A DNA stretch of 63,339 nt, counting the filler. It is 3 parts of 3 records of this genome, joined end to end, with 100 filler letters (N's around TTAATTAATTAA, not from the genome) between each part and the next. Parts side by side here need not be neighbours in the genome. Positions count along the whole stretch, not along the records: positions 1 to 31,718 come from SRR2962707_667; 2 more parts are not named here. The stretch is one strand, 5' to 3'. Every line of letters begins with the position of its first letter. Positions within the stretch are counted from its first letter, which is position 1. The position numbers and the translations under genes are program-made. The notes below the pieces were generated by a model. It ran no database searches. It was not told the DNA's origin and saw only the letters and a program-made list of their open reading frames with translations. Below are positions 1 to 63,339 of the stretch, in pieces.

Positions 1-1
1 A

Positions 2-193
2 TGGCAGGGGCAGGACGGCAAAGACAATTATACCACTGAAATTGTCCTCCAGGGCTTTGACTCAAACCTGACCATGCTTGACACCCGCGGCCCCGGCCCT
101 GACGGGCAAAGTTCCGGCACGCCAGGCGAGGGGGACGCTGGTCCTGATCCGCTCCCGACCAACCCTGATCTCGATGACGAAATACCGTTCTGA
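2..193 (+). CDS. ssb: Single-stranded DNA-binding protein, 3' part (truncated by the window/contig start)
   Basis: Frame 2 reads WQGQDGKDNYTTEIVLQGFDSNLTMLD, then a Gly/Pro-rich linker, then PDLDDEIPF*. This is the end of the OB fold plus the diagnostic acidic DDEIPF tip. Not in the ORF track because it has no start. Confidence 0.95.
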   Translation, partial: WQGQDGKDNYTTEIVLQGFDSNLTMLDTRGPGPDGQSSGTPGEGDAGPDPLPTNPDLDDEIPF

Positions 194-222
194 AGCTAAT
201 ATGCCTCCCCACCCTGCCCCCT

Positions 223-252
223 GGCGCCCTTAACGGGGCGTCTTTTTTTTTT
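223..252 (+). terminator. Rho-independent terminator after ssb
   Basis: GGCGCCCT-TAAC-GGGGCGTC stem-loop followed by 10 T. Confidence 0.85.
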
Positions 253-336
253 GACCGATATATGAAAGAAGCCGGCCCCTGGGGTCAGGAAGCCGGCTTC
301 GCTCGGGGAAAACCGATAATCGCCCTTCGTTGAAGG

Positions 337-364
337 TTGAAATCAGTTCGAAGCAGAGTATAGT
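337..364 (+). promoter_or_regulatory. Candidate sigma70 promoter for ORF 394
   Basis: TTGAAA (337-342), 16 nt, TATAGT (359-364), in an AT-rich stretch ~30 nt before the ATG. Confidence 0.4.
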
Positions 365-393
365 AAAATAAGTTATTATAACGCAAGAAAATC

Positions 394-1383
394 ATGGACG
401 ATTTAAGCAAGATTTTAGAAAGCTCATTTGCCAAAGCCGGTGCACGTGAAGACGCACACTGGGAGACGCTTACGGCTGCCCGCGGCGAAATCGCCAGTCG
501 CGCAAACGTTCCGGCGGTTACGGCACGCAAATGGATGTCCATTCTTGAAAGCGGCTCCGAAACAATCTCAGCTCCGAGCAATCAAAAAATCATCGAGAAA
601 ATCACGAAATGGGCTGGCCCTGAATCAACGGCGCAATGGCTTGATGCTTATCGTGATTTTGAAGAGGCCAGCCGTCGGACCCACAGGGTTGGGCTTGAAC
701 TCGCTGATCATGCCGGCATTGATGCCCGACTTGATCTCGAAGGCTTGCGCAATGAAGGTGCACTTCGGCAACGCCTGGTCTCGATCGCGGCACGGGTCAA
801 CCCAACATTGGACGTCCATCTGCCCAAAGAGATATTTGCCGAAGGTCCTGGTTTGGTTGCATCAGGATTAAAAAGCACAGACCGAGCCGAAGTTGCGGGA
901 ATGTATGAGCCCTTAAAGCATCTTGCCACAATCTCTGTTTCTCCGCGGTTTGATCGCGAAGACACCGCATGGCATGAAGCATGGCATTCTATCGAGCCGG
1001 TGCTGTCGGAGACAGAAGCCAAGGCCCTTCAAAAAGCCTTTCCCTCCAATCAGCACATGACAAGCCCTGAACGAGTTGCCGTTGCTTTTGCGCGCTGGGC
1101 AAAACTGAGAGATCGCCTGCCAGCCCCCCCCTCCTCCTCTTTATCGGCACGTAGCATAGCCTCAAAACTGAGAAGTTCGCTGCTGCCAGCTGGTCAAGAC
1201 GCTGTGAATGCAATTTTTGAAAAGGGCTATGACGGTACGCTTGGCAAGCGGATGGCGGTGATGATGAAAGATACCTATCCGGCCTTCCTTCAGAAGACAC
1301 AAGCCCCTTCCAAAGCGGCAAAAACATCCGCAGGAGAGGCTGCACCTCAAGCAAAGAGAAAATCACGGAGGATCCGCGTATGA
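394..1383 (+). CDS. Zincin-like (HExxH) metallopeptidase-domain protein with a basic C-terminal tail (polyvalent-protein MPTase-like)
   Basis: AGMYEP...TAWHEAWHSIEP (HExxH at 973-987), downstream ERVAVAF helix; ends APQAKRKSRRIRV. Paralogous domain in ORFs 2383 and 20849. Confidence 0.75.
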   Translation: MDDLSKILESSFAKAGAREDAHWETLTAARGEIASRANVPAVTARKWMSILESGSETISAPSNQKIIEKITKWAGPESTAQWLDAYRDFEEASRRTHRVGLELADHAGIDARLDLEGLRNEGALRQRLVSIAARVNPTLDVHLPKEIFAEGPGLVASGLKSTDRAEVAGMYEPLKHLATISVSPRFDREDTAWHEAWHSIEPVLSETEAKALQKAFPSNQHMTSPERVAVAFARWAKLRDRLPAPPSSSLSARSIASKLRSSLLPAGQDAVNAIFEKGYDGTLGKRMAVMMKDTYPAFLQKTQAPSKAAKTSAGEAAPQAKRKSRRIRV

Positions 1384-1625
1384 CGGATGTAGGAGGCATT
1401 GCGGCAGACCAGCTGGCGAGTTACGTCGAGCGGATTGAAAGGCTTGAGGAAGAAAAGGCCAACCTCATGGCCGACATCAAGGAAGTTTACGGCGAAGCAA
1501 AAGCCCTGGGCTATGATGTGAAAATTCTGCGTCAGATCATCCGCCTCCGCAAAATTGAAGAGCACACCCGGGCTGAACAGGAACAGATCCTGGAAATCTA
1601 CAAACGCGCACTGGGGATGTCATGA
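1380..1625 (+). CDS. gapR: GapR/DUF2312 (UPF0335) nucleoid-associated protein homolog
   Basis: QLASYVERIERLEEEKANLMADIKEVYGEAKALGYDVKILRQIIRLRK is the DUF2312 signature; ATGA overlaps with both neighbours. Confidence 0.9.
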   Translation: MTDVGGIAADQLASYVERIERLEEEKANLMADIKEVYGEAKALGYDVKILRQIIRLRKIEEHTRAEQEQILEIYKRALGMS

Positions 1626-2266
1626 TCGTCGGCACTGTAACCATGCCAAGTGGCACACAGATCGATCCACAAAGACCGATCTCTAAACAGATCAATATTG
1701 ATGATATCGCCGAGAATCTGGCACATATGCCAGTCTACTGCGGGCCTTTGACACTTGAGATTTCCGTCGGTCAATCCGCTCTAAATGCTGTTGCAATCTA
1801 TGAAAGGATCGCCAGAGATCCGGGCATCCATAGCATTCACTATTTGCTGTTACGCAATGCCTGGCAATACGTGCTTAAAAACGTCCGCATTCCAGTCGTC
1901 CATATTCTTGAGCGGGGCTGTATTGACCAGCTCCGTGACATTCAGGAAGCAGTTCAAAACAAGATACTGGCGAAGTTTCAAACACCGTATGAAATGAGCA
2001 CTCTGCAACAAGATGAGCTTCGCCTCGCCGTGCAGGCAGAGCACTATTTTAACCTGATCCGCTTTGGCAAATACCCGCTTGAGGCCCTGCCGCGCACAGC
2101 ACATCATGCGATCTCCTGGCTGGAGGATATCGACATGCTCTCAACGCCGCATCTCGTGCTGTCCCCCGCGATCGTGAAGGATCGCTATTTACAGATATTT
2201 CACGATTGGGCTCCGAAAGCGCCCCAATCAAATGAAATCCCCCTGCCTTGCATTATCGGCGCTTGA
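1622..2266 (+). CDS. HD-superfamily (YfbR/phage dNMP phosphohydrolase-like) homolog with metal ligands lost
   Basis: TMPSGTQIDP...INIDDIAENLAHMPVYCG...SVGQSA...LLRNAWQYVLKNV parallels the family pattern T.SG..D...I.IEDIAH.L...RF.G...SVAQHS...LLHDA.EAY.GD, with the H/HD/D residues substituted. Confidence 0.65.
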   Translation: MIVGTVTMPSGTQIDPQRPISKQINIDDIAENLAHMPVYCGPLTLEISVGQSALNAVAIYERIARDPGIHSIHYLLLRNAWQYVLKNVRIPVVHILERGCIDQLRDIQEAVQNKILAKFQTPYEMSTLQQDELRLAVQAEHYFNLIRFGKYPLEALPRTAHHAISWLEDIDMLSTPHLVLSPAIVKDRYLQIFHDWAPKAPQSNEIPLPCIIGA

Positions 2267-2351
2267 GCGGGGCCGGTGTTAGAGCTGCATCTCCCTGTAT
2301 TTCTTGCAATTAAATAACTTTAACGCCCTTGGTTTCCAAGCTATACTTACA

Positions 2352-2373
2352 TTTCTTGCAGTATAATAGTTTT
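2352..2373 (+). promoter_or_regulatory. Conserved promoter motif (perfect TATAAT -10) upstream of the giant gene
   Basis: TTTCTTGCAGTATAATAGTTTT; 19/22 identical to 20792-20813. Confidence 0.6.
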
Positions 2374-2382
2374 GGTGAGCAA

Positions 2383-5300
2383 ATGGCGACCGACATTAAT
2401 GTTTCCGGAAAGTTTCTAGCCAGTCGAACAGTTGCGACAAGCTTGGAACAGGCAGAGTTTCGGCGGCTTGAACCTCGCCTGTTGCGTCTGGCTGGGGTTT
2501 CGAATGCCCTCATCACGCCAAGTCTGACCAAACAGCTCGAAAGATACAGGGACTTACAGGATCTTCTTGGCCACAGCGCATTGCCCGGCACCGGCCCCGT
2601 TTGGCGTATGCCTGATAGCACGCCTGTGTTTTCCACTGGAGCGGCAGATCCTTCATCTGCGCAAGAAAAGAACTCTGACCGCTTTGTTATCGCCCCGGGA
2701 CGTTCTGTGCGCGCATGGCGGTCTGCTGACTTCATTGATGTTGGGATTTTTGAAAACGGCAAGCCCACCGGTCATGCATGGCGGGTACATGAGGCCGAGT
2801 GGCCCCGCAGTCCCGTCGATCAGATAGCTCTGCTTTCTCTCACAACCGGCGTTGTTCATGATGACATCGTCATTGATCGCGCGCGTATGGCGGTTAATGA
2901 CATTTCTCGCGGGTCCGAAGGACACATCACCGACTGGTCGGTGAAACTGGATTTATCAGACCCCGCGCTTCTTAAGACTGTGGCGCCTAAGACCGATGCT
3001 GCAATGGATGCCTTGAAAGCTCAGCAGGCTTACTTCTCAACCACCCAGCCAGATTGGGCAATGTCATCTGAACAATATCTGGATAGATTTGTAATTGTTC
3101 CTCTCGAAGGAGAAGCTGAACTAGAGCTTCGCGAAATCGCTGGACGCAACCTTGCTCAAGCTGAACACTCCGATTTGAAAGGCGAGTTTACCGTTTTTCA
3201 AGACATCGACAGCCCAGAAACGCTGATAGCGTATCGAAAACGCTGGTTTTTAGACCAAAAAGGGCCCGTGCCGATTGCCGTCCGTCACAATGGCATGCTG
3301 CATGTTTTCGATGGTGAGACCCACCAGCTTGATGCCGCGGCGAAGAACTTTGGCAATATCAGAGCCTACAGTAATGCGTGCGAAAGCAGTCTCCTTTCAG
3401 GGCATCGGGAAATCATTCGCACTGCACTTGAGAAGAAACTGCCCGTACCGGCCGAAGTCCTTGAAGAATATCCAGCTCTTCGTCGCATGCAGTCTCCGAA
3501 TTTGGCCGGGGATCAACGCCCAGTCCCCGAGTTTGGTCCTGAAGAAGATATGATCACCGTCTCTACTCATGACGATCGTGACGACATTTTTGCCAATTTG
3601 CTCGATGAAGAACGCGAGGGCATGCAAGATGATTTTTATCTTCAGCAGCACTTTTACGACGAAGCGAAAAGGCGGGCAATTCAGGCATACCCTGACGAAT
3701 ACTACAGATCCGATGGCGATATCCTAGAGATCGCTGAGAGTGCTCCGTATGCAGACCGGGTGGTCGCAGAGACAGAGGCGGAGTTTCGCAGTGACAAAGG
3801 TCTCGATGGTAAGGCCGAAATCACCGATGATATGGCTGAAGAACTCTCAGATTTGATTACAGACGCCCTGATCGAACATTGCAAAGACGACGCAACGGAC
3901 GACCCGGATCACGATATCTGGAAATGGCAAGACCCATCGGACTCATATACGGCTTTCGAAGACGACGACATCATGGAGACCGTTTTCGAGCTGGAGTATG
4001 AACATGCGCTGAAAGAAGTTGAAGAGGCTGTTCAGCACATGTCCATCATTACTGGGCAGGACGACGACGAAATCGTCGACTACAGTATCCTCCGTAATGA
4101 AGATAATGACTATCATCTCTACGAAGACCTCAACTCTAATTATCAAGCCACACATCTTGGTGACTTTCCCACCTTTGACGAAGCGACTGAAGCGGCCCGT
4201 CAGCATGCCCGATACGGAGAGATCCGGCGCACCTGGCCTATAAATGAAGGGCGGCCAAATACCAAATGGTTGCGCTCGAACTCAGAAACCAAAAAAATCG
4301 CCATCGCCACTGGATCAGGGTTTGATCGTTGGTGCAAACCGGCGTGGCTCCGTGGGAGTTTCGCAATTGTTGCGCCCTTCAAGGGCCGCCCCGGTTTTCA
4401 GGCCCATCACCTTCCGACCGGTCTTCCCGTCGGCCGGGTATGGGGGACGGATCAGGAAGCAAAGCGATTTGTCGATCTTCTTGCTCCAATACGAAATTGG
4501 GGTGAGCTTCGGTCTTCAGAAATTGATGACGTTCGTGATTTGGTGGTTTCGCTCGAGCATCAGGCCGGCGTTGAGGCAACAGAAACCCGGCAAGTTATCA
4601 GAACTCAAAATCGCAACCAGCGTCTATCACGCGCCCCTGCCCCCAGCATCGGCTTTGGGGGCCCGGTCGCCTTTTCAGCCAACATGCTTGATGTCACTCC
4701 GCCACGTTTTGAGATCGACAGATACAGTGCCTTCAAACCGCGCGATGAAGACCGTAACTGGTTTGTGGCGCGCATGCGTGAAAGCGCATTCGAGACGTCG
4801 ATTGCCGAAGACTTTTTCGACGCGCACATTGAAACCTACCAACCTGGCCGGGAAACAATGCGCCAATGGGCTGCCGCGACACATTGGCAGTGGCACACCA
4901 TGCCGGAAAAAGAGAAGTCCAATCTTCTCGATCACATGTCTGACGACGAAGACATCAAAGCTCAGTTGATCTTTACAGATATGGCAGACGAATTTGAGGC
5001 GCATATCAACAACCTGGTCGATGTGGAACTCAGCCATTATGCCAACGCAGTTGTCCTCGAAGACACTACAGGACAGGGATATCGGGTATTCTTCGATCCA
5101 GACAGCCCATCAACGATGGAGGTCTTCGCCCCGGGGCCGATCAGCGAAGGCACATTTCTCGGCTATGCCCGTGGTGAAGACACTCTAGAAACAATTTCGG
5201 ACGCCGAGGAAATAGCCGGTCAATATGCATTCCGTGGTCTGCGGGCAATTGACGGGGGCGGTCTGTTCAAGGAAATGAACCCCAAAGGCCCGGAAGAATG

Positions 5301-8300
5301 GCGCTCTCGCGTGATCATTCTTTCGGAAAACACCCCGTGTGTTTCCCGACTGGCCCACGGGTTTGCCCAAAAAAGCTTTGGCATTGTCCGCACCGACTGG
5401 CATCTCGGCGAAAAGCAGCCCGGGGCGGCCGTCATCCACCTTGCCAGCGGTACGCCGATCAAGCCCTTCTTCCGGCGTGACAAGGATGCGCAGGCGTTCG
5501 CGGACCTGATTGAAATGCAAGCAGACTGGCACGCGATTGTCAGTCATGAAGACTTCGCACGTGAAAGCGCAAACCTGCGATCCATTGCCCGAGATACCAG
5601 TGCGGCAATCAAGGAAGTATCGCGTGCGGAACTTAAACGGCCGTCGCGAAAACCACAGGGTTTGGATAACGCATTTGCCGGGGCCGTGGCCTTCAAGGTA
5701 ATGCCTGCGGAGAAACATGAGCGTGAGATTTACAAACTCATTGATGACGCGGATCCCTCCCGGCGCATAAGTGATAAGTGGGAAGATTTTCTGACATTGG
5801 CTTCTTGTGCGCACCGTGGTGCTGCATTGCCGCAAGATAGTGATGCATGGCGCGAGAACGAAAGTCGCTATCTTGATGTTGTCGATCGTTATCGCAGAAA
5901 CAAACGCCTTTCGGACATTCGAGAGAATTTTCCGAACGCGCTTGGCCATTTGACAGCGGCGTGTCGGCAGTATGAAGACGATACTTTGGGCCGGTTGCAC
6001 ATGCAAATCGCGCCAAATAGCGCTCTTGGTCAAGAATTCACGCCATACGAAATGGCGCTGCTGATGACGGAGCTCACCAGCAGCACTCTTGAAGCTGAGA
6101 AGATGCAACAACTCAATAGCGGAAAAGGGTTTGTTGAGTTTTCAGATCCTACAAGTGGATCTGGCGTGATGGCGATTGCACAGGCAGAAAGCCTCCTTCG
6201 GAAACACTTGGATCCAACGAAGCATATGCGTGCATATCTGACCGATATCGATCATCGCGCCTGCGATATGTCATATCTGAACATGGCGCTGCGCGATATC
6301 CCTGCACTTGTCACCCATGGCAATACACTGACACAAGAGATTCACTCTCAGAGCATGACCCCCGCTTTCGTGCGGGCGCGTTATGAAGACATAATCAAGG
6401 ACAGGAAGGCGGTAAACAGTCGCGACATCCAGGAAAGTGGACTGCTTGACCCCAAATTCTCAACCGGGCGCGATTATCGCACCCTGTCAGAAAGCCTGGT
6501 TCACCTTGGCGCAGGTCCAGACCTTCTCGACCACACATTTGTTCCGTCCAACGATCCGGCCAAAGGTGTACCGGGCGAATATTCACGGCTGCAGGATGTA
6601 AAAGAACTTCTCTGGCAGGCCAACCTTGTTTTTGATCAAGCCGAGAAGTTCGGGCTGTCCGAACCCCATCCAGAACGCAGCAGTATGGCTCCTCATAAGC
6701 TTTATGACAGTTACCATAGAGAGCTTGGCGCGCGGGTCGGATCATTCCTTGAAAACCTCGACATTGCTCATCCCACTACAGTTAGACAAGCGCAACCACT
6801 TTTGGACGAAGTTGCTGAACACGTCAAAATGTTTGATGCTTATGTCGACGCTTACGGCGCCCCCGGAACCAACTATGAGGCACTCACCACGCCGCGTTGG
6901 AAAGTCGCTGATCAGATGCCTGTGTTTGGCGATCTGGATGAATTGCGCGTTTCGGAAGCGGATATTCCCGATGACGATGCGATCTACAGCAAGTTGGAAG
7001 AGCTTTACCCCTTCTATGAAAGACAAGTGAAAGCTGAATATCTGTCGCGTTTTGGAAAGGACTTCATCATCGATGATGTCTATATCCAGAATCTTGCGAA
7101 AGACAGAAAGGATGACGGGATTGCAAAGCTTATTGCCAAGGCAAGCCCGGCAACCGAAGACGCGATAGAAGCTGCTTCATTTGGAATCGTTGCTGATGAA
7201 ATGAGATCGAAAGGTCTGCGTACAGGAGACACGGATGAGCGTGAATTGGTGCGTGTCCACGGCGATTCCATTGCTGCCACAGCTGAAGAACGTGCCCGGG
7301 AAGTGGCGTTTAACGAACTTATGCAGGAAGCCCCAGTTTCGATCCGTGACAAGGATGGGATTGGGTATGAAATTCGGAATGTTCCAGAGGACGGAGCCTT
7401 TGTTCTAAACTACCACAACACCCCCATCGTCTCGGCTCATTCCTTTAAAGAAGCCCAGACACTGGCCATCGCACATGCGCAAGCCGCAGATATCGACATG
7501 TTGCGTAATCCAGACGTTGCGCTCAACCCGCTCGGCCCCGCTGACCGGTTTATCCGGCGTGATACCGTGTATCATGCTGGACCTGTGGTCACATCCGATA
7601 TCCACTCTGTCGGAAGGCTTGTGGATCCTGTCGTTCGCGGGCATTTTGCGGTTTCGCGCAGCCTTCAGTCCAAGCCTGGCTGGTATATCACTCATCTGCC
7701 TTCAGGCTTTTCATGTGTGGCCCTCGCCCAGCGATTTGCATCCGAAGAAGCCGCACGCAACTGCGTCGTCGAACTTGAAAAGATGGGCAGCTGGGACATC
7801 ACGCGGCGCGATGTCCGCGAATGGACCAACAATCCTTCCAATCAGGACATGCGGCGTGCATGTTTTGAACTTATCGAAAGCCACATTGAAAATTCTATTG
7901 ATGCCGCCAAACAAGGTCGGGTTGAAAACAGGCTGCATGACAGCAAAACGACACGTGGCCGCATTTCAGGCCCGGTTGCCTTCAAAACTGAAATCTCAAG
8001 TGGATTAATCCCATCTGACGAACAACGGTTGAGCGACGCGATCGGAACCTACCTTCAAAACGGACACGTTTTTTCGTCAGCACGGGCCTTAAGGACGTTT
8101 TGCGAAGACACTCTTGGGTTTCCGATACCACAACGGCACGCTCTCAGACGGGCTGTTGAGGAGGTTGGCGAACGTGCAATGGTCCGTTTGGCCGCTGGCA
8201 TCTACAAAAGTCATACCGGATCTTCTGGCGAACTGATCGACAAGCTTGCCAAGTTGCAAGACCAGTTACCCAACTTTTCAACAAGAACGTCCCGGTCTGC

Positions 8301-11300
8301 GGAACTTCAGGCCTATTCTACCCCGCTTCCGATCGCGGGACTTGCCGCCCGCCTTTTGGGCGCAAAGCCTGGTGAAGTAACCTACGATCCAACGGCAGGA
8401 AATGGTGCGCTTCTTATCGGACAGGACCGTGAGGACCGCAAAGCCAATGAGCTCGACAGCTCAAGAGCCCGCGGGCTGGATGCCAAGTATGTAACGACAC
8501 TTGATGCCGCGCAGGGGCGTCCACCCGGCGCACATCAGCACCTTATTGCCAATCCCCCGTTTGGGGCCTTGAGCGAAGAGCAAGGAAAAACCCTGTTTCT
8601 TGCGTCTGAGGGGGTGTCGGCTGAAAAACGAACCAATCCGCGAGCTGTCGCGACATCGCGCTTGCATCACGCCATTGTCTGGAACGGTCTCACGGGTTTG
8701 CCCGATCATGGCCGTGCCGTGCTGATCTTGCCTTCTGTGCGGGCCCATTCAGATGAAGCGCGCGAACAAGGCTACGACCAGGCTGGACTGCGTCGTTTCC
8801 ACTGGAAGCTCTACGACAGCTTCAATGTTGTCGATCACATCACCCTTTCTGGCGACCTTTACCGACAACAAGGGGCGGGCTGGCCCATCGATCTCATTGT
8901 GATCGATGGCAAGGGCCGCTCTTCAATGCCTCTGCCCACGCTTTCGACGCCGCCTGTTATCACCTCGCTTGAAGAGCTCAAGGAGATTTGTCATGTCTTC
9001 GATGCCAACCGGAATCAACTGGATCCACGAACTTCCCTATCAGCCAGCGCAAAGCTTTACGCCAGCGGAAAAACCGCTGTTCGGAACGACGGTATTTCCG
9101 AGCGCGACCAAGTCAGTGACACCGCGAATTTATCAGACCGCGATCCAGTACAAACTGGCGGCGATCGAGAAAGCTCAACCGGGCGCGCTGGAGCGGATTA
9201 TCGCCTGTCTGCCAGTGGATCACCTGAGTCCGGATCCGGTGGCAATGATCCACAACATCGATTTTCTGACCTGGCTGCACCCACTGACCTGGACACTTCC
9301 CGCCTCCCCTCAGACGGAAATCCCGGTGGAACAGAAACTGCTGGATCTGGACGCCCTGATGCTGGAGATCGGAGCATGAACGAAAGCCTTGTCCCTTACG
9401 AGCCTCTTTCGGAAGCCAAGCCGCTTGAAACATTAATGCCCGCAAACCTTGTGTCCAGCTTCGATGCCGCAAAAGCGCGCTTGGTGTCTGCGGTCGGTAA
9501 TGTTGATGACTTTGTTCAGGAAAAGCTTGGTTACAAAACAAAGGAGGCGCTTTACAACGCCTTGGCGGGTGAACAGATTGATGCGACAGCGTTCGCAATT
9601 CATCAGCACGAAACCGGTGGATCCTTTATCAATGGTCACTTGATGGGGATCGGAAAAGGCCGGGTTGCTTCAGCCATGCTGGTGTATGCCCATCTCAATG
9701 GGTTAACCCCGATTTTCATCACAGAACGTCCGAACCTTTACCCTGCAATCATGCGTGATCTTGCCGATATCGGCTATGGCCATCTGCGACCGTTGATCAC
9801 AAACGACGGATTGACAGGTGCTCAAGCGCTGGAGTTGCCAGACGGCCGTGTTCTCTCCACACCCAACAAAGCCAAGCATGATGCTGAACTGATCCGTATC
9901 CGTGATCAGGGGCATCTGGGCAAAGACTACGACTTTGTCATGACCAGTTGGGCACAGACCCAAACAGTCCAGGGGCATGAAACCCTTCGGCGCATGTTGC
10001 TTGAGCGGCTCAGCAAGAACGCACTGCTGGTGCGTGATGAAAGCCATAATGCCGGCGGACAGGATCAGCTCTTCTCGCAACCAGGCCCCCCCAACCGCGC
10101 TGAGTTTGCCCGGGAACTTATGTGGGATGCCAAAGGTGTCTACGATAGCTCAGCAACCTGGGCAAAAGCACCACATACTATGGATTTGTTTGGCCGCACG
10201 GATCTGCGCTACGCTGTTCGCGATCCTAAAGAGATCGGATCAATCATCGCCCAACATGGATTGCCGATGCAACAAATGGTGGCTTCGATGCTTTCGGAGT
10301 CCGGCCAGTACATGCGTCTCGAACGATCAATGGAGGGTATTGATTATGAGTTCTCTGTGGTCAATATCGATCCGAAGAGATTCGACAAGTTCGCAGAGAT
10401 CCTTGAAGCGATCGCCGCCTTTGACGACGCAAAACAAGGACTGTTAAAAGGGCCACTTGGCAAAGAGCTTAAAGAATCCGGCGAGAAAGCCATGAGTGAT
10501 GGGGCGACCGGCGAAGTTGGGATCAACTCTATCATCTTCACCTCTTTGCTCCATAATATCGCCCAACAGGCTGAATTGTCACTCATGGCCGATACGGTCG
10601 CAGACAAAGCAATTCAATCGCTTGAAAACGGCCAAAAGCCATTCATTACTCTTGCCAACACCATGGGTGCTTTTATGTCCGAGTTTGTCTCGGCCAATGA
10701 ATTGCAGCCTGGCGACGCGATCGATGCGAACTTTGGCGACGTTCTTAAGCGCTATCTTGAGCGATCTCGGGATGTCACGATCGGAACGCCTTTTTCCGAA
10801 AAGGAACGTATTCATTTAACCGATGAACAACTCGGTTCACGCGCCAAAGCACTGTTCGACCGGGTTGAAAAGCTGATCGAAGATGCCGACTGGTCCGGAA
10901 TGCCTGTTAGCCCGATTGACCATGTAAAAGGGCGCCTCGAGCAGGCTGGTTATAAGTTTGGTGAGTTTACGGGGCGCTCTGAAGGGATCGATTATAGCGG
11001 TGATCGGCCAGTTTACTATCGTCGCACTGCAGCAGAACGATCAAAAGCAGCTGATGTGCGCACCGAAACTGCCTTCAATGATGGATCGATCGATGTCGCC
11101 GTTGGCAATGAAAGTGTCGCAAGCGGAATTACGCTATCGGCCAACGCGAATTTTGCAGATCAACGACCTCGACTTGACATCACATGGCAGCCTCACCCGG
11201 ATGTGACCAAGCACGTTCAAATGAAAGGCCGGGTTAATCGGACTGGTCAGGTGCATACACCAAGCTACCTCCATTTGATGACCGATATCCCTGCATCACG

Positions 11301-14300
11301 GCGTAATGCAGCTCGGCTTGAGCGCAAGTTACGCTCCTTGAATGCCAATACAACAGCAAACCAGAAAGGGCTATTCCAGTCTGGCGGGATCGACATGCTC
11401 AATGCCATCGGCGATCGGGCTGCGGCAACCGTGATGGAAAATAATCCAGCGATCCATCGTCGGTTTGGTTTTCCCCTTAAACTGGCCTCTGGCGCCCGCG
11501 GCCTCGAGACCGATGGGGCTGCCCGCAAAGTGACGGGCCGAATGATCATGTTGCCTGTCGCGCTGCAAGAGAAACTCTATGGCGAATTCGAAACCGAATT
11601 TCGTGCCGAGCAGGAAAAAGCCGAGCGTATGGGTCTCATCCGTGATGAAGCGCGGGTGCATGATTTGGATGCGAGGGAACTTTCGCGCGCACAGCTGACA
11701 AAGTCGGTAAGGGCCGAATCACCCTTCGGCGGACCTGTCCACATCAAGCAGATGAATGTCCGCAACACCGAAAAGCCCTATCCGTTCGCCCGGGTTCTTG
11801 CCGAGATCAACAAGAGCCTAGGATTGGGTGACGGAACCGTTCTTTCTGACACGCAGAGCAACGGTCGGGAGCACGCCAAAGCACTCAAGGAGCGGGCCAA
11901 GGAACAGTTTGAACGCTACAGGTCCGCCTCGGTAGAACGGGCCAGCTCTCGAAACAAGCAATCAGTTGAAACGCGATTGACGGGTGACTTTGAGAGATTT
12001 ACCAAACTCGTCGATAACTTCCCTGTTGGCCGTTCAGTCCTTCTCAAAACACCTGACGGCAAAGATATATACGGGGTTGTCGCCGGACTGTCCAAACGTG
12101 GCGGTTCCGTCAATCCGGTAGCGCCGGCCGCCTGGACAATCAAAATGTTTGTCGCCGATGGTGCCAAGGAAATTGAACTGAGGCTCAATGAACTGGCGTT
12201 GCCCGGCGAAAAGCCAATGTCAAAGGACTATACTTTGATCAAGGCTGACAAAGCCGCAATTGATGTAGAGGGCACACTGGAAGTGCGCCCGATTGCAGAA
12301 GCCTTTGACCGGCCCTCAAAAAACGATCGTGAAGAACGTCTTGTTGCCACAGGCAACATTCTGGCTGCAGCGGACCAGTTCCGAAAAGCCAATGTCATGT
12401 ATTTCACGACAACCCAGGGCACCATCGAGGCAGGTTTATTGCTGCCCCGTGATGCAACACTTCAAGAGGTTCTTGGACGGGCCGAAGTCATCCTAAGCAA
12501 ACCCGAACATGTCCAAAAATACCTTGAGGCCAAGGGCACGGCCGTCACGGCCGACAATGCGCTGTCAATCGTCAAGCGAAAGGACACTATCGAACTTCGC
12601 GCCAGTCGAGCCAGATCAGCGGGCGGGAAATACTGGCTTGATAAGGACATCCGTGGCCTTACAGGAGATTTTGTCTCAAGCGGAACATCAATGGTCGCTG
12701 AGATAAAGCCTGCCCAATTGTCATCTCTTCTTTCCCTGATGGAAGGCAAGAGAATGACCCTCAAGGCATCTGATATACTTGATGATGCGCGAGAAATTGT
12801 TGGCGCTCAGGTTCCTGAAATGGTCAAACGAGGTCCTCCAAAACATTCATCTGCCAAACCGATGGATCGGTTTGTCATGCCATGGGAACTCCGCGGCGAG
12901 GAAGCTGCCCCCTTTGCTGCCGGTATTCAATTCTCTACCGGGCGTCCTGTCGCATTACGCGAAGAGGAGGCTGGAGCTTTGGTTCCTGTCAACCATCAGG
13001 GCGCACCAGGACCACAGGCGGACGGCTCACGTATTCATCGCGTGCTTGATGTTCCAGATTATGTTTCAGCAGACCAACTGCTTGCAAAAATGCATCTGGA
13101 TGGAGAACAGGGAAAATATGTCCATCGCTTCAGCAATGTCTTCTATTCAACCGGCAGCAATGACACCGGTCTGACCGTCTATAACGACGACGAAGTCAAA
13201 GATCTTCCCCCACACCACGACTATGAGACGTGGCAAATGCGTCGGGGTGCGGCGCCGAATGGCTGGGACACCGTTGACGTTCCCTTGCTGTCGCCCAATG
13301 GGCCGGTCAGGTATCCGGGCTTTGTCCATCCCGAAGCACCAGGTTTGGCAGTTGTCCCCTTCCCTCGCCCGGGGCTGCGTCCAGGGACTTATGACAGGGA
13401 TGCCTTACGCTTTGTTGTTCTTCATAAGGAGAGCGGGCAAGCGCTGCTCCCAGGCAACCGGTTCATGTACACTGCCAATGGTGCGGCAAAAGCCGCGCTG
13501 ACGATGGCAAACGCCTTTGATTTTAAAAATCTTCAAGCTCCGGACGATATGAGCCGGGCAGAGCGGGCACATGCCAACAAAGTTGTCGACGACAGCTACG
13601 AGAACGCAAGGAGCACTGACCGGGACGCTTACATTGAGTTCAATCTCAACCAGGGTGTCACAGCGGAGTTTCGAGAGTCCGACCTCTACTGGCTAGTTGT
13701 CGATAACGCAGCTGATCCTGACATCGATCTTGCCGCTGAGATGTCGCAGACGTCCGGGTGTTTTTATCTCTACCCGGATCGCGACACGGCGATCGATATC
13801 GGCATGGAAGATGCAGCACCTGTTCGGGCGAAATTGCGCAACATTGCAGATCTTACGCAAGAACCATGGTCAGCGGATGTTCAGGAGATAACCAGGGCCT
13901 TTTTCGATCAACACGTCGACATGCTTAAGATGGGTCTGTCGACGACCTATTTCGAGCGCGGGTCGGAATTCGAGGAAGTCGAGCGGCGCGTTGAGGCCGG
14001 TGAAGATGAAGATGCGGTCCTGAACGAGTTTGTTGAACGCCGCTTAAGTGAATTTGACTACGCTGCCTTCGAAGAAGCAATCCGTCGGCAAGACTATACC
14101 TCAGCCGGCGCTTATGATGGAGATCTCAAAGATGCCCTCATGGGCTGGCTGTCAGACAAATTCGACGGTGTTAAACTTTGGGAACCGTTTGAATACGATC
14201 AGACGGAACTTGTCATCTTCAATGCCCGCGATGTCGAACTGGCCTGGGATCAACTTACTACCTCTATTGAACTGGCTCGCGCCCAAAAGGCAGAACAGGA

Positions 14301-17300
14301 AGCCCGGCGCGAAGAATGGCAAAAACAACGCAGTGAAGATGAAGTTGCGCGGCTTGCGCAATGGCGCCTGGATGAAACCGAAAGCTTTGACCTGGCGGTT
14401 CTTCAAGAACGCGGGTTTAACGTCAATGATATCCATTGGCTCTCTGTTCCAAACAAAGAGTATCCGGAACTTGATCAAGCCTACGCCGGGGTGAACCCTG
14501 TCCTGTTCACCCGTAGAACCGACGCAGAAAGTCTTGGTCGCTTTGATGAAGCAATCCCGGTCTATCTGCGCCGCGGTCAAGGTGTTGATCTAACAAGCGA
14601 CAACGCCAGTGCGCGGGCCTTTATCGAGCAGCTTTCACAAATCCCGGGTTTAGATACGGCCGGTCTAGCAAATCTTCCGGGCGGCGACATCGGGCCGCTT
14701 GCCCAGGCTGCCACCGATCTCGCTCGGGCCAAAGGTCTGGATTACATCCAGTTCCTTGATGAAGGTACCAAGCGGTCTGTGTTGAGCGATACGTCAGACA
14801 TTTCAGTAGCCTGGGATGCGATCGAACGCAAAAGCATTCACCGTCGTTCAAGTGACACGATGGTCGGCCCTGCACTTGCAGCAGCCAAGCAGGCTGCGGC
14901 ACTGGCTGCCCCTCGCTTGCTGCTGACAGGACCTGAAGGTCGGGCAGATGCCGAAATGGCCGCGCGGTCTACCAGCATTTTCCTCCAGGCAGATGAAGTC
15001 CGCCGCTTGGCCGGAAATGACGCTTTACTGATCTTTGTTGAGAACGACACAGCTCAACTGTTCGATCGCGATGCCAAGCGCGCGCACCAGATGATCGACG
15101 GATTGCCGCTCGTCGAGATTGGCGACATTGCCGAAATGGAGTTGCCGGCACGTGACGCAAATTCTGTTGCAGAACAGCTCGCACCAAAACATCGGGTGGT
15201 CATTGCCAGGCTCGACGAAAACGGCCAGATCGTTCTGGAAAACTTTGTCGGCAACCATGTTGAGCTCGAAACACTCACAGCCGAAGATGCCGACGATCCA
15301 ACTGTCCGGGCAGAACGCGAGAAAAAGCGCGCCCGTCAACGTGCCGGCACTTGGGCGGAAAAACCAATTGCTGATCGATATGCCGATGTTCATCTTGCAG
15401 CACGTAATCGCGAAGTTCCGGCCCTTGTTGATGGCGATCGATATGTGATCGCCGGGCTGCTCGCGCGCCAACTCAGTGATGAAGTCCCTCTTCTCAAAGA
15501 GAACCTTCAGAGCGACGGAGAACTGACCTGGTTTAGCCAAAAGGATCTGGCGACGGTCACATCCTCACTGGCAGCTCTTGATAAGCGATTAATGCTGGCT
15601 GAAGGCCTGAGCCGTGCGACATGGCGCCAATCGCGTGTCGGGGCGGCACAGGAAAGCCAGACACGTGAAGAAGTGACGGCTCAAAGCGCTATTGAACAGC
15701 ATGCCGAGCTCGCAAATCGTCATCCCGACCGGGTGGTCTTTGTTGAGGATGGTGAAGGCTTTCGAACTTTCTCGGACAATGTGCAGACAATCGCCAAGAT
15801 TGATCCGCATCTGACCAGCAAGTTCGAGAAAGTGCATGACACGCCCTCTATCGCGCTTACGCGTGACGAGATGGACTACCAGGCCAAGCAAATGTCTCAA
15901 CGTGGGTTGCATGTCACGATTGCAGAACGGGCTCAGGACGGTTCTGTTTCCCTTCGCAACTTTGACCCTATGACAGAAGTTGTAAACGAAAGCGACGTTA
16001 CGAGTGCAATTAGCGGCCAAAATAAGGAAGCTGTAACATCCGAGCGCAAGCATACCTTAACAGAACAGGACCGCGAAGCGGCCAGCTCGACTGCTACCGC
16101 AAACGCCCTGCACGATGTCGTTCGGAGTTTTGATGAACAGAAAAGCATTAACCGCGAAGCCGTGCATCTGATTGAGCACGGCGATGGATATGTGCTGTTT
16201 GATGGCGATGCCCGTTTGGTCGCCCGTCACTTTGAACCCGTTCGCAATCGTCTGGAATATTTTACCGACAGCATGGAGCGAACCCGCATTGTTGGGCACC
16301 TCAGCGCGAATGTACTGGAGCGAGCCATTGAGCAGCTGCGCAATCGCTCTGTCGACCTGGTTGTCATGAAACGGGGGGGTGACGGATTTCTTGCCGAGGC
16401 ACATGGGGCAACACGCCACCAACCGGAATACCCTGCGGTCCAGAAAGACGCCGCGGCGAGACGTGGTTTCGATCTTTCAAAGAAATCCTATGCCCCTGTC
16501 AGCGGTTCCGGAGCGTTCATGGGCAAGCCCCTTGTTGATGGCGTTGCTTTTTATTCAGATCCGGTCGCGGCGGGCAGCAATCAGATTGAAGTCCATACAC
16601 GGGTCAAGAACCCGGCACGCCTGAACAGTACGGATTTAAACAGCTTTGGCTGGCGGGCGCCTCTTCAGAAGATGGTCGACAACCTGAAACAAGCCTATGG
16701 CATTGAAAGTGCCGAACAGCTGAAGCAAATCCTATCAGATGGACGGATGGTCAGCTGGTGGACTGATCGCTTAAGCGAAATGGCCATCGGTGGGGATCCG
16801 ATGGATCTGCAACGCAGTGTCTTTAACGAATTGCGCAAACTAGGCCATGACGGGGCGATTATGATTGATCCCGATGGCTATGAAGTGAATTACGCATTTG
16901 ATCCTGAGGCAATCCTCCCCGCCCAGACGGTCCAAGCTGTCTCGGTGACACAGCAGCAGACGGCGAACATCCCGCGTAGCGCTCAGTCTGCCGGCATGCC
17001 TAACACAATTGGACAGTCTGCGGCTCCCTTCACACCAAACCGCTTTGGGCTTGAGGGGTTACAAGTTTCGGTACAAGCCGCACCGCAAAGTCGCGAGGAA
17101 CTTAAAAGTGCGCTTGATGAGATCACCCGTGCGTTTGACACCGACGGCGGTACCGCTGACAAGCGTGCAGCTTACCTTCGTGAGGTGGGTTTGCTTAATG
17201 TCAGTCTTGCCGGGCGGATAAGTCGCTATACGGAAGATATCTATCCAATTTTACCAGGCTATGTGATCTATCCGGGTGACAATGGTAAGTGGGTCTATGC

Positions 17301-20300
17301 CTCGGTGAGAGACTTTGTTTCAGCCACAGGACCAACGGGAAATCTATATGGTCGCTGGGCACCTGAAATGTCGGATCAGATTTCTGACTATGCAGCTTTT
17401 TATCTGAACCAGCTTGATGCAGCTTTTGAGCCTCAACTTGCCCGGGTTAAGGAAGAGCTGACCGATATGGTATCGGAAATTAATCCGGATGTTGATTTGC
17501 GTTTTGTCGAACGCCTTTTTGCCGATGGTACGGTAGAAGGCAGCCCTGACCGCAGGCCAGTGCTCGGCCTTTACTTCCGACACACAGATGCCATGCCTAT
17601 TTCAACTGACATCAGCAAAGGTGATCCCAGGGTTACGGGCCTGCATGAGCTCTATCACTCCCTTTCTCCATTGCTGAACCCTGAGGAGCACAGAGTAGTG
17701 TCCGCTGGCTTTGGCGGGGAAGAGAAAGCTGCGGAGGCATTTGCTCACTGGGCTATGGGAACTGCGGAAGGGCGTCGTCTTGGCCCAATCCAAAATCTGT
17801 ATCAAAGGATGAATAACATTTTGCACGGAAACGGCTTCCGCTCCTGGCAGGATGTATTTCAGGCCGCGCGGGTGGGAGAAGTTGCTGGCCGGGCAAAAGT
17901 TCTTGAAATGTCGTCAGATATCGAGATTGCAACGGCTCAAAAGTTGGCGAATGCCGCGAACCTGCCTGCGCTGGGTGAAGCCGTATCACGGTATGGAGCA
18001 AGACTTGAGGGTAAAACGATTCCAATGGAGACGCTTTACCAGTTGCTGGCCGGTCATCTGGATGATCTTGAAATCACCCAGGCTGTGAGAAAAGCCGGGT
18101 TCCATCGGATCAATGACGATCAGAGTATTTCGACAATTCCTGCTACACGCCATGCGACCATCGAAATGGATCTGGCAAGACACCGCAAGTTAACACCGAT
18201 CGATATCGGCTCAAACGACCCTCACATTGCTCGTCGCATCTCCCAGACCACGCAAGCTCAAGCGCGACGTGTAAATGCATCCGTGCATCCTTCACCTTCA
18301 ATTCAACGCCGTGCGGACCGCCCTCATGTTATTCGTTACAAGGCTGTGGATGGCGAAATCTTGCAAAACAACATTCCAGCGCGTACATCTAGTAACGCTC
18401 CAGTTCGATCCATGATAAAAGACATTGTGTTGCAAGAGAGATATGGACTTCCCACATTGAAGTCATCAGAATATTTGCAACGTAACCCTTTTATTGCTAG
18501 ATACGGTGACACTGGAATGAGTGAACAGGTAGCAGGACAGGAAATCCAGATTCCAATGGCAACACGTGGCTCTGCCGATATTATCGATGAGACAGCACGT
18601 CCGGTGTACATCCTGCCGGACGATATGGATCGTCTCGTTGATGCTGGAATTGTCGGTGAAGGTGATAAAGGCCTTCTTTTTGATGCGACATCAGGGGCAT
18701 ATTATGTTGCTCTGAGCCATCCTTCGATTGATCATCTGCTCGAGAATTTTGGCACGGTCCAAGCCCAGCAGCTATGGTCCAGACATAAGCAAGATCAGGC
18801 AGAAGTTTTTTCGCAGGTCGCCAAAGAATTCTCAACGATCGCCTATCCAGTGCCCGAAACTGAACGTGTATATGTCTTTCCAATCGGGGCCAGCGAAGTC
18901 CAGATGGCGCGATCCAAGGGGGCTCAATTTGATGACCGTCCAGATTTTCGGATCTATTACATTGACCGCAATTCCGAAAACGCCCAGAACCTTATCGACC
19001 GTTTTGGCCCGACTGGCGAGCGGATAGACCGTTACAAGGATTGGCGCAAGGAACAATTCGGCGAGAATATCCAGCGTCGTTCTGTTGCCATTTCAGACAG
19101 TGCCGCTATGGACGGTGAATTGGGGCACGATGCGGTTAAACAGATCGGGCGTTCAGCTGTGTTCAGCGCCGGCTTGGGGGGTGCAATTGCTGCATCAACT
19201 CAGGTCGCTGCCAGCACGCCAACCCCTTCAGCATCTGTCCTCAGTGCAACTGCGCCTGAAGAAGGCTCAATCGAAATGATGTTTGAGCGTCTGGGAACGG
19301 CTGAGTGGCGTGAAATCATTGATAAGAGTTCACTTGCAAACTCTGCTGCGGAGGTTTGGTCCTCACTGTCATCGACAACTCAAGAGGCGCTTAGCCGGGC
19401 AGGCATTGCAGGCGAGCGGGCAAGCCATCAGTTCGCTGAGGCCTTTGCCGACATTGGCAATAGTCTGGCACAATATTCGACGCTTACGGAACGGGTTACC
19501 TCTTCGGGTTCACTGGATGAAGCACGGGCACATATTGTTTCGTTCTTCGCCAATGGCCAGCAGAATATCGACGCTGGCAACTTCTTTGAAGCCTTGATCC
19601 AGAGCGAAGAACCGATTGAGCGCCTTGAGACCCTGAAGGCCGTCGCATATAACACCGGAAACTCAATTAAGGATTGGGCTTCTGACAGCTTGGGGTCGAT
19701 CACTTCAGGTGATTTTCCCGACGTGCAAGAATTTGCTCCAGGTCTTTCTGAATTGCGGACCTCGACTGTTGAAAGCGCCCTGCCACATATGAAGGCGCAG
19801 ATTGCGTCAACATTTGACGGATGGGTTCAGACGGCAAAAGAAGTGAGCAAGCCTGCCGTCGATGTGATGCGCGAAGCGATTGGTCCAAAAGTAACAGCGG
19901 CCGTTTCTGCGATCGGTGGGACAGCTGGGCTAACAGCAATTGCGGGTGCAGCGGCATCTGCAGGTGCGGTTGGTGCCGGTGTGGCGGCTTCCGTCTACAT
20001 GGCGCGTCGCAACGAACGCCGAAAAATCTGGGCTGAAGACTCCAGGGATATGCCCTGGAAGCTGACATCCAAACAGTTCGGCCAGGTTGCCAAGAAGCAT
20101 TACAGCATTGCGCGCTCCGAAGCCGACGGTATCGACCGGATCAGTATCACGCGGAAAAGCGATGGCCAGAAGGTATATGAGGCTGCCGCACCAATTGGTG
20201 GCAAGCTTTCTGCCCGCGAAGCTGTTGCGGCTGCCCATGCTTCGCTTGTTGATAAAGCGATCTCCAGCAACCTGCCTGTACCGGATGCCGTGAAGATAAG

Positions 20301-23964: not shown

Positions 23965-25221
23965 TTAGCGAACAGATTTCAGGTCAGACCATCTTGTGGT
24001 GTAGCAAGGTGATCGCGTGCTCGATGTTGTGAACCAGTCCAAACCGTCTGCGTGCGCAACACGGCCGACGGTAACTGTTTCCTTGCCAAATCTCTTGTCG
24101 AGTTGGTCAAGGGCCTCCATGAGCGGGTTTTCGCAAAGGCAGGAAGCCGTAAACAAATCTCTTGGAGCATCCGCAGGCGGACACAAATCCAAAAGCAAAA
24201 TACCTGCCTTTTTTACCGACAATCCGTCTCGCCAGAGTGTGTCCAGTTTCTTCGAGATGGCTGCACCGATGAGCCGTGTATCATTGGTGGCTGGTGTTAA
24301 ATCGATCTCACATCCAAGAGAAAATTGGGGCTGATCTGTGCGGAACCTGTTGCTTAAAATGAAAAGCTCAAGTCCGCAGGCAACCAGATCCTGACGGCGC
24401 AATTTTGAGCATGCCCTGCTCACAAAGCTAAAAACGGCATCTCGAAGCACTTCCCTGTCTGTTATCTCCGTTCCGAAGGATCGTGAGACGCATATCGTTT
24501 TGCGTGGAGCGGGGCTATCATCAAGATCAATGCAGATAACGCCCTTCAATTCACGAACGGTTTTCAGCCCGTCAACAGTCATTATCTTGCGGGCGACCTG
24601 ATCGGGCATATCACGCAGATGCCGGGCCGTCACAATGCCCATGCCCGACAGCTTCCGGGCATATTTACGGCCGACACCCCAAACATCACCAACTTCTGTG
24701 CGCTCAAGCGCAATGTCTATCCATCTCTGGTCATTGAGAACCAGGACCCCGTTAGCTTTACCGGATTTTTTGGCCAGCTTGTTTGCAATCTTCGCCAGGG
24801 TTTTGGTTTTCGATATACCAATGCCCACCGGGATTCCGGTTTCACGCAGTATGCGGGATTTCAGATTGCGCGCCCAGGCAACTGGGTCGAAGCTCATGCC
24901 GGCAAGGTCGATGAATATCTCGTCAATCGAGTATATTTCACTCTCGGCAACCTCGGATGCCACGACCGCCATAACGCGCCGGCTAATGTCGCCATACAAA
25001 GCATAGTTGCTCGACTTTACGATAACGCCGTGTTGTTCGACCAGATCGCGGATCTGGAACAATGGTTGTCCCATCTTGATGCCAAGAGCCTTGGCTTCAT
25101 TGCTCCGTGCAATGGCGCACCCGTTATTGCTGAGAACAATAACCGGCTTATTGTGCAGTGCCGGGTCGAACAACCGCTCGCAGCTCGCGAAGAAGTTATT
25201 GCAATCGACCAGCCCGATCAT
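23965..25221 (-). CDS. umuC: Y-family DNA polymerase V subunit UmuC
   Basis: LVDCNNFFASCER, VLSNNGCAIARSNEAK, YSIDE, SRSFG and C-terminal SPCYTTRWSDL. Confidence 0.95.
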   Translation of the reverse strand: MIGLVDCNNFFASCERLFDPALHNKPVIVLSNNGCAIARSNEAKALGIKMGQPLFQIRDLVEQHGVIVKSSNYALYGDISRRVMAVVASEVAESEIYSIDEIFIDLAGMSFDPVAWARNLKSRILRETGIPVGIGISKTKTLAKIANKLAKKSGKANGVLVLNDQRWIDIALERTEVGDVWGVGRKYARKLSGMGIVTARHLRDMPDQVARKIMTVDGLKTVRELKGVICIDLDDSPAPRKTICVSRSFGTEITDREVLRDAVFSFVSRACSKLRRQDLVACGLELFILSNRFRTDQPQFSLGCEIDLTPATNDTRLIGAAISKKLDTLWRDGLSVKKAGILLLDLCPPADAPRDLFTASCLCENPLMEALDQLDKRFGKETVTVGRVAHADGLDWFTTSSTRSPCYTTRWSDLKSVR

Positions 25222-25568
25222 CTCGATGGCCAGTGCATATTGATGAGGACAACCCCCCAGACCTCCGTGTCCTCCTGGCAGGGAAGTTTGGGGTAAATCG
25301 GATTTTGCGGTTCAAGCCATGCGGTGTCTTTCGACTGGCGCAGACGCTTTACCGTCAGATCGCCGTTGTGGACTGCGACCACCACATGACCGTCTCGCGC
25401 AACAATGGCCCGATCGACAACCAGAAGATCACCATCTCGCATGAGCGGGAACATGCTGTCCCCTTCAAGGCGAAAGAAGAATGTTGCAGATGGATGTTCA
25501 ATGAATTCGTTCAGATCCAGATCTCGATCAACATAATCTTCGGCTGGTGATGGAAACCCTGCGGGTAC
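25218..25568 (-). pseudogene. umuD: UmuD/LexA-family S24 peptidase, apparently 5'-truncated by the transposon end
   Basis: VPAGFPSPAEDY, GDSM (Ser) and TVKRL (Lys). Homology starts abruptly at V (25568); the in-frame sequence upstream consists of transposon-end repeats. Confidence 0.75.
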
Positions 25569-25578
25569 GTATAGAGGA

Positions 25579-25733
25579 TTGCACTTATAATCCGTCAAAC
25601 TTGCACTTATCGCGCTTTTCCGGCTCAAATTAAGTGATTTTATCACCGGTACCCAAATCACATTAACTGCGAATGTGATCAGATTATTTGCCACCAGACC
25701 GCAATCATCACCGTGAAATCACATTATCTGCCA
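25579..25733. repeat. Putative transposase-binding repeats at the element end
   Basis: TTGCACTTAT x2 (25579, 25601); AAATCACATTAACTGC (25655), GATCAGATTATTTGCCA (25677), AAATCACATTATCTGCCA (25716). Confidence 0.7.
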
Positions 25734-25740
25734 CTGAAGA

Positions 25741-26715
25741 TTATATCGGCAATCCGGCCTGTCGCATCATCTGCCCCAGTTCCTGGGTCCGTTCGGAATC
25801 CAGGTGTCCTTTCAGGAACTTGCGCATTTCCGGAAGCCGGGTATCGAATTGCTCCGCCAGTGTCTTGGCATTGTATCCAAGCCGTGCCAGTCGGGCATCC
25901 AGATCGTCATAGCCGATCGCAATTGTTTCTTCGACAATTTCCCGGGTGACAGGCTTGGCGCCAAGCTTGTAGGCTTCGGTGAAAGCGCGTGTCAGATGTT
26001 CGGTAAACTGAAGCGGTGTTGACAGGCGCTCGACCATCAGATCCAGCGCATCGTCCGCAATAATGTCTCCTTGCCTAGTGTTTTTGGTCCGGCACTGCTT
26101 CAGCAGCCAGTCGAGATATTTGCGACTGTCATCGCCAAGCCCCTGAAACATGATCTTGGTGGTTCTATGCCCGATCTCTTCCATTGTCGCCTTGTTCAGA
26201 TCATTCCGCAGGCGGGGATGGCCAACCAGAACGACAGACAGAACCCCGTCCCCTGCCTGGACAATTTCCATCAGACGCTTGAGACCGGTCAGCGTGTTTC
26301 CATGCAGGTCATGAGCTTCGTCGATGAACAGAACGACGGTTTTTCTCATTTTCCTGATGAGGTCCTGAAGTTTGCGTTCCCGCTTTTCGGGTTGTGTCGG
26401 CACTTTGACATCCGCATCACCGGAGACATCGAGAAAGATTGCGGTCAGAAGGGCTGGCAGAACAACACGCGGTTTGTCGATCGACAGGCTGCGGGCCACG
26501 AGAATATCTTTGCTTGCGGACAACTCTGTCTGAAGCCTGTTTAGCATCATGGTTTTTCCGACACCAACTGATCCTGTGATGGCAACCAGCCGACCGGCCA
26601 GAATGGCCGCCCGCAGGTCGGCCATCATCTGGCGGTGCCATTCCGTTTCGAAAAAACCGGCCAGCGCCCAGTCCTTCTCGATGCCATAAAATGCCCTGAC
26701 ATCCGCTGTTAGCAT
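25741..26715 (-). CDS. ExeA/TniB-like AAA+ transposition ATPase
   Basis: Walker A GSVGVGKT, Walker B VLFIDEAH, VVLVGHP; GGAGG RBS; lies downstream of the transposase. Confidence 0.9.
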   Translation of the reverse strand: MLTADVRAFYGIEKDWALAGFFETEWHRQMMADLRAAILAGRLVAITGSVGVGKTMMLNRLQTELSASKDILVARSLSIDKPRVVLPALLTAIFLDVSGDADVKVPTQPEKRERKLQDLIRKMRKTVVLFIDEAHDLHGNTLTGLKRLMEIVQAGDGVLSVVLVGHPRLRNDLNKATMEEIGHRTTKIMFQGLGDDSRKYLDWLLKQCRTKNTRQGDIIADDALDLMVERLSTPLQFTEHLTRAFTEAYKLGAKPVTREIVEETIAIGYDDLDARLARLGYNAKTLAEQFDTRLPEMRKFLKGHLDSERTQELGQMMRQAGLPI

Positions 26716-26727
26716 GACAGCCTCCTG

Positions 26728-28365
26728 CTATGTTTTAGGGTTCTTGCCGAACCGTGTTTTGATCGCCGTAGAAATTTCACGTTTGTTTGTCGTGGTGGTG
26801 ACAAGCTCCTCGATGAATTCAAGGTCTTCGGCACTCAACCGCGCCAGCGGTTTTTCCAACAAATCCGCAATGCCGCGACGCGCATCGAGGGTGCTGGCAT
26901 AACTGAACTGGTGCCACGGGTCCGGATCTTCAAACGTTGCTTCAACGAGGGGGATAATCTCTGCGCTGGAAAACACCTGTTCCGACCCGGCAAAGGCCGA
27001 ACGCGGTACCGATATTCTGGCCGCCAAGTCGGCTACTTTGTCGGCACGCTTCTCGCGGGGCGATTTGGCCTGTTTGCGATAGCGGTGCAAAGGTATCGGT
27101 CCACCGACCGGGCGATACGGGCCATAGCGTTTATTGCCAAACTCGACAAACAGTTCTTGATCGAACAATCCCCACCACAATAAAACTTCTTCACCCGCCA
27201 GATCCGGGTCTACCTCATAATAGGCTCCCTTCAGATGAATGCGGGCGTCCGCTGCAACCGTTCGACGTTCCGGTTCCCGGGCAAAAGCGCAATACCGTTC
27301 CCAGGAACACATTTCGCGCAGGCCCTGCGCGGGCAAGTTTGAACACCAGTCTTCCGTTCGGCTATGGGCTTCATGGCGATGCGGTTTGTCATTGTAGCGG
27401 TTAATAAAGTTCAACAACCAGCTATTGGCTTCGGCCTCTGTTTTGGGACGATGAAAGTGATACAGGGTTTCATGAGCTTCCTTGACGGTCAGGAACGGAC
27501 GTTCAACCTTGCCCTTGGATCGCGCCGTAACCCGTCGACCGTCCGAGCCGCGAGGCATGTGAGTACGCCAATCAACACCAAGATGTCCCATGACGGTCTG
27601 GAACACGATGCTTTTGGCAACTGGTCCATTGTCGAGATACAGTCCTAACGGTCTGCCCTGAAGTGTGGTGCCTTCTTTGGCTGCCATGGCGTTGAACAGG
27701 AACCGCAAGGCAGATTCCGCATCCTCACCATACACACAGCGATATTCCTGATAGGAAACACCACTACGATCATCTACCACGCTATAGAGCATCAGGGTTG
27801 GTGCTCCGCGTCCGGGTTCAATCCATTCCGGCTGGTCAAGTTCCTTAAGGTCGGACGGACTCATGTCGAAATGCCAGAGTTCGTTGGAATATCTGGCCTG
27901 AAACCGAACCGCAGCCGGGCCGCGTATCATCCGGGGATGATCATATCCCCAGTTCCGAAGCCACCGGTTCAGGGTAGATGTCGCCAGCGTTCCTTTAGGG
28001 GCTTGCACATAACCTTCGGGCGTCTCAATACCGTGATCCTCAAGCAACCGGATGGCTTCATTCGTCGACAACTTGTGACCTTTGCCATTCTCAGTTCTGA
28101 TTTTCAGGGCGGCAACGATCTCGCAATATCGCTCCATGTCTAACCGCGACATGACCCTCGGCTCGCCGCTATCAGAACGCTGCATGCCTTTCGGGCGTTG
28201 CAAGTTTCGTAACTGGCGATAGACCGATGATATACTGAGACCATATAATTCGGCTGTTCGTGCAACAGCGCTGGCCCGGCCAGGATCTCGCGCGGGCAGA
28301 GAAGACAATCTGGTCCGAAGCGCCAGAAGTGCCTCGGCCGGTATGCGTGCGGCCCTACCTTTCAT
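26728..28365 (-). CDS. DDE (rve/Mu-type) transposase
   Basis: N-terminal HTH, LWHFDMSPSD, LYLDNGP, KGKVERPF. Start set at ATG 28365 (MKGRAARIP), which overlaps the resolvase 3' end. Confidence 0.9.
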   Translation of the reverse strand: MKGRAARIPAEALLALRTRLSSLPARDPGRASAVARTAELYGLSISSVYRQLRNLQRPKGMQRSDSGEPRVMSRLDMERYCEIVAALKIRTENGKGHKLSTNEAIRLLEDHGIETPEGYVQAPKGTLATSTLNRWLRNWGYDHPRMIRGPAAVRFQARYSNELWHFDMSPSDLKELDQPEWIEPGRGAPTLMLYSVVDDRSGVSYQEYRCVYGEDAESALRFLFNAMAAKEGTTLQGRPLGLYLDNGPVAKSIVFQTVMGHLGVDWRTHMPRGSDGRRVTARSKGKVERPFLTVKEAHETLYHFHRPKTEAEANSWLLNFINRYNDKPHRHEAHSRTEDWCSNLPAQGLREMCSWERYCAFAREPERRTVAADARIHLKGAYYEVDPDLAGEEVLLWWGLFDQELFVEFGNKRYGPYRPVGGPIPLHRYRKQAKSPREKRADKVADLAARISVPRSAFAGSEQVFSSAEIIPLVEATFEDPDPWHQFSYASTLDARRGIADLLEKPLARLSAEDLEFIEELVTTTTNKREISTAIKTRFGKNPKT

Positions 28366-28942
28366 TGTCGGCCTCGCCATCAATGCTATCGGCAAATTCC
28401 GCGACATAGGTATAGACGGTTGCCCGCGACACACCCATCAGATCGCAGATCTCTTTAATACTGTGCTGTCTTGATCGATACAGGTCCACGACGTGTCGAC
28501 GCTTGTCTTTGGTCAGTGCCTTACGGCGACCGCCTTTCCGGCCGCGCGATCTTGCGGCTTCCAAACCGGCTTTCGTTCGCTCCCGGATCAGGTTGCGTTC
28601 GAATTCAGCCAAGGCTGCAAAGATATGAAAGACCAGCTTGCCGCCGCTGGTGGTCGTATCAATCGCTTCGGTAATTGATCGCAGACCGATTTGTCGTTCG
28701 GCCAGCATCTCGGCGTGCGCAATCAATTCCTTCAGGGACCGTCCAAGGCGATCCAGACGCCAGACAACCAGCACATCGCCCTGACGTAATTCTTCGAAGG
28801 TGCGATCAAGCCCGGGACGATCAGTTTTGGCGCCGCTCACCTTGTCCCGAAAAATGCGCTCACAACCGGCTTCCCGCAAAGCATCATTTTGCAGGTCAAG
28901 ATTTTGATCGTCGGTCGAGACACGTGCATAGCCGATACGCAT
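28355..28942 (-). CDS. Serine recombinase/resolvase
   Basis: MRIGYARVSTDDQNLDLQ, VWRLDRLGRS, C-terminal HTH GVSRATVY. Confidence 0.95.
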   Translation of the reverse strand: MRIGYARVSTDDQNLDLQNDALREAGCERIFRDKVSGAKTDRPGLDRTFEELRQGDVLVVWRLDRLGRSLKELIAHAEMLAERQIGLRSITEAIDTTTSGGKLVFHIFAALAEFERNLIRERTKAGLEAARSRGRKGGRRKALTKDKRRHVVDLYRSRQHSIKEICDLMGVSRATVYTYVAEFADSIDGEADNER

Positions 28943-29140
28943 GGCGCACCGTCCGGAAAGCCGTTTTTGAGGAGCAGAATATTACGTTGATTTCAAGACG
29001 CGGTATACAGACAAATTAACAGTTTTCAATCGGAGATTGGCATTCGGGCTTTCACCTGTCTGGAAAACGTTCGTTTCCAAAACGGCGCCCAATCAATGTC
29101 GATATTTTCGACAGGATACATCACTTTGGACAATTCGTAC
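28943..29140. promoter_or_regulatory. Probable res site / resolvase promoter region
   Basis: ~200-bp intergenic region directly upstream of the resolvase, with imperfect dyads such as TGTCTGGAAAACGTTCGTTTCCAAAAC. Position is typical of res. Confidence 0.45.
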
Positions 29141-30124
29141 TCACCCACCACGTGTTGGTCGTGAAGCCATCAGGGTCGGAACAAGCCTTATATAGGCAAG
29201 CTCGGCCAGTAGTTCGACGAGTGTTTGTGTCACGACAACACCAGCAACAAGGCTCCCGTCAAACGGGGCTGCGAGTGCCAGCGGCAATACGACCAGAGAA
29301 TTTCGGGTACCAGTGCTAAACATCACAGCCCGACCAGCATCAGCATCAAGATGTGCGAACCGGGCAATAGCCCAGCCGATAAGTGGCGAAACCACAGCAT
29401 AGACAATATAGATCGCTACAATGCTCAAGACGATGTCTTGCGCCTCCCTGATCCGGGGAAGCTCCGCACCGATAACCAGAAACAATGTCAATGCCATCAG
29501 GGGAACAGGACCCAACGTCATGGAGGCGGTAAACTTTTGGCTGGTTGTATGACGTCTGGCCAAAAGCTCCGTCAACCAGGCTAGGACCAGAGGCACCGCA
29601 ATAAGCCACAGGAACGCTGCGAGGAAAGGACCGGGGCTTAACAGTTCTGCTGTGTTTGGCCCCAAAAAAAGCCAGAGATAAAGCGGGAGCAGCAGGATTT
29701 GCACGATAAGAAGAATGGGCGTGGCGGCAAGTATAAGACGTGCGTTTCCTCGCCCCATATGCGTAAACACAACGACATAGTCGATGCACGGCGTCAGCAG
29801 GACGAGAAGTACGCCAAGTTGCACGGCGGAATGATCCGGCACCATCTGGAACAACAACCAGACGAACACGGGTATGACGAGAAAGTTCGCCAGTAGCAAT
29901 GCCGCAAGAAAGCGCCGGTTGGTCATTGCGCCGCGAAGATCGGCTAGCGGCACTTGCAAAAAGGTCGTGTAAATGAGTGCAGCCAAAACTGGCGTAATGG
30001 CACCTTCGAATGCCACTGACATTTGAGGCGCCGTTATGCCGATAACCACCCCCAGACCAATTGCAACGAAGTAAACAATAATCTGACGCGATTCCAGCCA
30101 ATCACGCATTGCCGTTGCCTTCAC
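29141..30124 (-). CDS. Acr3-like / bile acid:Na+ symporter family transporter ('arsenic resistance protein')
   Basis: ~10 hydrophobic segments; ANFLVIP, LLTPCIDYVVVFT, TRNSLVVLPLALA, TQTLVEL; AAAGGAG RBS. Confidence 0.85.
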   Translation of the reverse strand: MKATAMRDWLESRQIIVYFVAIGLGVVIGITAPQMSVAFEGAITPVLAALIYTTFLQVPLADLRGAMTNRRFLAALLLANFLVIPVFVWLLFQMVPDHSAVQLGVLLVLLTPCIDYVVVFTHMGRGNARLILAATPILLIVQILLLPLYLWLFLGPNTAELLSPGPFLAAFLWLIAVPLVLAWLTELLARRHTTSQKFTASMTLGPVPLMALTLFLVIGAELPRIREAQDIVLSIVAIYIVYAVVSPLIGWAIARFAHLDADAGRAVMFSTGTRNSLVVLPLALAAPFDGSLVAGVVVTQTLVELLAELAYIRLVPTLMASRPTRGG

Positions 30125-30216
30125 CGATCATACTCCTTTATTTAAACCGACAACTTCGTTGCATTCCGGTCGACTTTTTGATTTTTGTTGTAACTAGTCG
30201 ATTACACCACACAACG

Positions 30217-30660
30217 CTATTTGAACATTCCCCGGCAGAGCGCCCAAAGAAAAATCGAAAATAGCAAATGAGGGATAAGTGCCGCGACGATAAGTTTGGA
30301 GCTTACCGCGAGACCAAGGAAACCCCAGCCCACAATGGGGAAAAATGCAACAAGAACAAGAAGCCAGAGCCCCATACCAAGCAACAAGGCGTTCCGAAAT
30401 CGTAAATCGTTTCGAAACAACACAACAAACAAAACAGACCAAAATACCACATAGGCAATGTGGAATATTAGGCCAACCGGCAGCGGAAGTGAACGCCCCA
30501 TAACCGTTTCGGCAAATGCAAGACCAAGCGGCTTGGGCAATGGCGAGATGCCGAATTTTGAGGCAGGCACCATCACCGCAGACAGCAAAATGGCAGTTAC
30601 AATGCCGATACCAATAGCCTTGAACCAATCTCGTAAATCAACTTTGCCGAACTGCATCAT
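30217..30660 (-). CDS. 4-TM membrane protein
   Basis: Four hydrophobic helices with intramembrane His (IFHIAY, IPHLLF); ATGA-coupled to the upstream ORF. Confidence 0.75.
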   Translation of the reverse strand: MMQFGKVDLRDWFKAIGIGIVTAILLSAVMVPASKFGISPLPKPLGLAFAETVMGRSLPLPVGLIFHIAYVVFWSVLFVVLFRNDLRFRNALLLGMGLWLLVLVAFFPIVGWGFLGLAVSSKLIVAALIPHLLFSIFLWALCRGMFK

Positions 30661-30929
30661 TGGCTTTCTCCCTGTTTAACCGAGTGGCAACTTTTGCACC
30701 CGCATGCTTTTTGCATGCGCATGGTATTGCTGCGGCGCATATAAATGTATCCTCCCATACTGATAAGTACGAGCACACCAAGCCCGACCTGCCCAAACAC
30801 GGTAAGTCCAACGTTACTTGCTGCAACAAGTGCAAGCAGTGGCGGAATAACAAGCGGCGCACAACAAACAGCGCAAGCAGAAATTGCGACACCGACGGCG
30901 ATCTTTTTGGAATTATTGGCTTCAACCAT
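30657..30929 (-). CDS. Small Cys-rich membrane protein (MerT/MerF/MerC-like metal binding)
   Basis: ACAVCCAP in the first TM segment, a second TM, and C-terminal CGCKSCH; first gene after the MerR-type promoter. Confidence 0.7.
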   Translation of the reverse strand: MVEANNSKKIAVGVAISACAVCCAPLVIPPLLALVAASNVGLTVFGQVGLGVLVLISMGGYIYMRRSNTMRMQKACGCKSCHSVKQGESQ

Positions 30930-30975
30930 TGCAAATATCCTTCTTCATGACTCTATTTCTCAAAGCACTGGCGAA

Positions 30976-31006
30976 AGCCTAAACCTTCAAGTAACTTGAA
31001 GGGCAA
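30976..31006 (-). promoter_or_regulatory. MerR-family promoter/operator
   Basis: Minus strand TTGCCC, 19 nt, TAGGCT. The perfect dyad CCTTCAAGT-A-ACTTGAAGG (30984-31002) spans the spacer. Confidence 0.9.
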
Positions 31007-31020
31007 CAGGAGATTTTGCC

Positions 31021-31461
31021 ATGAATAGTCGTTCGGGTATGCTGAGTATCGGCACCCTTGCCAAGGCGACCGGAGTTGCTTCGCCGACGATCCGGTATTA
31101 CGAGGACATAGGTCTGTTACCCAAGCCGCGTCGAACTACAAGCGACCAGCGCATCTATGACGAAAGCGACAAAGAGCGTCTGATCTTTATCAGGCGATGC
31201 CGAGACTTCGGCTTTTCCATCAACCAGGTTCGGCTTTTGGCGGGTTTGTCGATTAGCCCCGATCAGAATTGCAGAGAAGTTCGGGACATTGCTCACGCAC
31301 ACCTAACAGATGTCCGCGCAAAACTTAAAGAACTTCGTGCGCTGGAGAAGAGCCTGACTGGGTTTGTCGAACAGTGTGATGCGGCCTGTTCAGGTGGCCC
31401 TGGTCGGGAATGTCTGGTGTTTAAAGACATTGCGAAACCCGAGAACAATAAATGCTGTTGA
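31021..31461 (+). CDS. MerR-family metal-responsive regulator (CadR/PbrR/ZntR-like cysteine pattern)
   Basis: SIGTLAKATGVASPTIRYYEDIGLL, RRCRDFGFSI, NCREV, CDAACSGGPGREC, terminal CC; AGGAG RBS. Confidence 0.93.
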   Translation: MNSRSGMLSIGTLAKATGVASPTIRYYEDIGLLPKPRRTTSDQRIYDESDKERLIFIRRCRDFGFSINQVRLLAGLSISPDQNCREVRDIAHAHLTDVRAKLKELRALEKSLTGFVEQCDAACSGGPGRECLVFKDIAKPENNKCC

Positions 31462-31561
31462 TTATCGACTTATCGTTCCCGTCCAGCTTCGGGAGCAAAA
31501 GATTCTCGGGCTCCGAAGAGATGAGCCGTTCGCAAGGCAGGATTCTCATATCTTGATCAGA

Positions 31562-31717
<156 letters not shown>

Positions 31718-31718
31718 G

Positions 31719-31818
31719 NNNNNNNNNNNNNNNNNNNNNNNNNNNNNNNNNNNNNNNNNNNNTTAATTAATTAANNNNNNNNNNNNNNNNNNNNNNNNNN
31801 NNNNNNNNNNNNNNNNNN
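31719..31818. other. Artificial contig spacer
   Basis: 44 N + TTAATTAATTAA (stops in all six frames) + 44 N. Confidence 0.98.
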
Positions 31819-31916
31819 CCCCCCCCCCCCCCCCCCCAATCCCCCCCCTTTTTTTGCCTCGATGGTTGTTTCATGTGAGTTACGCGCCGTTGCTGGGGTG
31901 CTTATGATTTTGCCAG

Positions 31917-34900
31917 CGGTCCTGAGCAGTCGGTTGCTCAGACTCTGCGTCGCCGACTGAAGCCGCTACACACTTGGCTTCGCCGGGTTGTTGACGGATT
32001 GGCGGGCTTAGCAGCAAAGTTTGCCGCCGTAATCATATACGGACCGCCGGTGTCCGACCTTGAGAGGCGTCTGGAACCATTCATGTGCAGTGATTTCTTG
32101 TGCGACCCAGAAGGTATGTTTGCAGGCTTCCACGTGCAGACTGCTGAGTTTTTTTGGAGGGCAGTGCCTGCTGTGTGCCTCAATGTTTGACTCTTTGCGC
32201 TGCACGTCTGCAGGCCTTGCGACCGCTGTTCGCTTTCGACATGTGACACATGGGGACGACGTAACGGCGCGCGAAACAGCGGCGGCTGGTTTTGGAAGTG
32301 TAGCTGACATTGGGAAAGTTCTGCATTGGCGCGAGGACGGACCAACGCTTCACCTTGGAGACAATATTGCCGTGCGCATCCCTGAGGGTGCAGTCCCGAC
32401 TGCAGGGTTGCAGGCCCGCTCCACCACACCAAGCCGCGATCACAAGGATGGTACTGCCGATTCCGCCGAAAAGCCCTTGCCAACCACGCCTGTCTCACTG
32501 AGCCGGGCTCGCTCAAACCGACAGTCTTCAGCGTTTGGTGTCTCTGACGAACCCGCTTCCATATCACCCAGTGAAATGCGCACCTCGTCCAAGGGACGCG
32601 CGTCGCGAAGTCGAAACCGATCGCGCAGTCGTGCCACGCGCAGAGGAATGGCAGTCTCGTCTGAGCACGACGACGATTCTGCACCCGCTTCGCCATTCGT
32701 GTCGTCCGGGCGACCTCCCCGTAGTTCAGTCGGTCAAAGTTCGTCACCCGGACTCAAGCCAGTGCAACTCTTCAAACGCGAAGGAGTGGAAGTTGCGAAT
32801 GGGGTTTCCCGCACCGCCGGGCACAATCACGCCCAGAATGCAAAGGAGCCGGCACTGCTCGCGTTTTTGCGGCAATTTTTTCTGTTTGATGCAAGGGGTG
32901 CGTCGCTAAGTGATTCGGTTGCTTCAAGAAGCGAAAGAGATGTCTCCCGATTTAGTTCAGTGGGAACGTCACCTAGGACGCCTACACGTGACGTCTCAAG
33001 CACGGTCGATGAAACCTTGCAAACGCATGATTCCGACGCTAGTTTATTGGACCAGGCTTTGCTTGGAATGGAAAAAAAATCAGCAGAATCAGACTTTACA
33101 CACCAGCAACCCTCACCGTCGGCATCATCAGTTACGGACAACTCTCGGGCCAGAGGACATTCTTCAGGTTCCACTACGCCCTCAATTCCGCTTTCACCAC
33201 AGACCAGGACCCGGACTCAGTCGCCCTGTGCTTCGCCGGGCGATGTTCCTCACAACGAGCAGTGGTCTGCGGTTCGTCGTGCTTTAACTGGAGTTCTTTT
33301 TGCTTTTGACCTATCGTGCAATGGATTGCTGGCAAGAGAGGCAATGGAGCTCGTGGCTCATTTAAAAAAGAGTGACGGTGAGTTGCGAGGCACTTCCGCA
33401 ACTGGAGCCACGAAAGGACAGAGCTCAGGCAGTCGAGCCCCCATCGGAAACAGTACCGCTGCATCTGCAGCAGCTGCCCGCCGCTCTCCATCAGCCTCGC
33501 CTGTTCGACCTGGAACAGCCTCACAGCCGCTTGGCACCAAAGGCCGGCAAACGCCCAGAAGTGCCGAGCCGAGGCCTGCAACACATCGGCTTTTGCGCAC
33601 ATGGATGACTGCCAACTCAGTCACGACTTTCTTGCGGCAATGCGCAATGAGAGCCAGTGGTGCGACTCATACCGCCGGGCACCGCAACACTACGTCGGCG
33701 GCTGGGCGACACTCAAGAAATAGCAGCCGTCTTAACACTGCTGGAAGTGACGCTTCTGTCGCTCAAGCATCGAACCGTGACAGGAGCGGCGGCGTAGTTC
33801 GAAGCCGGTCTGCCAATGCTCGCAGTGGCGGCCCTTCTTCTATCAATGACCTCCCGCAACGCATCGTGGCTAAATGCAAACTCCTCGCGGAGATTTCTGC
33901 TGCAGTTGCGTCGTCCTCGCGTTTCTCGGTTGACATGTCGGACTTTCAATCAAACAGGAGCAATGCAAACATCAATCAGCATTTGCGGAAATGGTTGCGT
34001 TCATCTGCGTTGCCATCAGACCGGTGGCAGGATTTGGAACTACTGCTTAGTGTTATGTGCGAATGGCAATCCTCACGTGACGTCGCTGGGACGGACACAG
34101 TCGTGGACCCGAAATTCGATGACGGTTCCCCTTCAAGCCCAATGCTTGGAGCTCGAGCCCCGCTCGGCGCCGTGCCTCGTGTCCGAAGCAGGGATGGAAC
34201 CAGCCCCAGCACGCCGCTGGGACGTGTCAATGGTGACGATTCGCCCACACCGTTTTCGCTCGAACCACAAATGCGCGACGCGGACGATATTTTCACAGGT
34301 TCAAGCGGCGACTGCAGTTCCGCAACGAAGCAGAAGCGGAGCATTGTTATTGAAACCATGAAGTTTCTTGATTTTCTACTCGACGACAGCGACGTTCGAT
34401 ACATCGCCCGAGTCTTAGCTTTGAAGCAACAACGCGCTCAAATTCGAGTCTCCGGGCTCACATTGTTCAGGTTCCTTTTTTGTGCTGTGTCGTCCGAGTC
34501 GTCCAAAATTGCAATCTTGGAAAATATTTCCAAACAATTGCAGGAAATGGACACTCTGGGGTTTGTCGGTGACGCTCATGGTGACGTCCCTGCGAAAGGC
34601 GAACGTGGAGGACATCGGCGGTCGGGCAGCCGCGGCAGAAGTGCAAGTTCAGACACTATTGACCGCCGTTCGGAGGACCAGCGGCATCACGAACAACTGG
34701 GCAGTGGTTATCAGCAACGCAATCATGGAGAGCGGCCTCCGGCTGGCGCTGCGAAGCCACCAACTGGCCACGTTAAAGCCAGAATCGCAAGCCAAGGCCG
34801 CGCTTCACATTCTTTTAATGTCAGCCGGACACTGAATGACTTGGCTTCGGCTCATTTGCAAGGGTGCAGTTCAAAGGCCCGGGACGCTGTCGCTTGCGCC

Positions 34901-37900
34901 GTTATGAAATTGCGGCAGGCGTTCGTTGTTGAGTTGCCACGACTCAGCAAGCCCAATGTTTGGAGGCGTTCACCGGCCTTGGCGAGACAGCAACACGACT
35001 TGCGGATGGCTATTTTAAAGCAGTTGCTGGGCGGGGTCCATTCAACAGAGGAGCACAACACTTCGGCGCTGACGCGGACACAGGCACCACACAGTGCCTT
35101 TGCAAGTGCAGCGTCTAAATGCGTTTCGCAAAGCTTCCCAAGCTTCTCGGAAACCTCAGCTGGCACGGCACAGCTTGCCGCGCACTGCGTCTCACCGTCA
35201 GGACTTTGGTTTGCAAATGGAAGCTTTCAGTGCCTTAGGGCGTTGTTCGATCTGCTGTTGTTGATACCTGCCAATCACGCCGGTAAAGATGTGTGCAAAC
35301 AGCCTGCATCAGTTTATGACAGGCAACTCGCACTGTGCGATTGGAATGTCGAACAGTTTCACTGCAGTATGTGCTGCGAGCGCCTGGGCAAAAGTTTTGA
35401 CTCTTCCAATGTGGATTCCTGGACAACGCGGCTCACTGAGTCTATCAGGCAACTAGAATCGATTCGCGCTGCACACAAGTTGATTCGATATTTTTTTGTG
35501 GAGATGTATACACCAATGGAAATAACCGCCACCTCCCCTTGGCAAACAGCTGGAATTCACCCAGCCCAAGGATTTGTGCGCCTGCTGCGTGAAGAGCTTG
35601 CCCGCGTTTGTGGTGCATTACACACGCGAGCAGCAAGCCGTCTGAAACTTCGACCTGCAATGCGCTCGGCAACGGTGATCAACGGGAGTTCGTTTGCCAG
35701 AATACCGCTGTCTCGAGGTTTTGCTCAGCTTCTGAGAATGCAAGCGAAGGCTTCACCGCCACCTTGCACAACCGACGCGATTTCAAACGATTATGTTGTT
35801 GCATTTTGGATTCGGTGCTGTGACTCCGACTTGAGGATCGTTTCTGCCAGTGGTGATGGACCGACACCGACGAATGCCACAACTGGGACGTTGAGCAATG
35901 ACGATGCAGCTCACGCTCAACAAGGTGTTTGCCGCGAAGAGTCTGGACGTTTAACGCCAGAGCAGGAAAGCGGTTTCAGTAAGTGCGATGGCGCGACAGC
36001 GAATGCAGCAGCTTCTGAAGCGATACCAAGTGAGAAGCATATTTGTAGTATTGTGTCGCGCACTTTGTGTGCGACCATCAACCTCTGCGCAGACGGTAGA
36101 ATCGCAGCAAGTGCATGCTGGAACCACGGAGTGAACTGCCCGAACGAGTCGATTGATGTCGTGACGACGGCCACACTGAGCCCGCGCCGATGGTACCATT
36201 TGTGTATTCAGTTGCGAAGCAACCCGGTGCAAGCGGCTTCCCAAAGCAGTTTAGAACTGAAAGTTTTGTTGAATGGCGATTTGGCGACCTCTGCAATCGC
36301 CAATGTCCAAACCGCAACCGACACCACCAACGTAGCTCACACCCAGTTGCGCAGCCTCTGGGTGCAATTTGGGGACGCAATGCCGGATGTCAGCTTCGTA
36401 GATTCATCGGCCCAGAAGAAATCAATAAATTGGACACTGTCGAATTGTTCAAGATGCGAATGCTTGAGTGAAGTCAACGCGGTGCAGCTTTGGACTGGCC
36501 ACGCAGCGTGCGCTGACGCAGTCGCTGCATGCAGCATATTGCATGCTGTTGGCCCGACCATTGAAGGATTGTCCTCAGTGGCTGATGAATGCTGTGACTC
36601 GCTGCTTGTACTTGTTCAACATTGCGTGCTTGCGGGCTTTCGTGCCACACCTGACGCAATGGCATGGCGCCGTGCCTTCATTGACGAGCCATTTCTTGCC
36701 ATGCTTCTGGGTGTACTGACTTCGACATCATTGCCACAAGTGGCTCGGCGCGCAGTGAGTCTATTGGGCAAACTGTTGGAGCTCAAGCAACGTGGGAATA
36801 CGGCTAACCCTTTGTCAACAGCTTTCATTCGCCAAGTTCAAGAGGCATGCACCCTCACTGTTGCAAACACGGTCAATAGTTCCGACGCATGCAGCTCCGT
36901 AGCTTCCCAAATTTTCGTCAGCCCTGTGCTCGACAATGAAGTTCTGCCATTGCGTGCTGGCCTGTTGCAACTGCAACGTTCTTGTTTGCGCCTCTCAATG
37001 TTTGACGTTGCCCCCTATGTCCTTGAACGCCTAGCAGACGCAGAGCGCTCAGTTTCAAGTTTGTTTCAGCCTGCTTCAAGTGCTCGAACCGCGCCTTCAG
37101 TGCATTTGCACAGCACTTTTGGGCCTATTGTTGGTGTGTTTGATGCTCTTGCTGGCGGCACACAACTCGCTGCTGTCGCCTGCTTATCAATTTCACCTGA
37201 CTGTTGCGTGCGTGTTCTTCCGGACGCAATACGAACCTGTGCGGGTATCGACCTTGTGTACGGGGAGTCGCCTGGTTCTGATAATGCAGCTGGAATTTCG
37301 GGTCGCGTGCTCGCGGTTGATCGATTGTCCAAAATAGCAGCGGTGCACATCCCAAATCAAGTGCCAGGCCTCCCTGTGTCGCGCAAGCCGTACTTCTTAA
37401 CTCACGTTGTCCCAATGCTCTTGCAGTCTTTGCAAAGCGTGGGCACTCGCGCTGAATGTGTGCCGGCGGGCGCGTTGATGGGGAAAGTTGAAAGGTGGGA
37501 AAATAGTGTCGTGGTCAACGTGCCTTTTCACCATCTCGTCGTGAAGCCAGATATGCCGAATACTTTGCGCAACGATGCGGCCACGTTAGCTGGGGCGCTA
37601 GCCGGAAAAGTGCCGTTCGGTATTCTGTTGAGAATGCTGGATGGAACGCGATCGTGGAGGACTTTGTTGGGGCAACTTTCTTCGGGTTTTGCGAGCGGTA
37701 TGAACGAAACAGAAAAGCATAATTTGCTGCACCCAGCCTCGGCAATGGCGCGCTTGCGAAGCACCGTACTCGGCGCGTTAGCTAATGTAATGGTTGGCAC
37801 TTCGATTGGCGATGGCGCTGCGGCCGCGACGAGCTCACTGGCCTTTCTGTCAGCTTGGCTTGAGAAGGGATCTCTTGCACAACTGCTGTCTCTTGGAGCA

Positions 37901-40900
37901 GTTCCGTTGGAGAAGGTAATAGATCGAGTGAAAGGAGACGTGCAAGCTCTTGGGTTCGGAACTTCAGCAAGCATCCTTTCCAACTTCCGCACGCACATGT
38001 CGCGATTAATTCGTCCATTGACGGGCTACATGACGCGCAGAGTTATGTCCGCATTGGTACATTTCATGCGTCTCGAAATAGGGTTGCAACAGGGTAGATT
38101 AAGCACTGGTGCTCCACAGCCCCTCGAAAAAGGTGCCTCCAACGCGGATCCAGTGTCCATCCCAAGAGATCCAATGGATTTGCTTTCTTCCACTCTAGTT
38201 CGGTTTCGGGTTCTGTCGGGCAAGATGGAAGTGCATGACTTGAGCTTAACGTCGGTGTCGAATTTCCCAACGGCTTGGTGCGATAATCTCGCGCTGTATC
38301 CAGGATCAGGGTGCTGGTTCGTGCTTGATGAATTGTTTGTGGCATATTGTGGTGTACTGTGAGTACTCTGTTGTGACTTGCTTGCTGCATGGCAGGTACT
38401 ACGAAGCAACAGTGTTGTCTCCAGGGCTGATGCAGATAGGTTGGGCTGACAAGTTGTACAACGGACACTCACGTCGTGGCCGTGGTGTCGGTGATCATTC
38501 TCACAGCTGGGCATATGACGGCTTGCGCTGCAAGAAATGGAATACCAGTGCAACTACCTACGGTCACAGATGGAAAGTTGGCGACGTGATAGGCTGTATG
38601 GTTGATCTTGGTAGCAGCAATACTCTCGACGCAGGTGTAGATGCGGGTGTCGAAGGCACTGCCGGTAACACAGCAGGCACGGGCCGTGGCACTTCTGGAA
38701 CTGACAACAATGCGCCAGCTCCAAATTCGGCTTCAAGCAAGCATGGAAGTTGGGTGACCTTCTTTTGCAATGGCAAGGACCTTGGTGTCGCTTTTGTCCA
38801 TTTGCGCATTGCGGGTGTGCTTCACCCAGCCGTATCGTTGAACATGGGTCAATCCGTGCGGTTTAATTTCGGGGAAACTCCTTTCCGCTTTGCGCCCCCC
38901 CGACGCCTTGCCAAGCTGCGCCAGGGCGTGCAGGGCGGGGCAAATGAAGTCGCACGTGAAGTTGCAGGCACTTCTGTTCCGGATCTAGGCTCAACCCAAA
39001 TTCATTCAAACCCCGTGCTCCGAAACAGGTCCCGGGACGTTCCTTCCCTGTATGTTCACTGGAAGCCTGTTCTGTTTGCCTTGCAGCCTGCTTCCCGTGC
39101 ACGATCGCGCAGTAGTGATGACTTGACCGGACACGTCCGAAGCAGTAGTCTTCACGATTCGTCTCGGAACTTGGTTGATCTTCTTAATGACCCCGATGTT
39201 CTTGCAAAGGCCAGCGGAGATGCACACGTCGCCGCCGATGAGCAAGACACTCCACGCCCCTTGGACACCACGGAGACTGCCGCCCAGCAGCGGGCCAGCG
39301 CGACTGGCCTTACGACAAGCATTTCCATGATAAATAGTTTGCTTTGTGGTGCCGAGTTGCAATCAAGTGACGCTGCGTCGGCCGACAGTGGCTCGCCTTC
39401 TGCGGCAAGTGTGCTCAAGCGGCGACATCGACGCGAGCTGTCGTCTTCTTCAGGAGGATCTTCGTCTGCGGCTGCTGCTTCCCCGCGTCAACTGCGGCGT
39501 TCGACAGCTGCAGTTGACGAAGGAAACGTCAATGCTGAGGGAATCTCCGCTGCACGCTTGTTGACCGAGACGAAGACTCAAGCAGACGCAGTGGAACTTG
39601 AAACAAAGGAGTGTGAATCGATTAGACCTGTCGGTTCCACTGTGGACAGAGCTTCCGTTGCCAGTTTGGCCATTACCCTAATTGGTATGGGGTTCCCACC
39701 TCATTTAGCACAGCAAGTGACAATGGCTGAAGGCGTGAACGGCGATGAAGCCCGAGCAATAAATTGGATTATTGAGCAGACGAATTCGAACGGCCCAACA
39801 CTAGGGCATCAACGCCCCTTGCCAATTGATGGACCGACAACAACAGCTTCCGGACAGGCAGTGTGCGATGACACATCGAGGTCAATGGGAAGTTCAGACT
39901 CGTCGTCCACGTCGTCCGAGTCGACGGACATGAGTGATTTCGATGAAAGTGATGGCATTCCTGCGCCCGAAATGATGGCTGAATACTTTGCAGACACACT
40001 GTTTCAATCTGACACGGCGGTGTGCTCTGTTTTTTCAATCTTTGAGCCTGTCATTTCAGGGCACGACAAAGACCCAGACTCGCCGCTGTCGGTTGATCGA
40101 GCAGCGGCAACAGCAGTTGCAGCGGCCACGTTGTCCACAATTATGGGATGGAATATTCCAAAGTTGCATGGAGGGCGGCATGCAGACCAACTGGATGCCA
40201 GCAGTGTTCGGAGCTGCGTCTGTGTGTTGGAACAAAGGAAACTACCCACTCTTTCCCAGAATCCTGCATGGATCACCAGCTGCGATAGAATTGCTTTCGA
40301 CAGTGATGCCTTACAGACGTTGCGGAACCCACTGCAGTGTGTTCGCGTGCGAAGCGTTCCGCGCGCGACTGACATGCCACCTATGAAAGGCGTCCAACCG
40401 GGCCAGACTTTGACTGCCGAGCAAGTCGCAGCGCACATGATTGCACAGAGTGGATTGCGTCGGTCACAACTACCGTCACGGGATACGGAGCAGGATGGAT
40501 TGCGAACAAGTACAAGTTGCAATTGTGGTTTTGTCCGCCCCGGAGCTCAGTACCATGTCTGCGATCAACGCCAAAACTGGGACGGCCGTGGGTACAACGC
40601 CGCCAGCTTCACCGAAGCGTTTCGAACTATTGTGTCTGTGAGCTCTCTGGCAGAGTTGCACATCTTGGCCATTGCGGTTGAAGAGCTGGCTTTGCACGTG
40701 AATGCAAGAAGTATGCTAGTGGACATTCTGGAGTCGCTTCTCGTTGGTGGCGAAGGTCAAGATGCCGAGTCAGCCACGGTGTGGCAAAACGCCCTCAACA
40801 TATTCTTAACGGACCTTACGAAAGGACTAGCACCAGTGCGTGAGCGGCAATGCATCGCCGAAGTGGATGACATTTGCAGCAATTTTTCCCTGTTTGTACA

Positions 40901-43900
40901 GGCGTCCCAGCAGCTTGTTCGCGAAGTGAATTTGCCCATTGACTTGGGGAGTATGGCTGTCAACCTAAGCACGGGCTCAAGGGATTCGCTTCGAGCTGTT
41001 TTTGTTCGGGTTTTGACCCTTGGTCTTCAACCAGATGCACAGGTCAGCGATGTTTCTCCAATGGTAGGCAACGACCAGCAACAACGTCTGCCGCCAGCCC
41101 CGCGAGCATGGTCGGACGCTGTTGCAGAAGCTGAGCAAAATCTGCTGAGGGTCGTCGGGGCAGCCGAAAATATTCAGCGTGGCCCCGGGGGCAATCATCG
41201 GCGGCATGATTGTGTTCGATGGAGGCTAGCTTTTGGCAGAAGTAGCGCTGACAAATTCAATGATTTGCTGCATGAGGCAACTTTCGTGTCTGGTTTGGCT
41301 GCTCGGGAGTCGTTGACCGCAAATGTCTTGGGTCAAGACGGCATTGGCAACCGCCGCATCAGCGACGGCGATCACATTCGCTTCTTTGGGACAGCATCCG
41401 CACTTGCATCCAACGCTGTCGACGCCGCATTGCAGCAGGTATTCGGATTTCATAGTCCATCTCAATCACCGCATGCAACTGGAAAGGAACGTTTGTCGCA
41501 GCCCTTAGTGGAGTGGTCACTTTGGACTTTCCACAACGCGCTGACATTGTTGTTTCAAATTTCGAGTTGCAACTTTGGTGAACTATCATCAACAAAGCTC
41601 TGCGGCCCAACATTGCTTCGAACAGTTGGTCCGGATGCCCCATTTCTCGGGTACCGTGTCGAGCCCGCTGCGCTTCGGCAGATGAAGTTTTTTGGTGCAG
41701 CACCCTCAGCGCGCGCACATTGTGACCGAGCACCTTCAGAACACGGCTTTCACAAAGCAGATGCAATGAATATTCGCTTTTTCCTGGCGGCCGAGCTTTG
41801 TGTTTTGGAGTCGCAACGTTTTCAGAATGTTTTGCTCGTGCTTGTGCAAACGCGAAATCTTTTGCTCAAAACGGCGATGTGTGTGCTCGCTCGGAAGATG
41901 GTCGAGTACTTGAGCCACATTTGTTTGACGCGTGGGCTCGTCCCGCTGCATTTCTCGGCTGGTGAAGGCCACGATGATGGCCGTTCGAAAAGTTCAACTG
42001 CCACCAGGAGCGGTGTTTTTCTAGGCGAGGTTTACGTTAACCTTGTCGGGAACCACAATATTTCAACGCTTTACTACGTGCGTCATCGTAAAGAGCTCTT
42101 GCAAGGATCTTCTAACAGATCGGGACGAACCCTCGCTTCAAGGTATCTTCGCAGCTTAGCGAAGCTCCTTTCAAGCACGGATATTCTTAGAGCACACGTG
42201 CTGAAGTGGAAGGAACGTCAAATAGCCACCGTTCCTTCTGCGGTTTCGGAGAAAACGGCTACTTCCCCTGCTAAGCAACAATCATACCACGATCGGTTGG
42301 ACTTGAGCGCTGATGCAACAGACTCAGGCCCCTCATCGACAGTGACATCCACTGCCGAGTCTTCCCCAGCAACAAGCCCGCGGCCTACTCAAGCTTCAAA
42401 CGGTCTCCTCAATCAGAAATCGCTCCAACCCTTCTTGCCATGGGCGCCCACTCTTTGCGTTGCCAACGTCACAGCGCGGACGGTGTCAGTCGCGTGGTCT
42501 GTTTTTGAGGATCCAGACCACCGTCACTCCAAAGTTGATCGCGAACTAGACGAGTCCCAACGCAATGGCGGGCAGCCCCAGCAGCAAAATGATGCACCGC
42601 GACAGACGTTCAATTCTAAGGGCTCTGTCAGTCCGGATCACATTTTGGGTTGGTTACGGCAACGCTGGCGAGCCGTGAAATATGAGTTGCAGTTCTCGAC
42701 GATATCGGCTTCCGAAAGTCCTGCAGTGAAACATTCGGCTGTGTCCCTCGGCAGCGAATCCTTTGAGACCGTCTTCACGTCCTCTGAAAGTGCGCCAGCG
42801 GCGTTTACCATGTTTGGTTTAGATCCTAGTACACCCTGCAGAGTGCGCGTATGTGCGAGACTTGAGAATCTGCACGATAAAACTGAAGTTGCCTGCTACA
42901 GCGACATTGCATTTATTGACCAGCGAACCGAAATGGCACTTTGTTTTAGCCGCCAATTCTGCGGAAAAAACCTGAGCCTAGATGTGCAGGCCATGACAGT
43001 GTGCAACAAAGTTAACAAAAAATGGAACACTGTGCACGGCAGCATTGCATTTTCCTCGGGCTGCCATCGTTGGGACATCCACATTGATAAATGCGTGTCC
43101 AAAAATATTTTCATTGGTGTGTCCACATCGCGCGGCTTGATCGAGAACTATGTCGGTAGTAACCGATTTAGTTGGGGCTACCTCGCAAATAAGGCCATTT
43201 GGTTAGTATTTTATATGTTATTGCGTTTCCAGGACGTGGGTGGAATTGAAGTGTATCATTACGGAAGTTTGGCGCTCGTGGTTTGCAGGTACAATAAATC
43301 GAAGGTAAAAAACTATGGCAATTATTTTCGAAAAGACGACACGGTGGGCGTGCAGCTGGACATGGACAATGGCACTCTCCATTTTTTTTTGAACGGGACT
43401 CCGCTAGGATGCGCTGTTCGCAACCTGCAAGGATTGAGTCTCTTCCCAGCTGTGGCCCTGTACAACAAAAACGACGCCGTTACGATCGTTCCGACAAGGT
43501 TGGCAAAAGTGATCGTTGCATGGATAGAACTGCTTGTGGCAAGTGTCTCACTGGTTGTTGTCTGTTGTTTACAGATACACTGCCTCATGTGGCCGTTTCT
43601 ACGATGGAGCTGTCGCAGCCAAGCGACTGTCGGCGTGTGCGATGCTGTCGAGATGGTCTCTGGCCTTTTTGCGCCCATACTTCACAGATCGCGGCGAAAG
43701 TAACGACGACGTCAAAAATCCACCGGATGTGTCCCAATCACGGCGATGCAGGGACTTCGTTGTCGATGCCACGCGCCCATCGCACGAGCAGAGCAGTTCA
43801 AACCTTACTCACAAGAGTTTCGTCTCCGAATGGTTCAGCAACCACTGCACTTCATTGGTCAGCGCCGAGCACTGTCCCCTTGCCAACGAATTCAGGCTGC

Positions 43901-46900
43901 TATCACAAAACAACTTGAAACGGGGTTGGTCCCAACAAGGTGAGCTCTTGCACCTGAACCTTCAGCAGTGTGAGCTGTTCGGACTTCCTAGCGGAGCCAA
44001 AATTCCAACCGCAAACGGCATTGTGAGCGTGGTTGGTGTTGCGAATGGGTTTCTTTGGTATCGGTTTGACAGCACTCCGTCCGACCATGAACGTGACATT
44101 AACTGTACTGACCTGAGCCACGGACCGCCTGCAAAGCTTGGCCAACACGCCGCGGGAGCGGGCGACCGGCCCCAAGAAAAAGATCTATCCGCCTTCGTCT
44201 CGAACTTCGATCATCACGTTTACACTGATTTGCTGCCATGGACTCGCAGCGAGTGCACTGAGTATCAAACGTTGCTTTGGGGTGCGCAAAACTTTGAGAA
44301 TGAAGCCACTACCCATGAATCAAAAACACCAAGTCAGCTAAGTCGGTCACACCTGCGCATGTCATTGGCATGTGACGCTGCCGATGCATCTCGGCGCACA
44401 AATGCTCGTGCCAACACAGGTGCAGCCGCTGCAGTGCCTGGCGGTGCAATAGTGGATGCACCAGCTGAGATGCACAGCGCGGACCTTGGCTCGGTCGAAA
44501 TGGAACCGGTAATCGTGAACCCGCCGCGTGCATCCTTGGAACCACTTTCGTCAACGGAGACAAAACTGATAGAAAGTACGGTGGGGTTTCTGTTGCACTG
44601 CAACTGGGCTGAGATCGCGTCCGCAATCCATGACTGTTCCATTGTAGTCGCCGCATTGAACGATTACAGCACGCGGCTTCGAAGTTCCGGCACGCTGCGG
44701 GTGAGGTCAGGCATCGAAGGCCAACGGTGGAACTTATCATATGCTAGCGATGAATCCTTGGACTTTAAACACATGGTCGTTCAAGCCGATGCGCACTGCT
44801 GTGAAAATCGTGACTTTCAACAGTTGGTGTCGGGTAGGGTGGAGGAAATTGCCCAGACGACGACAGTAGGTGGCCCTACCAGTGAAATTAGCAGTGTTAA
44901 GTCACACGCTCAAACCTCTTCACATCGGAGCTCGCAACGCGCATACCTTACTGCACTTGCGCAAGTCGTGGTTGCGTTCAATGAACTTGCTGAATTTTGC
45001 TTTCCCGTTTTGGACTGGCACAATGAAGAAGTCAGCAGAGAAGAGCAGGGTGATACCACACCATCAACTTTTGCCTCGTCGCTGCTGCACAATCCGGTGC
45101 GTGGTCTGATCATGAATCGCAGATTGCTCTTCACATCGACCAAACTGAAGATTTTGGGAAGCCTGCTTGCGTCCGACGCCCGTGTGCGTCACGAACAGGC
45201 TTTGCAGCTTGCGAGCGCTGTTGCTGCATCAACTGCTGCAGCTGCCGTGGCAGTTGGCGCAGAGGACCCGGGGTCGTCCGCAAGCGACTTATCGGTTGAG
45301 GAGCTGAGTTTGACAGTGCCGCCGCCATCCATTTTTTCGTTCACAGTTGCAGCAGCAACTCTTTTGCGTTCGCACTTTTCTCACGAAGCCTGTGGTGCAG
45401 ATTTTCCCCGCAGTGCCCAAAGTGGCACTCCTGGTTTACGTACTTCGCGTTCTGCTCGCTCCCGGCGTCGTGACGCTGCCGCTGTGGCAGCGGAAGCAGC
45501 TTCTGCAGCTTTTCATGGTCGCCACTCCCTGTTCGAAGCTGCGAGAATGCAGATAATGAGCTGTGATGCCCGTACTGTTCGCGGACTTGATTGTGCAGGC
45601 ATCAGTTGCATCGCTTCAGATTGGCCACCAGGGAGCCAATCTGCGACTGACCATCAGAGCGAAGACCAGGTGCAATGGTGGACCTCGGGGATGGCCCATG
45701 GCACAACGCACAGCAAGCGGTGCGACATCCACATCGAAGTGAGCGACCATGAACGAGTCACAGGGTGGTCAACAAGCACCAAAAGTGCCAATGGGCGCCG
45801 CGTATTGAAGCGACGTCTTCGGTTGCAAGGTGCCATTGCTTTGCGGTATTTCTTCTCGGCCATTTGTGACGCGTTGCTTACAGCACCAGAGCCCCTTCTG
45901 GTTCCCATTCAGCGTGCTGCTGAGTTGCCGTTTGCCATTCACGGTCGGGCCCAACACTTTGCGTCAAAAATCGCAAGCAACGGCACAACATCCATCAACA
46001 CCAGCCGGCCGACCAGCGGAAGCTTGGGTAGCGGGCGAGTCAAGGTGCACGCAATGGTTAACTCCTCGCTTCGCTGCCGCCTCACACACTTGCATCCGTC
46101 GCTGGGTTCCTTTCGCTTTCTGGGCAGACTGATAGGCATATCCATTCTTGTCGGCGTACCAATGCCATTGCCGAGATTGGCACCTTTGTTCTGGAAAGGC
46201 TTGTTGGGACGAAGAGGAACCCTTTCTGACTTGGCAGCCGTTGATCCGGCATGCGTTCGCATGATTAGGCTTCTTCGCGATTTGCCGTCAATGGGAATAA
46301 CGGAACAAAACTTTGCGTTGCTGTTCAAATTGGATGGCGGCACTGTTGTGCAAGGCCACAATGTTGGGTCCGGCAACGTGTCCGGTGGAAGCAAAGGTAC
46401 CAGCAATGGAGTTGCCGCGGCTGGACTCCATGCGACCAACGGCAGTGAGAGCACCGGAAAACCTGGCATAGAGCACACACCGGCACAGTCGCCCACGGGG
46501 TTATGGTGCAACAACAGCATTGGTGAGAAGGTATGCTTGAGCAGCGACACTTCGTTCACGTTCCGCACGGCGGGCCTTTATGCTGACCTCGTCGAGAAGA
46601 TGCGCTGCAATGAAGGTAGCGTGCATATTGATGCAATCCGCGAGGGGCTGCTGGACCTTGTACCGGTCCAAGGGCTGCAATTGTTGAGCTGGCACGAATT
46701 ACGTGACCTCGTTACGTGCCCTGTGTCGGAGTTGCCGGAGGGCTCTAGGCCTCCAACAACCGGCCAGCGGCCGGCGCCCGGACCTGCCTCCAATGGCGGT
46801 AGCGCAGTTTCACCCAATCCTGACAGTACCACACACCTTTCACGACCACCACCGCTCTCATCCAAGGCACAACCGGCCCATAAAACAGCTCAGGACCGTT

Positions 46901-47703
46901 TGGACAAACTACAATTCGCCTCGAGCCCAACCGCGCAGCCCTCGCCTTTTTTCAGCGAAAGCTTGCCTCCTGCACTCGCTCTGTCAAGAGACGTATCATA
47001 CACACGCCTGTTGCAAGACCTGCGAGTGCGTCCGCTGCAGCTGCCGAAGCTCGAAGAGGTAAGTCGTCGGTCCTTCGTTTTATTTGAAATGCTGTTGCGG
47101 CGAAGTATCCTGGTGTTCAACGCTTGTTGATTGAGCAATTCACCGATGTATAACGCGTTTTTTGTGAACGACCATGTAGCTTTGCGTTTACTCTGACGGA
47201 CGCCATGATCACGTTCAGCACCCAGCAATTCAATTGTTTTGGCAGTGCTACGCTGGTTTGCCAGAGCAAGACCAGCAGCAGTTTCAGGCCGCCCTTTTGT
47301 CGCCTGCGTTTCTGAAAGGGCAGGGCTCCGCTCCGTCTACGCCTGCTGGTCCAACTAATTCCGCTCCGTCGTCACGTCACCGCTTTGGCCCGTACTTTGC
47401 GATTCAGCTGCAGCCAACCCAGCAAGCAGACTCGAATGGGGGGCCTGGACGAGATGTGACACACCTCACGGTACGTTGATTGGTGTTCTCTGCTCGCAGT
47501 TTGCGTGCTCTTGTGATACATGGCGATTTTGAGGTTCCAAGCTTTGTCTGCAGGCCTGCGAGTCGCCATCAACAAGCGGACTACTAATTCTTTCCGTCCC
47601 GCTTTTGGAATCGGAAGAGGCGATGGGCCAAGAAATGCACCGAGTAATTCTTCTTCTTCAGGGACGAGATACTTCGAAACAAGTTCCTGCCAACTCTGAT
47701 TGA
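31917..47703 (+). CDS. Eukaryotic spliced gene (5' incomplete, >5,000 aa): LamG-like, SPRY, UBA, FN3-like, SPRY and HECT-like domains; putative E3 ubiquitin ligase
   Basis: GT-AG introns 32114-32213, 38317-38395, 43202-43288, 43499-43574, 47059-47218 and 47471-47553 join the long ORFs in frame (e.g. GCW|YYE in SPRY, AIW|YNK). Motifs: MQIGWA..GVGDHSHSWAYDG, LIGMGFP (UBA), FRFLGRLIGISI..LAPLFWKGLLG and HPAIQLFWQ (HECT). Confidence 0.8.
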
Positions 47704-47799
47704 GAACCTGTTTCAGAGGTGTGGTACATTTCCCGATCGCATTTTTTTTCATTACTTTATCCAACTTATGTAAAAACAAACACAACATCAGCCACCGGT

Positions 47800-49654
47800 T
47801 CAAGGTGCCAGCAATTCGACCGAGAACGCCACCGTTTCCCCAGCGCGCATCGGGCGTACCACACTGTCCCCTGCATATGCGCAATACACCATCAGAAAAC
47901 GCGAAGTGTACAAGAAACCGATACAACAGCAACGAGCACGACACCAAACCCACCAAACTCAAAGGTTTCTGGAACGGCCACCGGCGTACGGACAAGCTTT
48001 GCCAAGCTGTCGTTGGGCTTCAAGTTGTAGAACCGCGGGCCATTCAACGAGCAAAAGGCTTCCAGATTGTGCAGTGCATCCACCTGCAGAGTCAAGAACA
48101 GCGCACAGTGACACAATGAGAGTGATTTTCAATGCACAGATGCGTTGGCAGCGCGGGGACGGTTGAATTTTTGCGTACACTGTCGAAAGCCTCGGCATAC
48201 AAAGCAACAGTTGCATGCGCCGTAAAGCACCCGGCGCATCCACAGCTTGATTCCTTGGCACCCACCGGGTGGGGTGCACTGTCGCTTCCAATGAAGAATT
48301 TGGGATTTCCTGAAGTTGCGGCCTGCGCAAGGACACGTGCGCACAAGATGAACAGTCAGTTGAGACGACAGCACGAACATTAGCGGCGCGCCAACCCCGT
48401 TGATTTTGAAGGCGCAGCTCAGCACTGGCGGACTGGCAGGCAGTCCGAAAGCAATCAGGGCAAGACAATCACGAAGCACGCTGCAAAGACGACGTGCCTC
48501 AACAAGCGCTTTCCGATGCAGCTCGCGTTTGAGAATGGGCAGGCAGTAAAAATGTGGATTGAGCCCACGGTTGAAGATGACATTGCGGTTGTACAGCAGG
48601 TGGTGCGCTGTGACGGTGGCCGCCACATTTGGACCACTCTGCGTCACGAAGTCCACCGCGTCCTTGGTCGTGATGTGCTCCATGACGATCTTGAGCTGCG
48701 GCATGGCTTTCACAAGAGGAGCCAGGTGTCGCTGGATGAACTCAGCCTCGCGATCGAAAAAGTCCACATCAGGGTCCACGACCTGCCCCACAAGCAGAGA
48801 CCAAAAGTCACACCACCAACCACATGGCCGAACAGTCGCGCGCAAACCTGTGTGCAACACACTCAATTGCAGCACCGCGCTTCAAAGACCGAGAGCATAG
48901 CAAACGCGTCCGAACTCGACCACGCGGGCGAGCATACGGAGTATCAACCCGCACAAATAATAATAAAAAAAAAAAAAGCACTCAACACCCTCGCAGCCAC
49001 TGCAACCGCCACCGCCCCCATCACCACTGCGAGCCCTGCCTGCCACAATCACTCGCTTCTCCACTCAAGACACGTAAACCTGCCCCGCATGCACGCACGG
49101 ACGCACCCACCCACCTCGCCGTGGACCAGCAGCAGGATGCCGGACTTGGCCATCTGCGCAAGCGTGGGGTAGATCTTGCGAATGTCCGTCACTCCCGAAT
49201 CAGAGTTCGTGGTCGCTCCCGCAGGGTACAACTTGCACGCCACCACGACCCCGCTCGCCTTGGCCTTCACGATCTCCTCTGGCGTGGTCTGATCGGTCAG
49301 ATACAGCGTCATCAGCGGCTCGAACAGCGACCCTTCGGGCAGGCTCGCGACGATCCGCTCGCGGTACGCGAGCGCCGCGTCCGTGGTCGTGACCGGGGGC
49401 TTGAGGTTCGGCATGATGATGGCGCGCCGGCACTGCAGCGGGATCTGCAGCAGCGACTGCAGCCGCTCACCGTCGCGCAGGTGCAGGTGCCAGTCATCTG
49501 GAGCGACGATCGTCAACTCGTTGATGGGGCTCACTGCAGTTGCTGCTGCTGCTGCTGCCCCTGATGCGGGGGCTGCAGTGGCTGCTACAGCTTCTGTTGC
49601 AGCAGTATTTGCTGCAGCGGTCCCGCTTCCCATTGCAGTTCCAGTTGACGCCAT
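47800..49654 (-). CDS. pyrC: Dihydroorotase (homodimeric, E. coli PyrC/URA4-like), 5 exons, ~389 aa
   Basis: Exons 49654-49115, 48782-48498, 48322-48179, 48083-47954, 47870-47800 give [59 protein letters not shown]. Confidence 0.92.
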
Positions 49655-49863
49655 TGCAGTAGACTGGGTCGGTGGAGGCAACTTCGTTCGACGTCGACCA
49701 GGAAGGAAGGACCGCGAGTGTGCGTGCTGCGAGGGACCGAAGTCAACGCGAAAGGGACGGGACGCGAAAAAAGAACCGTTTTTTTTGGCTTTTGTGGTGC
49801 AGTTTCGTGAACTACAGGAAAGGGAGAATGTCTTGGGGGTCTCGATGGAGGCGCCCTGCCGAA

Positions 49864-49950
49864 TCTCTCTCTGTCTCTGTCTCTGTCTCTCGTCTGTCTC
49901 TCGTCTGCGTCTGTCTCTCGTCTGTCTCTCTCTCTGTCTCTGTCTCTGTC
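49864..49950. repeat. TC/TCTG microsatellite at the contig end
   Basis: TCTCTCTCTGTCTCTGTC... up to the N run. Confidence 0.9.
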
Positions 49951-50050
49951 NNNNNNNNNNNNNNNNNNNNNNNNNNNNNNNNNNNNNNNNNNNNTTAATT
50001 AATTAANNNNNNNNNNNNNNNNNNNNNNNNNNNNNNNNNNNNNNNNNNNN
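49951..50050. other. Artificial contig spacer
   Basis: 44 N + TTAATTAATTAA + 44 N, identical to 31719-31818. Confidence 0.98.
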
Positions 50051-50086
50051 GTGTGTGTGTGTGTGTGTGTGTGTGTTCAAGTGTGT
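50051..50086. repeat. (GT)n microsatellite at the contig start
   Basis: Uninterrupted GT dinucleotide run. Confidence 0.95.
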
Positions 50087-50494
50087 GCGTGTGGCAAGAG
50101 AAGAAAACAGTGGCAGCTCGTGAAGTGGGTGCTTGGGGGTTGGTAGACGGGGAGAGTTTGGAGTTTTGGTTGTCGCTGTTGCTGGATCCATGGCTGACGA
50201 TTTGTTCGTTTGTTTGGTTGCTTGCTTGTGTTGTGTTTTATTGTTTTGTTTTTGTTTTGTTTTGTTGTTTTGCATTCATTCCACAACTCCGTGCAGACTT
50301 GAACCCCTTCGTGCGTGGTACGCGCAGCAGCGGAAGCAATTTCATTGATTTTCAGTGTGGCTTTTGACTCTTCGGAGTACCCGTAGCAGACGAGCGTCTG
50401 AGAAGTTCTCTACCTGTTCCTCGTTCTTGCATTCCTGTGCCTCCCGCCTTTCGTGCCCGCAAGCTAGCCGTTGGTTGCGGGCGCGTGGGTGAGT

Positions 50495-53400
50495 ATGTTC
50501 ACCGCGATCGCCAAGAGCTTGCTCGTCAAGCATGCTTCGCCGTTCATTGAGGTCGAGGGCCTCGACCTCAACATCGAGAAGGTGAGCAGTCTTTGTTCTT
50601 GTTCTCTCATTTTTTGCGTATTACCTGATTTGCTTCACCCAATTTGCAAAGCGCTCTTGATATGTCGTGACGTTGTTGGTTCCATGACTTCTTTTTTCCG
50701 GAAAATCGTCTCGTATAGGGCAACATTCACTTGGAGAACGTCCGCTTGAAGGAGACTGCCCTCGCAGCGTTGGATCTGCCCATCGATGTCACGTTTGGGA
50801 TTGTCAAGCGTGTTGTGATCAAAATCCCGTGGACCCAGCTCACCACGAAACCGACCATTGTTATGATCGACGGGATTTACGCTCTTATTCGCAACCGTAC
50901 GGATTTCAGTGGCGACGAGGTCGAGCGCCAGAAATTAGCCCGTGGGCTCCACCTGCGGAGCATAGATGCCTATGAGAAATCCCTCGCTGAGGACGAAGAG
51001 CGCGACAAAGAGTTTGAAAAAAACGACGGAAAGAAGAAACAAGACGGTGCGGACGCCGTGATAAGCTCAAAGTTTCTTATGAGCATTGTGGACAACCTTC
51101 AAGTCACCATCAAGAACTTGCACCTCCGCTATGTCGACGAAACATCTTTCATTGGTCACCGATGCGCCATCGGGTTTGCTATTCGCGAAATCGTCGTCTA
51201 TCCGTTCGACCGCAAGCACAAGCGCAAGTACGATCCTGCCAACGCGAAGGCCTTCCGTGCAGCCGTGGTAGAATTTTACAAAGAACTCGCCCCGCAAAAG
51301 ACAGAGGAACATATAGACCATATCCTTCGCAAGTGGGACAAAAAGGAGGACGTGCTCTTTGACCAACTCGAAGCGCGCTATGGCCGCCGACCCAAGTTCG
51401 AGCTCGAGACGACATCGCAAGAAAATTCACGGTCCAAGAGCAGTTCCACTGGCCCAGACGGCAAGAAGAAGCCCAAATTTTTGCTCAAAAAGTTCGAGAT
51501 CAACGACGTGTTCCTGTACATCGATCCTGACGTGGAAGAAAGCGCACTTCGTTTCGACAACTGGGATAAGCCAGACGTAATTTGCGGAATCATGAGTGCA
51601 GTATTTGACCCTGTCAAAGCTGCCGCGCGAGCCAAGGAGGCGGGTTCTGGTTCGGGTGGTGGTGGTGGTCCGGTGAAGGGAGCCCTTCGCGGATCCGTGG
51701 AAACTGCCATTTCTCAGCGCGTTGGCTGGGTCAAGCCGTCTTCGCATATGCTTTTGCCTTTGAGCTTGTCGGTAGGCTTCAAAAGCTACCAAAGCACAGC
51801 AAATCGCGACCTTCCGCTGTTTGAATTGTCGGTGGGCGGCGAGAGTGGAGGCATGAACACCGGTGGAGAGGACTCGACAGTTGCATTGCGGGTGAGCCCT
51901 GGCCAATTCGGTGCGCTGGCGGCTATTGCGGACAGTCTGACCAACTACCGCAAGTTCTCCCGCCTTCGCAGTCGGCGACCCAAGAGCACACGCCCAAACA
52001 ATGATCCACGCGGGTGGTGGCAGTACGTACATCTTCCTACCGCGCGCACGCAGCAGTTGGGTCACTTTTACAAATGTTGCCACAGTGCATTTCGCCCGTT
52101 GTTGTTTCTGTGCTGATATTCCGCATCTTTATGCTTTCGCTGCCTGCAGGTACGTGATCCACGCCGTTATCGTTCAGGTGCGTGATCACCTTGGCAGCCG
52201 CTCGTGGACACGGCTCATTGAGCTGCTTCGCGTCCGTGAGCAGTACATTGAGCTGTACAAAGCCAAATTGAAGCACAAAGGGCACAAGAATTCGGCCATC
52301 GACCGTGCGCTGTCGCAGCTCGACACCACGCTGCCCATTGCCCAAGCAAAGTATGTACACTTGAGGTGTCCACGATTGCCACGACTCATCGAGCCGTATC
52401 CTGCCCGTGTCAGCGAATGCCAGATCCCACCGCTTGCCATACATGAAAGTTCACCCCTCCGCTATGCGCCACGCTTGCCCGAATAGGTACTTTCGAACTG
52501 TGGTGCGTCGCGATCGCAAAAAGCAGCGCCTTATGAAGGTCGTGGCACGGAAAGAGAAGAAAGCTTTGGGCAATTGGTTTGAACGCAAATTTGCCACCAA
52601 AGAAATGCGGCAAAAACTTGAGCTTAATAAAAAGCAACTGCGAGCGGCACAAGCAGAGTGGGAAAAGATGCAAGAGCAGATTGATGCCAGCTACGTGGAG
52701 GTCACCCCGTGGGACCAAATGCACGCTGAGGACATTATTGCCACTGTGGATGTGCACTTGAACGTGAGCGTTGACCTTGTATCGGACTCCGGCGAAGCTT
52801 TGCTCGGGGTCGCTGTGCAAGGTGTTGAGGTCTATATCAAGGCCATGGCAGCCTTCCAGGAAGTCCACGTGGCAATTTCAGACCTTGAAATTCGCGACGA
52901 GTGTACCAAGGGAACCCATTTCCCCTATGTGATGACAAAGACCCGCGCGCCTGGCAGCGCCTCTGCGAGTGAAGCAGACAACCACTTACTGACGGTGGAT
53001 ATTCTTATGCCACCAAAAGATAAGGAATGTGACGTGAAGATTGATGTTGTTGGCCGCCCGCTTGACATTACTTTGAGTCCCTCGTTTCTTCTGGGCCTCG
53101 TAGACCGATTCAACGTGTCTCAGCCGCTCAATTTGGAGGCACTCCAGGATATGCTTCTCGAGAGCATCGGGCTGCTCCGTCGACGAACGGACCAAGACGT
53201 CTTAACAAGGTCGAAGCAGGCCCAGCAGAAGGAGGCTCCAACTTTGAACCTCAACGTAAACTTGCAGATTGGTACAGTTAACATCCCGGAGGACCTATGT
53301 GACCTAACCAAAAGCATTCTTGCAGTTAACCTTGGTCAAGTGGAGGTTTCCATCGACGGCCACAAGTTGCAGAAACTGCGTGACGACAGCCCAGACGCAG

Positions 53401-56400
53401 AAAATCCAGACGCTGAGTTTAAGTACATGCCCATTAACGTGTCGGTGCGCAACTTCAGCGCGCGGCTACTGCCCGAAACATGCTCGGAGCCTCTGGTGAA
53501 GCCCACTGACGTGTTTGTGTCGGTTCTCGTATCTGACCCTTTGGAGCAGTTGCCTTCGACCATGCCCAACGTGAAAATTGCCGTGGCAACAGCGCCTATC
53601 ATACTCGGACTCAATGGCTCAACATTCAATCGTCTGCTTCAGACCATTGCTACGACTGTGTTAATCATTCCAACCGAAAACCTCGTGCCCCCGGATGAGA
53701 AAGCGCTTGTCGATTCCATGAGGGAGTCCGGTTTTGATCTTTTCTTTGAGCGTGACACCACACAAGCGCGGCTTCGCCAACGGATGCACGACCAGTCTGT
53801 CAAATTTGTTGAATTTGACGAGCGCGTTCTGAGTGTTCTTCAGGAGAAGGTCATGATGACAATGGACCTCAACATTCCTTCCGTCGAAGTTGTGTGCTGG
53901 CGAGAAGAGCCAGACATTGCCAGTCCACCAGCGAGTGGACGGCGCGACGACGAAAGCACGAAGACGCCCGCATCGTCTGGCCCGGAGGAAATGCTTCGGC
54001 TGCATGTGGATGGTTTCAAGATGAAACTCCGCACGCAGCTGTACGACACGCAGGTGGATATGGAAATCAACGACATCGTGGCTGTGGCGTCAAATCAGCT
54101 TCCAGACGGGTCGGTCCGTCAATTGGAGCTGCTGTCCTTCGCAGGGTTGGACAAGTCCACCGGCAAGCGAGACAGCCCCGTGTTTGTTCTAGATGTCAAA
54201 GCCGCGAAGCCCCTTTCAGCTGAATTCGCCGCCATGCGCGGAACGTCAGAAGTTAACCTGACTTTTGCGCATTATCTACACCTGAACGTTACACGACCCG
54301 TGCTAGTGGACCTCCTGCAGTTCTTCGTGCTCAATATTCCGTTCGACGCTCTGCAGCAAATGGAAGTGAAGACTAAGGAGGCCAAGGCAATGCTCTTTGA
54401 CCCAGCGGAAGTGCTGCGACGAAATCGTGCGAACAATGGCGGCATTGAGATGTGCCGCGAGTCGTTGCAACGCAGCCCTGGACATTTTGATCACTTCTTC
54501 GGGCTCAGTCGTGTTGACATGTCCATTCATGGTGTTGTTGTTCGTGCTTTGCTTGATGACTGCTCCACGGGCTTGCTCGAGGCACGAGTACGCAACGTTG
54601 TTTTTGGCATGTGCCGTGAGACTCAGGCAATGGAGATCAACGCCCGTATACTGGGACTGGCGCTTGTCGACCTAACCGAAGCGGGAGAAGCTTCGCCGAC
54701 TGTTCTACGTGCTGGCGACGTGCACGGGCGACCACAGTCGCCGGGGGTTGTGCGTCCGGGCCGCTCGGAAACCCTGGATGTCACCACACAGCCGTTTGTG
54801 GACATTGCGGTTTGGATGTTTGATCCTTTCAAGGGATCGCCGCCAGACCTTTACGTGAAGGGAACTGTGCAAACCATTGTGCTCACGGTGCTAAATCGGT
54901 TTTTGATGGGTGTGGTGGGATATGCTGCCGACAAGAGACTGCAAGTCCTACTTGGTGACATTGAGGAGAGAACCCCGAAGCCGGAAAAGTTCGTCGCAGT
55001 CGATCACGCAACTGGCGAGCCAATTCCACCGCGAGTAATTTTGCCTGATGTGGATGTCACGCTTCACGGCATCTCCATCACTATCCCAACGTACACGGGC
55101 GCTGACACGTACGCCATTATGGGTATTAATGGTATTGTCATCAAGAACGTGCCTCCTCCCAACGCTGGTCACAGCAGTTCTGAACCAATATCCCCAGGAA
55201 GTGCCCCTGCCAAGAAGTATAAGATCGGCGAGCGCACAGAGATTAAAGTGGGTGTGCTTGGCATGTACTTGCAACTTCGGTGTGAAGGCATGCGCCGCGT
55301 TGTTGACTTTTTGCGCATTGAATCAGTTGGGGTAAACTTCCTTATGCTCGGGCAAGACCTCACATGTGGTGTAGCTGTTTCCCCACTTGAAGTGTGCTTC
55401 AGTGTTCAACATTTTTCAGCCCTGCTGGGACTTCTCAACAACATCAAGGAGCAACCCCAAATCAGCATGTCTGATCAAGAAATGCAGTTGCTGCAGGAAG
55501 GCATCGCCAAGGCTGCGGTCAAGAAACGTGCAGGTGCTACTAACGGTGACAGTGACGACGAGGATGCCCCGGCTTCCCCGGGAGAGTTGGCAGATGCAAT
55601 CCCAACACCTGCGCCGCACACAGCAGCTGCTGCACCGGATTTCCCTTTCGACAAGATTTTGGCCAACATCAAATTTGACGGTATTCGATGTCAACTTCTC
55701 AAAGACTTGCCGATGGAGTTGGATGTTGATAGTGATGCCAAAGCAACACGCATTTCATTGTTCACTATCGCTGATCAGCCTGAGAAAGTGTTGGCGGCGG
55801 TAAAGCGTGAAACGGTCAGCGTTTTGGAAATGGGTCCCCTGAATGTTGACGCCAAAGTGACGGGTGGTGGAACTGCGATCAATGCATCCATTGCCCTTGA
55901 GTACTTCAAAGTGCTTGACCGTCGTCCTCAAACCCTTGAGCACTACAGGCGTCTTGCTGCGCCAGCATCTAACCGCCACAGTGTTCAAACAGGCGATGGT
56001 GATGATGTCGACGCTGCAAGCACCTTGTCTTCGAACTACACTGCTTCTCTGCAGGCTTTCGGAACTATTGTGCACCTGGAAGGTACCAAAGAAACCCCTT
56101 TCCTTCACGTGCAGGCTGACGTGAAGATGGACACTGATGAACCAAGCCGGCTCCGTGCTGTGAAGCTGACAGGCGGACTTAGCCACATTCACGTGACATA
56201 TTCAGACCTGATCATGCAGGTGATGACCATTTTCGAACCTCCGGAGCTCCCACCAGTGCCGGAACACGTGGCAGCTCTGTTTCAAAAATCCACGGAAGCA
56301 GCCGCGGCTGCAGCTGCGGCAGCCGCTGAGAGTGCCTCGCAGGCGCTCAACGATGACTTCATGGCCGATCTTTTGCGTGGCGCGATTGAAATTGAAGTTG

Positions 56401-59400
56401 GCCTTTCGGTTGCAAGCGGTGGAATTCACATCCTTTTTTCTGAGGAACAGGGTGAAGAAAATACAGCGCCAGCCTCTAGTGATAATACCTATATGAGCGA
56501 AAACGTCCCTGCTGGCTTTTTGTTGCAGTGGGACGGCATTCACCTGAAAGTTGGCGTTCGTGGCGTGCGCCATGTTGTTATTCGAACCGGTGTCGACGGG
56601 ATCCGACTCGGTGTGCGCCAAGTTGGGCTCTCTCTTGAAGACTTGAATGTCCCGCAACAATCACGTGACATAATTCCGGCCTTCAGCGTAGCTGTTGGAA
56701 TCGGAACAAAGGTAGGTGACGCGTGCGTTTGGAATGTTTACTTTGCGTGTCTGCTTGTCGTCTGGGTGTTGTCAGGGCCTGTCCCCAATGCTCAGTAGCG
56801 CGCTCTTCTCACACACCCAGGTACCGAAACCACGACGCAAATCTCTCGAAGAGCTGGAAGCTGTGAATGTTGTCGACGACCTTCGTGCACTGCAACTCAG
56901 TTTGCGTGTAACAGTCACGCGCATCAAAGTGTTTGTATCATCGTACATCGCTATGAAGGCAGCGCGCATGATTACAGCCGCGCAAAAGCTATTTGGCCCA
57001 GACCTTGACAGTGAGACTACAGCGCCGAAATTGGCTGCCCCAACAACGCACTCCGGTCGAGATCGTCGCACGCAACCAGCTGGTCCGTCGGCCGAAGGAA
57101 ACACCATGCATGAAGATTCTTCGTCCAGTAAAGACGTCGACGCCGAATCCGAAGACTTGGACGCGTACAAAAGTCAGGCGGTCGCGGTGGCAGAAGCTGT
57201 GGCAACGACTACCAAGGCCATCAAATCCAAGGGAACTGCAACTGGTGCCGCTGCTGCAGCGGGTGGCACCTTAGCACTCGTTGATACTGCCGCTGCGATT
57301 GAATCAACAGCGCTACAACGCGGACGCTCAATTGGATTAAGCCTGTTTGGCATAGACATGCGCGTTCAACTGGCTGGTGTGGACGTTTTTATTGCTGCTG
57401 ATCTTCCAACGACCAACTTCGGCTTGTCATTTCACGTAAATGACATCATTGTGAGCGCTGAAGTTGCCAAAGGGCGCAGTGCCGTGGAACTTGATCTGAC
57501 GTTGTCCAGTCAATTCCAACAGGCACTAAGCCAGCCTTTCATTGAGACAACGAAGATGCACGCCAACGTCAAATTTTCTTGCTCTGGTCTCGTGCCGCCA
57601 GCGTTGCTGGCATATCAGTTCGAAGGGCCGCAACAGCTGCGTTCCTTCTTGGACAAATCCATCCCGCTTGAGCTTGACTTTTTGACGGAAGAGACCCTGA
57701 ACATCAATATTCGTCAGAACATGGTGTCTGTCGCTATTCATTGCATCGACTCGGTCGTCGCGTTCCTGGAAGACGTTGATGCATCTGTAGATCAGGCGAA
57801 TCAGGTGAGTACAACGGAGAAACTCCGCCAGTGGGAACGCGAGAAGGTGACGCTCAACGTTCAGACACTTCGTAATGACACCGGGTTACCGCTGCATGCA
57901 CGTTTCTCAATGGCATGGAACAATGGCGGTGTCGACACAACATGGCCGAGTATTAGCATCCCCACCTGGCGCGTGCTTGAGCCTAATGAAACTATGGTTG
58001 TGGAGTTGCCTTTCTACGTATATGAAAAAATGGTCGATCAGACTCTCGAGGTGCAGTTTCCGAAGTCGGAACTCCTGGCTGACATGGGTCATTCCGGGAA
58101 GGAGGTATTCTCATTTTCATCATATGACCTCAGGACGTTTACATCGTCTCGGTCTGCCCACGTTTTACCCCTACACGGCAGTCACAACTACACCATCCTT
58201 TCCAGCAAGATTACGTGCGACTCGGGGATGGATTTGGGAATGGAATTGCGCCCTGTGCGTCGTGATGTTGTGAAAATGATTCTCCTCAACCTCCGTCCGG
58301 GCACACTGTCGAAAAACAGCCGCTTGTACAGCGTGGTGATGTCCGACAGCTCTTATGGTAGCGACGCGGCGGCCGCACAGTCAGCTGGACGTAACTTCGC
58401 GCAAATGGCAGCCTTGCGGCCTGGTGACTACTTATTCCAGATTGACGGTCAATTCCTGCCGTCGTCCTCCAGCTTCGCCAATGTCTTTCAAGAACATGTG
58501 CAATCGAGGCGGCCGCTACGAATGGACATAATTCGCCAATCACAACGTGTTCGACGTGATGGTGAATCCCGCTTCTCTGATGTGAAATTGGTGTTTGAGA
58601 AACAGCGCGGTGGGTCAATGATGTCTCTGCGCTCAGAGTTGAGCATCCGCAACGATCTTACTGTCCCAGTTCAGCTGCAGTTCTTCCTTCTGCACGACGC
58701 TCGCCAAGGCGTGTGGAACCACTTCGAGCAATTCGACACCACAGTTGCACCAGACAGTGAATTTGCAGTTCCATTGGAGATTGTCCTCAATAACATGTGC
58801 TACGTGCGCACACGCCCAGTAATTTCAAATTGTAGTATGGAGCTCCCGTTTTCCCCACTGTACCGTGTCCAAGCACTTTGTCATCGAAGGCTTGACCCCA
58901 CTGAGTTCGGACCATCCATCGAACAAGTTGAGAGTGGCTTCATTCCACAGCAGCCAACTGGTGGCGCAGCCAGTGCTCAGTCCATGACACCGCGAGCTGC
59001 CGAAGAAGCAGCACTCGTCGATCAGGTATGCGCAATGGCTTCTCTTCTTCCTTCTCCTTCCTCTTCCACGTCCGCTTCCTCTTCCTCCTTCTGTTCTCGG
59101 CATCCATCCATCCTTAACACACCATCACCACATTGCATTGTTTTCGTGCTGTATCGCTCATTTAGCAACTTCTGTGCTGGCATGCTTTTAGGCCGGAGTC
59201 TCGTTCGAGGTTGCTACGCTAGAGATGTTCCATTGCATTTTGGACGTCCGACACGATGCTGTTGGCACACCGCAGCTGTCAGTGGTACCCCCATTTCGGG
59301 CGCAAAACCTCCTCCCAACAGAGGTAGAAATTGTTATCCAGGTCATTGAAGGTCAGGATTCGTCTTTCAAGCCGGTCCGCCTTGCCCCAACAGAAAAGGT

Positions 59401-63339: not shown

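Follow-up and report, generated by a model that had tools for sequence, protein, structure and literature searches.

To our knowledge, it is very rare in bacteria for a long same-strand nested gene to have solid comparative support. In phage phiX174, a full-length protein (A), an in-frame internal-start isoform (A*), and a nested protein in another frame (B) are made from one ORF. In F-like plasmids, an in-frame internal start gives TraI*, a shorter helicase-containing isoform of TraI. The product of the bacterial gene comS has about 46 amino acid residues (aa). As described in the part of the source that treats it, comS encodes a small protein in a distinct frame inside srfAB, a giant multidomain ORF of the surfactin synthetase operon of Bacillus subtilis; comS is co-transcribed with the host ORF, and host-silent stop mutations separate the two functions (PMC12915044). 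GndA of E. coli, as presented in the relevant part of its source, is encoded by an ORF that lies within the annotated gene gnd, on the same strand but in an alternative frame (PMC11230408). A methylase-helicase dyad occurs in polyvalent proteins of conjugative elements and phages; according to the abstract of Iyer et al. 2017, such giant proteins are thought to help plasmids to establish themselves in the face of host defences (PMC5512222).

In the present study, we analysed a window of 63,339 nt (the whole stretch of DNA, along which all positions are counted), for which an earlier note had claimed that a giant ORF contains a small gene, here called X, in its +1 frame. The features of the locus are as follows.

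2329..20700, + strand: giant ORF, polyvalent-type protein, 6123 aa
8014..8994, + strand: second methyltransferase module of the giant ORF, aa 1896-2222, C-terminal ...SLEELKEI; motifs DPTAGNG and NPPFG
8981..8985, + strand: Shine-Dalgarno (SD)-like AGGAG, 7 nt before ATG 8993
8992..9375, + strand: main-frame G/S/D/R-rich linker, 128 codons; open, poorly conserved, probably dual-coded with X
8993..9379, + strand: putative gene X, nested in the +1 frame, 128 aa and a TGA stop
9364..9374, + strand: GGAG 9364-9367 (8 nt before ATG 9376) and GGAG 9371-9374, both preceding the in-frame ATG 9376
9376..9379, + strand: ATGA, in which the in-frame ATG of the giant ORF (9376-9378) overlaps the TGA of X (9377-9379)
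9376..20700, + strand: possible helicase-first isoform, 3774 aa from M2350, predicted from reinitiation at ATG 9376

The three-product layout proposed here for the giant ORF is the same as that of phiX174 A/A*/B. However, phiX174 has a small phage genome under size pressure, whereas here the overlap fills a linker exactly in an 18-kb plasmid-type gene; the stop of the phiX174 nested gene is not known to overlap the isoform start, unlike that of X. The putative helicase-first isoform resembles TraI*, although no nested out-of-frame gene is known to precede the start of TraI*. comS, the textbook case, encodes a short peptide and sits inside an enzymatic module, whereas X lies in an inter-domain linker, is 128-169 aa long with a confident best structural model, occupies the better-conserved frame, and is present in plasmids of two phyla (conserved in alphaproteobacterial plasmids, and as a positional equivalent in Cyanobacteria). 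A coupled restart of the host ORF is not described in the part of the source that deals with comS (PMC12915044), whereas the stop of X overlaps an in-frame ATG. Nested proteins of the GndA type are given in that part of their source as having fewer than fifty residues (PMC11230408), in comparison with 128 aa and comparative evidence across phyla for X. The main text of Iyer et al. 2017 on the methylase-helicase dyad contains no gene nested in the dyad linker, and the words "overlapping" and "frameshift" each have 0 occurrences in it (PMC5512222).

The host gene encodes a strawberry-notch-type methylase-helicase polyvalent protein, with helicase domains and an upstream N6-adenine methyltransferase in one polypeptide. 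Its product contains two N6-adenine methyltransferase modules, a strawberry-notch helicase, and a MutS_I-like domain (at about aa 4454-4540). The Pfam matches were N6_Mtase at aa 1231-1344 (45.4 bits against a cut-off of 20.4), AAA_34 at aa 2410-2685 (30.1 bits against 27), and Helicase_C_4 from aa 2878 (51.2 bits against 30.5). The second methyltransferase module, whose two motifs were identified by eye, gave only a weak methyltransferase match in NCBIfam; the cyanobacterial homologues of the giant protein start with this module. The module ends just upstream of the linker, AAA_34 and Helicase_C_4 lie just downstream, and X fills the spacer between this module and the strawberry-notch helicase. 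Relatives of the giant gene were found on 297 plasmid records, and the host-gene segment was found in 2 of 401 genomes in a class-level genome search. No transfer genes were found among the scanned neighbours.

X is in the +1 frame, because (8993-2329) mod 3 = 1. All the sequence details given in the earlier note for the 128-codon ORF opened by AGGAG, 7 nt, and ATG 8993 were reproduced, and the coordinates at its other end (a TGA overlapping the in-frame ATG 9376, GGAG 8 nt upstream, and about 3,774 aa to the end of the giant ORF) were also correct. The description of the giant frame as a G/S/D/R-rich linker over the X span holds as well: these residues make up 49% of the linker and 28% of the remainder of the giant protein, and F/L/I/M/V/W/Y 13% and 29%, respectively. 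The +1 product had been described as rich in W/L/I/P, and the content is 34% versus 19%. With an alternative upstream +1 ATG at 8906, X would have 157 aa; the starts of X in its relatives match position 8993, not 8906.

A Thalassospira plasmid homologue, 49% identical to the giant protein over 800 aa, carries a +1 ORF of exactly 128 aa with the same ends as X: its ATG is preceded by AGGAG, and it closes with GCATGA on an in-frame ATG. At the same junction, each of seven cyanobacterial plasmid homologues (about 35% identical) has a +1 ORF of 146-169 aa, with an SD-like motif before its ATG and a main-frame start 0-29 nt past its stop. The conserved open +1 frame that the earlier note had proposed to look for in homologous genes was found in the Thalassospira and these seven cyanobacterial loci. 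The cyanobacterial +1 products are mutually related (6 records, all within strawberry-notch genes), and the +1 ORF of a further locus, G113, is unlike the others. In comparisons of the alphaproteobacterial with the cyanobacterial X by hhalign, E was 0.026 and, with more sequences, 0.0089 (probability 4.5%), values too weak to establish homology from sequence. Two examined relatives without X, from Yersinia and Pseudomonas, both already have the fused methylase-linker-helicase layout. Paired frameshift errors in the assembly were also considered, and are ruled out by the same arrangement in independent complete plasmids.

Among metagenome homologues of X, P0004-P0006 have 128-130 aa and are 40-54% identical, and P0007 has 95 aa; the alignment of X homologues contains 22 invariant columns. 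A search of genome and metagenome contigs with the X alignment returned only copies that were 96-99% identical. No longer protein with X in frame was found among 7999 candidates, which is weak evidence. The earlier note had expected standard annotation to miss X. This is mostly so, but the Gloeobacter equivalent is a separate hypothetical protein in RefSeq; the X-type proteins P0003-P0014 had already been called by metagenome gene callers.

The comparison with Thalassospira suggests that selection acts on the +1 frame. In gapless comparisons, 54 of 128 residues of X are identical (42%), versus 31 of 128 (24%) in the main-frame linker, while the nucleotide identity over the X span is only 53%. 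Over the 128 codons of X, there are 51, 50, and 79 mismatches at codon positions 1, 2, and 3, respectively (position 3 versus position 2, Fisher p=0.0004), and replacements in X are conservative, with hydrophobic positions retained among homologues. In a phase scan of the whole gene with 231 sliding windows of 100 codons, the mismatch at main-frame position 1 exceeded that at position 3 in four windows, all at 8980-9534. The difference between positions 3 and 1 (mm3-mm1) had a mean of 0.239 and an sd of 0.093 over the whole gene, and its minimum, -0.190, lay over X. Windows of similarly low identity (20-30%) elsewhere in the gene showed the normal codon-position pattern. The codon usage of the gene itself favoured the +1 frame over the main frame in only 2 of 600 windows, which start at 8989 and 9019; in Thalassospira, this was the case in 3 of 603 windows, at the equivalent place.

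The same tendency was observed in nucleotide alignments of X from other loci. The mismatch at main-frame position 1 exceeded that at position 3 in 10 of 11 pairs, while position 3 mismatch was highest on both flanks of X in all 11; the alternative-frame product was better conserved than that of the main frame in nine pairs, and L007/L008 had no such excess. When whole loci were scanned in six cyanobacterial pairs, all 6 flipped windows overlapped X in four pairs; none was found in the two most divergent pairs, which were aligned through the main frame. Near-identical copies fall into two sets (L002=L006 and L003=L004=L005). In L002, with eight substitutions in X, three are silent only in the main frame, three only in X, and two in neither; in L003, with three, one is silent only in the main frame and two only in X. 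These copies are unusable for a selection test, because the substitutions in X are too few. The selection in the +1 frame that the earlier note had wished to see checked is consistent with the switch of the substitution phase to X. We consider that purifying selection over 8993..9379 most probably acts mainly on X, and that the giant frame is there mostly constrained to stay open.

An open +1 frame by itself means little in this window. The linker contains few codons with T at position 2 (F/L/I/M/V account for 12% of its residues, versus 25% in the remainder of the giant protein), so that its +1 frame is easily open; the frame stayed open in 34% of 2000 trials in which the synonymous codons of the main-frame linker were resampled, which is no more than chance. 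The corresponding probabilities were 0.60 for Thalassospira and 0.36 for Gloeobacter. Moreover, the giant gene holds 63 alternative-frame ORFs of at least 80 codons, and alternative-frame tblastn matches are common in it; therefore, a tblastn match of X on its own is no evidence. All of this agrees with an explanation in which the ORF is a by-product of composition and yields nothing functional. However, that explanation accounts neither for the better conservation of X than of the linker, nor for the phase switch and the codon-usage signal, nor for the conserved length, SD-ATG, and stop, and in six of the seven cyanobacterial loci the probability of an open +1 frame given the main-frame protein was only 0.0005-0.0255. 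We regard it as very unlikely; it is the comparative signal that exceeds chance for X. Conservation of the nucleotide sequence itself, as an RNA structure or a DNA site and in neither protein, is still less plausible, as it conflicts with the three-base periodicity of substitutions in the +1 phase, with the low overall nucleotide identity, and with the conservative replacements and kept hydrophobic positions of X. Conversely, the probability of an open main frame given the X protein was at most 0.0245 in all nine loci (0.0005 in the window), indicating that both frames are maintained.

The frame switch sits exactly at a domain boundary, and the stop of X overlaps a start codon. This arrangement would also fit a +1 frameshift near 8993, which would give a fusion of the methylase part with X ending at 9379, with the helicase made via reinitiation, or which would make X a transframe domain. 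An SD-like motif can promote +1 frameshifting, prfB being an example, and such stimulation by the motif before X is conceivable. Against this, no common slippery sequence was seen by eye before the ATG in 10 start contexts; an ATG at SD spacing, unneeded for a frameshift, is present in all 10 loci; and the main frame kept open across the linker in nine of nine loci would be purposeless if ribosomes left it. A frameshift is thus improbable in our judgement. With these alternatives weighed, our preferred reading is that 8993..9379 is real dual coding, a nested protein-coding gene within the giant gene, to which we assign a probability of about 0.8. In this reading, 384 nt specify both a low-complexity linker of the giant protein and a small protein that is probably folded. 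The claim of the earlier note that X is a real +1 gene agrees with what is conserved (the product, its length, the start context, and the stop) and with the switch of phase and codon usage confined to X.

The start context suggests how X would be translated. An SD-like motif lies 7-10 nt upstream of the ATG of X in all 10 loci, and the main-frame residues at this site vary (KE/QE/EE/RG) despite the conserved motif. Ribosomes would initiate X at this conserved SD-ATG within the giant mRNA and terminate at the TGA of ATGA, after which a fraction would reinitiate at the overlapping in-frame ATG 9376. Besides the full-length protein, there would then be a 3774-aa helicase-first isoform, so that one ORF would yield three products. 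Translation of X is quite probable on the evidence of the sequences compared, and we lean slightly towards the restart isoform. No sigma-70-like promoter site was found in 8400-9700, for which the consensus may not suit this organism. Metatranscriptome data gave one 151-nt RNA contig at 9396-9546, downstream of X; a 247-nt contig at 9084-9330 came from a library that is probably DNA.

The earlier note had expected both a ribosome binding site and ATGA in homologues. The SD-like motif is general, as described above, and the ATGA overlap itself occurs in the window, in Thalassospira (L001), and in Gloeobacter (L007). An in-frame ATG lies at -1 to +29 nt from the stop of X in 8 of 10 loci (at +17 to +29 in the five of these eight that lack ATGA); one locus has GTG, at +29, and G113 has neither. 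It is possible, if less probable than a restart, that X is a real nested gene while ATG 9376 is a mere internal methionine, with no isoform and no coupling: G113 has no start codon near the stop of X, and the cyanobacterial ATGs follow it at 17-29 nt and do not overlap it. On the other side, the GTG would be Val in read-through and yet is a start codon; SD-like purines precede the restart codon in several loci; Met is absent at the restart position in both examined relatives without X (Yersinia and Pseudomonas); and the RefSeq annotation (PGAP) of Gloeobacter begins the helicase CDS at the ATG equivalent to 9376. The helicase restart claimed in the earlier note is thus supported by in-frame ATGs near the stop of X, and less strongly than X itself.

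The product of X is probably a folded small protein. The best AlphaFold2 model of X had a pLDDT of 90.0 and a pTM of 0.85, while the other four of five models were poor (pLDDT 49.9-56.6); the best model of a cyanobacterial X protein had a pLDDT of 80.6 and a pTM of 0.81, and the secondary-structure elements are in the same order in both. X and its equivalents gave no significant family match in Pfam, NCBIfam, or PHROGs, nor in PADLOC, where the only match was at E of about 0.03 for one cyanobacterial X protein, and the best E against PDB sequence profiles was 0.25. Foldseek against PDB gave no match at E<=0.001 for either model; the best Z in the wide VIA-align search was 3.1 for the alphaproteobacterial and 3.7 for the cyanobacterial model, both in the noise; and the best ESM Atlas score for X, 0.80, was below lead level. 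A complex prediction that combined X, the methylase module, and the N-terminal part of the helicase scored 0.00 with the alignments unused, and speaks neither for nor against an interaction. The roles suggested in the earlier note (regulator, chaperone, or antitoxin) were neither favoured nor contradicted by these family, fold, and complex results. That X acts with the helicase or the methylase dyad is a tentative guess.

X likely arose through overprinting of a hydrophilic linker that was already there, since linkers of this kind easily leave the +1 frame open. A more detailed scenario, which we put forward with some reservation, is that X was born de novo on the disordered linker, and gained a fold and took selective control of the segment before the split of the alphaproteobacterial and cyanobacterial plasmid lineages, and that its stop was recruited for the helicase-first isoform. 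In this scenario, a hydrophilic spacer would be open in the +1 frame in about one third to one half of cases, and the fused methylase-linker-helicase layout would have preceded X, as in the two relatives without it. For the reverse order of events, an existing gene would have to be open in the -1 frame over a long stretch, and this is rare (P<=0.0245). The host frame would have been reduced to a tether that may be "anything but stop".

Picosynechococcus sp. PCC 7002 is genetically tractable and carries an equivalent ORF on a plasmid (NC_010480.1), so the idea of X is directly testable. Thalassospira lucentensis LC.270.F.C4 (plasmid NZ_CP136683.1) is another culturable carrier. Our finding suggests that what is annotated as a disordered linker can be a real gene read out of frame, that selection can favour a nested frame over the host frame, and that one ORF may give three products. 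As a putative new accessory protein, X may bear on how methylase-helicase machines work. If the de novo scenario is true, the linkers of giant polyvalent proteins would be a nursery of new genes that annotation has overlooked.

The gene that contains the candidate encodes a methylase-helicase protein of the polyvalent type. The features used in this analysis are as follows.

2329..20700, + strand: giant ORF, 6123 codons
Giant protein aa 1231-1344: N6_Mtase (Pfam)
Giant protein aa 1896-2222: second methyltransferase module, with DPTAGNG and NPPFG motifs read by eye and the C-terminal end ...SLEELKEI
8981-8985, + strand: AGGAG, 7 nt before the ATG at 8993
8993..9379, + strand: X, the nested +1-frame ORF of 128 aa
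9376: in-frame ATG of the giant ORF, overlapped by the TGA of X (ATGA), with GGAG 8 nt 5' of it
Giant protein aa 2410-2685: AAA_34 (Pfam), one of the strawberry-notch helicase pair
Giant protein, from aa 2878: Helicase_C_4 (Pfam), the other of the pair
Giant protein aa ~4454-4540, window ~15690-15950: MutS_I (Pfam, E=1.6e-09)
23968-25221, - strand: UmuC/ImpB-type translesion polymerase gene, just downstream of the giant gene
25744-26715, - strand: AAA_22 ATPase gene, just downstream of the giant gene

The earlier note had proposed, from the sequence, a nested gene at 8993 and a coupled internal restart at 9376; its signals, spacings, frame and length were all exact, as were the 3774 aa from M2350 (ATG 9376) to the C-terminus. 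The contrast in composition that it described was also confirmed: W/L/I/P residues make up 34% of X and 19% of the remaining giant protein, and G/S/D/R residues 49% of the linker (the main-frame reading of the same span) and 28% of the remaining giant protein.

Other features were observed in the window. MutS domain I, a mismatch-binding-type domain unusual for a methylase-helicase polyvalent protein, is located far into the C-terminal half of the giant protein. In the N-terminal third (window ~4200-8000), a motif of ~45 aa, G.FA(I/V)...G(R/K)PG....HLP(T/S)G..., was seen by eye in three copies, each followed ~60-90 aa downstream by G(P/A)VAF(K/S), which resembles a repeated module. No conjugation genes were found among the 10 scanned neighbours of the giant gene. 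Large ORFs at 50731-52113 (+) and 52407-56795 (+) match Pfam VPS13_N (E=9.5e-35 and 1.5e-07, respectively), whose members are bridge lipid-transfer proteins of eukaryotic type; more large ORFs lie at 32060-38362, 38325-43703, and 43534-47130.

By its open frame alone, X is not beyond chance in the window. When the linker was resampled with synonymous codons, the +1 frame was open in 34% of 2000 trials, because few linker residues have T at codon position 2. The giant gene holds 63 alternative-frame ORFs of at least 80 codons, many of which, owing to conservation of the main frame, match the Thalassospira homologue significantly by alternative-frame tblastn. Thus, both the open frame of X and its tblastn match (E=1e-17) needed controls.

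The nearest relative with DNA is a gene of 6154 aa on the Thalassospira lucentensis plasmid NZ_CP136683.1, with 49% identity over the 800 aa compared. A +1 ORF at the same junction likewise encodes exactly 128 aa; cAGGAG precedes its ATG, and its end, GCATGA, falls on an in-frame ATG. In a gapless comparison, 54 of 128 residues are identical in X versus 31 of 128 in the linker, and, counted by X codon position, 51, 50, and 79 of 128 sites mismatch at positions 1, 2, and 3, respectively (position 3 versus position 2, Fisher p = 0.0004). Of the 231 windows of 100 codons that cover the entire aligned giant gene, just four had more variation at main position 1 than at position 3, all of them at 8980-9534. 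The value of mm3-mm1 averaged 0.239 (sd 0.093) over the giant gene and fell as low as -0.190 in this span, and other scan windows of merely 20-30% identity retained the usual position pattern. The position-3 excess and the phase flip limited to X support purifying selection in the +1 frame. A codon-usage test, which is independent of relatives, agreed in direction: in 2 of 600 windows (starts 8989 and 9019) the +1 frame outscored the main frame, as it did in 3 of 603 at the corresponding site in Thalassospira.

Exhaustive HMMER and word-index searches found five metagenome-called relatives of X, P0003 to P0007 (96, 53, 54, 41, and 40% identical; 128, 130, 128, 128, and 95 aa), which were compared as protein sequences alone. 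Across the family alignment, 22 columns are invariant, and hydrophobic positions are conserved. DNA-level scans of genome and metagenome contigs gave solely copies 96-99% identical, whose 8 and 3 substitutions in X are of mixed kinds and too few for a selection test. The family is rare: of 401 genomes searched in the class, 2 have the host-gene segment, and the alphaproteobacterial DNA sample comprises two lineages (the window group and Thalassospira) and an uncertain third (G113). On the strand opposite the G113 giant gene (G113:C5:263487-268178, 62% GC), one frame is open for all 1564 codons, which is unusually long.

The next-best plasmid matches to the host gene were cyanobacterial (~35% identity). 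We studied seven loci, from Gloeobacter, Chroococcidiopsis, Leptolyngbya, Acaryochloris, Synechococcus NIES-970, Picosynechococcus PCC 7117, and PCC 7003. Each of them has, as its longest + strand alternative-frame ORF, a +1 ORF of 146-169 aa from ATG that spans the methylase-helicase spacer. The +1 products are related to one another: tblastn with the Acaryochloris product matched six records, including PCC 7002 and Leptolyngbya (E=2e-9), each inside a strawberry-notch gene, and their profile matched seven called proteins, including a RefSeq Gloeobacter hypothetical protein. The Acaryochloris marina S15 plasmid NZ_CP064924.1 gave two matching places per search and may hold a second copy of the junction.

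In nucleotide alignments of these ORFs, 10 of 11 pairs varied more at main position 1 than at main position 3, the exception being L007/L008 (L007 is Gloeobacter morelensis pGMOR1), and alternative-frame identity exceeded main-frame identity in 9 of 11. For one pair (L010/L012), mismatch by main position was 0.33/0.16/0.15 over the ORF versus 0.10/0.04/0.37 in the flanks. Whole-locus scans of six pairs found flipped windows restricted to X in four pairs (6 windows each) and none in the two most divergent. In the lower-GC cyanobacterial genes, an open +1 frame is improbable in its own right: its resampling probability given the main protein is 0.0005-0.0255 in six of seven loci, with Gloeobacter (0.36) as the exception. 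Conversely, the main frame given the X protein was open with a probability of at most 0.0245 in 9/9 loci (at most 0.003 in eight). Therefore, the read-through linker is maintained too, and the arrangement is dual coding, not three separate genes. The comparisons show two overlapping predicted coding frames, constraint being stronger on the +1 frame, together with start and stop signals that are conserved.

All 10 loci have an SD-like motif (AGGAG, GAGGA, or AGGAA) 7-10 nt 5' of the X ATG. The main-frame residues encoded at that site vary (KE, QE, EE, RG), a sign of selection at the nucleotide level. Relative to the X stop, the in-frame ATG is at -1 (ATGA) in the window, Thalassospira, and Gloeobacter and at +17 to +29 in five cyanobacterial loci; Acaryochloris has a GTG at +29, preceded by GAGGA, and G113 has no start codon before +65. 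In two relatives without X (one from Yersinia, one from Pseudomonas), the +1 frame is shorter or does not resemble a protein, and the restart place has no Met. RefSeq calls the Gloeobacter X as a separate 149-aa hypothetical protein with an ATGA overlap with a helicase CDS that starts at the internal ATG. The suggestion that standard annotation would miss X, though mostly right, fails there. For 2971-4381 of pGMOR1, the gene table has entries for the nested ORF and for the helicase CDS from the internal ATG but none for the methylase part, although a single frame stays open from 2971 to the end of the helicase part; this annotation is inconsistent with that of other homologues. The conserved SD-ATG, the stop-adjacent starts, the relatives without X, and the RefSeq calls support putative initiation of X from within the giant mRNA. 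Their support is less firm for reinitiation that would yield a helicase-first isoform.

X and its equivalents gave no family match in Pfam, NCBIfam, PHROGs, PADLOC, or PDB sequence profiles. AlphaFold2 with six sequences gave one confident model of X (pLDDT 90.0, pTM 0.85; the other four, 49.9-56.6), with strand 18-22, helix 28-31, strand 33-36, long helix 44-61, and five more helices. The cyanobacterial model (pLDDT 80.6, pTM 0.81) opens with elements in matching order: a strand at 17-19, a strand at 32-34, and a long helix at 43-63. Solved-fold searches with both models found no match (best Z 3.1 for X and 3.7 for the cyanobacterial model). The alphaproteobacterial and cyanobacterial profiles were colinear over 97 columns, weakly (E=0.0089). 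Position, frame, boundaries, and predicted secondary structure make a common origin likely, though not proven.

X may have arisen by overprinting of the linker or by insertion of a gene followed by re-fusion. Overprinting is the more economical, because relatives without X already have the fused methylase-linker-helicase and a hydrophilic linker easily leaves the +1 frame open (P=0.3-0.6), while resampling rarely left the -1 frame open through an existing gene.

Parallels to this arrangement are phiX174 A/A*/B and TraI/TraI*. The layout of the host gene agrees with the methylase-helicase dyad of polyvalent proteins (PMC5512222); the main text of that paper has neither "overlapping" nor "frameshift". 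A nested X was not reported among the matches listed for strawberry-notch or polyvalent proteins, overlapping genes, and plasmids. The nearest bacterial precedent is comS inside srfAB (PMC12915044). X would be initiated inside the giant mRNA; termination at the ATGA would feed reinitiation at 9376, X would be made together with the helicase-first isoform, and it probably works with the methylase-helicase machine.
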